Assembly (NCBI GenBank): GCA_017992455.1
Contig: JAGOOP010000008.1
Span: 1 to 63,346, forward strand
Source of the DNA: Candidatus Omnitrophota bacterium
GTDB lineage: Bacteria; Omnitrophota; Gorgyraeia; Gygaellales; Profunditerraquicolaceae
Length of the DNA stretch: 63,346 bases
Reading direction: 5' to 3'
Translations under genes and position numbers: made by a program
The notes under the pieces: generated by a model
Seen by the model: the letters and a program-made list of their open reading frames with translations, nothing else
What the model was told of the DNA's origin: nothing
Databases searched by the model: none
Shown: positions 1 to 63,346 of the stretch, piece by piece
Layout of the letters: each line of letters starts with the position of its first letter
How positions within the stretch are numbered: the first letter of the stretch is position 1

Positions 1-524
1 ATGCGGGGATCATGACCGATACGGGATCGTTCCGGTATTCGAACACCACGGCAACGACCCATGCCATCGCCGCGGAGCTGGTTGCGGCGGGCATCGACGT
101 ATCGGCGGTATACCGCAATATTTACGGGAATATCCCGTATGACGACCTGAAACTGCTTGCGTCGATATTGCCGACCATGCAGCGCTCTCCGGACGGCAGG
201 ATCGTCTGGTTCGAGATCCGCAAAGAGGTCCTCAAAAAACAAAAAAAGATATATTTCGACCTGGGCGAGAACATCCTGAATTACGGCCGCAGCCTCAAGG
301 GCGCGGAAGCGGTGATCCTTTTCAAGGAGAATATATCGTCGAAGAACGAGGTGCGCGTTAATTTCCGTTCGCACGGGGCGATCGACGTGAATGCGATCGC
401 AAAGGCTTTCGGCGGCGGCGGCCACCGGACCGCAAGCGGCGCGACGGTCGCCGGAGCGCTCTCGCGCGTCAAACGCGCCGTTCTCGCCGTTGCCAGAAAA
501 TCGTTCAATGCACGTCATCCGTGA
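1..524 (+). CDS. nrnA: DHH/DHHA1-family phosphoesterase (NrnA-like oligoribonuclease/pAp phosphatase), C-terminal part; 5' end lies outside the window
   Basis: The frame is open from nt 3. It shows 'GIMTDTGSFRYSNT' and the DHHA1 signature 'GGGGHRTASGA'. Confidence 0.6.
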   Translation, partial: AGIMTDTGSFRYSNTTATTHAIAAELVAAGIDVSAVYRNIYGNIPYDDLKLLASILPTMQRSPDGRIVWFEIRKEVLKKQKKIYFDLGENILNYGRSLKGAEAVILFKENISSKNEVRVNFRSHGAIDVNAIAKAFGGGGHRTASGATVAGALSRVKRAVLAVARKSFNARHP

Positions 525-1410
525 CATCAGGCATATCCGCGCGCGCCGCGGCACGGTCCTGGCCATCGGCGTTTTCGACGGCATGCACCGGGCCCACCGG
601 CTCATCATCAATGCGTGCGTGCGCCGCGCGCGGCGCATTGGCGGATGCGCGGTCGTTATCACGTTCTGGCCACATCCCCGCGGACAGAAGATCCTGTATT
701 CGCTCGAGCACCGGCTGCGGCTGCTTTCGCATCTGGGCGTGGATGCGTGTATCGTCGTTCCGTTCACCGGGGCCTTTTCCCGCCTGAGCCCGCGCGCGTT
801 CGTCGAGGATATCATCTGCCGCCGTGTGAACGCCCGCGCCGTATATGTAGGGGAGAATTTCCGTTTCGGCAGAAACGCGTCCGGCGATGCGGTTCTGTTG
901 TCGCAATTGCTCAAAGCCCGTCATGTCGCGGTGCGCATTTTCAAGACGATAAAGGTCAACGGCTCCCCCGTCAGCAGTTCGCATATACGCCGTTTGATAT
1001 CCGCAGGCGACCTGGCTGCCGCGCGGAGACTGCTTTGTGCGCCGGTGGGCGTGTACGGCCACGTCGTGGCCGGTACCGGCAGAGGCAGTGAACTCGGTTT
1101 CCCCACGGCGAACATCGACCCTCATCACGAAGTGACCCCTCCCGCGGGCGTCTATGCGGTGCGGGTTTTCTATGACGGCACAAGCGGCAAAGGCGTATGT
1201 TATATCGGTACCCGCCCGACGTTCGATCCGCGCCGCATTGAGCCTGTCGTCGAGGTCCATATTTTCGGTTTTCACGGGGACCTGTACGGCAAATATCTCG
1301 AAGCTCAATTCATTGCAAAAGTCCGCGGCCAGCGCGCATTCCCATCGATCAGCCGCCTGATCAGCCAGATCGAACGCGATATCCGCAAGGCAAAAAAACT
1401 CCTCGGATAA
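508..1410 (+). CDS. ribF: Bifunctional riboflavin kinase / FAD synthetase
   Basis: An internal ATG at 508 gives 'MHVIRDIRH..LAIGVFDGMHRAHR'. 'GENFRFG', 'ISSSHIR' and a C-terminal kinase part 'GFPTANI' are present. The upstream Arg-rich extension of the listed ORF overlaps nrnA. Confidence 0.85.
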   Translation: MHVIRDIRHIRARRGTVLAIGVFDGMHRAHRLIINACVRRARRIGGCAVVITFWPHPRGQKILYSLEHRLRLLSHLGVDACIVVPFTGAFSRLSPRAFVEDIICRRVNARAVYVGENFRFGRNASGDAVLLSQLLKARHVAVRIFKTIKVNGSPVSSSHIRRLISAGDLAAARRLLCAPVGVYGHVVAGTGRGSELGFPTANIDPHHEVTPPAGVYAVRVFYDGTSGKGVCYIGTRPTFDPRRIEPVVEVHIFGFHGDLYGKYLEAQFIAKVRGQRAFPSISRLISQIERDIRKAKKLLG

Positions 1411-1493
1411 TCCCTTCCTACCACTACCGGCCAACCATCCCGCCAGGCATACCACTAAATGTTGTATGTCAACAATTTAAGCTAATATTTGTC

Positions 1494-1521
1494 TTGACAA
1501 AAATGCCTTTTATTCTAAAAT
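1494..1521 (+). promoter_or_regulatory. Sigma70-type promoter of the dcw/mra operon (TTGACA-16 nt-TAAAAT)
   Basis: TTGACA lies at 1494-1499 and TAAAAT at 1516-1521, in the AT-rich gap before mraZ. Confidence 0.5.
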
Positions 1522-1533
1522 TAAGCATATCAG

Positions 1534-1558
1534 GTGGGGAAAAGTGGAGTAAAGTGGA
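1534..1558 (+). promoter_or_regulatory. Putative MraZ operator: three direct GTGG(G/A) boxes with 10-nt phasing
   Basis: GTGGG starts at 1534, GTGGA at 1544 and GTGGA at 1554 (context AAAGTGG). They lie between the promoter and the mraZ ATG. Confidence 0.55.
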
Positions 1559-1999
1559 ATGTTCTACGGAGAATTTTTTCACTCAATAGACCGGAAAGGC
1601 CGTCTTATCCTTCCGTCAAAATTCCGCGAAGCGGCCAAGGCCAACTTCGTCGAGAAATTCTTTGTGACGCGGGGATTGGATACGTGCCTTTTCATGTTCT
1701 CTGAAGAAGAGTGGCGCAGCCAGGAAACAAAGTTCAAGGCCATGCCGTTCACGAAGCAGGAATCGCGCGTTTTCAACCGTTTGTATTTTTCGGGCGCGGT
1801 CGATGTCATCCCCGACCGGCAGGGCAGGATACTTCTGCCGCAGTTCCAGAAGGATTACGCGCAGATAAAGAAGGATGTCGTGATCGTCGGGGTTTCGAAC
1901 AGGATCGAGATCTGGGGCGCGGAAAAATGGAAGGAATTCTTCGGCACGTGGAAGCAGTCGTTCGAGGAGATCGCCGAAAAACTGGTTGAAACCCAATAA
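1559..1999 (+). CDS. mraZ: Transcriptional regulator MraZ
   Basis: 'FYGEFFHSIDRKGRLILPSKFRE' and a second SpoVT/AbrB-like half 'DRQGRILLPQ' are present. It is the first gene of the dcw cluster. Confidence 0.9.
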   Translation: MFYGEFFHSIDRKGRLILPSKFREAAKANFVEKFFVTRGLDTCLFMFSEEEWRSQETKFKAMPFTKQESRVFNRLYFSGAVDVIPDRQGRILLPQFQKDYAQIKKDVVIVGVSNRIEIWGAEKWKEFFGTWKQSFEEIAEKLVETQ

Positions 2000-2907
2000 T
2001 GGTCATCATGACAGAACAATTACATACGCCGGTCATGCTCGAAGAGGTCCTTGCCTATCTTAATCCCGGGCCGGGAAAGGTGATCGTCGACGCCACGGTC
2101 GGCATGGGAGGGCATGCGCTCGAGATCGCCCGGCGCATATCTCCGTCGGGCAGGCTCATCGCCATAGACCGCGACAAGGAGTCCCTGGAACACGCGCAGG
2201 AGCGGCTCAAGGATTTCAGCGCCATCGCAGAGTTCGTATACGGTAATTTCTCCGATATACAGGAGATCGTAAAGCGGTTGCATATCGATGCGATCGATGG
2301 TATAGTGCTTGACCTGGGAGTATCGATGTTCCAGCTGACGCAGGCGGAACGAGGTTTCAGCTTTACGCGCGAAGGACCGCTTGACATGCGGCTTGACCGT
2401 AACAGCTACATTTCGGCGTATGACCTGGTGAACAATCTGAACGAGGACGAGATCTCGAACCTGCTCTGGTCGTTCGGGCAGGAACGGTGGCACAACCGTA
2501 TCGCGCACCGGCTTGTCGAAGAGCGCCGGAAACAGCCGATCGCGACGACCGCCCAGTTGAGCGATATCGTCATGCGGGCGATCCCGCCGCGTTTCAGGAG
2601 ATACCATTACCGGATACATCCGGCCACCAGGACCTTCCAGGCCGTCCGCATCGCCGTCAACCGGGAGCTTGAGGCGCTCGAACAGGTCCTGGCCAGGGCG
2701 ATACCGCTTCTTGCGCCGGGAGGCAGGATCTGCGTTATCGCGTTCCATTCGCTTGAGGACCGGGCGGTCAAGTGGGCGTTCCGCACGGCCGCGGCCGAGG
2801 GGCTCGTAAAGATCCTTACTCCCAAACCGTTGACGCCGTCGGAGGAAGAGATGCGGGTGAATCCTTCGAGCCGCAGTTCGAAATTCAGGGCAGTGGAGAA
2901 AATATGA
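1999..2907 (+). CDS. rsmH: 16S rRNA (cytosine1402-N4)-methyltransferase RsmH
   Basis: 'HTPVMLEEVL', 'DATVGMGGHA', 'DLGVSMFQL' and 'FHSLEDR' are present. Its start overlaps the mraZ stop (TAATG). Confidence 0.9.
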   Translation: MVIMTEQLHTPVMLEEVLAYLNPGPGKVIVDATVGMGGHALEIARRISPSGRLIAIDRDKESLEHAQERLKDFSAIAEFVYGNFSDIQEIVKRLHIDAIDGIVLDLGVSMFQLTQAERGFSFTREGPLDMRLDRNSYISAYDLVNNLNEDEISNLLWSFGQERWHNRIAHRLVEERRKQPIATTAQLSDIVMRAIPPRFRRYHYRIHPATRTFQAVRIAVNRELEALEQVLARAIPLLAPGGRICVIAFHSLEDRAVKWAFRTAAAEGLVKILTPKPLTPSEEEMRVNPSSRSSKFRAVEKI

Positions 2908-3269
2908 GATTATCCAGGTTCATGGCCGTCTCGGTGTCGGTTACGCTGTTGTCGCTCGTCTATGTCTGGCAGCAGAATGAGATCCTGCGCCTGGCATACG
3001 AGCGCCAGAAGCATTATACGTATTTTCAGGATTTGCTTGATGCGAATTCCTCTTTGCGCTATAATCTAACTCGGAATACCTCTGTGATCACAATGGCCGG
3101 CAGGATGTCAGAGGAGCACGGTTTTACGATGCCCGATAATTATTGCCTGGTGAAGGTGCAGGGATATTCTCGTCGGAAACAGACACTCGTGTCCCGGGTG
3201 TTCGGGATCAGGCGCCAGGCAGAAGCAAAGACCATCGATACCGCTGTCCGGTCTCTCCCCCGGGATTAA
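2904..3269 (+). CDS. Small single-pass membrane protein in the FtsL position
   Basis: The ATG at 2904 overlaps the rsmH stop (ATGA). It has an N-terminal TM segment 'FMAVSVSVTLLSLVYVW' followed by a short coiled region. The call rests on position only. Confidence 0.5.
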   Translation: MRLSRFMAVSVSVTLLSLVYVWQQNEILRLAYERQKHYTYFQDLLDANSSLRYNLTRNTSVITMAGRMSEEHGFTMPDNYCLVKVQGYSRRKQTLVSRVFGIRRQAEAKTIDTAVRSLPRD

Positions 3270-3295
3270 CGGGGAGACATTAACTTAAAACTCGT

Positions 3296-5011
3296 GTGTA
3301 TATAGTCAATTATCGCCGCAGGGTTGAAGCGGTATTTTGCGCCGTCCTTATATTTTTTATCGCGTGTTTAGCCCGCCTTTTATACGTCCAGTTCTTCAAC
3401 GCGGATTATCTGGCTTCCATCGCCCAAAAGCAGCACAATCTTTACGTAGAGCTTGAACCCCGCCGCGGCACCATCTATGACTCGAATTACAAACCTCAGG
3501 CCGTGAATCTCGCGTTCGAATCGGTTTTTGCCGCGCCCAACGATATGACGCCCGGGCAGAAGGAAGCGGTCGTGCGCGGCCTGCCCGGCATATTGCGGAT
3601 GGACGCGTCTGTTCTTCGCGACAGGTTGTCCCGCAAAAAATCCTTCGTATGGCTTGCCCGGAAAGTTCCGTCGGAAAAGATCGGTCTGATCAAGCAGCTC
3701 AATCTGAAAGGGCTCGGTTTTATCAAGGAAAGCAAGCGCTGTTATCCCAACGGCTATCTGTTAAGCCATGTGCTCGGTTTTGCCGGTATGGATAACAACG
3801 GCCTCGAAGGCATTGAACTGTGCTATGATAAATATCTCAAGGGCAGGCCCGGCTGGGCGGTGATGCTGCGCGACGCCCGGAGGCAAAGGCTTAACGTATA
3901 CGATAATTCCATGATGCCCAGGGACGGCTACGATATCGTCCTTACGATCGACGAGGTCATCCAGTATATCGCCGAGAGGGAGCTGGAAGCGGTATTCCGC
4001 AAGTACCGCGCCAAAGGCGCTAGCATCGTCGTCATGGACCCGCGCACCGGCGCGGTCCTTGCAATGGCCAACCGTCCGACCTATGATCTTAATGTCCTGG
4101 ACAAGCTTGATAAGGACGTGATGCGCAACCGTGCCGTCTGCGACATGTTCGAGCCCGGTTCCGTGTTCAAGATCGTGACTGCAGCGGCGGCGCTCGAGGA
4201 AAAAAAAGTGAGCGAGATGACGCCTTTTTTCTGCGAGAACGGAGAATACAAGGTCGCCGGCCGCATCCTGCACGACCACCGGCCGCACGGCACGCTTCCT
4301 TTCAAGGAGGTCATCGAGCTTTCGAGTAATATCGGCACCGCGAAGGTGGCGCAGCTTCTGGGAGCCGATATGTTATACCGGTATGTCAAAGCATTCGGCT
4401 TCGGCTCGAAAACGGGCATCGACATACCCGGGGAGATCTCCGGATCCATGAAGCCGACCCGGCAATGGTCCAAGACCACGATCACCTGCGTTCCGATGGG
4501 CCAGGAGGTCGGGGTAACGTCTCTGCAGCTTGCGGCCGGGATATCGGTCATCGCCAACGGCGGCAATCTGATGAAACCGTATATCATCAAAGAAATACGC
4601 GATAAGACAGGGGATATGATAAAATATACAAGCCCTTCAGTGGTGAAACGCGTCATCGATGAAGATACCGCGGCGCGGATGAAAAAGATCCTTATCGGGG
4701 TGATCGAGAACGGGACGGGCACAATGGGGAAACTCGATCATTTTACCGCAGCCGGCAAAACCGGCACTGCGCAGAAGGTCGAGCCGTCGGGCCAGTATTC
4801 GCACAGCCGTTTTATGGCGTCGTTCATAGGATTTGCGCCCGCGGAGGATCCTCAGCTGGCGATCGCGGTGACCGTCGATGAGCCGAAAGGGATGTATTAC
4901 GGCGGAGTCGTCGCCGCTCCGGTGTTCAAGAACGTCGCGGCGGACAGCCTGAAATATCTGCGGACCAAGGATTATTCCGGGGGAGCGCTTGCTTTATATG
5001 AGACTCGATGA
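3296..5011 (+). CDS. ftsI: Penicillin-binding protein 3 / peptidoglycan D,D-transpeptidase FtsI
   Basis: It has an N-terminal TM segment, transpeptidase motifs 'SVFK', 'SSN' and 'KTGT', and the expected dcw position. The start codon is GTG. Confidence 0.85.
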   Translation: MYIVNYRRRVEAVFCAVLIFFIACLARLLYVQFFNADYLASIAQKQHNLYVELEPRRGTIYDSNYKPQAVNLAFESVFAAPNDMTPGQKEAVVRGLPGILRMDASVLRDRLSRKKSFVWLARKVPSEKIGLIKQLNLKGLGFIKESKRCYPNGYLLSHVLGFAGMDNNGLEGIELCYDKYLKGRPGWAVMLRDARRQRLNVYDNSMMPRDGYDIVLTIDEVIQYIAERELEAVFRKYRAKGASIVVMDPRTGAVLAMANRPTYDLNVLDKLDKDVMRNRAVCDMFEPGSVFKIVTAAAALEEKKVSEMTPFFCENGEYKVAGRILHDHRPHGTLPFKEVIELSSNIGTAKVAQLLGADMLYRYVKAFGFGSKTGIDIPGEISGSMKPTRQWSKTTITCVPMGQEVGVTSLQLAAGISVIANGGNLMKPYIIKEIRDKTGDMIKYTSPSVVKRVIDEDTAARMKKILIGVIENGTGTMGKLDHFTAAGKTGTAQKVEPSGQYSHSRFMASFIGFAPAEDPQLAIAVTVDEPKGMYYGGVVAAPVFKNVAADSLKYLRTKDYSGGALALYETR

Positions 5012-6500
5012 GCTTGTCAGTCGGTTAGAGATACTGCGCATATACGCGCCCGGCAGAAAGGGATCTGGAATTCCCTGTTGCGCTGTTACGGCGATAAGCT
5101 GTAATTCGCGGGAGATCCAGCGGGACGCTGTTTTTGTCGCGGTCAAAGGCGCTCAAACCGACGGACACGCGTTCATTCAGGATGCGCTGCGCCGCGGCGC
5201 GCGGGCGATCGTGTTCGATAACGGCAGGCGGGTCGAGCCCCTGGTGAACGGACGGACAGAAGGGGAAGGGGAGGCCGTTTTAATCCAGGTCGCCGACAGC
5301 CGCAGGGCTCTTGTTGCGCTCGCAGAAGCGTTTTACGGATATCCCTCGAAAGCGTTGTCCGTGACCGGGATCACCGGCACCAACGGCAAAACCACGATAT
5401 CCTATCTGATCGAAGCGATCGTGCGGCAGGCAGGCGGCAATCCGGCCGTGATCGGCACGGTCAATTACCGGTATAACGACAGGGTCATCGAATCGGTCAA
5501 TACCACGCCCGGTCCGGTCCAGCTCCAGCGTCTTTTCAGGGAGATGGCAGACGGAAATGTCACCCATCTGGCAATGGAAGTCTCTTCGCATGCTCTGGAT
5601 CAGGACCGCGTTGCGGGCATTTGTTTCTCAAGCGCGATATTCACGAACCTTACGCAGGATCATCTTGATTACCATAACGGGCTGGAAGATTATTTTCGCG
5701 CGAAGGCCAAGCTGTTCGCCGGCCTTGAATCCGGGGCATACGCGGTCATAAATCTCGACGACCAATACGGCCGGAGGCTTGTGCAGTCGGGCAGGGGCAA
5801 AGTCGTCACCTACGGTCTTGATGCCGCCGCGCAGATTTCTGCGCGGGATATCGTCATGGATACCGATCACACGCAGTTTATGCTCTGCGGCTGCGATCAA
5901 CCGGTCGTGATGAAGACTCCTCTCATAGGCAGGCACAATGTTTACAATGTCCTTGCGGCTGCTGCGTGGGCGCTGCAGTCCGGGATACCGGCGGCCGCCA
6001 TCAAAAACGCTCTCGAGCGGTTTACCGCGGTGCCGGGCAGGCTTGAGCGCATCGACGGCCGGGGCGGCGTGCGGATATTCGTCGACTATGCGCACACGCC
6101 CGACGCGCTGTCCAATGTCATCAACACGCTCCGGCCGATCGCGGCAAGAAAGATCATCGTGGTTTTCGGCTGCGGGGGCGACCGGGACCGGACCAAACGG
6201 CCGGTGATGGGGAAGGTGGTTGCCGAGTTATCCGATCATGCGGTGATCACCAGTGATAATCCCCGTTCGGAAGACCCCGGCGAGATCATCGAAGATATAA
6301 CCCGCGGTATCTCAAAGACGAATTATACCGTTGTTCCCGACCGGACCGCTGCCATTCGGACCGCTCTGTCCATGGGCGGGGAAGGGGATGTCGTGCTTAT
6401 AGCGGGCAAAGGCCATGAGACGTACCAGATCATGAAAGACGAAGTTCTTCATTTTGACGACCGGGAGGTTGTTCGGGAATGTTTACGATCACTGAACTGA
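4998..6500 (+). CDS. murE: UDP-N-acetylmuramoyl-L-alanyl-D-glutamate--2,6-diaminopimelate ligase
   Basis: 'GITGTNGKTT' P-loop, 'DNPR' and 'GKGHE' are present. The ATG at 4998 is preferred (alternative TTG at 4989). Confidence 0.85.
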   Translation: MRLDELVSRLEILRIYAPGRKGSGIPCCAVTAISCNSREIQRDAVFVAVKGAQTDGHAFIQDALRRGARAIVFDNGRRVEPLVNGRTEGEGEAVLIQVADSRRALVALAEAFYGYPSKALSVTGITGTNGKTTISYLIEAIVRQAGGNPAVIGTVNYRYNDRVIESVNTTPGPVQLQRLFREMADGNVTHLAMEVSSHALDQDRVAGICFSSAIFTNLTQDHLDYHNGLEDYFRAKAKLFAGLESGAYAVINLDDQYGRRLVQSGRGKVVTYGLDAAAQISARDIVMDTDHTQFMLCGCDQPVVMKTPLIGRHNVYNVLAAAAWALQSGIPAAAIKNALERFTAVPGRLERIDGRGGVRIFVDYAHTPDALSNVINTLRPIAARKIIVVFGCGGDRDRTKRPVMGKVVAELSDHAVITSDNPRSEDPGEIIEDITRGISKTNYTVVPDRTAAIRTALSMGGEGDVVLIAGKGHETYQIMKDEVLHFDDREVVRECLRSLN

Positions 6501-7843
6501 CCAATGCGGCCGGCGGCCGGGTCATTGCAAGCGGTTTCGGCGCGAATGTGAGGTCGGTTTCGACCGATTCACGCACTATCGGGCCCGATGAAGCTTTTTG
6601 CGCTATCAGGGGAGAGAATTTCGACGGCCACGATTTCATCCTGCAGGCGGTCCGCAGAGGGGCCGGCTGCGTTATCGCCGAGAACGGCCGGTGCATCGAT
6701 GCCGGCACGGGCGTGACCGTCATCGAAGTGCCGGATACCGTCAAGGCCTACGGCGCCATTGCGCGTTTTCACCGGCGGCGTTTCAATATCCCCGTGATCG
6801 GGATCACCGGCTCAAACGGCAAGACGACGACAAAGGATATGCTTGCCCGGATACTGTCGGCGAAATATGCGACGCTCAAGAGCGAGGGGACACGGAACAA
6901 TCATATCGGCGTGCCGGCGACCTTGCTGCAATTGGGCCCTTCCCATACGTGCGCCGTGATAGAGTTCGGGACGAACCATCCCGGGGAGATCGCGTATCTG
7001 TCGGGAATATGCGAGCCTACCATGGCGATCATCACCAACGTCGGCCCGTCCCACCTGGAATATTTCAGGGATCTTGCAGGCGTGTACAGGGAAAAAGCTG
7101 ATATATTGGGCTCGAGCCCCGGGCTGCGCGCCGCTTTTTTGAATGCCGACGACCGCATGTTGCGGAAAAGGCTGGCGCGCAGGACGAGTATGCCGCTGTG
7201 TATCGGTTTCGGTATCAGCAACCCGTGCGATTTCAGGGCGCGCGACGTCAAGAATGACGCACGGGGTTTTTGTTTCTCCATGCACCGGAGCGCATCGATC
7301 CGGCTGTCAACGCCCGGCGAATGCAATGTTTACAATGCGCTTGCCGCCGTTGCCGTCAGCCGCGTGCTCGGCATGAGCTACCCGGTGATCGCCGCGAGGC
7401 TCAAGGATTTCGTTTTTCCGCGGGGCAGGCTCACCATGCGCACCGTGGAAGATGTCCGGTTTATAGACGATTCGTATAATGCCAATCCCCGGTCTATGGC
7501 GCAGGCGCTTGACGCATTGCGCAGATCAGCCGTCGAAGGAGGCAGGCGGGTGCTCGTGATGGGGGATATGCTCGAGCTCGGCCCCGGGACCGAACGGTTC
7601 CATCGCGATGCAGGCAGGCGTGCTGCCGGCTCATGCGATGTGTTCATCGCGGTCGGCAGGCACAGCGCGCTCGCTGCGAACGCGGCGCTTTCCCGGGGGT
7701 TCGAGAGGGTAAATGTTTTTTCCTGCGAAACGCCCGCGCAAGCACGGGACATCCTGTATAAGACGGTTGCTGTCAGGAAGAACGATGTCGTGCTCGTCAA
7801 GGGTTCCCGCGGCATGAAGCTTGAACAGATCATCGAGCCTTAA
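6479..7843 (+). CDS. murF: UDP-N-acetylmuramoyl-tripeptide--D-alanyl-D-alanine ligase
   Basis: 'GITGSNGKTTTK' and 'DDSYNANP' are present. Gene order supports the call. Confidence 0.85.
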   Translation: MFTITELTNAAGGRVIASGFGANVRSVSTDSRTIGPDEAFCAIRGENFDGHDFILQAVRRGAGCVIAENGRCIDAGTGVTVIEVPDTVKAYGAIARFHRRRFNIPVIGITGSNGKTTTKDMLARILSAKYATLKSEGTRNNHIGVPATLLQLGPSHTCAVIEFGTNHPGEIAYLSGICEPTMAIITNVGPSHLEYFRDLAGVYREKADILGSSPGLRAAFLNADDRMLRKRLARRTSMPLCIGFGISNPCDFRARDVKNDARGFCFSMHRSASIRLSTPGECNVYNALAAVAVSRVLGMSYPVIAARLKDFVFPRGRLTMRTVEDVRFIDDSYNANPRSMAQALDALRRSAVEGGRRVLVMGDMLELGPGTERFHRDAGRRAAGSCDVFIAVGRHSALAANAALSRGFERVNVFSCETPAQARDILYKTVAVRKNDVVLVKGSRGMKLEQIIEP

Positions 7844-7864
7844 TAAAGGAAGACTGCTCCTCTT

Positions 7865-8956
7865 ATGTGGTATTATCTGCTGTATCCGTTCCGCGATCTT
7901 CTGAATTTTCTGAATATCCTGCGGTATATAACGTTCCGCGCCAGCATGGCGGCATTGACGGCATTCGTCCTTGTCCTGGTGTTCGGGCCCGCAATCATCC
8001 GCACGCTCAAACATCTGCATATCGGCCAGAACGTCCGGGAGCGCAGAGTGAGCGAGAAATTGAACGACCTCCACAAGTCCAAGCAGGGGACGCCGACCAT
8101 GGGAGGAATATTCATCCTGATCGCGATCATCCTTTCAACCCTGTTCTGGGCGGAGCTGACGAATAAGTTCATACTGCTGGCGCTGTCCGGCACGGTGTGG
8201 CTGGGCATCACGGGATTCATGGACGATTATCTCAAGGTCGTCAAAAAATGTTCCAAAGGCCTGACCGCGTCCGCAAAATTCACCAGCCAGATCGTTCTGG
8301 GCCTTATCATAGGTATCATCCTGTATCTTGACCCGTCCAATAGCACGAATCTCGACCTTCCGTTCCTCAAGGAGGTGTCGATCGAACTGGGTATTTTTTA
8401 TATCATCTTCGTGATCGTAGTCATTACCGGCTCTTCGAATGCGGTCAACCTGACCGACGGGCTTGACGGCCTTGCCATCGGCACGACCGTGTTCGCGTCT
8501 ATCGCGTTCGCGGTGCTGTGCTACGTTTCGGGGAACATCAAGATCAGCGAATATCTGCTGATCCCTTTCATAAACGGCAGCGGGGAATTGACCGTGTTCT
8601 GCGCCAGCATCATCGGCGCGGGGCTGGGTTTTTTGTGGTTCAATTGTTACCCCGCAGCGGTGTTCATGGGGGATGTCGGAGCCCTTGCGCTCGGAGGAGC
8701 GCTCGGCATCGTGGCTGTTCTGATCAAAAAAGAGCTTCTGTTGGTCCTGGTCGGCGGGGTTTTCGTCATTGAAGCGTTGTCGGTGATCCTGCAGGTCGCT
8801 TCGTTCAGGTTCACGGGCAAACGCCTGTTCAAATGTTCGCCGCTGCATCATCATTTCCAGTTCATCGGCTGGTCGGAGAACCAGATCATTGTCAGGTTCT
8901 GGATCATCGCCAGCCTTCTGGCGTTGCTGACGCTGGTGACATTGAAGATCCGTTAG
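7865..8956 (+). CDS. mraY: Phospho-N-acetylmuramoyl-pentapeptide transferase
   Basis: Polytopic membrane protein with 'GTPTMGG', 'NAVNLTDGLDGLA' and 'HHHF'. Confidence 0.9.
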   Translation: MWYYLLYPFRDLLNFLNILRYITFRASMAALTAFVLVLVFGPAIIRTLKHLHIGQNVRERRVSEKLNDLHKSKQGTPTMGGIFILIAIILSTLFWAELTNKFILLALSGTVWLGITGFMDDYLKVVKKCSKGLTASAKFTSQIVLGLIIGIILYLDPSNSTNLDLPFLKEVSIELGIFYIIFVIVVITGSSNAVNLTDGLDGLAIGTTVFASIAFAVLCYVSGNIKISEYLLIPFINGSGELTVFCASIIGAGLGFLWFNCYPAAVFMGDVGALALGGALGIVAVLIKKELLLVLVGGVFVIEALSVILQVASFRFTGKRLFKCSPLHHHFQFIGWSENQIIVRFWIIASLLALLTLVTLKIR

Positions 8957-8965
8957 AAAGGTCCC

Positions 8966-10243
8966 ATGCGCAATCCCCGGATATACAAAGACAGGGAAAT
9001 AACGGTCATCGGCCTTGCCCGCAGCGGCCTGGCATGCGCAAACCTGTTATCGGGGCTGGGCGCACGGGTCCGCGTAACCGATTCGAAGCCGCGCCGGGAT
9101 CTTGAGAATATGATCGGCAGGCTCTCGTCAAAGGATATCCGCGTCGAATGCGGCAGGCATACGGAGGATTTTATCCGGGGAAGCGATCTTGCGGTCCTGT
9201 CTCCCGGCATCCCGGAAACATCGGACCCGGTGCAATGGGCGCTGAAGCAAAGCATACCGGTGTACAGCGAGATCGAGATCGCATGGACCCTGTGTCCGGC
9301 GCCGGTCATTGCGATCACCGGGTCGAACGGTAAAACGACCACCGCGACCCTGATGGGCCTGGTGCTTGAGGCGGCGGGCAGGCATGCGGTCGTGTGCGGT
9401 AATATCGGCGATCCGTTCAGCGGCGAAGTGGCGCGGGTCGAGCCCGAAGACTCCGTCGTGCTTGAAGTCAGTTCCTTCCAGCTCGAGCGTATCAAGACCT
9501 TTCAACCGCATATTGCCGTGGTGACGAATCTCAATCCCAATCATCTTGACCGATACCGCAGCATGGAAGAATACATCGATGCCAAAAAGAGGATATTTTT
9601 GAATCAGGGCGCGTCCGACTATCTGCTTTTGAACGCCGGGGATCCCGCGTCCGCGGCCTTTGCCCGGGGAACAAAAGCGCAGGTGATGTATTTCAACGAA
9701 GAGCCGGGGATGGACCAGAATCAGGCAGCCGTGGCAGCGGCGGCAGGCATCCTCGGCATACCGCGCGCTGTCTGCGCCGGCGTATTCAACGGGTTCAAGG
9801 GGCTTGAACACCGCATGGAAGAGGTCGCATGTATCGGCCGGGTCACGTTCGTCAATGATTCAAAAGCGACCACGGTCGAATCGGCGATGTGGGCTTTGCG
9901 CAGTATCCCGCGCCGCGCAGTGCTGATCGCCGGCGGCAAGGACAAAGGGCTCGATTACCGCCCGATCCGAAAGCTGGCTAAGGAAAAACTGCGGTCATGC
10001 GTCCTGATCGGACAGGCCGCGCAGAGGATCGGCGAGGCGTTCGACGGCATCGTCGAGGTGGAGCGGGCGCGCGATCTCAAGGACGCGGTGCGTAAAGCGT
10101 TCGAAAAGGCCGTTCCCGGCGACACCGTTCTTTTGTCGCCCATGTGCTCGTCATACGATATGTTCAGCGATTACGAAGAGCGGGGACGGGTGTTCAAGCA
10201 GATCGTCAGGGACCTGGAGGCCGATGCGCGTCTTACGGACTAA
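8966..10243 (+). CDS. murD: UDP-N-acetylmuramoylalanine--D-glutamate ligase
   Basis: 'VIGLARSG' and 'ITGSNGKTTT' are present. Gene order supports the call. Confidence 0.85.
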   Translation: MRNPRIYKDREITVIGLARSGLACANLLSGLGARVRVTDSKPRRDLENMIGRLSSKDIRVECGRHTEDFIRGSDLAVLSPGIPETSDPVQWALKQSIPVYSEIEIAWTLCPAPVIAITGSNGKTTTATLMGLVLEAAGRHAVVCGNIGDPFSGEVARVEPEDSVVLEVSSFQLERIKTFQPHIAVVTNLNPNHLDRYRSMEEYIDAKKRIFLNQGASDYLLLNAGDPASAAFARGTKAQVMYFNEEPGMDQNQAAVAAAAGILGIPRAVCAGVFNGFKGLEHRMEEVACIGRVTFVNDSKATTVESAMWALRSIPRRAVLIAGGKDKGLDYRPIRKLAKEKLRSCVLIGQAAQRIGEAFDGIVEVERARDLKDAVRKAFEKAVPGDTVLLSPMCSSYDMFSDYEERGRVFKQIVRDLEADARLTD

Positions 10244-11315
10244 CATATTTATGACGAGCATGATGCTGATCTGCATCGGCATCGTCATGATATACAGCGC
10301 GTCGGGTATTTACGCGCTGAACCAGTATAAGGACGGCATGTTCTTTCTCAAACGCCACCTGATGTTCATTCTCATCGGCCTGGCGGCGACGTTCTTTGTT
10401 ATGGCGTTCGATTACCGTAAGCTGAAGAAATATGCCCGGCCCGCATTATGGGTGGCGGTGTTCTTGCTCGTCCTGGTCCTCGTTCCCCACATCGGCAGGG
10501 AGGTCTCGGGCGCGCGGCGATGGTTCCGTTTCAAGTTCATCAGCTTTCAGCCGTCCTCGTTCGCCTGCATCGCGCTTATCGTCTATGTCGCCGATTTCAT
10601 CGAGCGCAAAGGCAATTTTATCCGCACGATCCGCTGGGGCCTTGCGCCGGTCATGGCGGTCCTGGGGCTTATATCCGGATTGATATTGATCGAGCCTGAC
10701 CTTGGCACGACGCTGGCGCTCGGCGCCGTCGTTTTTATCATGCTATATGTCAGCGGCGTCCGGCTGACGTATCTGGGCACGATCATCGTAAGTTTTATCC
10801 CGGCATTGTACCTGCTCATTTTCAGCGTGCCGTACCGCCGTATGCGCATCCTTGCGTTTTTGAACCCCTGGGCCGATCCCCGGGGCAGCGGTTTTCAGAT
10901 CATCCAGTCGCAGGTGGCGCTGGGCTCGGGCGGGATCTTCGGCACGGGGCTCGGCCATTCCCAGCAGAAACTTTTTTACCTGCCCGCGGCCCACACCGAT
11001 TTCATATTCTCGATCATCGGCGAGGAACTGGGTTTGATCGGCACGATCGGCGTCATCATCCTGTTCGTCCTGTTCATCAAGCAGGGGCTCATGATCGCCA
11101 AGCACGCGCCCGATATGTTCGGGTATTTTCTGGCGCTGGGCCTGGTGCTTCTTATCAGTCTCAAGGCCATGGTCAATATCGGCGTGTCGTGCGGTATCCT
11201 GCCGACAAAAGGCCTGCCCCTGCCGTTCATCAGTTACGGCGGGTCATCGTTCATTTTCGATATGGTGAGCGTCGGACTTCTCATGAACATCGGCCGGGCA
11301 GGCGAATATCCATGA
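10224..11315 (+). CDS. ftsW: SEDS-family peptidoglycan glycosyltransferase FtsW
   Basis: Polytopic SEDS protein with 'QPSSFA', 'EPDLGT', 'HTDFIFS' and 'LPLPFISYGGSS'. It lies between murD and murG. Confidence 0.85.
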   Translation: MRVLRTNIFMTSMMLICIGIVMIYSASGIYALNQYKDGMFFLKRHLMFILIGLAATFFVMAFDYRKLKKYARPALWVAVFLLVLVLVPHIGREVSGARRWFRFKFISFQPSSFACIALIVYVADFIERKGNFIRTIRWGLAPVMAVLGLISGLILIEPDLGTTLALGAVVFIMLYVSGVRLTYLGTIIVSFIPALYLLIFSVPYRRMRILAFLNPWADPRGSGFQIIQSQVALGSGGIFGTGLGHSQQKLFYLPAAHTDFIFSIIGEELGLIGTIGVIILFVLFIKQGLMIAKHAPDMFGYFLALGLVLLISLKAMVNIGVSCGILPTKGLPLPFISYGGSSFIFDMVSVGLLMNIGRAGEYP

Positions 11316-11328
11316 GGTGCGGGCGCCG

Positions 11329-12423
11329 ATGATGCGGATACTTGCGGTAGCAGGATCAAGCGGCGGGCATATTTTTCCCGCCATCGGGTTCCTGGATGAA
11401 TGCAAGGCTGCGCATCCGGATGCGAAGACCATGCTCGTCGTGCCTGCGCGCAGCGTTGCCGGCAGGATCCCCTGCGGCGCGCATGCGCTCGGCCGGGTCA
11501 GCGCCGAGGCGCTCTCCGCGCGCCCGGGCCGCGCAAGCCTTATTTCGCTGTGGGCCTTTATCAAAAGTTTCGTCGAGAGCATCACGCTTCTGTCGCGGTT
11601 CAAACCGGATATCGTCGTCGGTTTCGGCAGTATCGCCAGTATTCCCGTTGTGTTGTGCGCCTGGCTGTTCAGGATAACGGTCGTCATCCATGAACAGAAC
11701 GTTCTGCCCGGCCGCGCAAACCGGTTCCTTGCGCATGTGAGCGGCCGGATCGCCGTTTCCTTCCGCCAAAGCGCCGATTTTTTTGCCGGGAACCGGACGA
11801 AGGTCGTCTGGACCGGCAACATCATCCGCAGAAGCCTTGTTGCGATCGACCGGCGCGATGCCCGTATGTATTTCAAGCTCGATCCGGATAAACGCACGAT
11901 CCTCGTTATGGGAGGAAGCCAGGCGTCGCGCAGGATCAATGCGGGATTCGTCGAGGCGTTCAGGGTCCTGCCGCACCGGCGGCGTTACCAGGTGATCCAT
12001 TTGTGCGGCGAGGCGGATCAGGACGATCTTGAGAAAGCGTATGCGGGGTGCGGGGCAGAAGTGCGGCTCATCGCGTTCCTGAACGAGATGCAATACGCCT
12101 ACAGCGCCAGCGATCTGGCAATATCGCGCGCGGGCGCAACGACCGTTGCGGAATTGACCGCATACCGGCTTCCCGCGATATTGATCCCGTATCCGTACGC
12201 GCGCCGGCATCAGGACGAAAACGCCCGGGTCCTCGCGCAGGCAGGCTGCGTTGTCGTCGTTGCGGATGAACAGATCGATTCGGGCGTTCTGTCCCGCGCG
12301 CTCGAGGCCGCGACCGCGACCGAAACGGCGGCGGATTCCATGCGCGCAGCGTATGATCGTGTCAATAACGGGACGCCGTCATCGCTTGTCGATACGGTAT
12401 TTCAGGTCCATCATCATGGGTGA
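11329..12423 (+). CDS. murG: UDP-N-acetylglucosamine--N-acetylmuramyl-(pentapeptide) pyrophosphoryl-undecaprenol GlcNAc transferase
   Basis: 'ILAVAGSSGGHIFPA' and 'RAGATTVAEL' are present. An alternative GTG start lies at 11317. Confidence 0.85.
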   Translation: MMRILAVAGSSGGHIFPAIGFLDECKAAHPDAKTMLVVPARSVAGRIPCGAHALGRVSAEALSARPGRASLISLWAFIKSFVESITLLSRFKPDIVVGFGSIASIPVVLCAWLFRITVVIHEQNVLPGRANRFLAHVSGRIAVSFRQSADFFAGNRTKVVWTGNIIRRSLVAIDRRDARMYFKLDPDKRTILVMGGSQASRRINAGFVEAFRVLPHRRRYQVIHLCGEADQDDLEKAYAGCGAEVRLIAFLNEMQYAYSASDLAISRAGATTVAELTAYRLPAILIPYPYARRHQDENARVLAQAGCVVVVADEQIDSGVLSRALEAATATETAADSMRAAYDRVNNGTPSSLVDTVFQVHHHG

Positions 12424-13783
12424 ACGGTATCATTTCATAGGGATCGGGGGCATCGGCATGTCCGGCATTGCGCGGCTATTGCTTGGGGCCGGCTGCCGGG
12501 TGAGCGGGTCCGATGCAAAAGAGAACGCGATGACAAAGCTTCTTGCGAAGCAGGGAGCGCGTATTTTCATAGGACATGATGCCCGGAATGTCCCGGACGC
12601 GGATTACGTCGTCTATTCATCCGCGGTCAAAGAGGATAATCCCGAGATCCGGGAGGCGCGCAGGCGCGGCATCCCGGTCATTCAGCGGGCCGAGGCGCTT
12701 GCGCAGTTGATGCGTGACAAAAAAGTCATCTGTGTCGCCGGCAGCCACGGCAAAACGACGACGACATCACTCGCAGCCCACATGCTCCTCGAGGCGGGGT
12801 TGTCCCCGACGGTGGTCATTGGCGGGAACCTGAAGAACATCGACGCCAATGCCGCTGCCGGCGCAGGGGAGTTCTTCTGCGCCGAAGCGGACGAGTCGGA
12901 CGGGTCGTTCCTGCATTATTCACCGCTGTACTCGGTCATCACCAATATCGACCGGGAGCATCTGGACCATTACCGGACGTTCGACGCGGTCATCGCCGCA
13001 TACAGCGAGTTCATGAGCAGGACGCGGCCGCAGGGGTGCCTGTTCTGCTGCGGCGACGACGAGAACCTGGTGCGTTTGTGCCGGGCATCAAAGCGAAGGC
13101 ATGTCCTGTTCGGGTTCGGCGAGGCATGCGGCATGACGGCCCGCAATATCCGGATCGAGGGATTGTCTTCCGTTTTCGACTGCGTGTATGAGGGCGCGCC
13201 GGCGGGAAGCTTCCATCTGTCAGCGGGAGGCCTCCATAACATTTCCAACGCGCTCGCCGTGATCGCGCTCGGGATAGAGCTCAAGATCGATGCCGGAACC
13301 ATCGGCCGGGCTCTGGCGACCTTTCAAGGCGCCGGCCGCAGGCTCGATATCAAATGGCACGATAAGGACTGCATGATCATCGATGATTATGCACATCATC
13401 CGACGGAGATCAGGGCGACGCTTGCCGCGGTGAGGCATCTTTCGTGCAAAAGGCTTGTCGCGGTGTTCCAGCCGCACCGGTATTCCCGCACGAAGTTGTT
13501 GCTTGATGATTTCGCCCGCTGTTTCGGCGACGCGGACCGGGTGGTCCTGACCGATATCTACCCTGCGAGCGAACCGCCGGTCCCCGGCGTGGATGCTGGT
13601 CTTGTTGCTTCTGCGATCAGGGGTTATGCGCCGGATAAACCGGTCGATGTCGTGCCGAAACACGAGCTGATGGGATATGTGCGCCGGATCATTGCTTCCG
13701 GGGATATCGTGTTAATGCTCGGCGCAGGCGACATTACGAGGATCAGCGATGAACTTGCGGTCGAACTTTCCCGTACCCATTAA
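12416..13783 (+). CDS. murC: UDP-N-acetylmuramate--L-alanine ligase
   Basis: An internal ATG at 12416 gives 'YHFIGIGGIGMSGIA'. 'AGSHGKTTTT' and 'DDYAHHP' are present. The upstream extension overlaps murG. Confidence 0.85.
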   Translation: MGERYHFIGIGGIGMSGIARLLLGAGCRVSGSDAKENAMTKLLAKQGARIFIGHDARNVPDADYVVYSSAVKEDNPEIREARRRGIPVIQRAEALAQLMRDKKVICVAGSHGKTTTTSLAAHMLLEAGLSPTVVIGGNLKNIDANAAAGAGEFFCAEADESDGSFLHYSPLYSVITNIDREHLDHYRTFDAVIAAYSEFMSRTRPQGCLFCCGDDENLVRLCRASKRRHVLFGFGEACGMTARNIRIEGLSSVFDCVYEGAPAGSFHLSAGGLHNISNALAVIALGIELKIDAGTIGRALATFQGAGRRLDIKWHDKDCMIIDDYAHHPTEIRATLAAVRHLSCKRLVAVFQPHRYSRTKLLLDDFARCFGDADRVVLTDIYPASEPPVPGVDAGLVASAIRGYAPDKPVDVVPKHELMGYVRRIIASGDIVLMLGAGDITRISDELAVELSRTH

Positions 13784-14630
13784 AAAGAGAGTACGCCTTT
13801 GCCGCCACACGACGTTCGGCATCGGCGGCCCTGCGCAATTCTGGGCAGAACCCGGGGATGTGTCGGAACTGGCGGACCTGGCCGCATGGTGTAAAAAGAA
13901 CCGCACGCGCCTGCGCGTGATCGGCGCAGGGAGCAATATCCTTGTTGCGGACCGCGGTGTGTCCGGCGTTGTCGCGCGGCTGGGCGCGCCGGGCTTCACC
14001 GTCGTGCGGCGCGCGGGAGAACGCGTTATCGTTGGCGCGGGCGCGCCGCTTGCGCGGCTCGTCGCGTTTTGCAGCCGGCAGGGGTTGTCGGGCGTCGAGT
14101 TCCTGCACGGCATCCCGGGCACCGTCGGGGGTGCAGTGGCGGGGAATGCCGGCACCAAAGATGCGGCGATCGGGGATTTAGTTGAATTTGTCATCGTTAT
14201 GGACTATAATGGCAGGGTGTCGAAGCGGTCCGCTGCGGATATCGGTTTTTCCTACCGTTGTTCGGGCCTTGAGAATGTTATTATCCTGCAGGTATGCTTG
14301 AAACTTGTGGGGCGCGATCCCGGCGCGATACGCCGCAGGATCGCGGAGTACGCGGCTGCGCGGCGCGCGGGACAGGGCGCGGCATGGCGCAGCGCAGGGT
14401 GTTGTTTCAAGAATCCGCGCGGGACATCGGCAGGCCGCCTCATCGACGCCTGCGGATTGAAAGGCAGGCGCTGCGGGTCAGCGGTTGTTTCCGGCGTGCA
14501 CGCGAATTTCATCCTGAACAAAGGCGGGGCGCGCGCGTCGGATGTGCTCATGCTCATGCGGTGCATCAGGGAAACGGTCAAAAAAAGGTTCGGCATACTG
14601 CTGGAGCCCGAGATAAAGATATGGCGATAG
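13749..14630 (+). CDS. murB: UDP-N-acetylenolpyruvoylglucosamine reductase
   Basis: 'HTTFGIGGPA', 'GAGSNILV' and 'AGCCFKNP' are present. Gene order supports the call. Confidence 0.85.
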   Translation: MNLRSNFPVPIKKRVRLCRHTTFGIGGPAQFWAEPGDVSELADLAAWCKKNRTRLRVIGAGSNILVADRGVSGVVARLGAPGFTVVRRAGERVIVGAGAPLARLVAFCSRQGLSGVEFLHGIPGTVGGAVAGNAGTKDAAIGDLVEFVIVMDYNGRVSKRSAADIGFSYRCSGLENVIILQVCLKLVGRDPGAIRRRIAEYAAARRAGQGAAWRSAGCCFKNPRGTSAGRLIDACGLKGRRCGSAVVSGVHANFILNKGGARASDVLMLMRCIRETVKKRFGILLEPEIKIWR

Positions 14631-15574
14631 CGATGAAAGCAAAAACCGGTTTCGGCAGGATCGGGGTGTTGATGGGAGGCCCGTCCCGGGAGCGCGACAT
14701 TTCTCTGCGGTCGGCCGCTGCCGTATGCGAAAGCCTGAAACGCCAGGGGCTCGATGTGGTGCCCCTTGATATAACGACCGACGACTTCGCCGCCAACGCG
14801 GCATTGATACGGCAGAATGAGATCGATTGCGCGTTCGTGGCATTGCACGGAAGGTTCGGGGAAGACGGCCAGATACAGAAGATACTCGAAGATCTGCGTA
14901 TCCCGTATACCGGTTCAGGCGTTGAAGCGAGCAGGCGCGCCATGGATAAGGTCGTTTCACAGGACGTGTTCCGCCGTGCGGGATTGAGCGTCCCCGCATA
15001 TGTCGGCATCGAGCGGGCAGCGTATGAACGGAATGAGGGCGCGGACATGCCGTTCCCGCTGCCGTGGGTCGTCAAACCGTGCCGGGAAGGCTCGAGTATC
15101 GGCCTGTCCATCATCGAGGGCGCCGGGGATTTGCGCAGGGCGCTCGAACTCGCGTTCGGATCAGACGATACCGTGATGGTGCAGCAATATATCCGCGGCA
15201 GGGAATTGACCGTTGCCATACTTGACGGCCGGCCGCTGCCGGTCATCGAGATCGTTACAACCAGGAAATTCTTCGACTATGAGGCGAAGTATCAGAACGG
15301 GTTTACGGATTATATCGTCCCGGCAGCGCTCGATGAACGGGTCGCATCCCTGGTCCGAAAAGCGGCGGTGAGCGCTCACCAGGCGCTCGGTTGTTCGGGA
15401 TACTCGCGCGTCGATATTATCCTTTCCCCCGAAGGGACGCCGTATATCCTCGAGTTGAATAATATTCCCGGGCTGACGCAGACAAGCCTTTTGCCCAAGG
15501 CGGCCCGGTGCGCGGGCATCGACTTCGACCATTTGTGTATCACCATGCTTCGTTCGATCTATGAGAAGAAATAA
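14621..15574 (+). CDS. ddl: D-alanine--D-alanine ligase
   Basis: An internal ATG at 14621 gives 'RIGVLMGGPSRERDISLRS'. 'HGRFGEDGQIQ', 'EGSSIG' and 'ELNNIPG' are present. The upstream extension overlaps murB. Confidence 0.85.
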   Translation: MAIAMKAKTGFGRIGVLMGGPSRERDISLRSAAAVCESLKRQGLDVVPLDITTDDFAANAALIRQNEIDCAFVALHGRFGEDGQIQKILEDLRIPYTGSGVEASRRAMDKVVSQDVFRRAGLSVPAYVGIERAAYERNEGADMPFPLPWVVKPCREGSSIGLSIIEGAGDLRRALELAFGSDDTVMVQQYIRGRELTVAILDGRPLPVIEIVTTRKFFDYEAKYQNGFTDYIVPAALDERVASLVRKAAVSAHQALGCSGYSRVDIILSPEGTPYILELNNIPGLTQTSLLPKAARCAGIDFDHLCITMLRSIYEKK

Positions 15575-16337
15575 ACAGAGCCCGCCGCGGCCGCGCCAGC
15601 GCCGCCCGGCGGCATTGATCCCGGGACTGGTCTTCGGGCTTGTCCTGTTGGCCGTGGCGGCATATGCGCTCAGGTCGTTCAGGACGCACGATTTTTTTAA
15701 GATCAAGGACGTCATCATCCGCGAAGGGGCTTTCATACGCGATGACCGGGGCAATGATCTCAAATTCCTGATCGGCAAGAATATTCTTTCGCTCGACCTG
15801 AAGAAGAACGTACAGTTCATCCAGTCCATGTATCCGGCGTACCGGACCGCGCGCCTGGTCAAATTCCTGCCGAACCGGATATGCCTGGACCTTTTGAAAC
15901 GCAATGCCGTCGCCTGTTTCAATTCACAGCCGCCGCTTTTTATCGACGACCGCATGATCTTTTTTGAAGGGGGCGATGCCGCCGGGAAGAAACTGCCGGT
16001 CATTTCCGGCATAGACACGACGAACAGGAATTTCAGGCCGGGCATGCGCGCCGGCCACGCCGGAGTGCTTTTTGCGGCCCGCCTGATCCAGCGCGTACAG
16101 ATGAACAGGGCTCTGCAGCGGTATGCGGTCGAACGGGTCGTCGTGCACGATGCCGCGAACGCGTCGCTGTATCTTTCCGGCCCGCTCGAAGTGCGCATCG
16201 GCGCCAATAAGCTCGATGATTCGCTGCAGATCCTCGGCAGCCTGTTGAGCCAGGTCGGCAACGGCGTCTCGAACATCGAATATATCGACCTGCGGTTCAA
16301 AGACCCGGTCATACGATTCAAAGGCAAGGAGGCGTGA
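15561..16337 (+). CDS. ftsQ: Cell division protein FtsQ (POTRA-containing)
   Basis: It has an N-terminal TM segment and a POTRA-like 'FKIKDVIIREG'. It lies between ddl and ftsA. Confidence 0.65.
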   Translation: MRRNKQSPPRPRQRRPAALIPGLVFGLVLLAVAAYALRSFRTHDFFKIKDVIIREGAFIRDDRGNDLKFLIGKNILSLDLKKNVQFIQSMYPAYRTARLVKFLPNRICLDLLKRNAVACFNSQPPLFIDDRMIFFEGGDAAGKKLPVISGIDTTNRNFRPGMRAGHAGVLFAARLIQRVQMNRALQRYAVERVVVHDAANASLYLSGPLEVRIGANKLDDSLQILGSLLSQVGNGVSNIEYIDLRFKDPVIRFKGKEA

Positions 16338-16343
16338 CGGCAC

Positions 16344-17600
16344 ATGCTTGAGAATTGCATATGCGCTCTGGATATCGGTTCCTCGAAGATAGCCGCGGTC
16401 GCCGCGCAGGTGAAAAAAGGCCATATAACCAGGATGTCCCTTGAGACGGTCCCTGCGCGCGGCATAAGCAAGGGCGTCATCGTCGATTCCGTCGATCTTG
16501 TCGATGCGGTCACGCAGGTGATGAAGAATCTGAGATCGTCCTCAGGGATCACCGTGCGTTCCCTGTTCGCCAATATTTCGGGGAAACACATCACGACACG
16601 GCATTCCAGGGCGGTGATACCCCTTGCCCCGCGCGGCAATAAGGTGATCACCGTATCCGATATCAACAAGGTCAACGAACAGGCCCGGATCCTCGGCGCA
16701 CGCATGGAAGAGGAGATCGTGCATGCGATCCCGTTCGGTTATTCGATTGATTCGGATGCCGCGATCGTCAATCCTCTGGGTTTGTACAGCCACCGGCTGG
16801 AAGTAGACCTGTTCCTGGTGTGCGCGAATCTCGCCGCGGTCCAGACCGTGACGCATGTGGTCAATCAGGCGGGCTTCGACGTCAAGGGGCTGTTCTTCTC
16901 CGGACTTGCGGGCGCCGCCATCGTGTTCCCCGAGGATTCACGAAAAGGGACCCGTGTGCTCTGCGACATCGGCAGCGACGTCACCGAGCTGCTGTTCTTC
17001 AAGGACGGATATTTGAAGAACATCCGCGTCCTGACGACCGGCGGAGACGCGCTGACCGCCGGCCTTGCGGATACGCTGGCGATCCCCTGGGACCTGGCTG
17101 AGGACATCAAGGTTTCGTACGGGATCATCGGGGATGTGTCCCGCGTTGCCGAGGATAAAGAGGTCCTTATCAAGAAAGACAACATATACAGGCCCGTCAA
17201 ACAGCGCCAGGTGTGCGAGATCATCAGCGCCGCGGCGCGGACCCTGGGCCAATCGATCAAAGAAGCGGCGGAGAACGAGATGCCGCTTGCCAAGATAGAT
17301 TCGTTCGTCGTGACCGGCAGGACCATATTCCAGGACGGCCTGCTGGAAATGCTAGAATCGTCGCTGGGCATCAGGGTCGCCTGCGGCAGGATCACCGATC
17401 CCCGGATCATACCGTTCGTCAACAAGAACGACGTATTGTCCGGACAGAAATACCTGACCTATCTGACCACGCTCGGGATCGTCTCCGGCCAGCTCAGGGA
17501 GCTCCAGCCGCGCAAAGACGACCCGCTGTCCGGCGTCCCCGATCACCCCGTTCTCAAAATCTTCCACAAGTTCAAAGAAGTCTACCAGGAATACTTCTAA
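16344..17600 (+). CDS. ftsA: Cell division protein FtsA (actin-like ATPase)
   Basis: 'ALDIGSSKIAAV', 'DIGSDVTEL' and 'VVTGR' are present. It has the expected position and a C-terminal amphipathic tail. Confidence 0.85.
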   Translation: MLENCICALDIGSSKIAAVAAQVKKGHITRMSLETVPARGISKGVIVDSVDLVDAVTQVMKNLRSSSGITVRSLFANISGKHITTRHSRAVIPLAPRGNKVITVSDINKVNEQARILGARMEEEIVHAIPFGYSIDSDAAIVNPLGLYSHRLEVDLFLVCANLAAVQTVTHVVNQAGFDVKGLFFSGLAGAAIVFPEDSRKGTRVLCDIGSDVTELLFFKDGYLKNIRVLTTGGDALTAGLADTLAIPWDLAEDIKVSYGIIGDVSRVAEDKEVLIKKDNIYRPVKQRQVCEIISAAARTLGQSIKEAAENEMPLAKIDSFVVTGRTIFQDGLLEMLESSLGIRVACGRITDPRIIPFVNKNDVLSGQKYLTYLTTLGIVSGQLRELQPRKDDPLSGVPDHPVLKIFHKFKEVYQEYF

Positions 17601-17604
17601 AATC

Positions 17605-17693
17605 ATGGGGACGGTTCTCATCCCCCGGCGAGCCCGCTCGCGTGGAGATGAGAACCGTCCCCATTATTTCCTGGAGATGAGAACCGTCCCCAT
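17605..17693. repeat. Three copies of an 18-nt element (one inverted, two direct) forming a long hairpin plus a duplicated 3' arm
   Basis: ATGGGGACGGTTCTCATC lies at 17605-17622. Its reverse complement GATGAGAACCGTCCCCAT lies at 17647-17664 and again at 17676-17693. The 22-nt direct repeats are 17643-17664 and 17672-17693. Confidence 0.8.
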
Positions 17694-17715
17694 GCTTTCC
17701 AAAGCTTTTTTCCCA

Positions 17716-17743
17716 TTGACCCGCCGGGTTCCGTGTGTATAAT
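17716..17743 (+). promoter_or_regulatory. Sigma70-type promoter (TTGACC-16 nt-TATAAT) upstream of yggS
   Basis: TTGACC lies at 17716-17721 and TATAAT at 17738-17743. Confidence 0.5.
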
Positions 17744-17759
17744 ATATTAGCCCACAGAT

Positions 17760-18422
17760 ATGATCAGCGATAATGTCCGGAATGTGAAAGCCAGGATCGA
17801 GGCAGCGTGCGTCCGGGTCCGCAGGGATCCGGCCGGCGTAACGCTTGTCGCAGTGACCAAAGGCAGGCCTGCCGGAGATATCCTTCAGGCGCTCGATGCG
17901 GGCATATCGGATATCGGCGAAAACAAAGTCCAGGAAGCTTCGGCGAAATATGAAGCGGTCAGCGGCCGGCTGCGGCAGGGATCTCCGGTGCGATGGCATA
18001 TGATCGGTCATTTGCAGACCAATAAGGTCAAGGACGCGGTGCGCATGTTCGACCTTATCCATTCGGTCGACAGCCTGCGCCTGGCGCAGGAGATAGATAC
18101 ACAGGCCGCAAAGATCGGCAAGGTCCAGGATATTCTGGTTGAAGTCAAGACCTCGCCTGAAGCGACCAAATACGGTATTGACCCGGACGCTCTGTCCGGC
18201 CTGGTCGAAAAGATCGCGCGGTTGAAGAACGTGCGGTTGCAGGGGCTGATGACCATGGCGCCTGCCGGAGCAGCCGCGGAATCGGCGCGCCCGTATTTTC
18301 GCGCCATGCGCAGTTTCGGGCACGCCGTTCTTTCCATGGGAATGACCGATGATTTCGAGGTCGCGGTCGAGGAAGGAGCGACGATCGTGCGTATCGGCAG
18401 GGCATTATTCGAGGATACATGA
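17760..18422 (+). CDS. yggS: YggS/YlmE-family pyridoxal-phosphate homeostasis protein
   Basis: 'LVAVTKGR', 'IGENKVQEA', 'WHMIGHLQTNKV' and 'VRIGRALF' are present. Confidence 0.8.
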   Translation: MISDNVRNVKARIEAACVRVRRDPAGVTLVAVTKGRPAGDILQALDAGISDIGENKVQEASAKYEAVSGRLRQGSPVRWHMIGHLQTNKVKDAVRMFDLIHSVDSLRLAQEIDTQAAKIGKVQDILVEVKTSPEATKYGIDPDALSGLVEKIARLKNVRLQGLMTMAPAGAAAESARPYFRAMRSFGHAVLSMGMTDDFEVAVEEGATIVRIGRALFEDT

Positions 18423-19249
18423 AAAAGAGCTCAAGCATCGGGGTGATCGGTTTCGGGAACATGGGCAGCGCGATCGCGTCCAGGCTCAGGGGTTTTTATA
18501 AGGTATATGTTTTCGAAAAGGACATCGATAAGCTGAAGAACAGCGGCGGCGTCATGATCCTCGGCGGCATAGAGGACATCATCGATGCCGCAGGGACCAT
18601 CATCATCGCCGTGAAGCCGCAGGACTTCGACAATGTTCTTGAAGAACTGCGCGGCAAGATCAGCCAGCGGCGCGTCGTTTCCATCGCCGCCGGCATTTCG
18701 ACCGGATATATCGAGGAAAGCGTCGGCGACGTCCCGGTGATCCGCGTTATGCCGAATCTTCCCGCGAAAGTCGGCATGGGCATGATCTGTTTGTGCAAAG
18801 GCCGGTATGCGCTTGAGACCGATCTGTCGTTCGCGCAAAAGGTATTCGGGCATCTGGGCAAGACGCTCGTCGTCGAAGAATCGCAGATGAACGCGGTGAC
18901 CGCAGTGTCAGGCAGCGGCCCGGGTTTTTTCTTCGGTCTCATCGAAGGCAAGCCCGAGAGTGAATGGGCGGTATACGGGACCAATATTTTTACGCCGCTT
19001 TTGATCGAAGCGGCGCGTGAGATCGGGTTCAGCCGGCAGCAGGCGCAGACGCTTGCCGTTGCGACCGCAGAAGGCAGTATCGCGCTCCTGCGTCAGACGG
19101 GGCTTTCTCCGCAGGCGCTGCGCCGGCAGGTCACGTCAAAGGGAGGCACGACCGAGGCGGGTCTGGAGGCGCTCGAGCGCACGCGGTCGCTCGTTCAGGC
19201 GGTCAAGGCAGCGGCGCAGCGGGCAGAGGAACTTTCCGGAGGGAATTGA
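18419..19249 (+). CDS. proC: Pyrroline-5-carboxylate reductase
   Basis: 'IGVIGFGNMGSAI', 'AVKPQD' and 'VTSKGGTTEAGL' are present. Confidence 0.85.
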   Translation: MKKSSSIGVIGFGNMGSAIASRLRGFYKVYVFEKDIDKLKNSGGVMILGGIEDIIDAAGTIIIAVKPQDFDNVLEELRGKISQRRVVSIAAGISTGYIEESVGDVPVIRVMPNLPAKVGMGMICLCKGRYALETDLSFAQKVFGHLGKTLVVEESQMNAVTAVSGSGPGFFFGLIEGKPESEWAVYGTNIFTPLLIEAAREIGFSRQQAQTLAVATAEGSIALLRQTGLSPQALRRQVTSKGGTTEAGLEALERTRSLVQAVKAAAQRAEELSGGN

Positions 19250-19253
19250 TCAT

Positions 19254-20114
19254 ATGGGAAAGATAGGTATCATCGGCGGCAGCGGTTTGTATAAGATCGA
19301 AGGGTTCACCGATGTCCAGGAGATCGAGGTGCAGACTCCGTTCGGCAGCCCGTCGGACGCGTTCATGTGCGGGATGTTCGAGGGCAAGGAGGTCGTGTTC
19401 CTTCCGCGCCACGGCAGGGGCCACCGGATCAATCCGAGCGAGATCAATTACCGGGCCAACATCTTTGCCATGAAAAAGCTCGGCGTCGAGCGGATCATTT
19501 CGCTCACCGCATGCGGCAGCCTGCGCGCCGAAATGAAGCCGCTTGATTTCGTGCTTCCCGACCAGTTCGTGGACCGGACCAACCAGGCCCGGAAGATGAC
19601 CTTTTTCGAGAACGGCATCGTCGCCCACGTGAGCCTCGCCGACCCGGTATGCGCAGATCTGCGCCGCCGCGTGTATGAAAGCGTCAAATCGCTCGGTTTC
19701 GGAGTTCATGACGGCGGGACCTACATCACCATGGAAGGGCCTGCGTTCTCGACCCGCGCGGAATCGAACCTGTACCGCAGCTGGGGCATGGATATCATCG
19801 GCATGACGAACATGTCCGAGGCAAAGCTTGCGCGCGAAGCGGAGATCTGCTACGTGACGGTCGCCGCGGTCACGGATTTCGACTGCTGGTATCAGTCCGC
19901 CGAAGAGGTGACCCTTGAGATGGTCATCGACAACCTGCATAAGAACGTCGACCGGTCAAAAGCGATCGTGCGCAGGATGATCAAGGAACTGCCCGTCGAA
20001 CGCACCTGCGGCTGCGGCGCGGCTTTGCAGAACGCGATCGTCACCGACCGGTCGATGATCCCGGAAAAGCTCAAAAAGGACCTTGCGCCGGTCATCGGCA
20101 AATACATTCAATAG
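19254..20114 (+). CDS. mtnP: S-methyl-5'-thioadenosine phosphorylase
   Basis: An internal ATG at 19254 gives 'KIGIIGGSGLY'. 'FLPRHGRGH' and 'GMTNMSEAKLAREAE' are present. Confidence 0.8.
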   Translation: MGKIGIIGGSGLYKIEGFTDVQEIEVQTPFGSPSDAFMCGMFEGKEVVFLPRHGRGHRINPSEINYRANIFAMKKLGVERIISLTACGSLRAEMKPLDFVLPDQFVDRTNQARKMTFFENGIVAHVSLADPVCADLRRRVYESVKSLGFGVHDGGTYITMEGPAFSTRAESNLYRSWGMDIIGMTNMSEAKLAREAEICYVTVAAVTDFDCWYQSAEEVTLEMVIDNLHKNVDRSKAIVRRMIKELPVERTCGCGAALQNAIVTDRSMIPEKLKKDLAPVIGKYIQ

Positions 20115-20126
20115 AGAACATCGATC

Positions 20127-22949
20127 ATGGAATATAAAAATACCTTAAACCTGCCCAAGACCGATTTCCCCATGAAGGGGGACCTGCCCCGGCGCGAGCC
20201 GGAATTCCTGAAGAAATGGGAGGGCCTCGGCCTGTACCGGCTCATGCGCGAGAAGTCTGCCGGCAGGCCCAAGTATGTCCTTCACGACGGGCCGCCGTAT
20301 GCCAACGGTAACATCCACATCGGCCATGCGCTGAACAAGACGCTCAAGGATTTCATCGTCAAGTACAAGACCATGCGGGGCTTTGATTCGGGGTATGTTC
20401 CCGGATGGGACTGCCACGGCCTGCCGGTGGAGCATGCGCTTTTCAAAGAGCTCAAGATCAGAAAACACCAGATCGACCAGGTCAGTTTCCGCAAAAAAGC
20501 GCACGATTATGCGATGAAGTTCGTCGTCCTGCAGAAAGAGGAGTTCAAACGTCTCGGCGTGCAGGGCGACTGGGAAAATCCGTATCTCACGCTCAGCCGC
20601 GAATACGAGGACGGCATCGTCGGCGCGCTTTCCGATCTTGTGAAAAAAGGGTATGTGTACCGCGGATTAAAGCCCGTGAACTGGTGTTTTCGCTGCGAGA
20701 CCGCGCTTGCCGAAGCGGAAGTGGAGTATGAGGATCATACATCCCCGTCGGTATTTGTCAAATTCAAGCTGGAACGGTCAACGCGGTTTCCCGACGACGC
20801 ATCCCTGGTCATCTGGACCACCACGCCCTGGACGCTGCTTGCCAACGTCGCTGTCGCGGTGCATCCTGATTTTGTCTATTCCTATATAAAGACCGGCAAG
20901 GGGAACCTCATTATTGCCAACGTGCGTTTACCGGTCCTTGAGCGCATGGGCATAGAGAAGTATGAGGTTGTCCGCGAAATAAAAGGCAGGGACCTGGAAG
21001 GCCTTGTCTATATCGGCCCGTTCGGTCTTCGCACGGGCACCGTAGTTCCGGCGAATTATGTGTCCGCGGAAGAAGGGACGGGGCTGGTGCATACTGCTCC
21101 GGGCCACGGCGCCGATGATTATCTGACAGGCCTGAAGCATAAGCTTGACATTATCATGCCGGTGGATGCCAAAGGCAATTTCGACGCATCGACCGGAGAG
21201 TTCACGGGGATGAATGTTTATGATTCGAACAAGGTTATCATCGACAAGCTCCGGGCGCAGGGCGCGCTGCTTTTGGCCGAGACGATCCGGCACTCCTATC
21301 CGCATTGCTGGCGGTGCAAGAACCCGATCATCTTCCGCGCCACCAACCAGTGGTTCCTCAATATCGATCATGACGGCCTGCGCAAGAAACTGCTCGGGGT
21401 GATCGCTTCCGATATAACGTTCGTGCCTCCGTCCGGCAGGGAGCGGATCTCGTCGATGGTAGGGCTGCGCCCCGATTGGTGCCTGTCGCGCCAGCGGTAC
21501 TGGGGCGTGCCGATACCGTCTCTGGTCTGCGCCAAATGCAAGGATGAGTTCCTCGAGCCGGCGGTCATCGACGCGTTCAGGAGGTTTGTCGCTACCGAGG
21601 GGACTGACTGCTGGTTTATCAGGCCGGTGGATGATTTTATCCCCGAAGGATTCGCGTGCGGAAAGTGCAAAGGCACGAAATTCGAAAAGGGCTCCGATAT
21701 CCTCGATGTCTGGTTCGATTCGGGTGCGAGCAGCCAGTCCGTGCTGAAAAAACGTCCGGACCTTATGCCGCCGCCGTGTTCTTTGTACCTGGAAGGTTCC
21801 GACCAGCACCGCGGATGGTTCCAGGCGTCGCTGTGGGTTTCCATGGGGGTCGACGGTAAGCCGCCGTTCGAGTCGGTCCTCACGCACGGGTTCGTCGTTG
21901 ACGGCGACGGCAGGAAGATGTCGAAATCGCTCGGCAACGTCATCGCGCCCAACGATATCATCAAGAATTCCGGGGCGGACATCCTGCGGCTGTGGGTCGC
22001 ATCGAGCGATTACAACGAGGATATCCGCATATCGCAGCAGATACTTCAGCGCCTGTCCGAGGCGTACCGCAAGATCCGCAACACGGCGAAATTCATCCTG
22101 AGCAATCTCTATGATTTCGACCCCGATCCCGATACGGTCGCATATGCGGACCGTGCGCTCATCGACCGTTGGATACTGGCCGAATGCGACGCGGTGATCC
22201 GGCAGGTCACGCAGGCCTACGATGATTTCGAGTTCCACAAGGCGTTCAAGGGCATCTATGATTTCTGCAACGAGACTCTGTCCATGTATTATCTTGACAT
22301 GGTCAAGGGCAGGCTGTATACCGCCCGTTTCGATTCGCTTCAGCGCCGCAGCGCGCAGTCTTCCATGTATGAGGCCCTGTATGCGCTGGTCCGGCTCATG
22401 GCGCCGATCCTGGCGTTCACCGCCGAGGATATATGGCAGTATGTCCCCCGGCGGTCTGCGGACAAACAGACGCCGAGCGTGCATCTTCTGGATTGGCCCC
22501 ATGAGGACGCCGCATGCCTTTCGGGGAGTGATCCGGCGGGCATCTCGGGCATATCCGAGGTCATGGGTTTTATTCCCGCGGTGACAAAAACGCTCGAAGA
22601 GAAGCGCAGCGCGGGCCTTATCGGCAGTTCGTTCGATGCGAAAATAAATATATTGACAAAAGACCGGAATCGGTATAATTACTTAGATGGGTTGCGGGCG
22701 AGTTTGCCCGAGATCTTCAAAGTTTCCCATGTTTCCGTTACGAAGACCGATTCGCTGGAGCCGTATGCGCCGCTCGATGCGGAGCATCTTGATGTCGCCC
22801 TCGATGTGCGCAAGGCCGACGGCGGGAAATGCGAGCGGTGCTGGAATTACAAGGAGTCCGTCGGGAAAGATCCGTCGCATGCGCGGTTGTGCGATCAGTG
22901 TGTAGCTGCCATCCAAGGAGGCGAGTACATTGAGAAAGAAATTGAATAA
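20127..22949 (+). CDS. ileS: Isoleucine--tRNA ligase
   Basis: It has class I 'HIGH' ('[10 protein letters not shown]') and 'KMSKS' motifs, 'WTTTPWTL', and a C-terminal Zn finger 'CERCW..CDQC'. Confidence 0.95.
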
Positions 22950-23313
22950 GAAAGAACTCGGGGATTACAAAAAACTGCTGCAGAAGCGCAAGGCAGAAGT
23001 CCTTGACGCCATCGATCATGCGTCCGAAGAGACCATGAAAAAATCCCAGAAAGACGCCTCCGGGGACATATCGGGATATACGTACCATATGGCGGACGTC
23101 GCCACCGATACCTATGACCGGGAGTTCTCGCTCGGCCTGGTGTCAAGCGAGCGCAAGATGCTGTTCGAGCTTGGCGCTGCGATGAAGAAGATCGAAGACG
23201 GCAGTTACGGCATCTGCGAAGATTGTCAATCGCCCATTGCCAAGACCAGGCTGAAAGCGATCCCCTATGCCCGCCTTTGCGTGAAGTGCCAGGAGAAAAG
23301 AGAGAAGAAATAG
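22930..23313 (+). CDS. DksA/TraR-family C4 zinc-finger protein (YlyA-like position)
   Basis: '[15 protein letters not shown]' is present. It lies between ileS and lspA. The start codon is TTG. Confidence 0.7.
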
Positions 23314-23324
23314 GACCTTCTTTC

Positions 23325-23774
23325 ATGGTCGTTCTTATCGTTTCGCTCATCCTTGTCAGCGACCGGATGACCAAGGCTTTTTTTTCGCATCTGCTCGCCG
23401 CAGAAGGCTCTATTCCCGTCATCAAAGGTTTCTTCCATCTGACCCTCGTTCATAACCGCGGCGCCGCGTTCGGCATGCTCCGGGGCCAGACACTTTTTTT
23501 TATACTCGCGTCCGTCATCGCGGTCTTTTTTATCCTTTTCCATATGAAGAAAAGCACGGCCGTTGAGAAATACGCGCTGTCTTTGATCCTCGCGGGAGCA
23601 GCGGGAAATCTCATCGACCGGGTATTATACGGCCACGTCGTCGATTTTATCGATATACATATCGACCCGTATTTCTACTGGCCGGTCTTCAATGTCGCAG
23701 ACACCGCCATTACCGTCGGCGCATGCATGCTCGGATGGCTTTTGCTGCGTCAGGCGATCCCGGAGAAAAAATGA
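23325..23774 (+). CDS. lspA: Lipoprotein signal peptidase (signal peptidase II)
   Basis: An internal ATG lies at 23325. 'NRGAAFG', 'GNLIDR', 'VVDFID' and 'FNVAD' are present. Confidence 0.85.
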   Translation: MVVLIVSLILVSDRMTKAFFSHLLAAEGSIPVIKGFFHLTLVHNRGAAFGMLRGQTLFFILASVIAVFFILFHMKKSTAVEKYALSLILAGAAGNLIDRVLYGHVVDFIDIHIDPYFYWPVFNVADTAITVGACMLGWLLLRQAIPEKK

Positions 23775-24676
23775 AACGGCACGACATTATCGTTCCGGAG
23801 GACGCATCAGGGCGGATCGACCGGTTCCTGATGGAATTTTCGGCAGCATCGGGCCTCGGCCTGTCCCGCACGGAGATACAGGAGTGTATTGCATCGGGAC
23901 AGGTGACCGTGAACGGCACGATCGTCCAAAAGGCGAGTTCCAGGGTTTCCGCGAACCAGCATATCGTTTTTGAGCAGGCGGAGCGCAAAGGTCCGAGCGC
24001 CCTTATTGCAGAAGACATCCCTCTGGACGTCGTATATGAGGACCGGGACCTGGCTGTCATCAATAAGCCGCCGGGGCTTGTCGTGCATCCGGCGCCGGGC
24101 AATGCGGCGCATACGATGGTCCATGCGATGCTGCATCGTTTCAAGGACCTGTCCGATATCAACCCGCAGCGCCCGGGGATCGTGCACCGTCTTGACAAGG
24201 AGACCTCGGGCCTTCTCGTCATCGCAAAGAACAATACCGCGCATCATGCGCTCGCGCAGCAATTCGCCGATCATTCGATCAAGCGCAAATACGTCGCAGT
24301 GGTCAAGGGCAGGGTCGAATATGAGGAGAACGTCATCGAGCTTTCCATCGGGCGGCATCCGGTCAGGCGCGAACATATGGCGGTCCATTCCGGGATCAAC
24401 GCGCGGTATGCGAAGACCCGTTACCGCACGCTTAAACGCGCCGGCAAGGTCAGCCTGCTGGAACTGGAGCCGTATACCGGCCGGACGCATCAGCTGCGCG
24501 TCCATTGCGCATATATCGGACATCCGATCATGGGCGATGTCAAATACGGCAAACAGGTGCCGTTCCCCCGCATGGCGCTCCATGCCCGGTATATCGGGTT
24601 CGTGCATCCGTCAACCGGCAAATTCGTCGAATTCGAGACCCCGATCCCCGAAGAATTCCTCAATGCGGTCGCCTGA
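23771..24676 (+). CDS. rluD: RluA-family 23S rRNA pseudouridine synthase (RluD-like)
   Basis: It has an S4-like N-terminus, 'HRLDKETSGLL' and 'HQLRVH'. Its ATG overlaps the lspA stop. Confidence 0.8.
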   Translation: MKRHDIIVPEDASGRIDRFLMEFSAASGLGLSRTEIQECIASGQVTVNGTIVQKASSRVSANQHIVFEQAERKGPSALIAEDIPLDVVYEDRDLAVINKPPGLVVHPAPGNAAHTMVHAMLHRFKDLSDINPQRPGIVHRLDKETSGLLVIAKNNTAHHALAQQFADHSIKRKYVAVVKGRVEYEENVIELSIGRHPVRREHMAVHSGINARYAKTRYRTLKRAGKVSLLELEPYTGRTHQLRVHCAYIGHPIMGDVKYGKQVPFPRMALHARYIGFVHPSTGKFVEFETPIPEEFLNAVA

Positions 24677-24687
24677 TAAGAAAGTTC

Positions 24688-24716
24688 TTGATTTTTACGT
24701 AAGTAGTTGGTATAGT
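24688..24716 (+). promoter_or_regulatory. Sigma70-type promoter (TTGATT-17 nt-TATAGT)
   Basis: The hexamers lie at 24688-24693 and 24711-24716, upstream of the coiled-coil gene. Confidence 0.45.
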
Positions 24717-24763
24717 AATGCAAAACAAGGGTCAGTTCGATAACTTCCTGAAGGAGGCTTAAG

Positions 24764-25600
24764 ATGGCCGGACAGAACACTGGTTTAAAACTCCTTGTCG
24801 TATTTCTGGTTGTCATTTCCCTGGCATTGGGCGGCGGCGGATATTTCATGCTCACAAAGGAAAAAGAGCGCAGCGCTCAGCTCGAAACGGAATTGAACGA
24901 AACGAAAAGCAAATACCGCCAGGCCCAGGCAGAGATAGAAACCCAGAGCAACAAGATCACCGGCCTCACGTCGAGCCTTGATAATGCGAACAGCGAGATC
25001 CGAAGATTGAACAATAAGGTGAGCGAGGAGCAGACGGCGCGTCAGGAAGCGGTGTCGAAACTGGAGAGTTTGAGCTCCGAACTGGCGAAACAATCGAGCC
25101 TGAGCGGCGACCTTCAGAAGAAGCTGGCCGAATCCCAGGGAGCGTTGAAGGAATTCGATAAGCGGCTGAAGGAGATGGAAGAACAGCTTAAATCCGCCGA
25201 GGCCAAGAAAGCCGATCTCGAGAAAAAGGTAAAAGCCTTCGAAGAAAAGACATCGAGCGTCGAGCTCGGCAAGATCGTGGTCAGCCCTGAGCCCGCAAAG
25301 AAAGCCGAGAAAGCCGAGAAAGCCGAGAAGGCCGAGAAGGCTCCGGAACCTGTGAAACCGTCAGCCAAAAAACTCGAAGGCAAAGTCCTGGTTGTCAACA
25401 AGGATTATCGTTTTGCCGTGATCAACCTCGGAAGCAAGGACGGCATAACGGCCGGCGCCGCGTTCTCCGTCATACACAACGGCAAGAAGATCGGCGACGT
25501 GAAAGTCGAGAAGGTCCACGATACGATGTCCGCCGCGGGTTTCGTGACGCCTGAGCTCAAGGATAAGATCATCGAAGGCGACTCGGTCATCCAAAAATAA
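24764..25600 (+). CDS. Membrane-anchored coiled-coil protein with a KAE repeat and a C-terminal small beta-domain; function unknown
   Basis: It has an N-terminal TM segment 'LLVVFLVVISLALGGGGYFML', a long heptad-like Glu/Lys/Gln-rich region, 'KKAEKAEKAEKAEKA', and a C-terminal 'YRFAVINLGSKDGI..GDSV'. Confidence 0.6.
   Translation: MAGQNTGLKLLVVFLVVISLALGGGGYFMLTKEKERSAQLETELNETKSKYRQAQAEIETQSNKITGLTSSLDNANSEIRRLNNKVSEEQTARQEAVSKLESLSSELAKQSSLSGDLQKKLAESQGALKEFDKRLKEMEEQLKSAEAKKADLEKKVKAFEEKTSSVELGKIVVSPEPAKKAEKAEKAEKAEKAPEPVKPSAKKLEGKVLVVNKDYRFAVINLGSKDGITAGAAFSVIHNGKKIGDVKVEKVHDTMSAAGFVTPELKDKIIEGDSVIQK
25301..25340 (+). repeat. In-frame 9-bp tandem repeat (AAAGCCGAG, about 4.5 units) encoding (KAE)n
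   Basis: aaagccgag aaagccgag aaagccgag aaggccgag aagg lies inside the CDS. Confidence 0.8.
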
Positions 25601-26911
25601 ATGGCTTCTTTTGTAACGCAGGGTATCCGCGCGTTGAAAGGCACGGTCAGCCTGCGCGGCGATAAATCGATCGCGCACCGCGCAGTGATGCTCGCCTCCG
25701 TCGCCGAAGGAACCACCCGCCTGCGCAATTTCCCCCCCCATGAAGATGCTGCGGCAACGCTGCACGCGTTCCGGTCTCTCGGAGTCACCATAACACGCAG
25801 GAAAGATACGGTCATCATCAAGGGCAGAGGGCTGTCGCGTTTGCATGCGCCCCGCGGCCCGCTTTTCGTAAACGAGTCGGGGACGACTTTGCGCCTGCTT
25901 CTGGGCATACTTGCCGGCCAGCCGTTCAAGGTTTCGCTGCACGCCGCTGCCTCATTGTCGCGCAGGCCCATGCTGCGCGTCATACAACCGCTGCGCGCCA
26001 TGGGAGTCAATCTCAGCGGCCGGCGCTGCGGAAAAGAGGAATGCGCGCCGATCACAATAGAGGGGGGACCGGTGCGGGCATTGAGGTACCGGATGCCTGT
26101 TGCGTCCGCTCAGGTCAAGAGCGCAGTGCTTTTTGCAGGACTGTATGCGCGGGGGACGACACGGGTCATCGAACCGGCGGCCACGCGCGACCATACCGAG
26201 CGCATGCTCGGCCTTTTCGGCGCCGGCATATCGAGGCAGGGCCGAACGATCGATCTGCGCGGCCCGTGCCGGCTTACGTCGCCCGGAACCATCACCATAC
26301 CCGGGGACATATCGAGCGCCGCATTCCTGATCGTTGCCGCTATCCTGCTTCCGGGTTCCCGTATTCAGATCAAGACCGTGAGCCTTAATCCCTCGCGCAT
26401 CGGCATACTGGCTGTTTTAGCGAGAATGGGAGCTCGTGCCGCAATTACGGTCAGGCAAAAAGGCGGAGCAGAACCCTGGGGAGATATCACGGTACAAGCA
26501 GGAGCGCTGCATGGAGTTACGATCCAGAAAAAAGAGATCCCGTCATTGATCGATGAGCTCCCGGCTCTCATGGTTGCTGCATGCTGCGCATCAGGCATAA
26601 GCACGCTCAAAGGTGTTGAAGAACTGCGTGTGAAGGAGACTGACCGGATCCGCTCAATGACCGAAAACCTGGCGAAAATGGGCGGCCGCCTTGCGGTCGT
26701 GCGCAGGAAACGGTCGGAGGATATCGTTATCCGCGGCGCCGGAGGCCTGCGGGGAGCTGCGGTGAGCAGTTTCGGCGATCACCGGACCGCCATGGCTATG
26801 ATAGTGGCGGGAATGGCTGCATCAGGCCGGACCTCGATCGATGATATCGGATGCATTTCAAAATCCTTCCCTGACTTTCTGAAAGTCCTCAAGCCCCTCA
26901 TGGTCAAATAG
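25601..26911 (+). CDS. aroA: 3-phosphoshikimate 1-carboxyvinyltransferase (EPSP synthase)
   Basis: 'GDKSIAHRA', 'NESGTTLRLL', 'VKETDR' and 'DHRTAMA' are present. Confidence 0.9.
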   Translation: MASFVTQGIRALKGTVSLRGDKSIAHRAVMLASVAEGTTRLRNFPPHEDAAATLHAFRSLGVTITRRKDTVIIKGRGLSRLHAPRGPLFVNESGTTLRLLLGILAGQPFKVSLHAAASLSRRPMLRVIQPLRAMGVNLSGRRCGKEECAPITIEGGPVRALRYRMPVASAQVKSAVLFAGLYARGTTRVIEPAATRDHTERMLGLFGAGISRQGRTIDLRGPCRLTSPGTITIPGDISSAAFLIVAAILLPGSRIQIKTVSLNPSRIGILAVLARMGARAAITVRQKGGAEPWGDITVQAGALHGVTIQKKEIPSLIDELPALMVAACCASGISTLKGVEELRVKETDRIRSMTENLAKMGGRLAVVRRKRSEDIVIRGAGGLRGAAVSSFGDHRTAMAMIVAGMAASGRTSIDDIGCISKSFPDFLKVLKPLMVK

Positions 26912-26936
26912 GGGGCCGGTTTTCGTATCTTTTCAT

Positions 26937-26965
26937 TTGACATACACTTTAATTCCTGATAGAAT
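26937..26965 (+). promoter_or_regulatory. Sigma70-type promoter (TTGACA-17 nt-TAGAAT) upstream of mreB
   Basis: The hexamers lie at 26937-26942 and 26960-26965. Confidence 0.5.
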
Positions 26966-27028
26966 TGAAAAACAATGCGGTAGCGGTATCTCTTACAAAG
27001 CGCTCGCCTATCTCCCAAGGAGAATGAC

Positions 27029-28102
27029 ATGGGTAAGTTCAGGGATTTTGCCACGAAAATGTTCAATTATGTCTTCGGGCTGTTTTCGAACGATATGGGT
27101 ATAGATCTGGGCACTGCCTCGACCCTGGTGTATGTAAAGGGGGAGGGCGTTGTGCTGTGCGAGCCGTCGGTCGTTGCCATAGAAAAAGGCACGTCCCACG
27201 TGCTTGCGGTCGGCGAAGAGGCGAAGCGCATGCTCGGCAGGACGCCCGGCAACATCGTGGCTATCCGGCCCATGAAAGACGGCGTCATTGCCGATTTCGA
27301 GATAACCGAGGCGATGCTCCGGTATTTCATCAAGAAAGTGCATCATCGCCGCGTCCTCGTCAGGCCCCGTATCCTCATCGCGATCCCGTCGGGGATCACG
27401 GAAGTCGAGAAACGCGCGGTCAAGGATTCCGCCGAGCGCGCAGGCGCCCGGGAGGTATTCCTTATCGAAGAACCGGTCGCGGCGGCGATCGGCGTCGGCC
27501 TGCCGATCCAGGAACCCATCGGCAACATGATCATCGACATCGGCGGCGGCACCACCGAGATCGCGGTCATCTCGCTTGCGGGGATCGTATTTTCCAAATC
27601 GATCAGGATCGGCGGCGACGAAATGGACGTCGCCATCATCGAATATCTGAAGAAAACGTACAACCTGATGATCGGAGAGCGGACCGCCGAATACATCAAG
27701 ATCAAGATCGGCTCCGCCTATCCGCTCGAAGAGGAATTGACGCTTGATGTGAAAGGGCGGGACCTTGTCGCCGGCCTGCCCAAGACCGTGACCATCACGT
27801 CCGAAGAAGTGCGAGAAGCTTTGCAGGAGCCGATGCGCGCCATCCTTGAAGCCACCAAGATCGCGCTTGAGCGCACTCCGCCCGAGCTTTCGGGTGACCT
27901 CATCGAACGGGGCATTGTCATGGCAGGCGGCGGATCGTTGCTCAAAGGCATCGATAAACTCGTTTCGGAGGAATCAGGCCTGGCGGTGCATGTTGCCGAC
28001 GATCCTCTGACCGGCGTCGTATGCGGCACGGGCAAAGTCCTCAATGAGATGAAGTATCTCAAAAAAGTCACGGTCCCGATCAAGTCAGAGATGCGCTCAT
28101 AG
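27029..28102 (+). CDS. mreB: Rod shape-determining protein MreB
   Basis: '[10 protein letters not shown]', 'EEPVAAAIG', 'DIGGGTTE' and '[11 protein letters not shown]' are present. An AAGGAG SD lies 6 nt upstream. Confidence 0.95.
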
Positions 28103-28114
28103 AGAATCCCAAAT

Positions 28115-28888
28115 GTGTTTAGGCTTACCAGAAAATCCCTGCTCTCCGTTCTTGGTTTTATAATACCCCTTTTCATCCTTTCTGCATTGGTGCCGGTCAT
28201 CCGGCGCCCTGTTCTTGCCGTCCTGCGGCTTCCGCTGTATGTGTTCAATGCCGCCGGCAGGGAGGTGCGCGGGATCGTCTTCTATCACCGTAATTATGTC
28301 GACCGGGATCGTCTCGCGCGCCGCATCGATTTTCTCGGCAACAGGCTCGCTGCCATGAACGAGCTGTCGGTCGAGAATACCCGTCTTGCCGATCTTCTTT
28401 CCCTGAAAAAGGAACTTCCGTATAAGGTCATCGCGGCGCGCGTTATCGGAAGGGACCCGTCGAACTGGTCCTCGTCGGTGATCATCGACAAGGGTTCGTC
28501 GCACAAGGTGCGCGCGGGGGCCGCGTCGGTCAGTTTTCTCGGGCTGGCGGGCAGGGTCACCGATGTCAGGGGTGATACGAGCACGGTGACTTTGATCAAC
28601 GATCCGAACATCAGCGTTTCCGCCCGCGTCCAGCGCAGCAGGCAGGAAGGGCTTGTGTGCGGGTCGCTCGGCGGCGCGCTCCTTATGAAGCTGTTGCCCA
28701 AAGACTGCGATATCGCCGCCGGCGACACGGTCGTCACATCGGGATTGACGCAGATATATCCCAAAGGGCTTTTGATCGGCACGGTCAGTACTGTTGCGCG
28801 GGATTTTTCGGGGCTGAGCATGTACGCGGTCATCAAACCGAGCGTGGACCTTGCGAGCCTCGAGGAAGTGCTGGTCATCGCGGAATGA
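28115..28888 (+). CDS. mreC: Rod shape-determining protein MreC
   Basis: It has an N-terminal TM segment, a coiled segment 'ENTRLADLL' and beta-barrel repeats 'GDTVVTSGL..YPKGLLIG'. The start codon is GTG. Confidence 0.8.
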   Translation: MFRLTRKSLLSVLGFIIPLFILSALVPVIRRPVLAVLRLPLYVFNAAGREVRGIVFYHRNYVDRDRLARRIDFLGNRLAAMNELSVENTRLADLLSLKKELPYKVIAARVIGRDPSNWSSSVIIDKGSSHKVRAGAASVSFLGLAGRVTDVRGDTSTVTLINDPNISVSARVQRSRQEGLVCGSLGGALLMKLLPKDCDIAAGDTVVTSGLTQIYPKGLLIGTVSTVARDFSGLSMYAVIKPSVDLASLEEVLVIAE

Positions 28889-29367
28889 GAAAGATAATCT
28901 TTTTGGGGCTTGTGCTTGCCGCCGTGCTTGTCCAGTCGACCCTGGCCGACGGCATGAGGATCCTCGGCGTCAAACCTGACCTCGTATGGGTCATGGTCAT
29001 GGCCGCCGCGCTGTATTTCGACTTTTCCGACGCGGTCATCTGCGCGGTTTTAGCCGGGATCCTCAAAGATGTCCTCGGCATATCTTCTTTCGGGGCGTAT
29101 ACTCTGTTTCTGCCGTTGTGGGCCGCGGCGGTCAGGAGCCTTTCGAAACGGATATCGTTCGATCATGCCGCGGTGAGCGCCGTTTTTCTCGCGGTGATGA
29201 TCTTCGTCAATGCGGTCATCATCCGCAGTATCCCGCCGGTTTCGACCGGCCGGCTTTCATTCATGGCGTTTATGCATATCGCCGTTATCGAATCGGTCTA
29301 TACGGCCGTTGTATTCGCCTGCGTCAGCCCGTGGCTGCGGCGCGTCGCCGTTTCTACCCTGTGGTGA
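28885..29367 (+). CDS. mreD: Rod shape-determining protein MreD
   Basis: Small polytopic membrane protein. Its ATG overlaps the mreC stop, and it lies between mreC and mrdA. Confidence 0.65.
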   Translation: MRKIIFLGLVLAAVLVQSTLADGMRILGVKPDLVWVMVMAAALYFDFSDAVICAVLAGILKDVLGISSFGAYTLFLPLWAAAVRSLSKRISFDHAAVSAVFLAVMIFVNAVIIRSIPPVSTGRLSFMAFMHIAVIESVYTAVVFACVSPWLRRVAVSTLW

Positions 29368-29369
29368 TC

Positions 29370-31085
29370 ATGCGCGCAAAGATCTTCAGTGTTTGTATCG
29401 CTGCTGTTTTCATCATGCTCGGTATCGCCCTTTTTAATATGCAGGTGATGCAGGGGGGCAGGTACCGGGACATGAGCAACAAGAATTGCATCAGGCTGGT
29501 GCCCCATGCCGGCATGCGGGGAAGTATCCTGGACCGCAACGGCGTTGTCATCGTCGGCAGCGTGCTTTCATATGATGTCGTGGTCCTTCCGCAGACATCG
29601 GCGCGCGTCGAGCAGATCCTTGCCTTCCTGTCCGGCATCACCAATACGCCCCTCGCACAGCTGCGCAAGACGTACCGAAGGAATTATTCCTCCCCGAGCA
29701 TGCCGGTGCCGGTCCTGAAGAACATCGACCGCCAGACCGCGGCGACCCTCGAGGAAATGAAGCTTGATATCGACAGCCTCATCGTCCAGCAGACGCCGGT
29801 CAGGCACTATCCGCACGGCAGGCTTGCGAGCCATGTGGTGGGGTATCTGAGCGAGATAGATCACTGGCGCCTCACGAAACTGCAGGATTACGGATACAAG
29901 ACCAAGGATATAGTCGGATTCGGCGGCATCGAGGAAAAATACGATTATTATTTGCGGCAGGAGGACGGCGGCCTTTCGGTCGAGGTCGACCATCAGGGCA
30001 GGTTTATGCGTGTCCTGGGGTTCCGCCCGCCGCTCAAAGGCAAGGATATACAACTGACGATCGACGGGCGCATCCAGAAGCTGGCCGAGGACGCGCTCGA
30101 GGACGCCAAGGGCGCCATTGTGATCATCGATCCGGTTTCAGGCGAGGTCATTGCCTGCGCGAGCGCTCCTGATTTCGATCCGTCCGTATTCGTCAAAAAA
30201 ACTTATTCTGTCATGGGCGCTTTGTTCAACGACCCGAATGCGCCGCTTATGAACCGCGCGATCGCCGGGACGTACCCTCCCGGCTCGGTGTTCAAGATGG
30301 TCGGCGCCGCGGCCGGCCTGGAATCGGGAAGGGTCAGCCCGGCAACGACGCATTATTGCCCGGGGAGCCTCCTGGTCGGAAGCCGCGCGTTCAAATGCTG
30401 GAACACGCACGGCAGCCAGGACCTGATACAGGCGATCGCGCAGTCGTGCGACGTTTTTTTCTATAAGCTCGGGCTCGCCGTCGGCGCCCAGATGATACAC
30501 GATTATGCGTTGAAACTCGGCATGGGCAGGAGGACCGGCATCGAATTGCCGTATGAATCGTCGGGCAGCGTGCCCAATCCCTTCTGGAACAGGGTATATA
30601 AATTCCAGCGCTGGTATGACGGCGATACGGCGAACTTTGTCATCGGCCAGGGAGCGCTTTTGACCTCGCCGCTGCAGTTATGCCGTTTTACCGCGGTTTT
30701 TGCAAACGGAGGGAACCTGGTCACGCCGTATATCATCAAGGCGATCGACGGCAGGGATGTTTCGGGATCGCACCAAAAGGTTTCTTCGGTGCGCCTGCGC
30801 CGCAGTACGATCGAGCGGATCCGCGAAGGCATGCGTCAGGTCGTTTCCGGAGATGCCGGAACCGCGCGCGTTCTGGCCGGAGCGCCCGTCGCCGTTGCGG
30901 GAAAGACGGGGACGGCGCAGACCTCCGATGATAAGACGCATGCGTGGTTTTCCGGTTTTTTTCCGTATGAAAAGCCCCGGTATTGCATCTGCGTATTCCT
31001 CGAGCGGGGCGGTTCGGGCTCTGCGGCAAGCGCCGTGGCCAAACAGATCATAGACTCGATGGCGGAGGAGGGATTTTTGCCATGA
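29370..31085 (+). CDS. mrdA: Penicillin-binding protein 2 (elongasome transpeptidase)
   Basis: An internal ATG lies at 29370, followed by a TM segment. 'GSVFK' and 'KTGTAQ' are present. It lies upstream of rodA. Confidence 0.85.
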   Translation: MRAKIFSVCIAAVFIMLGIALFNMQVMQGGRYRDMSNKNCIRLVPHAGMRGSILDRNGVVIVGSVLSYDVVVLPQTSARVEQILAFLSGITNTPLAQLRKTYRRNYSSPSMPVPVLKNIDRQTAATLEEMKLDIDSLIVQQTPVRHYPHGRLASHVVGYLSEIDHWRLTKLQDYGYKTKDIVGFGGIEEKYDYYLRQEDGGLSVEVDHQGRFMRVLGFRPPLKGKDIQLTIDGRIQKLAEDALEDAKGAIVIIDPVSGEVIACASAPDFDPSVFVKKTYSVMGALFNDPNAPLMNRAIAGTYPPGSVFKMVGAAAGLESGRVSPATTHYCPGSLLVGSRAFKCWNTHGSQDLIQAIAQSCDVFFYKLGLAVGAQMIHDYALKLGMGRRTGIELPYESSGSVPNPFWNRVYKFQRWYDGDTANFVIGQGALLTSPLQLCRFTAVFANGGNLVTPYIIKAIDGRDVSGSHQKVSSVRLRRSTIERIREGMRQVVSGDAGTARVLAGAPVAVAGKTGTAQTSDDKTHAWFSGFFPYEKPRYCICVFLERGGSGSAASAVAKQIIDSMAEEGFLP

Positions 31086-32182
31086 GGACGGACCTGAAGA
31101 TCCCCGGTATCGCGCTGTTGATCTCCATGATGGGTATTGTCACCATCTATAGCAGCACCTATATGAAGGAGGGGGAATTCTGGCAGTCGCTGTACCAGCG
31201 CCAGATCCTGTGGGTCGCATTGGGGCTTGTCGTATACGCGATCTTTTCAAGGATCAACTATCGGCGCATCTGGGACTGGACCTATGCCATCTATGCGCTG
31301 GTGATCATTCTGTTGTTGCTTGTGGTGGGCAGCGGCATCGTCCGGCTCGGCGCACAGCGGTGGCTCAGGATCGCGTGGTTCAATCTGCAGCCTTCCGAAG
31401 TCGCAAAATTCGCCGTGCTTATCTATATGGCCAGGTATTGCAGTAAAAAATCGCCGGATGATGTGGGGCTCAAAGCCCGCCGTTACGGCATCGTCAAAGG
31501 CCTCATTATACCGTTCTTGTTCGTCATCGTGCCGTCCGCGTTCATCATAGAGCAGCCTGACCTGGGAAGCGGCGCCCTTGTTTTCTTCCTGTTTTTCGCG
31601 ATGCTGTATCTGGGCAATGTCAGGCTCAGGTACCTTGCGCTTGTCGCCGGGATACTGATCGCGGTCATGCCTGTTGCGTGGCATTTCCTGCACGATTATC
31701 AGCGTGACCGGATACTCGTTTTCCTGAATCCGAATATCGACCCGCTCGGCGCAGGATATACGATCATCCAATCGAAGATCGCCATCGGTTCGGGCGGATT
31801 TCTGGGAAAGGGATGGCTGGGAGGCACGCAAAGCCAGTTGTTCTTCCTTCCCGAGGCGCATACGGATTTCATATTCGCGACATTCACCGAACAATGGGGG
31901 TTTGTGGGAGGGATTATACTGCTCGCATTGTATTTTCTTTTGATCAAGCAGGGCATCAACGTGGCCGAGCGGACCGGGGACCATTACGGCAGGCTTCTAT
32001 CGCTCGGCATCTCATTGATGCTGGCGATCCAGGTCTGCATCAACATCTCCATGAACATGGGGCTGGCGCCGGTCGTGGGCATACCGCTGCCGCTCATGTC
32101 GTACGGCGGCTCGTCAATGATCATTACCTATATATGCCTTGGCATGATGGCCAACATCAACAGGACGCGCGCGGTTTTCTAA
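31082..32182 (+). CDS. rodA: SEDS-family peptidoglycan glycosyltransferase RodA
   Basis: 'QPSEVAK', 'EQPDLGS', 'HTDFIFA' and 'IPLPLMSYGGSS' are present. Its ATG overlaps the mrdA stop. Confidence 0.85.
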   Translation: MRTDLKIPGIALLISMMGIVTIYSSTYMKEGEFWQSLYQRQILWVALGLVVYAIFSRINYRRIWDWTYAIYALVIILLLLVVGSGIVRLGAQRWLRIAWFNLQPSEVAKFAVLIYMARYCSKKSPDDVGLKARRYGIVKGLIIPFLFVIVPSAFIIEQPDLGSGALVFFLFFAMLYLGNVRLRYLALVAGILIAVMPVAWHFLHDYQRDRILVFLNPNIDPLGAGYTIIQSKIAIGSGGFLGKGWLGGTQSQLFFLPEAHTDFIFATFTEQWGFVGGIILLALYFLLIKQGINVAERTGDHYGRLLSLGISLMLAIQVCINISMNMGLAPVVGIPLPLMSYGGSSMIITYICLGMMANINRTRAVF

Positions 32183-32208
32183 GAGCGATAGCGGCACAGG
32201 GGGGCGTT

Positions 32209-32679
32209 ATGAATATGGAACTGACGGGGATGGAAGATCTTTTTCTGCAATTGAAGAAACGGCTGTCAACGCCGGGGCGCGTTATCAGTATTGACGGAGT
32301 GGCCCAGGCGGGGCAGAAAGCGCTCGCCGATACGCTGGCAGGGCGGTTCGCGTGCCAGCTGATCGAGGTCGATCATACGGCCGATGCCCAGCAACTCATT
32401 GCGGGAGCCGCAGCGGGGCGGAAGAAGGGGCATGTGATCATATCCGGTATCCTCATGCGCCGGATATTGGCTGCCGCAGGGCTGAAGCCGGATATCGCCA
32501 TCTACGTTATACCGTCGGAAAAGAACAGCCGTCGGGCATTCTGGGAAGGCATCCTTTCCAAACCGCAGCAGGAGTATCTGGCGGAGTTGAAGGCAGATCT
32601 CGATAAGAAGACGGTCGAGTATCACTGGAAGCATCATCCGATCATCAACGCGGATTATCTGGTCGAAGGAGATGAGTAG
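32209..32679 (+). CDS. Hypothetical protein with a degenerate P-loop-like N-terminus
   Basis: An internal ATG lies at 32209. 'VISIDGVAQAGQKALADTL' resembles a nucleoside-kinase Walker A but lacks GK[ST]. No other motif was recognised. Confidence 0.4.
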   Translation: MNMELTGMEDLFLQLKKRLSTPGRVISIDGVAQAGQKALADTLAGRFACQLIEVDHTADAQQLIAGAAAGRKKGHVIISGILMRRILAAAGLKPDIAIYVIPSEKNSRRAFWEGILSKPQQEYLAELKADLDKKTVEYHWKHHPIINADYLVEGDE

Positions 32680-32834
32680 TCTGTCGCGGTAGTGTCTCTC
32701 AGGGGCGCTCGTGCGTCCCCGGCGTGGCCGCACTCGCTCGATTTCGTCCCCTCGCTCTTGCCGGTACGTTTGAGCGGGCAATCCGTGCCCGCTCGGGGAC
32801 TCCAACGCCCTTCGATACACTACCGGGACAGACT
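32678..32834. ncRNA. Candidate structured RNA or palindromic element A (about 157 nt, nested helices); identity and strand unknown
   Basis: The 18-nt termini AGTCTGTCGCGGTAGTGT and ACACTACCGGGACAGACT pair with 1 mismatch. Nested complementary pairs GGGGCG/CGCCC and GTCCCC/GGGGAC are present. An internal hairpin GAGCGGGCA-atccg-TGCCCGCTC is present. Confidence 0.35.
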
Positions 32835-32895
32835 GCGATTCTTATTCGAATAAAGGAACCATATGCTTAATGAAGATAGGTTTTTTGGATCGTCG

Positions 32896-33015
32896 CGTTG
32901 ATCCCTGGAGGGTGTGTCACAAAGCGAGTTCCCGCAGAGGCGGGATACTGACGTAATACCTAGTTAACGTCAGGTATCCTGTTCGAGCGACTGACACACC
33001 CTCCAGGGATCAACG
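32896..33015. ncRNA. Candidate structured RNA or MITE-like palindromic element B (120 nt) with perfect 24-bp terminal inverted repeats
   Basis: CGTTGATCCCTGGAGGGTGTGTCA (32896-32919) is perfectly complementary to 32992-33015. Inner hairpins are CCCGC-agag-GCGGG and GATACTGACGT..ACGTCAGGTATC. Confidence 0.4.
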
Positions 33016-33040
33016 AATAATAAAAGAAAGTAGATACCAT

Positions 33041-34810
33041 ATGTTAGATCAAGAAATGCTGTTAGGGGTACGCAAACCGGCGCGCTACATCGGAAGCGAG
33101 TGGAACGCGTCGAAGAAATCCTTTGACGGATCGGCGCTGCGCTTCGCTTTGTGTTTCCCCGATCTGTACGAGATCGGCATGAGCAACCTGGGGGTCAGGA
33201 TACTGTATTCCGTCCTGAACGCGGTCACCGATGTGTGCTGTGAGCGCGTATTCATGCCGGATATCGATATGGCGCAGGCATTGAAAGACAAGCGCATGCC
33301 ATTGATGACGCTTGAGTCTCAGCGGCCGGTGCGGGATTTCGACATTCTGGGGGTTTCGCTCGGCTATGAATTGTCTTATACCAACGTGCTGGCGGCGCTC
33401 GATCTGGCAGGATTGCCGCTTGAGGCGGCGGCGCGCGGCAGGGAATTCCCGCTGGTCGTTGCCGGAGGGCCTGCGGTCCTGAACCCCGAGCCCATGCATG
33501 AATTCTTCGATCTGTTCGTCATCGGCGAAGCCGAGGAAGCGGTCGTCGAGTTGATCGATGCATACCGCGGCCTGAAAAATGCATACCGGTCAGGCGGCAT
33601 AACCAAGCAGGATCTGTTATTCAAGCTGTCCGGTATAGAAGGGGTGTATGTCCCGTCTTTATATGACGTGGAGTATGGCAGCGACGGAACGCTCAGCGTT
33701 TTCTCGCCGGTCCGGCAGGGCGTCCCCGCAACGGTCAAGAAAAGGATATTCGCAGGGTTCGGCAGTTCTTCACTGCCCCGCGAATGGCTTGTTCCCTATA
33801 TTCAGGTCGTTCACGACCGGGTGACGGTCGAGGTGTCCCGCGGTTGTCCGAACCGGTGCCGGTTCTGCCAGGCGCGCAGCTGCTATTTTCCGCTGCGGCA
33901 CCGGCCGGCCCCTCTGGTCCTGGGAGCTGCGCGGGAATATTACCGCCAGACCGGCTACGACGAGGTGTCCTTTTGCGGCTTATCGGTCAGCGATTATCCC
34001 GGCCTGCCCGCGCTCATGGAGCAGATGGTGAATGAATTCAAACCATACGGCGTCAGTGTTTCCCTGCCGTCGGTCAAGCCCAAAACATTTCTCGGAGGCA
34101 TGTCGGGGCTGATCGCGACCGTTAAGAAGACGGGCCTGACATTCGCGCCCGAGGCGGCGACCGCCGGGCTGCGCAGTGTCATCGGAAAGGATTTTGATGA
34201 AGAAGAATTCTTCCGGATGCTCGAAGAAGTTTACCGCGCCGGGTATCAGCATGTCAAACTGTATTTCATGACGGGCCTGCCGCAGGAGACCGAAGCGGAT
34301 GTCGAGGCGATCGCGCAATTTTCCCGCCGCGTTTCGGCAGCGCGCAAGCCGGCGGCGGGATCTGCCGCCGCGGTCAATGTGAGCGTGAACACCGTGATCC
34401 CCAAGCCCCATACGCCGTTCCAGTGGCTCGAAATGGATTCGATCGAGCATATGGAAGAGACACAGAAGTTTTTGGCGTCGAAAATGAGCGGCCGCAAGAT
34501 CAAGGTCGGTTTTCATGACCGGCATATGAACTTTCTCGAGGGCGTTTTTTCGCGCGGCGACCGGCGGTTGAGCGCCGTGGTCAGGCGGGCGTACGAAAAA
34601 GGATGCAGATTCGACGGATGGAGCGAGCATTTCAATTTTTCCGCCTGGACGGACGCGTTCAAGGAGACGGGATGCGATCCGGGCGTGTATGTGCGCCGGC
34701 GCAGTATCGATGAGGTCCTGCCGTGGGATTTTATCGATGTGGGTATTCCCAAGAGCGTCCTTGTGCAGGAGTATCGCGCGATGAACGGGCACGAACGCGA
34801 TATCGTGTAA
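33041..34810 (+). CDS. B12-binding-domain-like / radical SAM protein (family that often follows the rodA/mre region)
   Basis: It has the 'CPNRCRFC' CxxxCxxC cluster motif in 'VSRGCPNRCRFCQA' and an N-terminal Rossmann-like region. Length is 589 aa. Confidence 0.75.
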   Translation: MLDQEMLLGVRKPARYIGSEWNASKKSFDGSALRFALCFPDLYEIGMSNLGVRILYSVLNAVTDVCCERVFMPDIDMAQALKDKRMPLMTLESQRPVRDFDILGVSLGYELSYTNVLAALDLAGLPLEAAARGREFPLVVAGGPAVLNPEPMHEFFDLFVIGEAEEAVVELIDAYRGLKNAYRSGGITKQDLLFKLSGIEGVYVPSLYDVEYGSDGTLSVFSPVRQGVPATVKKRIFAGFGSSSLPREWLVPYIQVVHDRVTVEVSRGCPNRCRFCQARSCYFPLRHRPAPLVLGAAREYYRQTGYDEVSFCGLSVSDYPGLPALMEQMVNEFKPYGVSVSLPSVKPKTFLGGMSGLIATVKKTGLTFAPEAATAGLRSVIGKDFDEEEFFRMLEEVYRAGYQHVKLYFMTGLPQETEADVEAIAQFSRRVSAARKPAAGSAAAVNVSVNTVIPKPHTPFQWLEMDSIEHMEETQKFLASKMSGRKIKVGFHDRHMNFLEGVFSRGDRRLSAVVRRAYEKGCRFDGWSEHFNFSAWTDAFKETGCDPGVYVRRRSIDEVLPWDFIDVGIPKSVLVQEYRAMNGHERDIV

Positions 34811-34892
34811 GTCCGAAGAATGAAAACTATTGCCATGAGGCATCTTACGCGATATAATATTCGCTGCGATACAAAGCAGAGAGGCGAAGAGC

Positions 34893-36275
34893 ATGAAGAA
34901 AAATGACGTCGTTTCCATTTCGTCGAGGGGGCTGGCGTATAAACTGCGCGTCGCTTTTTCCCTCATGTCGGTGCTTCCGCTTTTGGTATCGTTCTACGTG
35001 ATGGGCAATTATCTCGTTCCGAGGACCGGCATGAGGCCCTACGTTATCATATTCCTGGGTATCAGCGCGGTCATCGCGCTCTCGGGGTTCTTTCTTATCA
35101 AGGATGTTTTCGATCGGATGATCAAGGTCACCGGCCAGGTGAAGATGATCGCCGCCGGCGATATGGCCCGCAAGGTCGATGTCAAGCTGAAGGACGAAGT
35201 CGGGGAACTGTCGGACGCCCTGAACCAGATCACTCAGCGGGTGCGCACGAACATGGAAGAACTGCAGGTCTACGGCAAGCAGACCGATGACATGAACACG
35301 CAGATCCAGCGCCGCCTGCATGTCCTGGCGAGCGTTCTGCAGATCACGTCGCTGATATCCCAGCGGGAGAGCCTGGATAAGATACTTCAGATGATCGTGG
35401 AGAAGGCCAAACAGCTGGCGCACTCGGACCTGGCGTATCTTTTGGTCCGTGACGATGCGGCCGGCGCGTTCGTCATGCATAAAGTTTTCGGCGTCGATGC
35501 CGCCGGCCTTCAGGATATGCACGTTCCCGTTCCCGATGCCTTGTTCACCGATATCAGCGTTCAGGACAAAGTGTTCCTGCTCGACGCGGTCAATCAGGCG
35601 AGTGCCGAACAGGCAGCGTTACTCGAGGAGCGTCTGCGGCTGCGCAATACCATGGCGATCGCGGTCCACCTGTCGGGAGAGGTGGTCGGGGTCCTCGGCG
35701 TCGGTAATCGCGCCGAAGGGTTCTCATATACCCAGGACGATCAGGCGTTGTTCGACGTGTTCGCCAAGCAGGCGACGATTGCCATGGGGAATGAAAAGCT
35801 TTTGCGCAAGGTCGAGAAGCTCGAGATCAAAGACGAGCTTACCGGCCTGTACAATCAGACGTATATCCTGAATCATCTGCGGGAAGAGATCAAGCGGGCG
35901 GTCCGCTTCCAGCGCCCCTGCGCCTTCATGATCGTCAGTATCGATCGTTTCGACAAACTGCTCGCTTCGGTCGGAGAGGAGCAGGCGAATGCGATCCTGA
36001 TCAAAATATCGTCACTTATCCGGGATCTCGTGCGAGAGGTCGACCGCGTCGCGCGTTTTGAAAAGAACGGCTTTGCGGTCGTCCTGCCTGAAAAAAACAA
36101 GCGGGAAATGCAGAAGATGGCGGATGAGATAAAAGAGCGGATAGAATCCAATTTCGCCTCAAAGCTCGATCACCGGAAATTACTGACCGTGAGCATCGGA
36201 ACGAGCGAGAACCCGCTCGACGGCGCCAACGCCGAAGAGCTTGTGGCATGCGCGCATAAGATGCTCCATGTCTAA
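34893..36275 (+). CDS. Membrane HAMP-GAF-GGDEF-domain protein with a degenerate active site (EKNGF) and a retained RxxD I-site
   Basis: It has an N-terminal TM region, HAMP 'GDMARKVDVKLKDEVGELSDALNQI', and a GGDEF fold 'DELTGLYNQ..'. 'REVDRVARFEKNGFAVVLPE' occupies the place of RxxD-x5-GGDEF. Confidence 0.7.
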   Translation: MKKNDVVSISSRGLAYKLRVAFSLMSVLPLLVSFYVMGNYLVPRTGMRPYVIIFLGISAVIALSGFFLIKDVFDRMIKVTGQVKMIAAGDMARKVDVKLKDEVGELSDALNQITQRVRTNMEELQVYGKQTDDMNTQIQRRLHVLASVLQITSLISQRESLDKILQMIVEKAKQLAHSDLAYLLVRDDAAGAFVMHKVFGVDAAGLQDMHVPVPDALFTDISVQDKVFLLDAVNQASAEQAALLEERLRLRNTMAIAVHLSGEVVGVLGVGNRAEGFSYTQDDQALFDVFAKQATIAMGNEKLLRKVEKLEIKDELTGLYNQTYILNHLREEIKRAVRFQRPCAFMIVSIDRFDKLLASVGEEQANAILIKISSLIRDLVREVDRVARFEKNGFAVVLPEKNKREMQKMADEIKERIESNFASKLDHRKLLTVSIGTSENPLDGANAEELVACAHKMLHV

Positions 36276-36296
36276 CATGACGGGAAAACATGACCT

Positions 36297-36743
36297 ATGC
36301 CGGTAAAAAAGATCATCAATAAACAATTAGGCGAATTGCTCATCGAACACGGCATCATCAACGCGGACCAGCTCGAGAAAGCCCTCATGGCCCAGAAGGA
36401 AAAAGGCGGGCTCATCGGAGAGCTCCTCGTCGAGCTTGGATTCGCCAAAGAGGAGGATATCGCCCAGGCGATCACGGTGCAATACGGTTTTCCGTATCTG
36501 CCTCTTTCCAGTTATGAGATCAATGCGGAGATCAGCGCGTTGATCCCGGGGCGCGTTGCCAGGCAGTATATGCTTATTCCCATCGACAAGATCGGCAACA
36601 ACCTTACCCTGGCAATGGCGAATCCGCTCAATGCCTCCGCCATCGAGGATGTCGAGCAGGTGACGGGATGCATGGTCCAGGTATTCGTCAGCACCGTCTC
36701 GGACATCAAAAAGGCCATCGAGAAACATTATAAGCTGTCGTAA
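36297..36743 (+). CDS. Stand-alone T2SSE N-terminal (MshEN-like) domain protein
   Basis: 'QLGELLIEHGIINADQLEKALMAQ' and 'LIGELLVELGFAKEEDIAQAITVQ' match the tandem 24-residue MshEN motif. 'IPIDKIGNNLTLAMANPLN' is a typical GspE_N feature. No ATPase domain is present. Confidence 0.7.
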   Translation: MPVKKIINKQLGELLIEHGIINADQLEKALMAQKEKGGLIGELLVELGFAKEEDIAQAITVQYGFPYLPLSSYEINAEISALIPGRVARQYMLIPIDKIGNNLTLAMANPLNASAIEDVEQVTGCMVQVFVSTVSDIKKAIEKHYKLS

Positions 36744-36763
36744 GCCCGTACGAGCAGGAGACA

Positions 36764-38482
36764 ATGGCATCCCTCAAAGACCGTCTTACCGATATCCTCA
36801 TCAAGAACAATCTGATCACCCCCGAACAGCTGAACCAGGCCCTTGAAGAACAGAGGATAAAGGGGGGCAAACTGAGCGATATCATCGTCGCTCTTAAATT
36901 TGTCAGTGAAAGCAATCTGATCTCCGTGCTCTCCCAGAGCATGAATTTCCCTCTCATCGACCTGAAACGGTTCAAGGTCGACACCGAGACCGCCCGGCTT
37001 GTCCCGTCCACCATCGCCCGCCATTATCAGATCATCCCGGTATCGAAGATCGGGGATACGATCACTCTTGCCATGGCCGACCCGCTTAATGTGTTCGCGA
37101 TCGACCATGTCGCGTCCCTCACCGGGTATAAGATCAATCCGATCATCTCGTCGCTTCAGGACATCATGCAGGCGATCGAGACGTCGTACACCGACGTGTC
37201 GAAAGACGCCATCGGCGACCTCGTTAAGGAGATCTCGGCCACTTCGTCCATCGAGCTCATCAAGGAAGAGCGGGAGGCCAACGTTGAAGCCGACATGGGA
37301 ACGCTTTCGACCGACGCTCCGGTCATCAAGATCACCGATCTTATCCTCGACCAGGCGGTGAAAAAGAAATCGTCCGATATCCTCATCGAGCCGTTCGAGA
37401 AGAAATTGCGCGTGCGCTTCCGCGTCGACGGCATTTTGCAGGAAGAACAGTCGCCTCCGAAGCATCTCCATATGTCGATCGTTTCGCGCATCAAGGTCAT
37501 GTCGGAGCTTAATATCGCCGAGCACCGGCTTCCGCAGGACGGCAGGTTCAAAGCGAAGCTCGGAGGCCGCGAGGTCGATTTCCGCGTTTCGGTCCTGCCG
37601 TCGGCGTTCGGGGAAAAGGTCGCGATCCGTATCCTCGACAAATCGCAGGCCATGCTCGATATCCAGAAACTCGGATTCGCCGAAGATACGCTTTCCACGC
37701 TGCGCAAAGTCGCAAAGATGCCCCATGGCATGGTCTTGGTGACCGGCCCGACGGGCTCCGGCAAGACGACGACGCTGTATTCCGTCCTGAAGCTCCTCGA
37801 TTCTCCGGAAAAGAACATCGTGACCGTCGAGGATCCGGTCGAGTACCAGCTTGAAGGCATCAACCAGGTCACGGTCAAGGCCGATGTGGGGCTTACTTTT
37901 GCGAGCGCGCTGCGGTCCATATTGCGCCAGGACCCGAATATCATCATGATCGGCGAGATCCGCGACTTCGAGACCGTCGACATCGCCATAAAAAGCGCGT
38001 TGACCGGCCATCTGGTCCTGTCGACGCTTCATACGACGACCGCCTGCGGTTCGGTCGTGCGGCTCGTCAACATGGGCGTCGAGCCGTTCATGATCAACTC
38101 GTCCGTCCTGTGCATCGTCGCGCAGCGGCTCGTGCGCAAGCTCTGCCCGTATTGTAAGCACGAAGACACGCTCGCCGAAGGCGTGATCAAGAACCTCAAG
38201 ATCGCGGTGCCCCGGGGCCAGAAGGCCGTGTTCTACCGGGGCAAAGGGTGTTCCCGGTGCCTCAACCTGGGGTATTCCGGCCGCGTCGGCATCGCCGAGG
38301 TCCTGCTTTTGACGTCCAGGATCAGGGACCTTATTCTGAACCGGGCCCAGGAACACATCATCAAACAGCATGCGCGCGAAGAAGGGATGCATACCCTGCG
38401 CGAGGACGGTATCCGCGCGGCCCTGGCGGGCCTGACGTCGCTTGAGGAGATCATCCGGGTCACCGCAGCGGATGAAGTATAA
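36764..38482 (+). CDS. PilB/GspE-family secretion/pilus assembly ATPase, copy 1
   Basis: It has an N-terminal GspE_N, Walker A 'GPTGSGKTTT', 'MIGEIRD' and a tetracysteine 'CPYC..CSRC'. Confidence 0.85.
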   Translation: MASLKDRLTDILIKNNLITPEQLNQALEEQRIKGGKLSDIIVALKFVSESNLISVLSQSMNFPLIDLKRFKVDTETARLVPSTIARHYQIIPVSKIGDTITLAMADPLNVFAIDHVASLTGYKINPIISSLQDIMQAIETSYTDVSKDAIGDLVKEISATSSIELIKEEREANVEADMGTLSTDAPVIKITDLILDQAVKKKSSDILIEPFEKKLRVRFRVDGILQEEQSPPKHLHMSIVSRIKVMSELNIAEHRLPQDGRFKAKLGGREVDFRVSVLPSAFGEKVAIRILDKSQAMLDIQKLGFAEDTLSTLRKVAKMPHGMVLVTGPTGSGKTTTLYSVLKLLDSPEKNIVTVEDPVEYQLEGINQVTVKADVGLTFASALRSILRQDPNIIMIGEIRDFETVDIAIKSALTGHLVLSTLHTTTACGSVVRLVNMGVEPFMINSSVLCIVAQRLVRKLCPYCKHEDTLAEGVIKNLKIAVPRGQKAVFYRGKGCSRCLNLGYSGRVGIAEVLLLTSRIRDLILNRAQEHIIKQHAREEGMHTLREDGIRAALAGLTSLEEIIRVTAADEV

Positions 38483-38484
38483 CC

Positions 38485-40197
38485 ATGAAAGCGCTTAAAG
38501 AGAACCTTATAGAGATCCTTCTGCAGAACAAGCTTCTGACGCAGGAGCAGCTCGACCGCGCGGTCAAGATACAGAACGAGCGCCGGATACCCTTGCGCCG
38601 CGTCCTGATCGACGAAAAGATCATCGGGGAGGAGCAGCTGCTTCAGTTCCTCTCGACGCATCTGTATATCCCGTCGCTGCACCTGAGCAAATACAAATTC
38701 GACCCTGAGCTCGTCAAGATCATCCCGGCGCATATGGCCCTCCAGTACACGGTGATCCCCATTTCAAAGATCGCCAACACCCTGACCGTCGCGATGGCCG
38801 ATCCGCTCAATGTTTTTGCGCTCGACGATCTCAAAGTCATCACCGGCTGCGATATCGATATCGTGCTGAGCCCCATCGAGGAAATATCCCGCGCGATCGA
38901 GGCGCATTATGTGGCCGAGTCCAAGGACATGCAGGAATTGATCGACGCGGGGGTCGATACGAAGGAGCAGGGCAAAGAAGACGTCCAGGTGGTCAAGGAC
39001 GAGGATATCGATCTGTCGAGCGCCGTTTCCGAAAGCGAAAAGCCTTCGATCGTGAAACTCGTGGATGTCATGCTCACCGAGGCGCTTAAGAAACGCGCGT
39101 CCGACCTTCACATCGAGCCGGTGATCGACGGCCTGAAGGTGCGGTATCGCGTCGACGGCGCGCTTCATGAGATCATCAAGCTTCCCAAAAAGAACCAGAA
39201 CGCCGTTACGGCGCGCCTCAAGATCATCTCGAACATGAACATTACCGAGAACCGCATCCCGCAGGACGGAAGGTTCAAGGTCAAGTTCGAGGGCAAAGAG
39301 ATCGATTTCCGCGTGTCGAGCCTGCCGACCACGTTCGGCCAGAAATTCGTCCTGCGCGTGCTCGACAAGGGGCAGCTTTCCATCGGCCTCGACAAACTCG
39401 GGTTCTCGCCGGAGCCTGCGCGTATATTCAAGGAGGCGGTTGCCAAGCCGTTCGGCATGATCCTGGTGACCGGGCCGACGGGTTCGGGCAAATCGACGAC
39501 GTTGTATTCTGTCCTCAACCAGCTCAATACCCCCCAGCGAAATATCGTCACGATCGAAGACCCCGTTGAATACCAGCTTGACGGCATCACCCAGATCCCG
39601 GTGCGCCACGATATCGGCCTGGATTTTTCCGCCGGCCTTCGCGCGGTCCTGCGCCAGAGCCCCGACGTCATCATGGTCGGGGAGATCCGCGATTCGGAAA
39701 CGGCGGACATCGCGGTCAAGGCGTCCCTGACAGGGCAATTGTTCCTTTCGACGCTGCATACGAACGACGCGCTCACGAGCATCACGCGTCTGATGGACAT
39801 GGGCGTGGATCCGTTCCTCGTGGCTACGAGCATCGTCATGGTCTGCGCCCAGCGCCTGTGCCGCCGGATGTGCCCCAAGTGCAGGAAACCGGTTACGGTC
39901 CCTGCCGCCTATTTGAAGGAGATCGGTTTTCCGTTCGAAGGCGTGACATTTTATAAGGCCGAAGGCTGTAAATCTTGCAATAATACCGGCATCTATGGTA
40001 GAATAGCAATACTGGAGGCCGTCCTTATTGATGATACGATCCGCGAAATGATCATCAAGAAACAATCGCTTGATTCCATCAGGGAATACGCCGTTACCAA
40101 ATTAGGCATGAAGATGCTGCGGGATGATGCTTTTATTAAGGTCAAGGACGGCATGACCACGCTTGATGAGGCGATACGCATCACGACAGAGGAATGA
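38485..40197 (+). CDS. PilB/GspE-family secretion/pilus assembly ATPase, copy 2
   Basis: It has the same architecture as copy 1: 'GPTGSGKSTT', 'MVGEIRD' and 'CPKC..CKSC'. Confidence 0.85.
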   Translation: MKALKENLIEILLQNKLLTQEQLDRAVKIQNERRIPLRRVLIDEKIIGEEQLLQFLSTHLYIPSLHLSKYKFDPELVKIIPAHMALQYTVIPISKIANTLTVAMADPLNVFALDDLKVITGCDIDIVLSPIEEISRAIEAHYVAESKDMQELIDAGVDTKEQGKEDVQVVKDEDIDLSSAVSESEKPSIVKLVDVMLTEALKKRASDLHIEPVIDGLKVRYRVDGALHEIIKLPKKNQNAVTARLKIISNMNITENRIPQDGRFKVKFEGKEIDFRVSSLPTTFGQKFVLRVLDKGQLSIGLDKLGFSPEPARIFKEAVAKPFGMILVTGPTGSGKSTTLYSVLNQLNTPQRNIVTIEDPVEYQLDGITQIPVRHDIGLDFSAGLRAVLRQSPDVIMVGEIRDSETADIAVKASLTGQLFLSTLHTNDALTSITRLMDMGVDPFLVATSIVMVCAQRLCRRMCPKCRKPVTVPAAYLKEIGFPFEGVTFYKAEGCKSCNNTGIYGRIAILEAVLIDDTIREMIIKKQSLDSIREYAVTKLGMKMLRDDAFIKVKDGMTTLDEAIRITTEE

Positions 40198-40201
40198 CGT
40201 T

Positions 40202-41272
40202 ATGATGCCCGCGAACAGCATATTGCTTTTGATGCATAACGAAGATACCTTGCGGTATTTTCGCGAACAGCTTCTGATCGACGGCGGCTACGCCGTGACG
40301 GCCGAGTCCGATCCCGCTGTTGCGCTGGGGCTGTTCAAACAGAACCCGTTCGACGTTGTTTTGACGGCGAGCGACATCCCCGGCTACGAAGGGGCCAGGA
40401 TCCTGCGGGAGATCAAGGCGGTCGATCCATACTGCGTTGTTCTGTTGTATGCCGAAACGCTCAACTATGAGCTGATGGAAGACGCGGCAGGCCTGGGCAT
40501 ATACGACTTTGTCACCAAGCCGATCAACGCGGAAAAGCTGTTCAATCTTGTACGCAAAGGGATCGAGCTCCACACCCTTCAGATCTCCCATGCCCGCACG
40601 GTCTCGATCCTGAAGGAACAGAACACATCCCTCCAGAAACAGAACATCCTCCTTGCCAAACGCATCGAGGATTCCGCGCGGAACCTGGCCCGTTTATATG
40701 AGGACCTGCGGGTCGTGTACATGCGCACGATCCGCGTCCTGGCGCATGCCATCGATGCCCGCGATCACTATACGCACGATCATTCGGAGAATGTCGCAAA
40801 ATACGCCGTTGCCATCGCCCGGCAGATGAACATGACCGTCAAGGAGATCGAGGTCATCCGCGATGCCTCGGAACTGCACGATCTGGGCAAGATCGGCATC
40901 GAGGACACGATCCTTATGAAGCCCGCCGGGTTGACCCCCGAAGAATGGCAGCTCGTAAAACTGCATCCGCAGATGGGAGCGCAGATCCTGGAACCGCTCA
41001 CTTTTTTGACCGATGTCATCGAGCTCGTGCGCCAGCATCACGAGCATTTCGACGGGTCCGGCTATCCTGCCGGCCGCAAGGGCGACGATATCATGCTGGG
41101 CGCGCGGATCATCCATCTGGCCGATGCATTCGAAGCCATGACCTCCCCGCGCTCATACCGCAAGGTCCCGTTTACCAAAGACGAAGCGATCGCCGAGATA
41201 ACGAGGAATGCGAAAACACAGTTCGATCCCCGTGTCGTCGACGCGTTCATGCAGGTGGCACATAATTTATAG
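40202..41272 (+). CDS. Receiver-like domain fused to an HD-GYP phosphohydrolase (RpfG-type c-di-GMP phosphodiesterase family)
   Basis: 'HDHSENVA', 'HDLGKI' and 'HHEHFDGSGYPAG' are present. The N-terminal CheY-like fold appears to lack the DD pocket and the phospho-acceptor Asp ('VVLTASDIPG'). Confidence 0.75.
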   Translation: MMPANSILLLMHNEDTLRYFREQLLIDGGYAVTAESDPAVALGLFKQNPFDVVLTASDIPGYEGARILREIKAVDPYCVVLLYAETLNYELMEDAAGLGIYDFVTKPINAEKLFNLVRKGIELHTLQISHARTVSILKEQNTSLQKQNILLAKRIEDSARNLARLYEDLRVVYMRTIRVLAHAIDARDHYTHDHSENVAKYAVAIARQMNMTVKEIEVIRDASELHDLGKIGIEDTILMKPAGLTPEEWQLVKLHPQMGAQILEPLTFLTDVIELVRQHHEHFDGSGYPAGRKGDDIMLGARIIHLADAFEAMTSPRSYRKVPFTKDEAIAEITRNAKTQFDPRVVDAFMQVAHNL

Positions 41273-41286
41273 GAGGAGGGATTCCT

Positions 41287-42489
41287 ATGTCAGTCTTTCA
41301 GTATAGCGCAAAGGATATGAACGGCCGGACGGTCGTCGGCGTGGTCGAGGCCCCGGGCGAGAACGAAGCCACCGCGATCCTGCAGAATAAATCGTATATC
41401 GTCCTTTCGCTCAAGCAGGTCAAGGCAAAGGCCCTTGCCGCCTCCGGCCAGAAGATCAAGCTCGACGATCTGGTCGTGTTCTCCCGTCAGCTGGCGACCA
41501 TGATCGACGCGGGCATCCCGCTTGTCCAGGCGTTGAGCATCCTTTCCGAACAGGTCGAGAATAAAGGGTTGAAAGCGGTCGTCCTGACCGTGCGCCAGGA
41601 TATCGAAGCGGGCATGTCCTTCTGCGACGCGCTTGCAAAACATCCCCATGTGTTCTCCGAGCTTTTCATCAACATGTCGCGCGCCGGAGAAGCATCGGGT
41701 ATGCTTGACGAGGTCCTGGACCGGCTTGCCTCGTACCTGGAAAAATCCGCGTCATTGCAGCGCAAGGTCAATTCGAGCCTTGTGTACCCGGCGGTCGTCA
41801 TCTCGATGGCCTTTTTGATCACCGCGGTGCTTCTTATCAAAGTCGTTCCCACGTTCAAGGGGATATTCGATATGCTCGGCGGGCAGCTGCCGCTGCCGAC
41901 GCAGATATTGATCATGATATCCGACGTTGTGAGGAAATATTTCTTTCTTGCGATAGTTGCCATGGGCGCAGTCGGGTATGCGTTCAAATGGTATATATCG
42001 ACGCCGAAGGGCGCGTATAAATTCGACGCGTTCCAGCTCAAGGTACCGGTGCTGGGTACCCTGTTCCAGAAGGTCGCCGTTGCGAAATTCTCCCGCACGT
42101 TCTCGACGCTTGTGCGAAGCGGCGTATCGGTCCTGAACGCGCTCGACATCGTCGGCAAGACATCGGGCAACAAGGTCGTCGAAGAAGCCATTTCGGAATG
42201 CCGCGTGGCGGTGCGCGACGGCGAGCCGATCGCCGTGCCGCTCCAGCGCAGCAAGGTGTTCCCGCCGCTGGTCTGCCGCATGATCGGCGTAGGGGAGCAG
42301 ACCGGACAGCTCGAGAAGATGCTCACCAAGATCGCCGATTTCTATGACGACCAGGTCGATGCCGCGGTCGCGGGCATGACAAGCCTTATCGAGCCGCTCG
42401 TCATCGCGCTGCTGGGCGTCCTCATCGGCGGCATCGTCATCGCCCTGTTTCTGCCGATATTTAAGATAACGGAATTGATAGGCAAGTAG
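41287..42489 (+). CDS. pilC: Type II secretion / type IV pilus platform protein (GspF/PilC family)
   Basis: It has two GspF repeats ('FSRQLATMIDAGIPL', 'FSRTFSTLVRSGVSV') and 3 TM segments. An AGGAGG SD is present. Confidence 0.85.
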   Translation: MSVFQYSAKDMNGRTVVGVVEAPGENEATAILQNKSYIVLSLKQVKAKALAASGQKIKLDDLVVFSRQLATMIDAGIPLVQALSILSEQVENKGLKAVVLTVRQDIEAGMSFCDALAKHPHVFSELFINMSRAGEASGMLDEVLDRLASYLEKSASLQRKVNSSLVYPAVVISMAFLITAVLLIKVVPTFKGIFDMLGGQLPLPTQILIMISDVVRKYFFLAIVAMGAVGYAFKWYISTPKGAYKFDAFQLKVPVLGTLFQKVAVAKFSRTFSTLVRSGVSVLNALDIVGKTSGNKVVEEAISECRVAVRDGEPIAVPLQRSKVFPPLVCRMIGVGEQTGQLEKMLTKIADFYDDQVDAAVAGMTSLIEPLVIALLGVLIGGIVIALFLPIFKITELIGK

Positions 42490-42567
42490 CGCGGGCGTTT
42501 TTCTGCAGGCGCCATAAGTTATGTAATTATTGTTGTTTGTGCTCAGCGATTAAATTAAAAATAGTTG

Positions 42568-42596
42568 TTGACAAATTTCGATGCCAATGGTATAGT
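42568..42596 (+). promoter_or_regulatory. rrn promoter P1 (TTGACA-17 nt-TATAGT) with an A/T-rich UP-like tract
   Basis: TTGACA lies at 42568-42573 and TATAGT at 42591-42596. 'taaattaaaaatag' lies upstream. Confidence 0.6.
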
Positions 42597-42652
42597 TACT
42601 AACCCTCAAGCAATGAGGGCCGCATCACGAAGGTCTTTGAAAAGAATTCCCC

Positions 42653-42680
42653 TTGACAAATTCTGTGCATCAGGTATACT
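42653..42680 (+). promoter_or_regulatory. rrn promoter P2 (TTGACA-16 nt-TATACT)
   Basis: TTGACA lies at 42653-42658 and TATACT at 42675-42680. Confidence 0.55.
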
Positions 42681-42835
42681 TTTAGTCCTGTGACAAGAAT
42701 GAGCGAGAGCGACAAATTCGGATAGTCCGATTTGCCCGAAGCATATGACGCTTTATGTAATATAAATGAAGGCGTCCCGTATGTGTCGGGACGCCTATTA
42801 AATTTCGGTCCTGATCGAAATTCAGGGGAACACCA

Positions 42836-42852
42836 GGTTCTTTGACAATTTA
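42836..42852 (+). promoter_or_regulatory. boxA-like antitermination element in the rrn leader
   Basis: GGTTCTTTGACAATTTA resembles the E. coli rrn boxA TGCTCTTTAACAATTTA. Confidence 0.55.
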
Positions 42853-42864
42853 AATAGCCAAGCC
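42849..42864 (+). other. 5' strand of the 16S processing stem (pairs with 45390-45405)
   Basis: TTTAAATAGCCAAGCC is the perfect reverse complement of GGCTTGGCTATTTAAA at 45390-45405. Together they bracket the 16S gene. Confidence 0.7.
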
Positions 42865-42944
42865 AAGAAAGACCCAAAGTCAATCAATGGGTTGAGAGGT
42901 AACAATAAGTAAACAGAGCCTTTTTCCAAATTTTCCTATATATA

Positions 42945-42988
<44 letters not shown>

Positions 42989-43484
42989 ATTAGGCATGCA
43001 AGTCGAGCGATGCTATTTGTTGAGAGGTTGAAGCCGCAAGGCAGATGCCAATTGACTTTTAGCAGAGCGGCAAACGGGTGAGGAATACGTGAGTAATCTA
43101 CCTCTATGTCGAGAATAACCTCGCGAAAGTGAGGATAATGCTTGATGTGGACAATGCCCCATAAGGGGTGTTATCTAAAGGTACCCGCAAGGATATCGCA
43201 TAGAGATGAGCTCATGCTCTATCAGCTAGTTGGTAGGGTAACGGCCTACCAAGGCGAAGACGGATAGGTGGCCTGAGAGGGTGGTCACCCACAAGGGGAC
43301 TGAGACACTGCCCCTACTCCTACGGGAGGCTGCAGTCGAGAATATTTAGCAATGGACGAAAGTCTGACTATGCGACGCCGCGTGAGGGATGAAGGTTTTC
43401 GGATCGTAAACCTCTTTCGATAGGGAAGAAACTCCCTGTTCGTAAGGACAGGTGCTGACGGTACCTAGAGAAGAAGCCATGGCC

Positions 43485-43516
<32 letters not shown>

Positions 43517-43748
43517 ATGGCGAGCGTTACTCGGATTTACTGGGTGTAAAGGGCAGGTAGGCGGTTTTGCAAGTTGAAGGTTAAATCCTCTGACTCAATC
43601 AGAGAGCTGCCTTCAAAACTACATTACTTGAGGATTGGAGAGGAGAGCGGAATTCCAGGTGTAAGGGTGAAATCTGTAGATATCTGGAGGAACACCCGTG
43701 GCGAAAGCGGCTCTCTGGACAATATCTGACGCTGAACTGCGAAAGCTA

Positions 43749-43782
<34 letters not shown>

Positions 43783-43879
43783 TAGCCGTAAACGATGAGC
43801 ACTAGGTGTCGGGGGTTAAACCCTCGGCGCCGTAAGCAAACGTGTTAAGTGCTCCACCTGAAGACTACGACCGCAAGGT

Positions 43880-43921
<42 letters not shown>

Positions 43922-44038
43922 ACATGTGGTTCAATTCGATGCTACGCGAAGAACCTCACCAAGGCTTGACATGCAGGAAGTATGAAGCTGAAAGGTGGAA
44001 GACCTGTCAAGTCAGGAGCCTGCACAGGTGCTACATGA

Positions 44039-44088
<50 letters not shown>

Positions 44089-44363
44089 TAACCCCTGTTT
44101 CTAGTTGCCACTTTCAAAGCCGCAAGGCCGAGAAAAGCACTCTAGAGAGACTGCTCGGGATAACCGAGAGGAAGGTGGGGATGACGTCAAGTCCGTATGG
44201 CCTTTATGCCTTGGGCTACACACGTGTTACAATGGCTACTACAAAGCGTCGCCAACCCGCGAGGGGGAGCTAATCGCAAAAAAGTAGCCTCAGTTCAGAT
44301 CGGAGTCTGCAACCCGACTCCGTGAAGCCGGAATCGCTAGTAATGGCGGATCAGCTACGCCGC

Positions 44364-44402
<39 letters not shown>

Positions 44403-44480
44403 AGCGATGGGAGCCGGGGGTACCTAAAGTACTCTAGCAATAGAGTCCTAAGGTAAAACTGGTGACTGGCGCTAAGTCGT

Positions 44481-45233
44481 GAAGTAAAGTTTGCGACCTT
44501 CCGATGTAAATCGGAATGAGAAATTCGGCTGTATGCTGGAACATCCGTAGTATCTCAAGATACCGAAAGGTGAAAATTCTTGAGTGCGGACAATCAGCAG
44601 GGAAGTCGTAATTGACCCCTCAGAGACTACACGCCGACCTCTTAAGGAGCAAAGCTTGGATAAAATAACCGTTGCTTATCTTCAAGGAACCTTGGGAGAT
44701 TCAACGTATAGCAAATTGCATAAGACGTATAGAATATCTCAGAATAATAGAGAATGGTTGCTTATGCTTAAAAATTTGCTTCAGTCGTTGGAGATCAAAG
44801 GATGGATATATAAAGAAGGCAAATCCAGGGACGTATATGTTCTTGAGACTACCTTCCAATCTTTATCCGGAGATTTTGATCCCTGTTCTCTCGAGACTAC
44901 CGAAGAAAAGCAAGCATATATACGCGGTTATTTTGATGCTGAAGGAGGCACTTCCCGAGTTAATACGGTCAGATTTTATCTGCAGTTCGCAGAGAAAAAT
45001 AAGACACGAATCGAGAAGGTCCGGAATCTCCTGAAAGAATTAGGGATCAATTGCGGGAAAATTCATAATCCCAGCAAGGTAACCGATCCTGATTATTGGA
45101 GATTTTATGTCAGTGCTGATTCCTACGATAAATTCGTTAAAGAAATCGGATCCTGGCATCCTAGAAAGCAGAAGCTTTTATCCAAAAGAGTGAAGATATA
45201 GTCCACGCTCTGTGGCGACACAGGGAGTACGTG
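44481..45233 (+). mobile_element. Group I intron in 16S rRNA (between E. coli-equivalent U1498 and A1499), 753 nt
   Basis: The flanks AAGTCGT|..|AACAAGGTAGCC restore the universal AAGTCGTAACAAGGTA. The 5' exon ends in T and the intron ends in G. IGS GCGAC (44493-44497) pairs with GUCGU via a G.U pair. Core motifs CAGAGACTACACG and GAAGATATAGTCC are present. Confidence 0.85.
44656..45201 (+). CDS. Double-motif LAGLIDADG homing endonuclease encoded in the 16S intron
   Basis: The motifs are 'VAYLQGTLGDST' and 'AYIRGYFDAEGG'. A likely TTG start at 44656 follows an AAGGAG SD (the listed ORF starts at GTG 44584). The TAG stop lies inside the GATATAGTC core motif. Confidence 0.75.
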   Translation: MDKITVAYLQGTLGDSTYSKLHKTYRISQNNREWLLMLKNLLQSLEIKGWIYKEGKSRDVYVLETTFQSLSGDFDPCSLETTEEKQAYIRGYFDAEGGTSRVNTVRFYLQFAEKNKTRIEKVRNLLKELGINCGKIHNPSKVTDPDYWRFYVSADSYDKFVKEIGSWHPRKQKLLSKRVKI

Positions 45234-45281
<48 letters not shown>

Positions 45282-45442
45282 TAATTTCGATACCTTGGAG
45301 ATTATTAGTTTGACTTGGAAGGCGTGGTTTGCGCAGGCAAGCCAACATGCGACAAGTTAAATCAGGTAAGCCCTTCAACAAGGCTTACCGGCTTGGCTAT
45401 TTAAAAAATTTTGCGTTGCTATGGGTAAGTTATATCAAAAAC

Positions 45443-45516
45443 GGGCCCATAGCTCAGATGGTTAGAGCACAGCCCTGATAAGACTGGGGTCAGTGGTTCG
45501 AGTCCACTTGGGCCCA
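45443..45516 (+). tRNA. tRNA-Ile (anticodon GAU)
   Basis: Manual cloverleaf: acceptor GGGCCCA/TGGGCCC, anticodon loop CTGATAA, T-loop TTCGAGT. It lies in the 16S-23S spacer. No CCA is encoded. Confidence 0.9.
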
Positions 45517-45561
45517 TTTATTTTATAATGGCCCGTGGTGGCATGATACCCTAGGTTCTCT

Positions 45562-45634
45562 GGGGCTGTAGCTCAGCTGGGAGAGCACCTGCTTTGCAAG
45601 CAGGGGGTCAGCGGTTCAATCCCGCTCAGCTCCA
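45562..45634 (+). tRNA. tRNA-Ala (anticodon UGC)
   Basis: Acceptor GGGGCTG/CAGCTCC including G3:U70, anticodon loop TTTGCAA, T-loop TTCAATC. Confidence 0.9.
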
Positions 45635-45818
45635 CATTAATTTTTCCGGACAACGGAAAAATTAATGTGCACTTGACGAGCGTAAAATGACGCGCCAAGC
45701 GTCATAGCGAGGAAAGTGCTCCAGTCATACACGTACGCAAAATTTCAAGCATAATACATTACGAGTACGCAAGGTCATCGCGCGGGAATCTTCTCCTGCG
45801 CGGGCTTGCGATACATTA

Positions 45819-45830
45819 TGCTCTTTGACA
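45819..45830 (+). promoter_or_regulatory. Spacer boxA-like element upstream of 23S
   Basis: TGCTCTTTGACA lies immediately 5' of the 23S processing stem. Confidence 0.5.
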
Positions 45831-45845
45831 TCTGCATTATTATGG
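45829..45845 (+). other. 5' strand of the 23S processing stem (pairs with 50905-50921)
   Basis: CATCTGCATTATTATGG is the perfect reverse complement of CCATAATAATGCAGATG at 50905-50921. Confidence 0.7.
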
Positions 45846-47856
45846 AAGAACTACAATTATAACCGAGTGAGTTATCGACTATTGTCAAGCTACTAAGGGT
45901 ATATGCACGGATGACTTGGTTAGGTGAGGCGATGAAGGACGGGGTAAGCACCGATATGCTTCGGGGAGCAGCAAACATGCTTTGATCCGGAGATTTCCGA
46001 ATGGGGCAACCCTGCGCGTAGAAATACGCGTAACTCTGCGATGAATACATAGTCGTAGAGAGCGAACGGGACGAATTGAAACATCTAAGTAAGCCCAGGA
46101 GAAGAAATCGAATGAGAGTCCCCCAGTAGAGGCGATCGAAAAGGGATGAGTCTAAACCGCGCGAAAATTCCGCAAGGAAAATTTGCGCGGGGTTGCGGGA
46201 CCTCGATGTGATAGTCAGAGGGATAGCAGAATTGCCTGGAAAGGCAAGCCAAAGAGAGTGAGAGCCTCGTAAGCGAAATTCTGATGACGTCTAGAGGTAT
46301 CCCAAGTACCACGGGACACGGGAAATCCTGTGGGAATCCAGGCTGACCACAGTCTAAGACTAAATACTACACCTAAACCGATAGTGCACCAGTACCGTGA
46401 GGGAAAGTTGAAAAGAACCCCGGGAGGGGAGTGAAATAGAACCTAAAATCATATACCTACAAAGCAGTGGAAGGGCTATGCCGTTGGCGCAAGCTGACGG
46501 AATGCCTGACCGCGTACCTTTTGCATAATGGTCCGACGAGTTTATGTTGCAAGCGAGTTTAAGTGTTGCGTGAAAGCGTAACATGGAGGCGTAGGGAAAC
46601 CGAGTGCTAACCGCGCGTTTAGCTTGCAATATAAGACCCGAAGCTGAGTGATCTATCCATGGCCAGGGGGAAGTTCCGGGAAACCGGGATGGACGCCCGA
46701 ACCCTCGAGCGTTGAAAAACTCTTGGATGAGCTGTGGATTGGAGCGAAAGACTAAACAAACTCAGAAATTGCTGGTTCTCCCCGAAACAATTCTAGGGTT
46801 CGCCTTTAGAAACTACATCGGAGGGGTAGAGTGCTGAATGGACTACGGGAGTCTACCGACTTGCTGAGTCCAACCAAACTTCGAATACTACGATGACTAT
46901 CTAAGGAGTAAGACGACGGGGGCCAAGCTCCGTCGTCAAAAGGGTAACAGCCCAGACCACCAGCTAAGGTCCCTAATCATAAGCTAAGTTGTAAAGGATG
47001 TGGATCCGCAATAACAGCCAGGATGTTGGCTCAGAGGCAGCCATCATTTAAAGAGTGCGTAACAGCTCACTGGCCGAGCGAGTCTGCGCCTAAGATGACC
47101 GGGGATCAAGCTTATAACCGAAGCTGTGGGTTCGATCTGCCTTCGGGCAGATAGAGCGGTAGGGGAGCATCGTCCAATTGGGTGAAGCTGTACCGTAAGG
47201 AGCAGTGGACATTGGACAAGGGATTATGTCGGAATGAGTAGCGAAAACGTCTGCGAGAAACAGACGCGCCGAAAGTCGAAGGTTTCCTGGGGAAGGTTAA
47301 TCCACCTAGGGTTAGTCGTGCCTAAGCCGAGGCCTTATGGCGTAGGTGATGGATACAAGGTTAATATTCCTTGACTAACTGATTGGCGTTATCACTTGTG
47401 TGTGACACAGGAGGGACGAGTCTGCGAGGTGTTGGATGTCCTCGTTTTTGCATCCGGAAGGATGCGAAGGGACCCTGAGGTTTCCGAGGGGGAAGTGAAT
47501 CGATTCCACACTGTCCAGAAAAACCACATGAGGAGTCAATCGGTTACACGTACCGGAATCCGACACAGGTAGACCACCAGAATATGGTAAGGCGATCGAG
47601 ATAACCCTCTTTAAGGAACTCTGCAATCTAGCCGCGTAAGTTCGCAATAAGCGGTGCCCTGCCCCGTAAGGGGATGGGGTCTCAGTAAAGTGGATCGGGT
47701 GACTGTTTAGCAAAAACACATCTCTCTGCAAACTCGTAAGAGGACGTATAGGGAGTGACACCTGCCCAGTGCTGGAAGGTTAAGGGAATTCGTCAGTTGG
47801 GAGCAATCCTTTCGAAGCGATGAACCGAAGCCCCAGTAAACGGCGGCCGTAACTAT

Positions 47857-48532
47857 AGGCTGGACCAAATGTAGTTGTAAAATCTGGCTATATGCTGGAA
47901 AATCCCGTTAAGCTGATGGTACATCCCGAATATTATCGGGATCGTGACAATCTGTCAGATAGGGATTATCAGCAGGAAAGACCTGAAGGAGGTCTCCATG
48001 AAAGCTGAAATCGGCTATTATCTTGCCGGTTTTGCCGACGGAGAAGGGAGCTTTAACGTGTCCTTTCGCCCAAGGCAAGACTACAAATCACCATGGAAAG
48101 TTTCTTTGTGTTTCAATATCTCTCAGAAAGATAAAGTTATTCTTGCTTTATACAAACGCTATTTGGGCTGCGGCACACTTCGCGGCAGGCCTGACGGTGT
48201 TTGGTATTTCGAAGTGAATAATCTAAATGCAATCAGGGAGATAGTAATACCTTTCTTCAAAAGATATCCGTTCCTATCAGCGAAGAAAAAACGCGATTTC
48301 GCGAAATTCTGCGAACTTGCCAAGTTGATCACGAACGAAAATCATCTGACAGAAGAAGGTATAAAGAAAATACTTGAGATACGAAGAGACATGAATGATG
48401 GTGGTAAACGAAAATACAGCGAAATGGAGATACTCAGTAAGCTGAAGGAATCCTCAGAGACTATACGCCAGACTCCTCAAACAGGAGATGATATAGTCCG
48501 GTCTTCCGAGGAATCGGAAGTTAACATACACG
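47857..48532 (+). mobile_element. Group I intron, 23S site about L1917 (helix 69 loop), 676 nt
   Basis: GTAACTAT|..|AACGGTCC restores GUAACUAUAACGGUCC. IGS GTAGTT (47871-47876) pairs with AACUAU. The intron ends in G. Core motifs CAGAGACTATACG and GATGATATAGTCC are present. Confidence 0.85.
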
Positions 48533-48543
48533 AACGGTCCTAA
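47998..48543 (+). CDS. Single-motif LAGLIDADG homing endonuclease (I-CreI-like class) in 23S intron 1
   Basis: An ATG at 47998 follows a GGAGG SD. 'YYLAGFADGEGSF' is present. The C-terminus is read through the P7 core. The TAA stop (48541-48543) lies in the downstream micro-exon. Confidence 0.8.
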   Translation: MKAEIGYYLAGFADGEGSFNVSFRPRQDYKSPWKVSLCFNISQKDKVILALYKRYLGCGTLRGRPDGVWYFEVNNLNAIREIVIPFFKRYPFLSAKKKRDFAKFCELAKLITNENHLTEEGIKKILEIRRDMNDGGKRKYSEMEILSKLKESSETIRQTPQTGDDIVRSSEESEVNIHERS

Positions 48544-48546
48544 GGT
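48533..48546 (+). other. 14-nt 23S micro-exon (AACGGTCCTAAGGT, about E. coli 1918-1931) between two introns
   Basis: It is the only rRNA-matching sequence between intron 1 and intron 2. Confidence 0.8.
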
Positions 48547-48740
48547 TAACGTCAAACGCTAGCCTGCTTTGGCAGAGATGCTGAAGAATAATTACCAACT
48601 GTATCGGTGAAACCCGACTCTTGCAAAAGAAGGGCAATACCGAGGGAAGTCGTCAGTGACCCCGTAGAGACTACACGTTGGCTCCTATGCAAATAGGATG
48701 AAGATATAGTCCATGCCAATAGTAATATTGGATTAACATG
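48547..48740 (+). mobile_element. ORF-less minimal group I intron, 23S site about L1931, 194 nt
   Basis: CCTAAGGT|..|AGCGAAATTCC restores CCUAAGGUAGCGAAAUUCC. The intron ends in G. Core motifs GGGAAGTCGT, GTAGAGACTACACG and GAAGATATAGTCC are present. Confidence 0.8.
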
Positions 48741-49310
48741 AGCGAAATTCCTTGTGGGGTAAGTTCCCACGCGCACGAATGGTGTAACAACCTGATCGCT
48801 GTCTCGAAGAGGGACTCGGCGAAATTGTAGTGGCGGTGAAGATGCCGTCTACCCGCATCAAGACGAAAAGACCCCAGAACCTTTACTGCAGCCTATTATT
48901 GGGTTTTGGTTTAAATTGTGTAGCATAGGTGGGAGGCTTTGAGGCCCGGGCGCTAGCTCGGGCGGAGCCGCAATGTGAAATACCACCCTATTTGGACTAA
49001 AATTCTAACCTTCCGGCCTGAATCGACCGGGGGAACAGTGATAGGCGGGCAGTTTGACTGGGGCGGTTCCCTTCTAAAAAGTAACAAAGGGGCCCAAAGG
49101 TTGGCTCAAGCCGGTCGGCAATCGGCTGAGGAGTGTAAGCGCATAAGCCAGCTTAACTGCAAGTCCGACAGGACGCGCAGATACGAAAGTAGGGGCTAAT
49201 GATCCGGTGGTGAAAAGTGGAATTGCCATCGCTCAACGGATAATAGGTACTCTGGGGATAACAGGCTTATCGGGCTCGAGAGTTCACATCGACAGCCCGG
49301 TTTGGCACCT

Positions 49311-49723
49311 CAACATCATGGGGTGGTGCAGGAGCGATCCTGCACATGCATTGGCTAATAACGGTGGAGTCCTTGACGCAAGTCGAGGATAATACCGTGG
49401 GAAGTCGATAGAATAAGCAGTTATTTCAGTGGTCTTTTCTCTTGGTGACAAAAGCATGATGGGTGAAACTAATACTTTGACCTCGAATACATATTCTAGA
49501 AAATGGTTCAAACGTCATTAGACAACCTTTCTGTATTTTGATCGCCTTGAGAAAACCATGTTCTATCTGACCCCGTAACGACTGATTGTGCGGACATTCT
49601 ATCCGGATGTCACCAACGCACATGAGATAGTTGTCAGTACGAGACTATCACACGCCAACTCCGCAACACTGCATAAGCGGATGAAGATATAGTCTAATCC
49701 CACCGGTAACGGTGGATCGATTG
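49311..49723 (+). mobile_element. ORF-less group I intron, 23S site about L2500 (peptidyl-transferase ring), 413 nt
   Basis: GGCACCT|..|CGATGTCGGCTCATC restores GGCACCUCGAUGUCGGCUCAUC. IGS GGGTG (49320-49324) pairs with CACCU. The intron ends in G. Core motifs ACGAGACTATCACACG and GAAGATATAGTCT are present. Confidence 0.8.
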
Positions 49724-49791
49724 CGATGTCGGCTCATCCTATCCTGGGGCTGGATAAGGTCCCAAGGGTCCGGCTGTTCGCCGGTTAAAAG

Positions 49792-49827
<36 letters not shown>

Positions 49828-50571
49828 AAACTGACCGTTGCTGTCTTTAAATCTGGCTATTTGCTGGAAAATCTGGGTATCTCATATTACTAATTGACGA
49901 TATAGTCTCTATATGATACTATGGCGTCGGAAGTGAAAATATATGAGTGCAGATCACCAGCAGGAAAGGCCAAGCGGGATAAAAGAACACTATATCAGTG
50001 GCTTTGTCGATGGAGAAGGCTGCTTCTCGATTACAATTCAGAGAAGCAATAATGTGAGGCTTGGGATTCAAGTAATTCCCGAGTTTCATGTGTCTCAACA
50101 TCAACGAAGAGATGAGGTTCTTTGTGCGATTAAGGAACGATTGGGATGTGGCTATATTAAACCCAATAATCCTAATAATCCAAAAGATCTTACCTCGGTT
50201 TATGTTGTGCGCAATTTAGCCGATATTCGAGACAAAGTTGTGCCATTCTTTAAGAAATATCCTTTGATATCGTCGAAGCAGCAGGACTTTGAGAAGTTTA
50301 ACGAAGTTGTGGCTGCGATGAACAAAGGCGAACACCTGAATAAGAGTGGACTTGCAAAGATATTGAAACTGGCATTCTCGATGAATGACAGTGGAAAATA
50401 TCGCAAGCTGAAAATAGTAGATATATTATCCTATTTGGAATCCTCAGAGACTATACGCCAGAAATCTTCCGCAAGGAGGATCTAAGATATAGTCCGAACT
50501 GCATAGCGATATGCAGAGATTAGCAGAAATGCTTAATCCTTCTACGGTACAATGTAGATGTAACATAATTG
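49828..50571 (+). mobile_element. Group I intron, 23S site about L2604, 744 nt
   Basis: GTGAGACAGT|..|TCGGTCTCTATCTG restores GUGAGACAGUUCGGUC. IGS GCTGTC (49840-49845) pairs with GACAGU. The intron ends in G. It shares AAATCTGGCTAT(A/T)TGCTGGAAAATC with intron 1. Confidence 0.85.
49943..50485 (+). CDS. Single-motif LAGLIDADG homing endonuclease in 23S intron 4 (paralogue of 47998-48543)
   Basis: 'HYISGFVDGEGCF', 'VVPFFKKYPLISSK' and the shared C-terminal 'ESSETIRQ' (read through the P7 core) are present. The TAA stop lies in the J8/7 motif. Confidence 0.8.
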   Translation: MSADHQQERPSGIKEHYISGFVDGEGCFSITIQRSNNVRLGIQVIPEFHVSQHQRRDEVLCAIKERLGCGYIKPNNPNNPKDLTSVYVVRNLADIRDKVVPFFKKYPLISSKQQDFEKFNEVVAAMNKGEHLNKSGLAKILKLAFSMNDSGKYRKLKIVDILSYLESSETIRQKSSARRI

Positions 50572-50954
50572 TCGGTCTCTATCTGATGTGGGCGTTAGGA
50601 TATTTGAAGGGGAGTTCTCCACAGTACGAGAGGACCTGGAGAAGCAGACCTCTGGTGTTCCGGTTGTCCTGCCAAGGGCAAAGGCCGGGTAGCCATGTTC
50701 GTAAGGGATAAGCGCTGAAAGCATCTAAGTGCCAAGCCCACCCCAAGATTAGATATCCCTGGGCCGCAAGGCCCTGAAGGCACCCGGAAGACCACCGGGT
50801 TGATAGGCGAGGTGTGTAAGATCCGTAAGGATTTCAGCTAACTCGTACTAATTGCCAACCGGCTTGACTTTTTTTATAACTCTCAAGGTTATAATGTAGT
50901 TTGACCATAATAATGCAGATGTTGAGTCTTATGTAATATTAATATGACATAAGA

Positions 50955-51054
50955 CGAAATGGTTGCGCATAGATATGCGCAACCATACCAGATCATTGAT
51001 ATATATGTTTGGCGAAATGGTTGTGTGTAGATACACACAACCATACCAGATCAT
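50955..51054 (+). repeat. Two 42-nt direct repeats in the 23S-5S spacer, each a hairpin with compensatory stem changes
   Basis: Copy 1 (50955-50996) is CGAAATGGTTGCGCATAGATATGCGCAACCATACCAGATCAT. Copy 2 (51013-51054) is CGAAATGGTTGTGTGTAGATACACACAACCATACCAGATCAT. Confidence 0.75.
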
Positions 51055-51131
51055 AGCAAAAATTTGGCCCTTTTTCTTTCTAGAAAAAGGACCAAAATTT
51101 TGCAATCGTTACTTAATTATAGCAAAATTTT

Positions 51132-51245
51132 GGAGTGCTCATACCGCGAGGGTCACACCCGTTCCCATTCCGAATACGGTAGTTAAGCCTCGCAGGGCCG
51201 ATGGTAGTGTTTTCGTAAGGATATGCTAGAGTAGGTCGGCGCTCC
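51132..51245 (+). rRNA. rrf: 5S rRNA
   Basis: The terminal helix GGAGTGC/GCGCTCC, CCCGTTCCCATTCCGAA, GCCGATGGTAGTG and AGAGTAGG are present. Confidence 0.85.
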
Positions 51246-51254
51246 TTAAATTCT

Positions 51255-51303
51255 AAAAACGGGGTCAGAATTATTTAATTTAAATAATTCTGACCCCGTT
51301 TTT
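51255..51303 (+). terminator. Strong bidirectional intrinsic terminator ending the rrn operon
   Basis: The 23-bp stem AAAAACGGGGTCAGAATTATTTA / TAAATAATTCTGACCCCGTTTTT has a 3-nt loop and is followed by a T-run. Confidence 0.8.
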
Positions 51304-51366
51304 AGTTTTATAAAAGCAGCGCTTTAAAGGCGGTGAAAACGTTTTCCCAAAGAGGGGTGATTTTCC

Positions 51367-51394
51367 TTGAAATCGGGTAAACTTGCAGTATACT
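51367..51394 (+). promoter_or_regulatory. Sigma70-type promoter (TTGAAA-16 nt-TATACT) upstream of the large secreted protein gene
   Basis: The hexamers lie at 51367-51372 and 51389-51394. Confidence 0.45.
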
Positions 51395-51492
51395 ATATAT
51401 AGAATCGGTAATGCCACGGATTAACAAGCAGGTGCTTGTTGGTTCGTGGTTTTTTTTATTTGCGGCGGCCGGAAATAAATGGGGGGGGACAA

Positions 51493-54400
51493 ATGAGATC
51501 GATCGTATTTGTTATCGCAGCGGTATTCTGTTTTCAGGGTATTGTTCTTGCCGAGGATCTTGTCAATGATCAGACCTCGACGGTCATGCCGGCTACGTCC
51601 CGGAAAAAGAAGCTGAAATCATCCTGGAAGCCCGTGCAGGAAGAGGTCAAGGTGGCGGAGAACGAAGCCGCGTCCGACACAACCGATACGGTCACCGCGG
51701 TGACGATGTCCGATGGCACGATTGTCCGGGAGGTCGGCAGCGATGGAAATTCCATTACCACCCGGGAAACGGCCGTCAACGGCCAGGGGTCGGATTCGTA
51801 TACCTTAAATCTGCAGACAGGGACGATCACCGTCGGCGCTGCGAACGGGTCGTCTGCAGTTATAACCAAGGAGTCTGCTCCTGAGGCATATGAGATCGCT
51901 CTTAATAAGATGGCCGGCACTATTTCAGAAATTCAGGCCCGGAAAGTTCTTTCAGTAGGCGAGGCTGCGTTCCTGAATGATATTCAGAAAACGTTGAGCG
52001 GTTATAAAACAGGCACCATATACGAAGTGACATCGGGGAACGGCCTGGTTCAGGTCACGGTCAGGAATGACGGAACAACGATAACGACGGACGATGTGGC
52101 AATTTCAGCCAAGACGTGGCCCTACCATCTGAATCTCGCAACAGGCGCGATCACGTATATCCCGTATCCGTATTCGCAGGATGATATTGCAAAACAAGTC
52201 ACCCTGACCAGGGCGGGTAATCCCGAGGAATATAAAAATGCGATCCAAAATATGATCGATGATGTCGATTGCGCATTGAATAATTCCGGCGCGTCTGCGC
52301 TTACGGAAAGCCAGAAGGAGTTTCTCAACAGGACCAAGGCAGTATTAACCTCGTATCGGGACGGGACAGCCTTGCCGCCTGCGCGGCCCGGGGACACCGT
52401 GATCGATCCGGCAGTGTGGCAGAAATACTACGCGGAGTATATTGCTTACATCAATGAGCTTGCGCCCGCTGCAAAACAGGATGCATGGGAAGCGCTCGGC
52501 GCTGATATCAGGCAGCTTTCGAAAACGCATCCTGAATTGATCACCGCGCAAGCCATGGCCAAAGTGCTCGGCAGCATTACGCAAGAGCTCAAGACAAAAT
52601 GGAGAAATCAGGATGATACCTATAAGAATATAGATTTCACCAAGGCGCAGACGGACATCCTTGCTGCGGCGTTGAATTTCGTCAAAAGTGATACATTCAA
52701 ATCCATGGGTGACGGCAATAAGGATCTCGTTGCGCTCAATTTTACGCATTTTGGCGTGGAATTGTCGTGGCGAAGCGCCTTCAACGAGACGAACTCGGTT
52801 TTATATCCTAGGATATCCCAGTTCTATCAGATCGTACTTGAGAACAGCTCTACCAACGTCAAAGCTTTTGCGTTCACTCAACTGCTCCATCTTTTCCGAA
52901 CAGATAACTGGGGCTCTGCGGAAGGCAACCGTGCTGTGGCACAACAGCTGCTGAAAGAGGCTCTGGTTATTCCCGGAGGGTTAAAGGGTTTAATGGAGGA
53001 ATTCTCAGCCAATATCAATAACACCGGTCTTGACGTTAATATTAGGGCCTGGATTGCATGCGCTGTTGCTGACCTGGTCTGGCATCAGAAGGATCTGAAT
53101 GCCGCTGCCGGCTCGGAGCTGATCACGAATGCCGTAGCTGCCTCAGCCACGAAATTGCTGTCCGGATTCCTTTCCCAGGTCAATTCAGGGTCGGCTGCAA
53201 TATCAGCCCACCTCAGAAATAATCTGATGCATCATGCAGGATCTGCCTTGAACACGCTTGTCGCAGCGGATAAAAAAGACACCAAGTACGCGCAGGGCCT
53301 GGCTGAGGAGTATATAGGGTTTGCGCAGGATAACTATCTGCTGTCTGCTGAAGACGGCGGCAATGAGAGCCTGCAATCCACAGTCATCAATTGTTTGAAA
53401 AACATAAAGAATCATTACGCAGCCAAGAACGATGCATCAATGGTCATGTTATGCGATCTGGTGCTTATGGAAGGGTCCTTTGACGTCAATGCGTTCCTTA
53501 TGGCAGCGCGCGAAAATATCAAGAAGAACGGCGGAGCTGACCATGAGGCATGGGTCGCGCGGGCAATGGCTGATATCATAACCCTGCATCTGCAGAAAAA
53601 CGCGAACGATATAAGCGACGAGGCCATCAAAGCCGTCGTATCTGACATTAGAGACTGGGTAACGGACAGCAATAATCTGCTTGATATGCGTCAAATGCAG
53701 TATCAGAGAAGGCTGTACGAGGTCCTTGCCGAGCTTGTCACGGAGTTTGCGAATACGAGACCGGGCCTGCTCGAAGATCAGCAGGTGGCCGGTGATTTCC
53801 TCGATATTTTTGCCACCATCCCGGGTCTGAGAGACAGCCTGGTAAAAGAGTTAGCGGCCAAAGCCGTGACTGATGCTGCAGTTAAGCTGCGCGATAAAGA
53901 CTTCGATGCCTTTGCGAACAAGCTGGAGATCAGCCTGTGCCCTGATTCAGCTTCCCTGATGACAAAAGCGTGGGAGTATTATACTGCTAATGACTATAAT
54001 ACTGCAAAGGCGTTTGCCAATGAATGCATATCGCGTTACAGCGAAGAGGCGTTGGAACAGCAGGCATCCTTGAAAGATTTCGCGCCTAAGGGGAAGGAAG
54101 CCGATTACTGGGCCCTTAACGATGTTGGCACTGCGCATTTCGTGCTTGGCGAGATATACAAGGCCCGTAAGAATTATGACAAGGCAAAGGAAGAATATAA
54201 CACCGTAATTAGCCAGCTTGGTTTTGCCCAGTGCTATGATCCTGCGAATAAATCGTATTGGAAAGTAGCAGCGGGCGCTAAGAAATCTCTGGCTGAAATC
54301 GGCAGCAAAGTGGAGTTCTGGACAATGACTCCTCAGGAAGCTGCCCGATATCTTGCGGCGTTAGGCACAGAACAGGCTGCAATCGAGCTCAAGGGTTTCC

Positions 54401-55377
54401 TGGACAGCGGGGACGGCTTTACAGCCAATATCGGCGTGGCAGTCGCAATAGCCGCCGAGATGGGCCCTGTTAAACTCGTGGCTGTTTTGACTGAATTCGA
54501 TAAGCTCGGGGACTATCTTACGGATGCAGGCCGCATACAGGCCTTTGCCAATGCCCTGACAGCACTGGAACCTGCTCAATCCGCGAAGGTGCTGGTTGCG
54601 ACGCGCGCAGGGCAGACCCTCGCAGTGCTCAAGGCAATGAAGAACGAAGATATCGCTGCCATCCTTGAAGCTGTTTCCGCGATGGATCAGAACTCATACA
54701 CGCAGGAGTTCATTCAGAAGATCAAAGACGGCCTTGCTGGCGTGAGCGCAGAAAGATTGGCGAACATCGTCGAAAGCGACAAAATGAGCGTTGCGACAGC
54801 GGTGAAGCTCCTGAAGAGCCTTAAGGTCTCTGACGCTGTCAAGCTTGACGCAGTTCTGACAAAGCTCGATACAATCGCTCCTGAAAGAGCAAGCAGGATA
54901 CGCGAAGCGCTGGACACGAACATCACAGGGTGGGATATCGACGCGAAGCTGGAATGGTACGCGAATGTCGGATCAGCGGTTATTACCACAACCGGCGATG
55001 TGATGGAACTGACGGTTCAGTTGCCGGCGAGCTATAAATATATCTTTGTGTACAACATGACCACTAAGCAGATCAACTGGGATTCCGGCAGTATGACAGG
55101 CGTGGCAAAGAAGTCAGACGCAAATTACCAGTCTAAATTTAACTGGATGACCGGCTATTTAAATAACGCCTATGGATTCGCCGTCGAGCCTGTTGAGAAA
55201 GCCCAACTGCTCGAGGTCCTGGATTATCTTAAGACCGAGACGGGCGCGCAGTGGTGGACCGGGAACGGGACATTCATCCAGAGCGCAGTCAACGGCTTGC
55301 CGGATATCATACAGCAGTCTGATCTGTCAAAGACAGCCATGTCGTTCACCAAGGATTCTTCGGTCAGCCAACCTTGA
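51493..55377 (+). CDS. Large (1294 aa) secreted protein with internal ~100-aa repeats and a TPR-like segment; function unknown
   Basis: An ATG at 51493 gives the signal peptide 'MRSIVFVIAAVFCFQGIVLAEDL'. Repeated modules 'YTLNLQTGTITV..' and 'YHLNLATGAITY..' are present. TPR-like 'AWEYYTANDYNTAKAF..GEIYKARKNYDKAKEEY' and helical repeats 'AARYLAALGTEQAAIEL..' are present. Confidence 0.6.
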   Translation: MRSIVFVIAAVFCFQGIVLAEDLVNDQTSTVMPATSRKKKLKSSWKPVQEEVKVAENEAASDTTDTVTAVTMSDGTIVREVGSDGNSITTRETAVNGQGSDSYTLNLQTGTITVGAANGSSAVITKESAPEAYEIALNKMAGTISEIQARKVLSVGEAAFLNDIQKTLSGYKTGTIYEVTSGNGLVQVTVRNDGTTITTDDVAISAKTWPYHLNLATGAITYIPYPYSQDDIAKQVTLTRAGNPEEYKNAIQNMIDDVDCALNNSGASALTESQKEFLNRTKAVLTSYRDGTALPPARPGDTVIDPAVWQKYYAEYIAYINELAPAAKQDAWEALGADIRQLSKTHPELITAQAMAKVLGSITQELKTKWRNQDDTYKNIDFTKAQTDILAAALNFVKSDTFKSMGDGNKDLVALNFTHFGVELSWRSAFNETNSVLYPRISQFYQIVLENSSTNVKAFAFTQLLHLFRTDNWGSAEGNRAVAQQLLKEALVIPGGLKGLMEEFSANINNTGLDVNIRAWIACAVADLVWHQKDLNAAAGSELITNAVAASATKLLSGFLSQVNSGSAAISAHLRNNLMHHAGSALNTLVAADKKDTKYAQGLAEEYIGFAQDNYLLSAEDGGNESLQSTVINCLKNIKNHYAAKNDASMVMLCDLVLMEGSFDVNAFLMAARENIKKNGGADHEAWVARAMADIITLHLQKNANDISDEAIKAVVSDIRDWVTDSNNLLDMRQMQYQRRLYEVLAELVTEFANTRPGLLEDQQVAGDFLDIFATIPGLRDSLVKELAAKAVTDAAVKLRDKDFDAFANKLEISLCPDSASLMTKAWEYYTANDYNTAKAFANECISRYSEEALEQQASLKDFAPKGKEADYWALNDVGTAHFVLGEIYKARKNYDKAKEEYNTVISQLGFAQCYDPANKSYWKVAAGAKKSLAEIGSKVEFWTMTPQEAARYLAALGTEQAAIELKGFLDSGDGFTANIGVAVAIAAEMGPVKLVAVLTEFDKLGDYLTDAGRIQAFANALTALEPAQSAKVLVATRAGQTLAVLKAMKNEDIAAILEAVSAMDQNSYTQEFIQKIKDGLAGVSAERLANIVESDKMSVATAVKLLKSLKVSDAVKLDAVLTKLDTIAPERASRIREALDTNITGWDIDAKLEWYANVGSAVITTTGDVMELTVQLPASYKYIFVYNMTTKQINWDSGSMTGVAKKSDANYQSKFNWMTGYLNNAYGFAVEPVEKAQLLEVLDYLKTETGAQWWTGNGTFIQSAVNGLPDIIQQSDLSKTAMSFTKDSSVSQP

Positions 55378-57059
55378 CGCTCAGGCGAACATCGAGCGTT
55401 CGATGCAGTAACAAGCGCCTTGCAGGTTTCTCCTGCAGGGCGCTTGTCGTTTTGGGGCGGTTTATGGGCCTCCGGAACAGATAGTCTGCATGATAGGCTG
55501 TCTACAGTCGGTTGATCTATGTACATTTTTATTTCGATATAGTCTTGGTACACGATGATTTCTTTGATAAGGGCTTTTATCAAGGCTTTTCGGGCATCAG
55601 GAGGGGCCTGATCGAGATATTGCATGGCAAATCGAAGGTTAGAATGTAAAAACTCTCCCGAATTTGCAGACATCTGGGCAACACTCTTCTTAGCTTGTAG
55701 TTTTTCCAAGTCGTCTTCCAGCCTAATAATTTCCTCATCCAGCTTTGCCATTTTATCTTTGTAAGTTTTTCCTTGCGATACCTTGCTGTTCATGGCCAGT
55801 TCGAGAAGCTTGTTTGCTTCTTTTTGAACTGATAAGAGTTTCTCTTGAAGAGGTTTGATGAGTTTTTCGAGGTTTTCCAGCTTTATTTGCGAATCCAAGA
55901 TAGCATCGCCGATAGCTTTTACGATGATATTTTGATCGCGGGAAGCCCGCTTAAAATAATCGATGAGAGCATCATCGAATCCCTTGGCAGATAACCGTGA
56001 CGCTTCGCAACCCAATCCTTGTTTCGATCTGCCGCAGACATAGTAAAAGAATTTTTCGGAATGCCCGTTCCCGCTTTCGCAGACATAGTGACTGCCGCAT
56101 TTCCCGCACTTAAGGATTCCGGATAAGAGATAAATGTACTCCTGCGGTTGCTTTGCAAAGCGATGTCCGGGAAGTTTTGCGGTTAGAATTTTGTTTGCCT
56201 TTTCCCATAGATGTTCATCGACAATAGCCGGATGATGGCCCTTATGTATTTCATTTCCGTATTTGACATAGCCTTTATGGAATGGATTTTTAATAATCCA
56301 AGCGACGCTTTGTTTACGCCAGACTTTTTGGCTCGGTGTTTTTATACCTCTGCGGATTAACTCTTGCGCGATATCGTAAAGAGATCTGTTATCAGCCGCC
56401 ATTTCCCAGATGAAACGCAATTTGGTGCCGTTTTCAGGGTCGACGATTATTTTATGCGGCTGTCTTCCGTTCGGCAAGGGATCGCCGTCATCGATTAACT
56501 TGTAGCCGAAGGGGACATTGCCGCCCACCCATTTGCCTTGTCTTACTCTAGCTAAGCAGGAAGCTTTGACACGCTCGCCTGTCAGCTCGCGTTCGAACGC
56601 GGAGAGGAGTCCGAGTATTCCTATAACCACGCGGCCGATCGCAGTCGAGCTGTCCAAGTTTTCGCGCACGGATATGAAATCTATTCCGGTATCGCGGAAT
56701 AAATCTATGAGGGCGTATAGATCGCGCGGGTTACGCGTGAGCCGGTCAAGCCGAAAGAATATTATACCGTCGAATTTCTTTTGTTTTACATTGGTGAGGA
56801 TTAACTGTATTCCGGGGCGGTTCAAATCTTTTCCAGAATAACCGTCATCCTTGATTATGCCTTTTTTCCCGATCTCGGCCAATTCGTATCCGAAGGCATC
56901 CAACATGTTTTTGCAGTGATAAGCCTGAGCATCCAAAGTGGTAAAATCGCCTTGCGCTTGATCATCCGTTGAGCAACGCGTATAGATGACATAGCGTTTT
57001 TTCTTTTGAGTATTTGTATTAGGCGTAATCATTAATTTTGTGTACCCTGTTTCAGGCAT
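55224..57059 (-). CDS. Large serine recombinase (phage integrase type)
   Basis: It has a resolvase catalytic N-terminus 'YVIYTRCSTDDQ', a recombinase domain, a Zn ribbon 'CGKCGSHYVC..YYVCG', a coiled coil and 'IIVYQDYIEIKMYID'. The last ~85-95 codons run antisense through the neighbouring terminator and gene. Confidence 0.85.
   Translation of the reverse strand: MPETGYTKLMITPNTNTQKKKRYVIYTRCSTDDQAQGDFTTLDAQAYHCKNMLDAFGYELAEIGKKGIIKDDGYSGKDLNRPGIQLILTNVKQKKFDGIIFFRLDRLTRNPRDLYALIDLFRDTGIDFISVRENLDSSTAIGRVVIGILGLLSAFERELTGERVKASCLARVRQGKWVGGNVPFGYKLIDDGDPLPNGRQPHKIIVDPENGTKLRFIWEMAADNRSLYDIAQELIRRGIKTPSQKVWRKQSVAWIIKNPFHKGYVKYGNEIHKGHHPAIVDEHLWEKANKILTAKLPGHRFAKQPQEYIYLLSGILKCGKCGSHYVCESGNGHSEKFFYYVCGRSKQGLGCEASRLSAKGFDDALIDYFKRASRDQNIIVKAIGDAILDSQIKLENLEKLIKPLQEKLLSVQKEANKLLELAMNSKVSQGKTYKDKMAKLDEEIIRLEDDLEKLQAKKSVAQMSANSGEFLHSNLRFAMQYLDQAPPDARKALIKALIKEIIVYQDYIEIKMYIDQPTVDSLSCRLSVPEAHKPPQNDKRPAGETCKALVTASNARCSPERQGWLTEESLVNDMAVFDRSDCCMISGKPLTALWMNVPFPVHHCAPVSVLR
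55411..55453 (+). terminator. Intrinsic terminator of the large protein gene
   Basis: ACAAGCGCCTTGCAGG-tttct-CCTGCAGGGCGCTTGT has one G.U pair and is followed by CGTTTT. Confidence 0.7.
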
Positions 57060-57095
57060 CCGCCGTGTAAAAAGAATTTTTTTACACGGCGGATG
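57057..57095. promoter_or_regulatory. Perfect 17-bp inverted repeat overlapping the recombinase start codon (terminator of the upstream minus-strand gene and/or translational occlusion)
   Basis: CATCCGCCGTGTAAAAA-gaatt-TTTTTACACGGCGGATG is present. CAT (57057-57059) is the complement of the recombinase ATG. Confidence 0.6.
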
Positions 57096-57104
57096 AAAGA
57101 TGTT

Positions 57105-57431
57105 TTATGCCTGAACGTCTTTTTTGTTTTTGCCTTTCCCCCAACCGGCTTTCCATCTGGTTACTGCCCCGGAAACGATTTCGTTGATGTGTTCCTGGGT
57201 GGCACCTTCCTTAAGGATCTCAACCAATTCTTCTTTGTTGATTACCCGGAAGTTTTTAATGCCGCGCTCTTTTGCCAAGAGCATCAGCTCGTTGCGCGTC
57301 GGCTCCTTGGCGGATGGTTCGTCGGTAACCGGCGCTTTGGTTTTTTGAGTTTTTGATTTCTTCCTGCCGTAATGCTTGGCATGAAGCTTATGCAAAAACT
57401 CCTTGTCTTTCTTTTTCTGTTCTGCAGTCAT
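57105..57431 (-). CDS. Small basic protein with a Rho_N/HeH (SAP-like) DNA-binding motif
   Basis: 'TRNELMLLAKERGIKNFRVINKEELVEIL' and a Lys-rich N-terminus are present. The ATG at 57431 follows GGGGGTGA (the listed ORF extends to 57494). Confidence 0.5.
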   Translation of the reverse strand: MTAEQKKKDKEFLHKLHAKHYGRKKSKTQKTKAPVTDEPSAKEPTRNELMLLAKERGIKNFRVINKEELVEILKEGATQEHINEIVSGAVTRWKAGWGKGKNKKDVQA

Positions 57432-57576
57432 GCGGTCGTCACCCCCTTTCATTTTTAGACACCCCAACCCTATAACAAAAATTAAGCAAGTCAAGCTATA
57501 TCAATGAGTTAAGTCAATTTTACGTCTTGCCTCAGAGTTCGCCCTCAATGCGTATATATCGTTTTTTTTCTCGGAT

Positions 57577-57596
57577 TGTCACAACGTGCTGTGACA
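57577..57596. promoter_or_regulatory. Operator-like inverted repeat TGTCACA-N6-TGTGACA overlapping the -35 of the rightward early promoter
   Basis: ttGTCACAacgtgcTGTGACag lies in the divergent region between the minus- and plus-strand phage genes. Confidence 0.45.
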
Positions 57597-57642
57597 GTTT
57601 TTCAAGAAACCCGATATACACGCGGTAGAGGTGAGAAAAATG
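57590..57642 (+). promoter_or_regulatory. 53-nt promoter-leader module, copy 1 (TGTGACAGTTT-N12-GATATACACGC-N16-ATG)
   Basis: It is identical in block spacing to 58542-58594. It shows a GTGACA/TATACA sigma70-like geometry and a GAGG SD. Confidence 0.5.
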
Positions 57643-57855
57643 GGGCAGCGGATAAAAAATAATTTTCAGAAAAGATTTGGAGATCGCATTCATGTGATTT
57701 ACGCAGAGCATTCTACCGTAACGGAAAAAGAGATTTTAAAAACAAGGCTTTGCGAGGCAATCACAAAGGTTTTGTCCGGAATTCTCGGGAGGGAGCCGAC
57801 TCAGAGGGAATTGCTGGGCATCGACGATTTGTCGAGGAACAAAAAACATAAATAG
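57640..57855 (+). CDS. Hypothetical small phage protein (71 aa)
   Basis: The ATG at 57640 is placed by analogy with module copy 2. No motif was recognised. Confidence 0.4.
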   Translation: MGQRIKNNFQKRFGDRIHVIYAEHSTVTEKEILKTRLCEAITKVLSGILGREPTQRELLGIDDLSRNKKHK

Positions 57856-57967
57856 CGATACCTCCGTGAATGTTTATGAGCCCTCCGTGATTTACTTCAC
57901 GACGTTAAATGCATATCGTTGATTAGGGCTCGCTTGAGACACCTCAGAAAAACAAAGGAGGTGTCTC

Positions 57968-58540
57968 GTGAGTCTCAATTACGGGGGTTTATTTGAAAGT
58001 TGGGAGATTGCCGTTGCTAAAAAAATTATTAATGCATATCGAAAAAAATGGAAATGTCTTGAGAGGGAAGGGTTCGATGATCTGCTACAGGAATGTCTTA
58101 TTCATTGGACGGATGTTCGTGACAGGTATGATCCCGGCCGCGGCGCGTCAAAAAATACCTATATGGCGGAGGTTGTTTCGAATGTGCTCGGCCACATGGT
58201 CGAGAAGGCGAGAACGGATAAAAGGAAAACAATCTATCAGAGTTTATCGTTGGATCAGCCTATCAATGACGGGGAAGACGCGCCGGTATTAAAAGACAAA
58301 ATATCTGCCAATAATGATGATCTGCCTCAGATCAATTCGGAACTCAAGATAGAAATCTCCAGAGTATTTCAAAAGCTGACCCCTCAACAGCAGAAGTTAT
58401 GTGAGCTTTTGGGCGAAGAAGGTTTGAATATAAGCGAAGCATCCAGACGTCTCGACAAGCACAGGATGATTATTTATCGAGAAATAATGCGAATCAGGGA
58501 GTTGTTTGAGAAAGAAGGGCTTAAAGATTATTTGAAATGA
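57968..58540 (+). CDS. Sigma-70-family RNA polymerase sigma factor (regions 2 and 4 only; phage-encoded)
   Basis: It has region 2 'FDDLLQECLIHWTDVRDRYDPGRGASKNTYMAEVV' and a region 4 HTH 'LNISEASRRLDKHRMIIYREIMRI'. A GTG start follows an AGGAGG SD. Confidence 0.7.
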   Translation: MSLNYGGLFESWEIAVAKKIINAYRKKWKCLEREGFDDLLQECLIHWTDVRDRYDPGRGASKNTYMAEVVSNVLGHMVEKARTDKRKTIYQSLSLDQPINDGEDAPVLKDKISANNDDLPQINSELKIEISRVFQKLTPQQQKLCELLGEEGLNISEASRRLDKHRMIIYREIMRIRELFEKEGLKDYLK

Positions 58541-58541
58541 G

Positions 58542-58594
58542 TGTGACAGTTTCGAGAAAAAGGCGATATACACGCAATGGAGGCAATAAAGATG
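58542..58594 (+). promoter_or_regulatory. 53-nt promoter-leader module, copy 2
   Basis: TGTGACAGTTT-cgagaaaaaggc-GATATACACGC-aatggaggcaataaag-ATG is present. Confidence 0.5.
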
Positions 58595-58867
58595 ACGGAT
58601 GTATGTAAGTTTAAATTTCATGAAAAAATCGGGAAAAGAAACATCGAAAAGCAAATAGCCCGCGCCATTGAAACGGCTGAATATGCTTTCGGACAAGCTA
58701 AGGTGAGACTTCATGCCGCCTATTTGGCTACAAATGACAAAGTCGTTATCGATGCCTCTAGTGAAGTCGGAGAATACATTGCCCAAATATTTATCGGATT
58801 AATGACTCGCAAAATCGGTGAAAATAAATTTACGGTGGAAAGAATAAGAAGGAGCGGCGAGCTATGA
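58592..58867 (+). CDS. Hypothetical phage protein (91 aa)
   Basis: The ATG at 58592 lies 8 nt after GGAGG (the listed ORF starts at 58577). No motif was recognised. Confidence 0.4.
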   Translation: MTDVCKFKFHEKIGKRNIEKQIARAIETAEYAFGQAKVRLHAAYLATNDKVVIDASSEVGEYIAQIFIGLMTRKIGENKFTVERIRRSGEL

Positions 58868-59181
58868 AAAGCAATAAAGGATGGAAGGATTTATACAAAA
58901 AAATGAACTGGTACAACCGGCAAAAGTTTATTGAAGCCAACCGGCCGTTCGGCAAGGACCCGAAAGAGTTTAAAGAGGTGGCGATGTGGATGCTCGCCGG
59001 CCTGTCTATCTTCGGTGTTGTCTTGAACGTGCATAAAGACCCGGCCGGGTTTCTGGTGTGGATGTTTACGAATGCCTGTTGGGCAGTGATTGATTTCCGG
59101 AAGCGTTTGTATGCGCAGTCATTCCTGTTCGTTGTGTACTTCTTTTTGGCGCTCTGGGGATGGATTAGTTGGGTGAGATGA
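58864..59181 (+). CDS. Small membrane protein (about 3 TM); weak resemblance to the C-terminal part of PnuC-type transporters
   Basis: The TM segments are 'VAMWMLAGLSIFGVVLNV', 'FLVWMFTNACWAVI' and 'FLFVVYFFLALWGWISW'. Confidence 0.4.
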   Translation: MKSNKGWKDLYKKMNWYNRQKFIEANRPFGKDPKEFKEVAMWMLAGLSIFGVVLNVHKDPAGFLVWMFTNACWAVIDFRKRLYAQSFLFVVYFFLALWGWISWVR

Positions 59182-59188
59182 GAAAGTC

Positions 59189-59992
59189 ATGGGCAATATC
59201 GATATCAGGGATTTACGTGACGGGAAATTTCTATGGATAGACAAAGCCGCTTTGAATCTGGTCAGTGCGAAGGCCGGTAACCGCGGCGTCGCCGTCTATT
59301 CGTGGCTGTGTTATTACGCCAACGCCAAGAATCAAAATTGCTTTCCGTCCTTGCGGACGCTTGCCAATCACTGCAATGTCAGCCGCAGGACGATTATGCG
59401 CACGATCAAAGTCCTTGAGAAGATCGAAATCGTTTCGATTGAACGAAAAAAAGGGAAGCCGAATGTTTATAAATTGCTCAATTCGCCTGTGGATAAAAGT
59501 AGTGACACCAGTGTCACCGGTGACACGCACGGCACCGGAGTAGTGACATCGGTGTCACCACCGGTGGTGTCAGCCGTGTCACCCAAACAAGAATTAAATG
59601 ATCAAAAAGAAACGAACAAAACGGACGTTTGTTTGCCCGGGCTGTGGATAAGTTCAAGTTTACCTTACGGAATTCCGGGCAAGGAGCAGGTAGCGGAACT
59701 GGCTTCATGGTGCGAGAGGCTCTTAGGCGAAGTCAATCTGTACAGGTTGCTTATGGAATACCGTACGGACAAGGGATTCCCACCCAAGCCGGATGTGGTT
59801 ATCGCGTTGTGTAAGCAGTTCATGCAGGGTAAGGCAAAGGTAAAGAACGCTTGGGGCTGGTTTAAGAAGGCAATTGACGGACAGATGAGGCAGGTCTTGA
59901 TGGATATAAGGCTTAAGGAGCACGAAAAACTTAAGAAAGAACCGGCTGTGATAGGGCAGTTGCTGTCGCAGTTCGTTCCTCGTCGTGAGTAG
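59189..59992 (+). CDS. Winged-helix DNA-binding protein, putative phage replication initiator/organiser
   Basis: It has an N-terminal wHTH 'FPSLRTLANHCNVSRRTIMRTIKVLEKIEIVS'. The central region carries a GTGACA/TGTCAC repeat cluster. Confidence 0.5.
   Translation: MGNIDIRDLRDGKFLWIDKAALNLVSAKAGNRGVAVYSWLCYYANAKNQNCFPSLRTLANHCNVSRRTIMRTIKVLEKIEIVSIERKKGKPNVYKLLNSPVDKSSDTSVTGDTHGTGVVTSVSPPVVSAVSPKQELNDQKETNKTDVCLPGLWISSSLPYGIPGKEQVAELASWCERLLGEVNLYRLLMEYRTDKGFPPKPDVVIALCKQFMQGKAKVKNAWGWFKKAIDGQMRQVLMDIRLKEHEKLKKEPAVIGQLLSQFVPRRE
59502..59583. repeat. Cluster of seven GTGACA(C)/(G)TGTCAC motifs (iteron-like, candidate origin) inside the initiator gene
   Basis: Copies lie at 59502, 59511, 59520, 59543, 59552, 59567 and 59576. 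Two pairs form the palindromes GTGACACCAGTGTCAC and GTGACATCGGTGTCAC. Confidence 0.6.
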
Positions 59993-60238
59993 GCTGGCGG
60001 GTCCTTGGAAGGGGGTGTCGGGCGAGGGTCGGGCGAGGCGCGAGCCTTCAGTGATGAGGGGTTCAAAAAACGATGTCCATGTCCATCACTTTTGGGGTTT
60101 TGCACACTATGCATAAAAACGGCTTAACGGGCTGTTTCCGTCGGGAATACGGGCTTTTTTTGATTAAAAGACACGTCTGCAAGAGATTAAAAAAGGGCAT
60201 TTTGATGGACATGAGCGGACATAAAAAAGGAGAAAATC

Positions 60239-61543
60239 GTGGCAAAAATCAATGTTAAACCGGAAATCGCTGAGGTCAAGGTGGAGGACTTAAAACCGGC
60301 GCCGTACAACCCCCGGGAAATAACCGAGCCTGCCTATGCGGGGCTTAAGCATAGCTTGGAGAAGTTCGGGTATGTGGATCTGTTGATCGTTAATAAGCGG
60401 AACATGAGGATCGTGTCCGGCCATCAGCGGTACAAGGTACTGCAGGCTGACGGAGTAGAAAAGGTCGATGTCATCATGGTCGATCTGGACGAAATCCAAG
60501 AGCAGGCGATGAACGTGACGCTCAATAATAGCGAGATTGCCGGTCAATGGACGGCCGCGCTGATTCCGCTTTTGGAGAGGTTGAGAAAAGAAGCCGGTGA
60601 TGATTACCTCAACTTGCGGCTTCAAAGCCTGCGGGAGAGTGTCGGGGACATGGGTGTCGAGAATTTGGGGAGCGGAAAAACGCTTCCGGACGATATCCCG
60701 GAGCCGCCCGAAAAGCCGGTTACCAAGAAGGGCGACCTATGGATCCTTGGTGAACACCGGCTTTTGTGCGGGGATTCTACCAGCGAGGCAGATGTCGCGC
60801 GGCTTATGGACGGTCATAAGGCAAGTTTATTGGCAACCGACCCGCCGTATTGCGTGGATTATACCGGTGCGGATAGGCCCAACGGCGGCCGGGACTGGTC
60901 GAATGTTTATCACGAGATCGATATTCCGGACGCGGTAGATTTCATGCGCAAGTTTCTGACCGTGGGTCTCGGTTTTATCAAAGAAAAGACCGCGCTCTAT
61001 ATGTGGCATGCCTCAAAGCGCCGATCCGACATTGAGGGCCTCTGCAAAGAGATCGGTATTCTTATTCATCAGGAGATCGTCTGGGTCAAGCCGTGTGTCA
61101 TTTTGACCTACTCATTTTATTCGTGGCGGCATGAGCCGTGCCTTTTGATGTGGGTCAAAGGCCATAAGCCGGAGTATAAGCCCAAAAACAAGGCGATCGG
61201 CAGTGTCTGGACGGTCGGTTTTTTAAGAACGGGAGATCCGGAAACGCCGGAATATCACACCGATGTCTGGGAATTGGACTGGGAAGGCAAGAAGCGCAAT
61301 CCGGGCCTTGATCATCCGACCGTAAAGCCGACCGAGGTTTTTGCCATACCCATGCGGGTTCATACTACCCCGGGGGATGTTTGTTATGAGCCGTTTTCCG
61401 GTTCTGGATCGCAAATTATCGCTGGCGAAAGACTGAACCGGAGAGTGTTCGCCATGGAGATCGAGCCGGTTTTCTGCGATGTGGCGGTCAGACGCTGGGA
61501 GGAATTTACAGGAAAAAAAGCGATAAGGGAAACGAATGGATGA
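60239..61543 (+). CDS. ParB-like nuclease domain fused to a DNA methyltransferase (N6-adenine/N4-cytosine, DPPY type)
   Basis: It has the N-terminus 'PAPYNPREI..VSGHQRYKVL', motif IV 'LLATDPPY' and motif I 'EPFSGSGSQ'. A GTG start follows an AAGGAG SD. Confidence 0.8.
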   Translation: MAKINVKPEIAEVKVEDLKPAPYNPREITEPAYAGLKHSLEKFGYVDLLIVNKRNMRIVSGHQRYKVLQADGVEKVDVIMVDLDEIQEQAMNVTLNNSEIAGQWTAALIPLLERLRKEAGDDYLNLRLQSLRESVGDMGVENLGSGKTLPDDIPEPPEKPVTKKGDLWILGEHRLLCGDSTSEADVARLMDGHKASLLATDPPYCVDYTGADRPNGGRDWSNVYHEIDIPDAVDFMRKFLTVGLGFIKEKTALYMWHASKRRSDIEGLCKEIGILIHQEIVWVKPCVILTYSFYSWRHEPCLLMWVKGHKPEYKPKNKAIGSVWTVGFLRTGDPETPEYHTDVWELDWEGKKRNPGLDHPTVKPTEVFAIPMRVHTTPGDVCYEPFSGSGSQIIAGERLNRRVFAMEIEPVFCDVAVRRWEEFTGKKAIRETNG

Positions 61544-62162
61544 AAAGAACCGCAACCTTGTTGAGATTGCCAAAAAGAAACGTTACATCGCCCTTGTCGA
61601 AAAGCTGGGGCGCGGTTCGCTTTCGTCCAAGGAACTCAAAGAGCTTGAGGAGTTTGAGAAATCCGAACAGCGGCCAGCGGGGGTTATCGATGGAACGGTA
61701 GATCTGCCGACCTTATGTGTTTATCTCGAGAAATCCCCGCGGATGATCAGGCGGTATGTCCAGCAGGGCATGCCGGTCTTCAGGGACGCGGTCGGTGAGA
61801 TCGCGCGGTTTAAGGTCGGGGATGTTTTCAAGTGGTTCTATAAAAAGCAGGGATCGGAAGAGGACAACGGCAAGGATTACTGGGACAAGGAATACCGCAA
61901 GAACCGCGCGAAGCTGAGCGAAATCGAGTTAAAGCAGAAAGAAGGGGAGGTCATCCCTTTCGAGGATCACGTTTCAATCGTCAAAAACCAGATCCGGGGT
62001 ATCAAGGCCGGATTCCTTCGTTTGCCGAAGCATATCGCGCCGAAACTTTATCAGCAGGATCCGAAGGTTATCTGTGAAATGCTTGATCAGGAGATCAGGT
62101 ACATCATCGAACAATTTGCGGGGAAGCAGAATGTCAATAAAGCTGGGAAGGGAAATCCTTAA
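61536..62162 (+). CDS. Putative terminase small subunit (Nu1-like HTH)
   Basis: It has an HTH-like 'LCVYLEKSPRMIRRYVQQGMPV' and lies immediately upstream of, and overlapping, the large terminase. Confidence 0.55.
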   Translation: MDEKNRNLVEIAKKKRYIALVEKLGRGSLSSKELKELEEFEKSEQRPAGVIDGTVDLPTLCVYLEKSPRMIRRYVQQGMPVFRDAVGEIARFKVGDVFKWFYKKQGSEEDNGKDYWDKEYRKNRAKLSEIELKQKEGEVIPFEDHVSIVKNQIRGIKAGFLRLPKHIAPKLYQQDPKVICEMLDQEIRYIIEQFAGKQNVNKAGKGNP

Positions 62163-63346
62163 AACTGTCGTGCCGTATGCGGCCGTGGAATGGGTCTTGC
62201 CGGTCAAGATGACGGTGAGCGAATGGTCGGATCAGTTCCGCAGGCTCGATGTGAAGACATCGGCCGAGCCCGGGCAGTGGGCGACCGCCCGCACGCCTTA
62301 TCTTAAAGGCATCATGGACGCGTTTACGGACCCTTATGTCGATGAGATAACGGTCATGGCGGCGTCTCAGGTCGGCAAGACCGAGGCGATGTACAACATG
62401 CTTGGGTTTATCATCGATCAGGATCCGGGCCCGACACTGATGGTTTCCCCGCGCGCGGATGACGCCAAGAGCGTGTCGTATAACCGTGTCCGGCCGATGA
62501 TCGAATGCTCGCCGGTCTTGAGCAAGTACATCCCAATCAATACGGATGACATAACGAAGCTCGAATATCATTTCGACCGCATGATTCTTTACTTTGCCGG
62601 ATCCAACAGTCCGGCAGACCTTGCCTCGCGGCCGATCCGATATCTTTTCTTGGACGAGGTCGATAAGTACCCGAAGTTCTCGGGCCGGGAAGCGGACCCA
62701 ATCAAGCTGGCATCCGAGCGTCAGAAAACTTTCTGGAACAAAAAGACGGTCAAGGTTTCGACCCCGACCACGCGCGAAGGCTATATCTTTCGGGAATACG
62801 ATAAATCCGACCAGCGCAGATTTCATGTACCGTGCCCGCATTGCGGCAAGAAGCAGGTTTTACTTTTCGGGCAGATCAAATGGCCGAAAGAAGAATCATC
62901 GCCTGAGAGGATCAAGAACAACCAGTTAGCGTGGTATGAATGCGCGCATTGTAAGAAGCGTATCGATGATATCTATAAACAGAAGATGATGCTGGCGGGC
63001 GAATGGATCTCGGAGAAAGGTGAGCATAACCGCAACAGGGGTTTCTGGGTCAGTTCTTTGTATTCGCCGTGGCTCACATGGAGCGATATCGCCTCGGAGT
63101 TTCTGAAATCAAAAGACTACGTTGAACTTTTGATGAACTTCGTCAACTCGTGGCTTGCCGAGGTCTGGGAAGAGAAGATCGAGGAAACCACGGTTGATAA
63201 GGTGCGCAATCTAGCGCGCGATTACGATCAGGGCGTTGTTCCGGATGAGGTTTTGGTACTGACGGCTGGAGTGGATGTGCAGAAGGATCATTTTTATTAC
63301 GTTATTCGCGGCTGGGGATATTACGAGGAATCGTGGCTTATCCGGG
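62131..63346 (+). CDS. Terminase large subunit, GpA (lambda-like) family; 3' end outside the window
   Basis: It is not in the supplied ORF track because it has no stop in the window. The ATG at 62131 gives 'MSIKLGREIL..'. Walker A 'MAASQVGKTE', 'YLFLDEVDKY', Zn-like 'CPHCG..CAHC' and 'AGVDVQKDHFYYVIRGW' are present. Confidence 0.8.
   Translation, partial: MSIKLGREILKTVVPYAAVEWVLPVKMTVSEWSDQFRRLDVKTSAEPGQWATARTPYLKGIMDAFTDPYVDEITVMAASQVGKTEAMYNMLGFIIDQDPGPTLMVSPRADDAKSVSYNRVRPMIECSPVLSKYIPINTDDITKLEYHFDRMILYFAGSNSPADLASRPIRYLFLDEVDKYPKFSGREADPIKLASERQKTFWNKKTVKVSTPTTREGYIFREYDKSDQRRFHVPCPHCGKKQVLLFGQIKWPKEESSPERIKNNQLAWYECAHCKKRIDDIYKQKMMLAGEWISEKGEHNRNRGFWVSSLYSPWLTWSDIASEFLKSKDYVELLMNFVNSWLAEVWEEKIEETTVDKVRNLARDYDQGVVPDEVLVLTAGVDVQKDHFYYVIRGWGYYEESWLIR

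Follow-up and report, generated by a model that had tools for sequence, protein, structure and literature searches.

A conserved gene block of Omnitrophota with two tandem PilB ATPases and a stand-alone MshEN protein: probable motor and platform of a type IVa pilus with a plausible link to c-di-GMP

Introduction

Two extension ATPases of the PilB family, PilB and TfpB, serve one type IVa pilus in Acinetobacter baylyi (PMC8213720; PMC11656802), and a review leaves undecided whether the two assemble into hetero-oligomers (PMC11656802). This is the closest known case to the six-gene block (g1 to g6) of an Omnitrophota bacterium analyzed here, in which, unlike in A. baylyi, the two ATPase genes lie next to each other, show translational coupling and are a fixed feature of the phylum. 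Similarities also exist to the pilB-pilT-pilC genes of Geobacter and Myxococcus (PilB 5TSG/5ZFR; machine model 3JC8), which provide the best PDB sequence matches. The ATPases share the MshEN-type N-domain, the zinc tetracysteine and the Walker, Asp and His boxes, and the PilC platform shares two T2SSF domains. However, a single PilB is found there as opposed to two tandem paralogs here, an additional free-standing MshEN protein is encoded here, and in the class of our source genome PilC is followed by an rrn operon, with PilT and the structural genes separated from the block.

The regulation of pilus motors by c-di-GMP has been described in several forms. Vibrio cholerae MshE is a c-di-GMP-activated extension ATPase of the MSHA pilus (PMC5013675; 5HTL). 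The same domain with a matching predicted fold occurs in g2, in which most ligand-contact positions are kept; yet in MshE the sensor lies within the ATPase, whereas here the intact motif resides on a separate protein, the ATPases have lost the glycines, and Gln and Leu replace the first-position Arg in g2. PilF of Thermus thermophilus contains three N-terminal GSPII/MshEN domains, of which two bind c-di-GMP (PMC11731258, PMC12002112). Our locus likewise supplies its motor with more than one MshEN-type domain, with a first-position Leu as in GSPII-B (L196), but the extra domain forms a polypeptide of its own, whose gene directly precedes those of the ATPases, and some Omnitrophota lineages duplicate the N-subdomain of this stand-alone protein or gain a second free MshEN gene. 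In Pseudomonas and Xanthomonas a separate c-di-GMP-related protein acts on the PilB N-domain (FimX/PilZ; PMC5595344, PMC8389850), and pilus control includes a degenerate GGDEF protein there as well. There is no sequence relationship, since FimX is a REC-PAS-GGDEF*-EAL* protein and PilZ a PilZ-fold protein, while the adaptor candidate here consists of an MshEN domain and the degenerate GGDEF domain is carried by a membrane protein of the HAMP-GAF type. Finally, g5 resembles RpfG-type proteins in that a receiver precedes an HD-GYP domain in which the metal-binding and GYP residues are complete, but its receiver lacks the phospho-acceptor Asp.

Results

The six genes probably form one operon upstream of the rrn operon. 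In the analyzed window, a stretch of 63,346 nucleotides, an earlier note made from the sequence alone had described six co-directional, tightly spaced genes. Open reading frame analysis confirmed these between 34893 and 42489, and a Pfam search confirmed all domain assignments including MshEN and HD-GYP (Table 1). The gaps from g1/g2 to g5/g6 amount to 21, 20, 2, 4 and 14 nt if g5 is taken to start at the ATG at 40202; the mechanical reading frame opens at a TTG at 40163 inside g4, and the 356-residue orthologs fit the ATG. The sigma-70-like promoter candidate is located within the 82-nt gap between a radical SAM gene and g1. Metatranscriptome contigs, which may include DNA, start at 34893, do not cover 33000-34669 and cross three of the five junctions (g3/g4, g4/g5, g5/g6), in line with joint transcription. 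No strong internal terminator was found between g1 and g6. Two strong promoter-like sites belonging to the rrn operon delimit the module on its downstream side; the 16S gene starts at 42942. Because of the narrow gaps, the one promoter-like site before g1 and the junction-spanning contigs, a single operon is the best explanation, as part of an overall reading that we consider fairly probable.

Table 1. Features of the six-gene block and its flanks (positions in the window)
Feature	Position	Strand	Details
Promoter candidate, sigma-70-like	34830..34858	+	TTGCCA, 17 nt, TATAAT; consensus 11/12
g1, membrane-anchored HAMP-GAF protein, degenerate GGDEF (predicted pseudo-cyclase)	34893..36275	+	Pfam HAMP 77-118, GAF 160-298, GGDEF 313-458
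g2, stand-alone MshEN protein, 148 aa	36297..36743	+	PF05157 only, 69 bits
g3, PilB1, predicted type IVa pilus extension ATPase paralog, 572 aa	36764..38482	+	MshEN + T2SSE, 472 bits
g4, PilB2, predicted second extension-type ATPase paralog, 570 aa	38485..40197	+	MshEN + T2SSE, 429 bits
g5, pseudo-receiver fused to predicted HD-GYP phosphodiesterase, 356 aa	40202..41272	+	Response_reg 52.6 bits, HD_5 122.7 bits
g6, predicted PilC-type inner-membrane platform protein, 400 aa	41287..42489	+	two T2SSF domains, 224 bits
rrn operon promoter-like sites, two, strong	42568..42680	+	TTGACA-17-TATAGT and TTGACA-16-TATACT, 11/12 each

The block is conserved in relatives. The order mreBCD-pbp2-rodA-radical SAM-g1-g2-g3-g4-g5-g6-16S was found again in about 80 species-level genomes and is therefore far beyond chance; in 29 of 30 relatives the 16S gene lies no more than 2 kb downstream of g6. 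Two genes are occasionally missing, g1 from 2 of 47 loci of the source clade (present in 45) and g5 from 4 of 50 (present in 46). In a sample of the phylum the median identity was 73% for g2, 69% for g3, 67% for g4 and 68% for g6, compared with 61% for the neighbouring RodA and 53% for PBP2. We infer that g2-g3-g4-g6 constitute the core and that g1 and g5 are accessory.

The six genes probably code for the cytoplasmic motor of a type IVa pilus together with its inner-membrane platform. As the earlier note had stated, pilins, PilMNOPQ, PilT and a secretin are encoded nowhere in the 63 kb window, and the rrn operon comes after g6; the note had accordingly left the powered machine undefined. Sister classes revise this view. 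The locus L088 carries, in this order, rodA, PilT (358 residues), MshEN (164), PilB1 (576), PilB2 (567), PilC (404), a prepilin with a type IVa motif (G|FTLVE), PilM, PilN, PilO, a 164-residue ORF and a secretin. L087 shows the same order plus a HAMP-pseudoGGDEF gene ahead of PilT, and in L085 pilins and PilMNO are located downstream of PilC; the names of close homologs place all three lineages within the Omnitrophota. The PilT-type ATPase of the sister classes lies directly upstream of the PilB1-PilB2 pair. Since the MshEN-PilB1-PilB2-PilC block is joined there to PilT, prepilin, PilMNO and secretin, a type IVa pilus is the likely identity of the machine. Pilins, PilMNOP, secretin and PilT are thus contiguous with the block in other classes and have moved elsewhere in the source class, in which the rrn operon stands after PilC. 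Type IVa pilus loci have been reported in nearly all Omnitrophota (PMC10066038), and the source data of that study list KOs for pilD, pilM, pilO and pilT beside pilB and pilC. The two tandem PilB proteins and the separate small MshEN protein would then represent a phylum-wide Omnitrophota variant of a known machine.

Both ATPases appear functional. The note had recognized two paralogous full-length PilB/GspE ATPases, and each indeed combines MshEN with T2SSE. With 42% identity between them, the two diverge most strongly in the N-domains. Motif reading of the window revealed Walker A and B and the four zinc cysteines. In g3 the Walker A/B motifs, Asp box, His box and Cys4 are 95-100% conserved among 71 orthologs, and the catalytic motifs of g4 are kept across 59. 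The best match of g4 orthologs is always g4 and never g3, the two clades are sisters in a neighbour-joining tree, and the genes stand side by side, unsplit, in about 85 loci. These sequence comparisons show g3 and g4 to be ancient paralogs from one old duplication, with apparently intact catalytic sites in both. Fused MshEN-ATPase-ATPase proteins have arisen independently in Patescibacteria. An assignment of g3 or g4 as TfpB was ruled out (NF053534, 464 bits at a cut-off of 850).

Of the three MshEN domains that had been claimed as c-di-GMP receptors, only that of g2 keeps the motif. Only g2 retains the glycine and glutamine residues of the 2 x 24-residue motif; its half-motifs QLG..G..L..L..Q and LIG..G..I..L..Q are kept in 77 orthologs, and it scores 62 bits with the c-di-GMP motif model NF053729 (cut-off 38). 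The first-position Arg/Lys is absent from both half-motifs in the source class, and the counterpart in another Omnitrophota class has Arg there (RIG in motif I). The top PDB match of the AlphaFold2 model of g2 (pLDDT 86) is MshEN with c-di-GMP (5HTL, TM 0.78/0.83); the model also resembles PilF GSPII-A and GSPII-B, GSPII-A being the closest solved relative by sequence. The N-domain of g3 is degenerate, with T, K, S and K in place of glycines. In g4, NII and PLR replace RLG, and the NF053729 score of 38.5 bits lies at the cut-off. The RLG glycine is replaced in all orthologs (T/S in g3, I/R in g4), and the non-binder XpsE carries G11V and G40L at the matching positions. Judging from motif and model, g2 is the best receptor candidate of the module and probably senses c-di-GMP.

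In g1, two hydrophobic helices separated by a loop of about six residues precede the HAMP domain. The signature EKNGF agrees with the degenerate GGDEF domain that had been proposed, and the degeneration is phylum-wide (GDDEF, GDNEF, NGNEI, GYSDF and other variants in orthologs). The RxxD I-site, described earlier as intact, is indeed present in the window (REVD, five residues upstream of the signature) but occurs in 2 of 72 orthologs only; T or S occupies the position in 66 of 72, and the orthologs mostly read T/S-E-I/V-D, so that the site is confined to the source lineage. Because of this restriction, the alignment indicates that the I-site cannot be a conserved function of g1. Anchored in the membrane and with a presumably dead GGDEF domain, the HAMP-GAF sensor g1 would most likely serve as a signal-dependent scaffold or partner; a role as cyclase or as conserved I-site receptor is unlikely.

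The receiver of g5 is a pseudo-receiver, as suggested before: HN stands at its acidic pair, and A occupies the phospho-acceptor position in the window; among 50 orthologs, 35 have K or R and 3 have A there. Since the phospho-acceptor Asp is missing, these residues imply that the receiver cannot be switched by phosphorylation. The HD and HHExxDGxGYP motifs are present in the window, and HDxGK and HHExxDGxGYP are 96-100% conserved in the 50 orthologs. The proposed local circuit of c-di-GMP sensing and turnover is not supported as stated, as the six-gene module encodes a predicted phosphodiesterase only and no cyclase. Overall, the interpretation given in the earlier note is partly supported.

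Discussion

Taken as neighbours by chance or as an assembly artefact, the six genes would have no functional link. This is extremely improbable and already contradicted by the synteny data, as the identical order recurs in about 80 independent assemblies, 20 independent DNA runs contain the sequence of the window (54-92% of sampled words), and transcript contigs bridge gene junctions. A type II secretion system as the driven machine, for example to export the giant proteins that characterize Omnitrophota, is conceivable in view of the high scores of the GspE (616 bits for g3, 572 for g4) and GspF (389 bits for g6) models and because giant-protein loci of Omnitrophota are reportedly flanked by T2SS/T4P genes (preprint 10.64898/2026.06.07.730766). 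We regard it as very unlikely, since the PilB model TIGR02538 (646 bits for g3, with a cut-off of 675.65, and 628 for g4) and the PilC models (432 and 420 bits for g6) score higher, although all three proteins stay just under the NCBI equivalog cut-offs for PilB/PilC. The solved relatives rank likewise, with Geobacter PilB (570 bits for g3, 542 for g4) and Myxococcus PilC (346 bits for g6) as top matches, Geobacter/Myxococcus PilB being best for the ATPases. Moreover, the contiguous Omnitrophota clusters contain PilT, PilM, PilN, PilO and a type IVa prepilin and no GspC, GspL or GspM.

For the pilus motor, which we therefore prefer, the question arises how two ATPases may work. The genes of PilB1 and PilB2 are translationally coupled and never separated, so the two proteins would share one PilC platform, possibly assembled into a mixed hexamer or acting in turn, for example first in priming and then in processive extension. 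Alternatively, they could act separately, with PilB2 as substitute for a retraction motor or with each ATPase driving a different filament (e.g. a major pilus and a secretion pseudopilus) on a shared PilC. The missing PilT in the window locus, the low identity of the paralogs and their divergent N-domains would fit this, as would the distinct roles of the two extension motors of A. baylyi (PMC8213720; PMC11656802). Against it, the PilT-type ATPase coexists with both PilB proteins in sister classes, both are full-length and PilB-type including N-domain and zinc site, and a single PilC accompanies a pair that stays intact. The fused proteins of Patescibacteria moreover show that a single polypeptide can harbour two working domains of this kind. 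Separate action is thus a serious but unlikely alternative. Somewhat doubtful as well, and rather improbable in our view, is a real motor independent of c-di-GMP, in which g2 is a structural, N1D-like adaptor bridging the ATPases to PilM or PilC and the HD-GYP domain acts on another nucleotide (e.g. 3'3'-cGAMP) or on the global pool. The published motif in its strict or relaxed form (PMC5013675) fits none of the three MshEN regions, PilF GSPII-A does not bind c-di-GMP despite one nearly perfect motif (PMC12002112), g1 has neither an active GGDEF domain nor a conserved I-site, and no HD-GYP gene is present in the contiguous clusters L087-L089. Nevertheless, g2 keeps all ligand-contact Gly, Leu/Ile and Gln positions and deviates only in the first residues of the half-motifs, one of which, Leu, is compatible with nanomolar affinity in GSPII-B (PMC11731258), and another class has Arg there. 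Its score well above the NF053729 cut-off, its predicted fold nearest to ligand-bound MshEN and the recurrence of GGDEF, HD-GYP and extra MshEN genes at the locus in independent lineages also argue for c-di-GMP.

A link of the pilus motor to c-di-GMP is plausible from gene content, because the c-di-GMP parts inserted between PilB2 and PilC differ among lineages: L085 has a second MshEN there, and L086 a GGDEF-STAND-HEAT protein with AGDEF together with a second MshEN. The input would mainly run via g2, the keeper of the motif that both ATPases have lost. This protein would bind to the motor and serve in trans as one more N-domain, much like the supplementary GSPII domains in Thermus PilF or the FimX/PilZ adaptors of PilB, and the HD-GYP domain of g5 would lower c-di-GMP locally and reset the motor. 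Turnover of c-di-GMP appears not to be essential to the motor, since g5 is absent from those classes in which the whole cluster is contiguous and since g5 and g1 are missing from 4 of 50 and 2 of 47 loci, respectively.

A conserved PilB-PilC motor block in Omnitrophota

The six plus-strand genes g1 to g6 form a compact module (see the table of features), whose domains had been assigned in an earlier note from the sequence alone. Pfam and HMM annotation bore these assignments out, and the motifs that had been read by eye (EKNGF and REVD in g1, the HN pair and the HD-GYP residues in g5, the ATPase motifs) were right for the window sequence. The mechanical ORF of g5 starts at a TTG within g4, and the length of its orthologs (356 aa) agrees with the ATG at 40202; with this start the successive intergenic gaps from g1 to g6 measure 21, 20, 2, 4 and 14 nt. 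The genes upstream are co-directional and of housekeeping type, comprising the dcw cluster from mraW to ftsA, ileS, lspA, rluD and aroA, mreB, mreC, pbp2 and rodA as well as a B12-type radical SAM gene. The module is followed by an rrn operon with many group I introns and then by an integrated element.

Features of the module and its surroundings in the window
Feature	Position	Strand	Length	Content
Module g1-g6	34893-42489	+		six ORFs
g1			460 aa	HAMP, GAF, GGDEF
g2			148 aa	MshEN, no other domain
g3 (PilB1)			572 aa	MshEN and T2SSE ATPase core
g4 (PilB2)			570 aa	MshEN and T2SSE ATPase core
g5	start at 40202		356 aa	receiver and HD-GYP
g6 (PilC)			400 aa	two T2SSF domains
dcw cluster	region of 16344-18422			mraW to ftsQ, and ftsA
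Gap between rodA and radical SAM gene	32183-33040		860 nt	ORF without Pfam match (32179-32679 tested)
16S rRNA gene, split part	44471-45276			group I intron of about 760 nt near the 3' end
ORF in 16S intron	44584-45201			LAGLIDADG
Region of the interrupted 23S rRNA gene	45883-51247			nominal end at 49380
ORF in 23S region	47944-48543			LAGLIDADG
Group I matches	48236-48732			
Group I-like matches	49426-49716, 50332-50516			past the nominal 23S end
LSU fragment	49741-49789			short, past the nominal 23S end
Third LAGLIDADG ORF	49943-50485			past the nominal 23S end
5S rRNA gene	from 51131			
Region resembling an integrated element	51436-63346			
Large serine recombinase	55224-57059	-		

The 82-nt gap 5' of g1 contains a promoter-like site (TTGCCA-17 nt-TATAAT) and two rrn promoters lie 3' of g6. 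Neither a strong signal inside the module nor, by Rfam at gathering thresholds, a riboswitch or leader RNA near it was found. Contigs from four activated-sludge metatranscriptomes, aligned to positions 33000-43000 at 95% identity or more, covered parts of all six genes and left the radical SAM gene without any coverage. Single transcript contigs crossed the g3/g4 junction (38284-38520) and the g4/g5 junction (40080-40689), and the g5/g6 junction was crossed by contigs 41160-41512 and 41176-41674. These crossings support linked transcription of the cluster, for which the earlier note had proposed a co-expression check. As DNA can be present in contigs of metatranscriptome libraries, we take this coverage as supporting evidence for one transcript, and for the six genes being one operon, and not as proof.

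All g2 homologs with 75-93% identity came from Candidatus Omnitrophota MAGs, and a genome scan with one genome per species yielded at least 545 loci encoding a g2 relative. The protein search and the scan together covered close Omnitrophota orthologs only (69-95% identity), with distant contexts out of reach. The order aroA-mreB-mreC-(mreD)-pbp2-rodA-rSAM-g1-g2-g3-g4-g5-g6-16S recurred in the 81 non-duplicate loci fetched, so that the module is kept as a cluster in relatives, a point on which the earlier note had made its proposal depend. The g1 gene was present in 45 of 47 loci, g5 in 46 of the 50 loci that span g2 to g6, and the 16S gene lay at most 2 kb past g6 in 29 of 30. Since g1 and g5 are occasionally missing, we consider g2-g3-g4-g6 as the core of the module and g1 and g5 as accessory. 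Median identity to the window was 83% for MreB, 73% for g2 (a value biased upward because the loci were picked by g2 similarity), 69% for g3, 68% for g6, 67% for g4, 61% for RodA, 57% for g5, 53% for PBP2 and 45% for g1. The median conservation of the motor core exceeds that of the neighbouring cell-wall enzymes RodA and PBP2.

The module as motor and platform of a type IVa pilus

Both ATPases carry a T2SSE core (PF00437; 472 bits in g3, 429 bits in g4) and an N-domain that scores 67 bits with PF05157 in each. In 71 orthologs of g3 and 59 of g4, the Walker A, Asp box, Walker B and His box motifs are conserved to 95-100%, and therefore neither ATPase is a pseudo-enzyme; the zinc tetracysteine CxxC...CxxC is conserved in 100% of both sets. 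The best-scoring model for the two proteins was PilB (TIGR02538; 646.1 bits for g3 and 628.4 for g4, both under the curated equivalog cut-off of 675.65), and their best solved relatives are PilB of Geobacter and of Myxococcus. In g6, PF00482 matched in two stretches (224 bits) as in a polytopic PilC/GspF platform protein. The PilC models reached 432 and 420 bits compared with 389 for GspF, all under the equivalog cut-offs, and the best solved relative was Myxococcus PilC (346 bits).

The 63-kb window lacks genes for pilins, PilMNOPQ, PilT and a secretin. The earlier note had already recorded their absence and the rrn operon that comes next, and had left the powered machine undefined. This last point has to be revised, as divergent relatives that were found by an exhaustive representative search with g3 and then located on their contigs show contiguous type IVa pilus clusters in L085, L087 and L088 (see the table of loci). 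In each divergent locus the first ATPase matched g3 best (51-57% identity) and the second g4 (49-52%). The taxonomy of these g3-like and g4-like representatives was taken indirectly, via named homologs of the protein P0150, and the names given to close homologs of the L087 protein are Omnitrophica or Omnitrophota. In the window PilC is the only adjacent PilB partner, and a complete cluster surrounds the orthologous pair in other Omnitrophota classes; from these contiguous clusters we infer that the block in the window corresponds to the motor and platform genes of a type IVa pilus cluster. Judging from gene order, PilT and the structural genes are separated from the motor block in the class of the window. 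The pilus reading agrees with a published report of type IVa pilus genes in nearly all Omnitrophota (PMC10066038), the source data of which list the pilD, pilM, pilO and pilT KOs.

Loci of divergent Omnitrophota lineages with an orthologous MshEN-PilB1-PilB2-PilC block
Locus	Gene order	Between PilB2 and PilC	Small ORF
Window	g1 to g6	REC*-HD-GYP	
L085	pilins and PilMNO 3' of PilC	second free MshEN (11887-12339), canonical RLG motif	
L086		11724-16360: 1388-aa GGDEF-STAND ATPase-HEAT protein with AGDEF and RxxD, then second free MshEN	
L087	as L088, plus HAMP-pseudoGGDEF gene ahead of PilT	empty	4884-5246
L088	rodA, 90-aa ORF, PilT-type ATPase (358 aa), MshEN (164), PilB1 (576), PilB2 (567), PilC (404), prepilin with G/FTLVE cleavage motif, PilM, PilN, PilO, 164-aa ORF, secretin	empty	6455-6727
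L089	pseudoGGDEF, PilT, MshEN, PilB1, PilB2, PilC	empty	5040-5315

A type II secretion system would use ATPase and platform proteins of the same families. GspE ranked behind PilB for both ATPases, with 616 bits for g3 and 572 bits for g4 under an equivalog cut-off of 630.25, and the partners in the contiguous relatives are PilM, PilN, PilO and PilT, without the GspC/L/M that such a system requires. We therefore rejected this candidate and retained the type IVa pilus. Likewise, neither ATPase can be taken for TfpB, as g3 and g4 each reached 464 bits with the TfpB model NF053534 where 850 are required.

In the class with the complete pilus cluster, an ORF of 90-120 aa without Pfam match occupies a conserved position ahead of the pseudoGGDEF or PilT gene.

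Two tandem PilB paralogs

The two ATPases are 42% identical. When the ATPase cores were placed in a neighbour-joining tree, the clade of g3 came out as sister to that of g4 within the PilB radiation, which points to a single duplication predating the Omnitrophota classes sampled. The tree is distance-based, carries no support values and serves coarse statements only, namely the sister position of these two clades and the separate place of the Patescibacteria fusions. The g3 and g4 genes, 2 nt apart in the window, overlap in other classes by gene-call coordinates. The closest described case is Acinetobacter baylyi, in which PilB and TfpB both extend one pilus (PMC8213720). Two extension motors per pilus therefore have a precedent, and every part of the module comes from a known family. 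New are the fixed phylum-wide association between tandem PilB paralogs and an MshEN protein that has split off, the decay of the sensor motifs in the ATPases themselves and the lineage-specific c-di-GMP accessories, none of which was mentioned in the Omnitrophota papers searched. A review of 2024 regards the role of multiple PilB homologs and the formation of hetero-oligomers as an open question (PMC11656802). Since PilB1 and PilB2 were never separated, Omnitrophota constitute a natural system for addressing it.

A second natural system for the multiple-PilB question is found in Patescibacteria. Top matches of the representative search included proteins of about 1000 aa with the architecture MshEN-ATPase-ATPase and both Walker A motifs (P0121, P0123, P0126, P0128, P0130, P0132 and P0134-P0136), the named members of which belong to Paceibacterota and Parcubacteria. 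They hold two PilB-type ATPase cores in a single chain, and in the neighbour-joining tree most N-halves and C-halves fell into separate clades. As these halves mostly group away from g3 and g4, the duplication in Patescibacteria is independent. P0132 and P0136 resemble recent internal duplications. No description of fused or tandem PilB ATPases in Patescibacteria was present in the literature searched.

The free MshEN protein as candidate c-di-GMP receptor

The published MshEN motif consists of two copies of RLGxx(LVI)(LVI)xxG(LVI)(LVI)xxxxLxxxLxxQ (PMC5013675). Its first position was later widened to R, K or L because K167 and L196 occupy it in GSPII-B of PilF, whose K167L mutant has a KD of 2 nM (PMC11731258). 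We searched for two tandem 24-residue motifs with R, K or L at position 1 and a 5-residue spacer between them. Strict and relaxed regular expressions matched none of the three window proteins and only one g2 ortholog, and position-wise profiles of about 75 orthologs per protein were used instead. These read QLG..G..L..L..Q and LIG..G..I..L..Q for motifs I and II of g2, RLT..K..L..L..Q and (R/K)LS..K..L..L..G for g3, and NII..K..L..L..Q and PLR..G..L..L..Q for g4.

The g2 protein keeps all motif glycines and glutamines. Its motif I departs from the consensus at position 1 alone (Q), and motif II starts with L, which the extended consensus permits; motif II also has I where the consensus has L in three places, and FA as its second hydrophobic pair. 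By contrast, the glycine and glutamine positions of g3 are occupied by T, K, S, K and, at the end, G or S, and g4 has I, K and R at glycine positions. The RLG glycine is gone from both motifs in both ATPases, and the second motif glycine as well, except in motif II of g4. At the positions of the lost RLG glycines the non-binder XpsE carries G11V and G40L. With the c-di-GMP motif model NF053729 (cut-off 38 bits), g2, g3 and g4 scored 62, 61 and 38.5 bits. The AlphaFold2 model of g2 (pLDDT 86) shows the two-subdomain MshEN fold with an N-terminal four-helix bundle and an alpha/beta C-subdomain, and its best PDB match is 5HTL, MshEN with c-di-GMP (TM 0.78/0.83; rmsd 2.2 A over 136 columns).

The earlier note had considered g2, g3 and g4 as three c-di-GMP receptors. 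The MshEN domain is indeed present in all of them, but only g2 retains the glycines and glutamines of the motif. Motif and model make g2 a credible receptor candidate, whereas binding by g3 is doubtful and binding by g4 unlikely. A caveat comes from the nearest solved relative of g2 by sequence, Thermus PilF GSPII-A, which does not bind c-di-GMP although one of its motifs is nearly perfect (PMC12002112). The free MshEN protein of another Omnitrophota class has RIG in motif I. Some Omnitrophota encode a longer free MshEN protein of about 215 aa (P0065, P0009, P0042 and similar ones), in which the four-helix subdomain with the c-di-GMP motif is tandemly duplicated ahead of a single C-subdomain.

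Accessory proteins with HD-GYP and GGDEF domains

The HD_5 domain of g5 (PF13487, 122.7 bits) has HDLGK and HHExxDGxGYP, 96-100% conserved in 50 orthologs, and g5 is accordingly a predicted c-di-GMP phosphodiesterase with a conserved catalytic site. Some HD-GYP proteins prefer dinucleotides other than c-di-GMP. The receiver fold of g5 is kept (PF00072, 52.6 bits) without the phospho-acceptor Asp and the acidic pocket, and we consider it as a non-phosphorylatable pseudo-receiver. At the column of CheY D57 the window protein has A, and 35 of 50 orthologs have K or R. HN replaces the acidic pair in the window protein, Y, L or F occupies the position of T87, and 31 of 50 orthologs retain K109.

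The g1 signature is EKNGF in place of GG(D/E)EF, with REVD five residues upstream, and its orthologs have GDDEF, GDNEF, GGNEF, DDNEF, NGNEI, NTNEL or GYSDF. To judge from this signature, degenerate and variable across the phylum, the GGDEF domain is dead. Such a domain could still act as an I-site receptor of the PelD/PopA type, and the earlier note had stressed an intact RxxD. This site does exist in the window; among 73 aligned sequences, however, the Arg occurs in 3 and T or S in 66, and in the divergent loci it is Arg in L086 and T in L087 and L089. The intact I-site is therefore local and not a function of the family, and we rejected the receptor role for g1.

The slot between PilB2 and PilC has repeatedly and independently recruited c-di-GMP-related proteins (see the table of loci), which argues for a real link between the motor and c-di-GMP. 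Of the local sensing and turnover circuit envisaged in the earlier note, the intact HD-GYP residues and the receptor candidate g2 stand, but the module encodes no cyclase.

Proposed mechanism

In the mechanism that we propose, PilB1 and PilB2 would share one PilC, either joined in a mixed hexamer or acting one after the other. The g2 protein would bind c-di-GMP and, docked on the motor, act in trans as an N-domain. The g5 protein would lower the local c-di-GMP pool, and g1 may serve as a scaffold through which a signal from the membrane or the GAF domain reaches the complex. The g2 protein is thereby a concrete candidate route for c-di-GMP to a pilus motor in which the sensor motifs of the ATPases have decayed. 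The composition of this motor in Omnitrophota, with two live PilB paralogs and a free MshEN protein, is fixed and unusual.

A bolder joint reading, which we think unlikely to hold in full, would be that an obligate mixed hexamer of PilB1 and PilB2 on one PilC extends the pili of Omnitrophota, that c-di-GMP sensing has moved from the ATPases to the free MshEN subunit, and that the same two-module solution arose independently as the Patescibacteria fusion. Omnitrophota are abundant, uncultured and mostly ultra-small. A predatory or parasitic life is assumed for many of them, and type IVa pili have been proposed, with other traits, to mediate their contact with hosts (PMC10066038). A preprint reports 176 complete genomes of Omnitrophota (10.64898/2026.06.07.730766). 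If the joint reading were true, a two-module PilB motor may be an adaptation that recurs among ultra-small bacteria in need of pili for host contact.

Other features of the window

After the dcw cluster come genes for a YggS-like PLP protein, proC and a phosphorylase. An ftsZ gene is missing after ftsA and was not seen among the annotated ORFs of the window. The spacing between rodA and the radical SAM gene is below 150 nt in most relatives, compared with 860 nt here.

In the 16S rRNA gene the conserved AAGTCGT/AACAAGG is interrupted at about 44480, and GATCACCTCCTT at 45265-45276 is the true 3' end, so that the SSU end given by Rfam (44501) is not the real one. The 16S match is split in a relative (L072) too. 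The 3' end of the 23S gene probably lies past its nominal end.

Past the rrn operon the G+C content falls from about 0.57 to values of 0.45-0.52, with a set of genes that resembles an integrated element. Besides the recombinase, this region encodes a 1313-aa protein with weak TPR matches, a protein with a sigma-70 region 2 fragment, an HTH protein and a ParB-N domain fused to a DNA methylase.

Follow-up and report, generated by a model that had tools for sequence, protein, structure and literature searches.

The 23S rRNA gene of the 63,346-nt stretch of DNA analysed here (the window) is interrupted in the region of helices 69-71 by two group I introns, inserted at L1917 and L1931 and separated by a micro-exon of only 14 nt. 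The reading that we favour, and that the sequences make probable, is that the two introns belong to different lineages and splice independently, that the micro-exon is kept in the rRNA, and that the pair is mobile by co-conversion. Each intron would undergo ordinary two-step, guanosine-initiated splicing without needing the other, and both exon junctions would be rebuilt with the micro-exon retained. Double occupancy of these two sites has been known since 2007 and is frequent in metagenome-assembled genomes; a single instance adds little, and its worth lies in the survey that surrounds it. What marks the window within this known group is a minimal ORF-less L1931 intron, an endonuclease stop codon located in the micro-exon, the presence of five introns and a probable Omnitrophota host.

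Exon map of the 23S rRNA gene

As indicated by Rfam, the rRNA operon of the window is complete and lies on the + strand, with 16S, two tRNAs, 23S and 5S; we counted five introns in it. Rfam returned group I intron matches at 44471-45225 and 48537-48732, and a permissive scan gave weaker ones at 48236-48520, 49426-49716 and 50332-50516. The Rfam match to the 23S gene stopped 1.5 kb short of the gene end; its end at 49380 was rejected as an artefact of a model forced over introns, since the gene reaches about 50870. Multi-intron rRNA genes break rRNA annotation as well as primer-based surveys.

The exons were mapped by a BLAST comparison of E. coli rrlB with the operon, which gave four collinear blocks: rrlB 2-1933, 1932-2501, 2501-2604 and 2605-2884 correspond to window positions 45884-47874, 48741-49311, 49724-49827 and 50572-50852, respectively. 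Together with the Rfam LSU match and the junction sequences, these blocks place the first exon at 45883-47856 (E. coli 1-1917, the last nucleotide being U1917). It is followed, all on the + strand, by the 676-nt L1917 intron (47857-48532), the 14-nt micro-exon AACGGUCCUAAGGU (48533-48546), the 194-nt L1931 intron (48547-48740) and the third exon (48741-49310, E. coli 1932-2500). The micro-exon AACGGTCCTAAGGT is identical to E. coli nucleotides 1918-1931, with no mismatch, and GGCGGCCGTAACTAT/AACGGTCCTAAGGT/AGCGAAATTCCTTGT is the E. coli sequence once the three exon pieces are joined. The junctions read ...GTAACTAT/AGGCTGG...ACATACACG/AACGGTCCTAAGGT/TAACGTC...TTAACATG/AGCGAAATTCC: both introns have a U immediately 5' and a G as their final nucleotide, and are inserted directly after E. 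coli U1917 and U1931. The initial annotation had proposed a 676-nt intron, a 14-nt exon and a 194-nt intron, and the rrlB alignment and the junctions show these boundaries to be exact to the base. Its placing of one intron at L1917 and another at L1931 also held; both are group I introns, each has a complete core of its own, and each occurs alone elsewhere.

Predicted structure of the L1917 intron

Against RF00028 the L1917 intron scored 29.2 bits (E = 2.6e-5), which is below the gathering score, and the Rfam alignment placed P1 inside the ORF. Both the low score and the misplaced P1 are accounted for by the roughly 450 nt of ORF that split P6 from P7. The Rfam alignment was dropped for a hand-made P1-P10 model, tested on the window and 11 homologues after the ORF body had been removed and the ends aligned. 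In these 12 sequences the 66 pairs of the model were formed in 96.4% of the cells (compare with 32-48% when the partners were slid), and none of 500 shuffles reached the observed values. Double changes were found at 26 pairs, in P3, P5, P5a, P5b, P8 and P9. The intron is without P2, and its P5 is extended (P5a, P5b).

P1 (47851-47876) is formed between the exon sequence AACUAU (47851-47856) and the guide GUAGUU (47871-47876), a pairing invariant in all 12 aligned homologues. It places the wobble pair U47856.G47871 at the splice site, and the terminal G is G48532. Within the P1 loop, the sequence GGACC (47862-47866) is complementary to GGUCC of the micro-exon (48536-48540), and we read this pairing as the P10 of the L1917 intron. 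In the window and 77 further loci, a (G)GACC motif occupies the same place in 66 of the 78 L1917 introns, whose loops are otherwise divergent, and it is present whether or not L1931 is occupied; all 78 introns contain at least four contiguous bases complementary to the first 10 exon nucleotides. By its P1, its terminal G and its covarying core, on which membership rests, the L1917 intron is predicted to be a complete group I ribozyme. The subgroup names used in the literature for such introns are IB4 (PMC11019260) or IC1-like (PMC1995217).

An endonuclease gene that ends in the micro-exon

The ORF of the L1917 intron (47998-48543, + strand, ATG at 47998) encodes a 181-aa single-domain LAGLIDADG_1 homing endonuclease, as judged from its Pfam and PDB matches. 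It scored 74.9 bits against PF00961 (cut-off 23.1), it matches the LAGLIDADG domains of I-PanMI, I-SmaMI and I-OnuI in the PDB with E-values down to 2e-41, and its motif YLAGFADGEG, acidic residue included, is invariant in the homologues. The protein collection held 4220 homologues, the named ones being from Omnitrophota. A related enzyme from CPR bacteria, I-ShaI, cuts its own site and dimerises (PMC11270868).

The ATG is preceded, at a distance of 6 nt, by the Shine-Dalgarno sequence GGAGG, part of which falls in the P6a hairpin. The final third of the ORF overlaps P6', P7, P3', P8, P7' and P9; therefore one stretch encodes both protein and ribozyme core. The ORF then crosses the 3' splice site (...CAC GAA CGG TCC TAA), the G of GAA being the terminal G of the intron. 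The micro-exon holds the last two codons as well as the stop codon TAA (48541-48543, micro-exon nucleotides 9-11), and the conserved C-terminus of the protein is ...NINERS. Such an ...NERS-stop ending in the micro-exon was found in 14 of the 78 loci (the window and 13 of 77), and in 61 loci the stop lies within the intron. Because the stop lies in the micro-exon, an intron that has been excised would, as an mRNA, lack a stop codon, and we infer that in this lineage the protein must come from RNA still holding the micro-exon.

Predicted structure of the L1931 intron

The L1931 intron matched RF00028 over the full length of the model with 50.3 bits, a narrow margin over the gathering threshold of 50. 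It has no ORF and comprises helices P1-P9, with a short P5, a short P8, a P2 and GNRA loops on L8 (GCAA) and L9 (GUAA). We aligned the window with seven non-identical homologues of 184-205 nt from genomes and metagenomes, and RNAalifold recovered P1, P2, P4, P5, P6, P7, P8 and P9 from this alignment. In a hand model to which P3 and P10 were added, the 54 pairs were formed in 93% of the cells, compared with 31-41% for slid partners. Eleven pairs, in P2, P5, P6 and P8, showed changes on both sides; P3, P4, P7 and P9 are invariant or nearly so and thus uninformative for covariation. The minimum free energy fold of the single sequence contains the same helices (z = -2.47), and its centroid has P3 in place of P7, a swap that is expected because the two form a pseudoknot. 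P7' is at 48707-48711. By covariation, the L1931 intron is predicted to be a complete, minimal group I ribozyme. A further pairing suggested by RNAalifold, between CG.UC of the micro-exon and G48740 plus AGCG of the 3' exon, is invariant in every column, and we rejected it as unsupported.

The Rfam alignment, RNAalifold and the coordinates agree on P1 (48543-48565), in which the exon sequence AGGU and the intron nucleotides UA (48543-48548) pair with the guide UAGCCU (48560-48565). The wobble pair U48546.G48562 lies at the 5' splice site, and G48740 precedes the exon sequence AGCG. A P10, between the guide CGC (48557-48559) and GCG of the 3' exon (48742-48744), is weak, being paired in five to six of eight homologues. 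The initial annotation had found for this intron a guide of only 4 bp. The exon part, AGGU:GCCU, is indeed 4 bp, but two intron pairs extend P1 to 6 bp.

In both introns the ribozyme helices, P1 and the P3/P7 core among them, are kept, with compensatory changes that would be expected only under selection for ribozyme folding. The insertion points moreover lie in and beside helix 69, which is a functional centre of the ribosome. These observations argue against insertions that go unspliced, being either kept in the mature 23S or excised without ligation, which would leave a fragmented rRNA. Precedents exist, since 23S-fragmenting intervening sequences are known in bacteria (PMC11270868) and the L1931 intron of Simkania is reported to be unspliced, according to a title cited in PMC11270868; for the window we nevertheless consider this outcome very unlikely.

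Occupancy of L1917 and L1931 in other genomes

To place the window among its relatives, L1917 was surveyed through the relatives of the endonuclease, with one genome per species. This gave 250 loci, and the states of both sites were readable in 77 of the best 80. Among these 77 representative-genome loci, 46 have an L1917 intron with an endonuclease gene and no insertion at L1931, and 31 have both introns with an intact micro-exon. All 14 nucleotides of the micro-exon are conserved in 30 of these 31 other double-intron loci, and the last one (L056) has a single substitution. The same arrangement around the same micro-exon in 31 other genomes means that it is not due to chance. Its hosts are Omnitrophota, Elusimicrobiota, Planctomycetia, Chloroflexota, Gammaproteobacteria (Ca. 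Foliamicus), Armatimonadota, Ca. Berkelbacteria, Aminicenantes and others. As counted in the best 80 of the 250 loci, about 40% of the genomes whose L1917 intron has an endonuclease gene thus have both neighbouring homing sites of helices 69-71 filled. The closest genome, L002 (Ca. Omnitrophota RA.bin37), shares 89% identity in the endonuclease and 86% in the 23S region, and an activated-sludge contig is 99.85% identical to the window over 4761 nt. The host of the introns is probably a member of Omnitrophota, as far as these relatives indicate.

We also surveyed L1931, using metagenome contigs that carry the window-type junction and guide (GGTCCTAAGGTTA...GCTAGCCTG), whatever the state of L1917. 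In 43 of the 66 contigs obtained, the upstream sequence is the intron-less ACTAT/AACGG, i.e., there is no L1917 intron, and 37 of these 43 solitary introns contain an endonuclease gene and measure 656-724 nt. A P1 of 4+2 bp is thus the normal P1 of solitary introns of this L1931 lineage. The initial annotation had taken the 4-bp guide as a hint of dependence on context; this does not stand, the guide GCUAGCCUG being present in 43 L1931 introns without an L1917 intron. Where both sites are occupied, an L1917 intron with an endonuclease gene accompanies an L1931 intron that has one in 6 contigs and an L1931 intron without ORF in 6 others, and an ORF-less L1917 intron accompanies an L1931 intron with an endonuclease gene in 7. 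Altogether, the survey yielded all mixes of endonuclease-bearing and endonuclease-less partners, with micro-exons down to 6 nt.

Use of the micro-exon and order of splicing

Nucleotides 4-8 of the micro-exon (GGUCC) form the P10 of the L1917 intron, to which A1 may add a pair with U47870; nucleotides 9-10 are unpaired; nucleotides 11-14 (AGGU) are the exon strand of the L1931 P1; and nucleotides 9-11 (UAA) are the stop codon of the L1917 ORF. With these paired segments mapped, the micro-exon can be assigned both roles that the initial annotation had required of it, P10 partner of the first intron and P1 strand of the second. The two guide-bound segments are separate and lie 2 nt apart. In some of the other L1931 lineages found, the guide GCCUUAG pairs with micro-exon nucleotides 8-14, and the P10 and P1 helices would be directly abutting.

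Because the guide-binding segments do not overlap, no splicing order is forced by the sequence. During transcription, the core of the first intron and its P10 partner precede the completed core of the second, with a head start of only about 170 nt. With 2 nt between the segments, simultaneous docking of both guides may be sterically impossible, which would impose some order. That the P10 and P1 segments are so close speaks for ordered or interdependent splicing, or for a short L1931 intron whose splicing relies on the L1917 intron or on maturase activity of the L1917 endonuclease. Dependence would also fit the short ORF-less L1931 form, which is without the extended P5 of its autonomous relatives and whose only known setting is next to an endonuclease-bearing L1917 intron, and the rarity of a perfect 7-bp P10 where L1931 is occupied too (1 of 32 L1917 introns, compared with 10 of 46); however, this last trend is weak, and both it and the short-form association are confounded by relatedness. 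The guide segments, on the other hand, are free of overlap, the same 4+2-bp P1 serves 43 L1931 introns without an L1917 neighbour, L1917 introns stand alone in 46 of the 77 loci, and the short L1931 intron retains all core helices, with covariation. We thus regard an ordered or dependent pathway as unlikely and favour independent splicing of the two introns.

In P7 the two introns hardly differ (GACUA(U):(A)UAGUC), and this likeness could point to a single composite element, either a twintron or one large ribozyme that removes the 14 nt too. According to PMC10136302, exon skipping is on record for Twort orf142 (23-nt exon) as well as for the Coxiella 23S (34-nt exon). Several observations make a composite element extremely improbable here. 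The 14 nt are the universally conserved 23S nucleotides 1918-1931, exact in all double-intron loci but one; each intron has a complete core of its own and is solitary elsewhere; and the two introns lie side by side, neither inside the other. The guides, P2, P3 and P5 all differ, and with differing P3 helices and guides a hybrid core would be mismatched. As for the single composite (twin) intron evoked in the initial annotation, structural modelling gave two separate cores, and nested introns were absent. Engineered tandem introns with differing splice-site recognition elements lead to exclusive exon inclusion (PMC10136302). For the window, exon skipping is expected to be a minor side reaction of two independent ribozymes because their guides and P3 helices differ.

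Probable gene loss in the L1931 intron and proposed mobility of the pair

The long relatives of the L1931 intron have a LAGLIDADG ORF in P8 and a longer P5 region, whereas in the window P8 is a hairpin of 6 bp and P5 is short. According to our model, the L1931 intron would have lost the endonuclease gene that these relatives carry in P8. Besides the window, 2 genomes and 6 metagenome contigs contain the short ORF-less form (184-205 nt); in every case its neighbour is a 676-679-nt L1917 intron with an endonuclease gene, and we never saw the form without one. The sequences are closely related, and the association may reflect one or two evolutionary events only. The loci L013 and L016 carry a variant of the short form.

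The L1917 endonuclease would cut the empty allele, and the L1931 intron, located 14 bp from the break, would be co-converted; at the DNA level the intron pair is probably one mobile unit. This closeness to the break made by the neighbour's enzyme would explain how the L1931 intron persists and spreads after the loss of its gene. LAGLIDADG homodimers recognise sites of about 20-22 bp, each half-site taking up some 10-11 bp. With half-sites of this size, an allele that already holds one of the introns should, thanks to the 14 bp of native sequence, keep the nearer half-site for the enzyme of the other intron, and this would explain why double occupancy is frequent.

The 194-nt L1931 intron could also be a true dependant, co-converted only through the L1917 endonuclease and spliced only in a fixed order or with the aid of this same protein as a maturase. 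The pair would then be one mobile element with two ribozymes. We find this quite improbable and retain the reading in which the pair shares its mobility and the two introns splice independently.

Comparison with described intron pairs

The arrangement is not new: L1917 and L1931 have been described as jointly occupied in Synechococcus sp. C9 (PMC1995217) and in a diatom plastid (PMC11019260). The 23S gene of Synechococcus sp. C9 contains introns at L1917 (743 nt), L1931 (666 nt) and L2593 (Haugen et al. 2007, PMC1995217), the first two enclosing the same 14-nt micro-exon as in the window. Its L1917 intron likewise has no P2, a complex P5 and a single-motif LAGLIDADG ORF that extends from P6 through P7, P3 and P8 (PMC1995217). 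The differences lie in the endonuclease genes, present in both introns of Synechococcus sp. C9 whereas the L1931 intron of the window is a 194-nt, ORF-less intron with a P2, and in the ORF stop, located in P9 in the former and in the micro-exon in the latter (PMC1995217). The host differs as well, the window coming from a probable Omnitrophota with a five-intron operon. In the plastid rrl of Navicula vanseea both sites are also occupied by introns with LAGLIDADG genes; it differs from the window in being a plastid gene and in having an endonuclease gene in each of the two introns (2024, PMC11019260).

The Coxiella burnetii 23S gene, which the initial annotation had named as a related case with a 34-bp exon between L1917 and L1951, is indeed of this kind, going by the title and the data that PMC11270868, PMC10136302 and PMC1995217 cite: Cbu.L1917 and Cbu.L1951 flank a 34-nt exon (Raghavan et al. 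2007, cited in PMC11270868 and PMC10136302). As far as these citing papers go, it resembles the window in having two group I introns of different subgroups around a very short 23S exon, one of them at L1917. The endonuclease gene, however, is in the L1951 intron of Coxiella and in the L1917 intron of the window, and self-splicing with some exon skipping has been demonstrated experimentally for the former, according to PMC10136302 and PMC11270868, whereas self-splicing in the window is predicted.

In CPR bacteria, introns with LAGLIDADG_1 genes occupy 23S positions 1917, 1931, 1952, 2593, 2604 and 2657 (Tsurumaki et al. 2024, PMC11270868). That survey and the window have in common LAGLIDADG_1 genes in group I introns and multi-intron rRNA genes in uncultivated bacteria; the survey covers CPR only, without an analysis of micro-exons or of the pairing of neighbouring introns (PMC11270868). 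Introns 2 and 3 of Twort orf142 and the engineered Tetrahymena tandems also enclose a short exon (23-24 nt) and pose the same choice between inclusion and skipping. Their introns are near-identical, so that a joint ribozyme is possible, unlike the two introns of the window with their different guides, P2, P3 and P5 (PMC10136302).

Shorter exons between neighbouring introns

An exon of 14 nt is not the shortest that we found. Two loci of the L1917 survey, L015 and L020, contain L1917+L1923 pairs separated by a micro-exon of 6 nt. The initial annotation had judged a 14-nt exon to be even tighter than that of Coxiella; these loci, together with the 31 of 77 in which L1917 and L1931 are both occupied, show that the arrangement in the window is not unusually tight. 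In the 6-nt pairs, the P10 of the first intron and the P1 of the second must compete for the same six bases, and an obligatory splicing order is most likely. Natural intron pairs provide material for asking by what means exon skipping is avoided in tandem group I ribozymes and whether these splice in order, and the L1917+L1923 pairs of L015 and L020 are especially suited to this and more informative on splicing order. In another contig, L121, the introns sit at L1911 and L1931, neither has an ORF, and the exon that they enclose measures 20 nt.

Micro-exons and guide pairings of neighbouring 23S introns

The shortest exons separating two introns were found in L015 and L020, two of the surveyed genomes, where the micro-exon AACGGT (6 nt; L015:1520-1525 and L020:1567-1572) lies between an L1917 intron and an L1923 intron. 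In both loci the guide GCCGTT of the L1923 intron is complementary to all six micro-exon nucleotides. The P10 helix of the L1917 intron would have to compete here with the P1 helix of the L1923 intron for the same bases. The last nucleotide of the L015 L1923 intron is apparently A and not G. Another pair is present in the metagenome contig L121, in which an ORF-less intron after U1911 (~255 nt ahead of position 2447, the L1931 junction) and an ORF-less L1931 intron of 282 nt are separated by the 20-nt exon AACTATAACGGTCCTAAGGT.

We compared P10 length across L002-L081. Of the L1917 introns in this set, 10 of 46 solitary ones but only 1 of 32 having an L1931 neighbour form a P10 of seven perfect base pairs (exon nucleotides 1-7), a difference that may reflect relatedness alone.

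Endonuclease ORFs and intron 3' ends

The stop codon of the endonuclease ORF carried by the window L1917 intron is located at positions 48541-48543, within the 14-nt micro-exon (48533-48546), meaning that the excised intron would be devoid of a stop codon. Fourteen of the 78 L1917 introns have the same ...NERS stop ending; in 61 of the 78 the endonuclease stop is internal to the intron. The two window introns flanking the micro-exon have similar 3' tails, GUUAACAUACACG at 48521-48532 (L1917) and AUUAACAUG at 48733-48740 (L1931). The element UAAC(A/G) is kept in nearly all L1917 introns, including those whose ORF ended earlier, and is thus probably an RNA element.

In two genomes (L031:2344-3070 and L068:2337-3105), the L1917 intron is without an ORF (269 nt in L031, 416 nt in L068) and the L1931 site is occupied by an intron of the L1917 family. 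This intron has ~70% nucleotide identity to the window L1917 intron from position 21 onward and 71-73% identity for the endonuclease, ordinary L1931 enzymes reaching only 31-37%. The guide of these L1931 introns is changed to GCCTTAG. This looks like either retargeting from one neighbouring site to the other or transfer of the endonuclease gene.

Other introns of the window operon

The operon contains five introns in total. The 16S group I intron (44481-45233, 753 nt; RF00028, 54.4 bits) follows E. coli U1498, splitting the decoding-site strand as GUCGU|AACAAGG, and encloses a LAGLIDADG_3 ORF (44584-45201). Two further group I introns interrupt the 23S gene, an ORF-less one at L2500 (49311-49723, 413 nt; Rfam 39.6 bits) and one after U2604 (49828-50571, 744 nt; Rfam 40.1 bits) with a LAGLIDADG_1 ORF (49943-50485); each is preceded by U and ends in G. 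Because of the introns, the Rfam 23S match stops at 49380, ~1.5 kb short of the real 3' end.

Follow-up and report, generated by a model that had tools for sequence, protein, structure and literature searches.

A homing-endonuclease gene in an L1917 group I intron that ends on a stop codon of the downstream 23S rRNA exon

The endonuclease gene of intron 1 in the 23S rRNA gene studied here has no stop codon inside the intron; its reading frame continues through the 3' half of the ribozyme and across the 3' splice site, and closes on the UAA of CCUAAGG, a motif of 23S rRNA that is universally conserved. Comparison with related introns suggests that a stop borrowed in this way from the exon is a frequent and labile variant within a known and widespread intron family, and that it is best read as a by-product of the constraints acting on the RNA.

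The sequence analysed, which we refer to as the window, is a stretch of 63,346 nt from a metagenome-assembled contig of a Candidatus Omnitrophota bacterium. It holds one bacterial rRNA operon in the order 16S, tRNA-Ile, tRNA-Ala, 23S and 5S, in which Rfam recognises group I intron cores at four sites of the 23S gene and also within the 16S gene (Table 1). The genome assembly comprises 1.67 Mb in 58 contigs, is 89% complete, and contains a single rRNA operon and a tmRNA gene (117.8 bits). Nearly the whole stretch is also present in DNA runs from activated sludge and wastewater.

Table 1 Features of the rRNA operon in the window, with the parts of intron 1 and its surroundings
Feature	Position	Strand	Basis or remark
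16S rRNA gene	from 42942		part of the bacterial rRNA operon
LAGLIDADG_3 ORF in the 16S intron (44481-45233)	44584..45201	+	stop UAG 45199-45201 inside GAUAUAGUCC
23S rRNA gene	from 45883		part of the bacterial rRNA operon
End of 23S exon 1, AACUAU	47851..47856	+	ends at U1917; LSU alignment, pairing read from sequence
Group I intron 1, site L1917 (helix 69), 676 nt	47857..48532	+	insertion in LSU alignment; family covariation of P8/P9
Hairpin AGACCU-GAAGG-AGGUCU with Shine-Dalgarno AAGGAGG (47986-47992), 5 nt before ATG	47979..47995	+	conserved in about 40 relatives
Single-motif LAGLIDADG homing-endonuclease ORF, 181 aa (P0001)	47998..48543	+	translation; PF00961 E=1e-20
J6/7, P7 5' strand (GACUA 48459-63), P3' (GCCAGA 48467-72)	48455..48472	+	translated SETIRQ; Rfam alignment
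P8 hairpin CUCCU-CAAAC-AGGAG	48473..48487	+	hairpin in 59/61 family variants
J8/7 and P7' (AUGAUAUAGUCC)	48488..48499	+	holds UGA and UAG in the two frames unused by the intron-1 ORF
P9, 7-bp stem with GNRA loop (here GGAA)	48503..48520	+	covariation in the family
Micro-exon AACGGUCCUAAGGU, 14 nt, 23S 1918-1931	48533..48546	+	LSU and intron 2 alignments
UAA stop of the endonuclease ORF, within 23S CCUAAGG	48541..48543	+	sequence; translation
Group I intron 2, site L1931, 194 nt, no ORF	48547..48740	+	Rfam Intron_gpI, 50.3 bits
Paralogous single-motif LAGLIDADG ORF in intron 4 (P0002)	49943..50485	+	41% identical to P0001
5S rRNA gene	51131-51247		part of the bacterial rRNA operon

The L1917 intron and the path of its reading frame

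Aligned to the bacterial LSU model of Rfam, the exon sequence runs to ...GUAACUAU (ending at 47856) and is followed by a 677-nt insertion, by ACGGUCCUA, by a 197-nt insertion and finally by AGCGAAAUUCC, the intron-less 23S site being taken as GTAACTAT joined directly to AACGGTCCTAAGG. The exact boundaries were set by the rules of group I introns, which demand that a U precede the 5' splice site and that the intron end in G; the terminal base of intron 1 is G48532, as such introns require. Reading of the sequence gives a P1 in which the exon strand pairs with GUAGUU (47871-76), with a U47856.G47871 pair at the 5' splice site, and a P10 in which GGUCC of the exon (48536-40) pairs with GGACC of the intron (47862-66). 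The partner strands of P3 (47883-88) and P7 (48494-98) can be read in the same way. The Rfam model Intron_gpI (RF00028) gives a weak match to intron 1 over 48236-48520, where it scores 29.2 bits (E about 1e-4) and the gathering score is 50; the model is broken up by the ORF. The 16S intron reaches 54.4 bits, and the L1931 intron lies at the gathering score. For P8 and P9, support comes from the family of related introns described below: at least four closing pairs of P8 are kept in 59 of 61 variants, though their sequences are very different, and P9 pairs fully in each of the 49 distinct sequences, where double compensatory changes are numerous and five positions show four to six pair types. 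The core helices P3, P7, P8 and P9 are thus present in intron 1, the former two by direct reading and the latter two with family support.

In three studies, RNA-library contigs match the exon as far as 47857 and carry on as ACGGTCCT, and in one such contig 47857 is joined to 48741 via 13 letters resembling the micro-exon; the former possibly stem from relatives without introns, and the latter may likewise represent an intron-less relative. These junctions agree with the assigned boundaries, and self-splicing of intron 1 is predicted. Three metatranscriptome contig sets are without cover over the body of intron 1, which we took as no evidence on the efficiency of splicing or on expression. A further RNA-library contig (X19; 48523-48768, 4 differences), which contains the micro-exon together with unspliced intron 2, was set aside, as it could represent DNA carry-over or a relative. 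The micro-exon is wholly in use, with GGUCC serving P10 of intron 1, UAA serving as the stop of the ORF and AAGGU serving P1 of intron 2. Some related loci have the L1917 intron together with one at L1931, and others have it without.

Re-translation gives one open frame of 181 aa, from ATG at 47998 to the TAA at 48541-48543, with no earlier stop. The frame passes through P7, P3', P8, J8/7, P7', P9 and the 3' splice site, and then 11 nt into the micro-exon of 14 nt. Together, the boundaries and the translation place the end of the ORF 11 nt inside the exon and leave the excised linear intron without an in-frame stop, both of which had been claimed in an earlier note on this DNA, whose account of the overlap between the ORF and the ribozyme core is also anatomically correct. 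An open tail of some 27 codons would be expected by chance with a probability of about 0.27, and is therefore in itself not unusual. Should the excised intron form a full-length circle, an event for which there is no evidence, the frame would cross the junction and gain 47 codons before a UGA just after the ATG, for a total of 228 aa.

The GTG at 47944 that was proposed as start by the ORF finder was rejected, because in the relatives translation begins with the ATG just downstream of the conserved hairpin that carries the Shine-Dalgarno sequence. This hairpin shows some compensatory changes among the about 40 relatives (GAUCC/GGAU variants) and may, by analogy with what has been described for I-TevI, restrain translation. 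Enzymes with a single LAGLIDADG motif act as homodimers. An AlphaFold2 model built with 51 relatives is confident over residues 1-153, with the last helix at 142-155, whereas residues 154-181 have pLDDT values below 50 and no secondary structure, so that the C-terminal tail is predicted to be disordered. Relatives in the PDB cover residues 7-137 only; the best are single domains of the two-domain enzymes I-PanMI, I-SmaMI and I-OnuI, and I-MsoI also matches.

The second single-motif ORF of the operon lies in intron 4, inserted between GAGACAGU and UCGG at about L2604, and traverses P7-P3'-P8 in the same frame as the ORF of intron 1. Both contain ESSETIRQ, as had been noted before, and in both it is encoded in the same frame by one 23-nt string, ATCCTCAGAGACTATACGCCAGA, which covers J6/7, P7 and P3'. 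The earlier note had further placed the stops of the 16S-intron and intron-4 ORFs inside the J8/7-P7 motif. This is accurate for the 16S intron, and needs some nuance for intron 4, where the UAA (50483-85) stands directly before GAUAUAGUCC (GAUAUAG) and shares with AAGAUAUAG no more than its two leading A's.

Several side observations concern these other introns. The start of the intron-4 ORF also lies over the core (49943-49975), its first residues, SADHQQERP, being derived from the P5'/P4'/P6 strand GAUCACCAGCAGGAAAGGCC; in intron 1 this string falls in another frame, or is untranslated. An assignment of intron 4 as an I-CreI-type L2593 intron was rejected by counting from A2602. As listed, the 16S-intron ORF has a GTG start and would read SETTRR in its P7 strand; its true start is likely a TTG near 44655, after AAGGAG, which would place the gene in the P8 loop. 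Elsewhere in the genome, a tRNA gene, probably tRNA-Arg(UCU) by reading of the sequence, is split in the anticodon loop by a group I intron of ~190 nt without ORF (L089:1430-1690, minus strand, corresponding to ~4630-4890 of the genome's own contig C35; Rfam 55.4 bits). The P7-P3' string of this intron, CCUCAGAGACUAUACGCCA, closely matches its counterpart in the rRNA introns, being almost identical, and ARAGORN makes no call for the split gene.

Where related reading frames stop

Among proteins in the database, the intron-1 ORF has 4220 relatives, mostly of about 181-183 aa, and many of the best end in ...DDIVRSS-K-EVNI-ERS, which corresponds to the same exon UAA. The ...ERS ending is found in about 80 of the 120 best matches, a figure that we do not take as a frequency, since similarity to the tail of the query biases the sample. 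We therefore used a scan of DNA that is indifferent to reading frame, in which genome and metagenome contigs were searched for the P7-P3' string, a gap, GATATAGTCC, a second gap and ACGGTCCTAAGG. It returned 80 loci, from Omnitrophota, Elusimicrobiota, Actinomycetota, Planctomycetota and unbinned contigs, which together with the window represent 61 distinct P8/P9 variants. The L1917 intron family thus crosses phyla, which makes the closest intron relatives an unsafe guide to the taxon of a host.

The two gaps behave very differently. The one spanning P9 and the 3' tail measures 34 nt in 57 of the 61 variants, whereas the P8 gap takes the value of 14 nt and every length from 17 to 27 nt, and thereby all three frame classes. 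When its length is a multiple of three, translation stops at or before a UGA formed by the last base before GAUAUAG and the GA of that motif (19/61 variants); with a remainder of one, it stops at or before the UAG within GAUAUAG (10/61). With a remainder of two, neither of the J8/7 stops is in frame, and 23 of the 61 variants reach the exon UAA by way of P7', P9 and the 3' splice site, the other 9 in this class encountering an earlier stop in P8, P9 or the 3' tail. Where translation stops thus depends mainly on how long the P8 hairpin is, taken modulo 3. In the window, P8 and two further bases amount to 17 nt, which selects the third, exon-reaching frame. Comparison with homologous L1917 intron ORFs, proposed in the earlier note, accordingly finds the same ending in a substantial part of the family.

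Of the 45 relatives whose upstream ORF measures 150 aa or more, 19 have the exon stop and 26 a stop within the intron. The exon stop is the commonest single state, and the exon-reaching frame class comprises 32 of the 61 variants (52%), compared to an expectation of one third. This excess could reflect weak selection for reading through, or it could originate from shared ancestry, the sequences being non-independent and their tree poorly resolved.

Is the exon stop under selection?

When the exon-stop label is mapped onto a tree built from the endonuclease domain, it requires 14 changes, compared to a mean of 15.1 when labels are shuffled (180 of 500 shuffles are as low), and at least 4 of these changes are forced by well-supported branches alone. 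Two introns with the exon stop (L022 and L065) and one with the J8/7 stop (L025) encode almost the same domain and are set apart by a single A in the P8 loop. Similarly, an intron whose core is identical to that of the window, and which shares its exon stop (L048), has as its sister an intron that stops earlier owing to one extra base after P9 (L070). Close relatives that differ in the length of P8 do so by +3, +1, +1 and +1, with no bias towards keeping the frame. Moreover, the exon-reaching frame is open over the stretch from J8/7 to the exon in 23 of 26 introns that use it and likewise in 23 of 27 introns that use another (Fisher p = 1), and this equal openness marks the open frame as a property of the conserved RNA rather than something kept for translation. 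Finally, compensatory changes in P9 recode the tail of the protein, turning SSEKSEV into SSGKPEV, SFERSKV, SNEKSLV or SSWRHEV. The scattered and labile state, the equal openness, a tail that tracks the RNA and its position outside the fold all argue against selection on the exon stop, which, from these comparative patterns, looks neutral.

The earlier note had proposed that an ORF complete only on the precursor couples expression of the endonuclease to the state before splicing. In an adaptive reading of this kind, the excised intron would be a non-stop message, at whose 3' end ribosomes would stall and be rescued by tmRNA, with the product tagged and degraded. This would leave the unspliced precursor or the intron-3'exon intermediate as the only sources of usable endonuclease, and one could also speculate that a ribosome terminating on P10 might time the second step of splicing. 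The lack of an in-frame stop in the excised intron, the tmRNA gene in the genome, the location of the UAA, which is flanked by the strands that form P10 with intron 1 and P1 with intron 2, the prevalence of the exon stop and of its frame class, and the conserved Shine-Dalgarno hairpin, which suggests regulated translation, would all be in line with such a role, but the majority of relatives with an intact ORF stop within the intron, the state flips among near-identical genes without clustering on the tree, introns that leave the frame untranslated have it open just as often, and changes in P8 length do not favour keeping it. Together with the predicted disorder of the tail, this leaves the proposed coupling possible but unsupported, and we consider an adaptive exon stop unlikely. 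Slightly less likely again is the full form of the idea, in which the borrowed stop would act as a switch in the roughly 40% of L1917 introns that end at the exon UAA: complete endonuclease would be made from the precursor or the intermediate alone, the product of the excised intron would be tagged through tmRNA and destroyed, and a ribosome on P10 and the 3' splice site would delay both exon ligation and the P1 of the next intron until translation is done.

The long open tail might also be the relic of a lost stop codon in a decaying pseudogene. Homing-endonuclease genes often decay after intron fixation, and a cyclic model of such decay is cited in PMC11270868, but several features of the gene speak against this. 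Its LAGLIDADG motif is intact (YLAGFADGEGS, with D14, G15, E16 and G17 invariant among 51 relatives), it matches PF00961 (LAGLIDADG_1) in a single stretch over residues 9-106 with 74.9 bits against a cut-off of 23.1, it is preceded by a strong and conserved Shine-Dalgarno sequence, and the fold of residues 1-153 is confidently modelled. The endonuclease domain is furthermore under strong purifying selection, with a median dN/dS of 0.07 (0.02-0.10) relative to its relatives at synonymous sites near saturation, and a value of 0.02 for the window against the early-stopping sister L070 despite that near-saturation. Judged by its sequence, the gene is live, and decay, which the earlier note had named as a way in which its claim might fail, is a very improbable explanation. 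The note had raised a sequencing error in the same sense, and an assembly error that deleted an in-intron stop or moved the frame is conceivable in principle for a metagenome-assembled contig from a fragmented and incomplete genome. However, a DNA contig from one run (X1) covers 47837-48847 without a difference, though perhaps derived from the window's own source sample, the core of L048 is identical, and the same arrangement recurs in 22 further distinct introns from other organisms; we give this explanation hardly any credence.

We therefore regard it as likely that the intron is an ordinary, active mobile intron of the L1917 family, and that the position of the stop is a labile, neutral by-product of RNA constraint. 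The endonuclease gene lies in the P6 loop, with its 3' end overlying the 3' half of the ribozyme, and since it has no stop codon of its own, translation ends at the first stop offered by the constrained RNA. In two frames this is the UGA or the UAG built into the conserved J8/7-P7' motif U-GAUAUAG, and in the third the conserved RNA is free of stops until the invariant UAA of CCUAAGG, 9 nt beyond the splice site. On this reading, residues 154-181 would be a disordered tail whose sequence merely tracks the RNA. As the exon CCUAAGG is also part of the homing site of the enzyme, each newly invaded allele would itself supply the stop and make the ORF complete, and the absence of a stop within the intron would carry no evident cost. 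[quoted passage not shown]

Implications and relation to known introns

The case shows just how closely a selfish protein-coding gene and a catalytic RNA can be superimposed. Here the endonuclease gene appears to have given up a stop of its own and to rely on stops fixed by RNA, either in J8/7 of the ribozyme or in the rRNA of the host. The three-frame rule set by the length of P8 modulo 3 would explain the length classes of the proteins in databases, and also annotated CDSs that run over unannotated intron-exon boundaries in 23S genes. An example of the latter is found on the chromosome of Ca. Velamenicoccus archaeovorus (L011), where a 184-aa CDS annotated as 'homing endonuclease' (P0053) ends in ...NERS and runs over such a boundary within the 23S gene. 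The view of intron biology is unchanged by these results, unless the non-stop idea proves true by experiment. In the accessible literature, which leaves out most subscription journals, we found no rRNA-intron ORF that ends in the downstream exon, and nothing relevant on a group I intron combining a non-stop message with tmRNA.

Neither the overlap with the core nor the 14-nt micro-exon is new, both having been published already. Haugen et al. 2007 (BMC Evol Biol 7:159, PMC1995217) described L1917, L1931 and L2593 introns in 23S genes of Synechococcus, noted the double constraint on nucleotides shared by ORF and core, and reported horizontal spread of the L1917 family among bacteria and organelles. 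Judged by its insertion after U1917 and by an ORF that extends from the P6 loop into P7-P3-P8, the intron of the window belongs to this lineage, and its closest parallel is the L1917 intron of Synechococcus sp. C9, which has the same site, a single-motif LAGLIDADG gene of the same 181 aa that starts in P6, and an L1931 intron alongside, implying the same micro-exon. The published ORF passes through P7, P3 and P8 and stops in P9' (PMC1995217), whereas that of the window continues beyond P9 and crosses the 3' splice site before ending on the UAA of the exon; the two introns also differ in length (743 nt compared to 676 nt), and the L1931 intron of the window is without an ORF.

The sites and the protein family seen in the window recur in other bacteria as well. 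For CPR bacteria, a survey from 2024 (PMC11270868) gives 23S sites 1917, 1931, 1952, 2593, 2604 and 2657 as locations of LAGLIDADG_1 genes, and an L1917 intron of Thermotoga subterranea is included in a table of PMC1995217. Stacked introns separated by micro-exons also occur outside the window. In Coxiella burnetii, where site and protein family are again the same, Cbu.L1917 is reportedly followed by a micro-exon of 34 nt (L1917/L1951).

More generally, the overlap of ORF and core counts as a standard variant among group I introns in bacteria (Hausner, Hafez & Edgell 2014, PMC3984707, Fig. 2b, refs 35-36). In the td intron of phage T4, the ORF for I-TevI likewise extends over the ribozyme core, such that translation is in both cases expected to compete with folding (PMC3984707), and a hairpin at the ribosome-binding site is found in the window intron too. 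The host gene of the window intron, however, encodes rRNA, so that there is no translation of the exons, and I-TevI is a GIY-YIG enzyme while the protein of the window is of the LAGLIDADG type, with a regulation that is presumed from the hairpin. In terms of the protein, the nearest known systems are the enzymes of chloroplast 23S introns, I-CreI, I-MsoI and I-CeuI, which are also single-motif LAGLIDADG proteins of the homodimer type directed at 23S rDNA, but whose target sites differ from that of the enzyme in the window.
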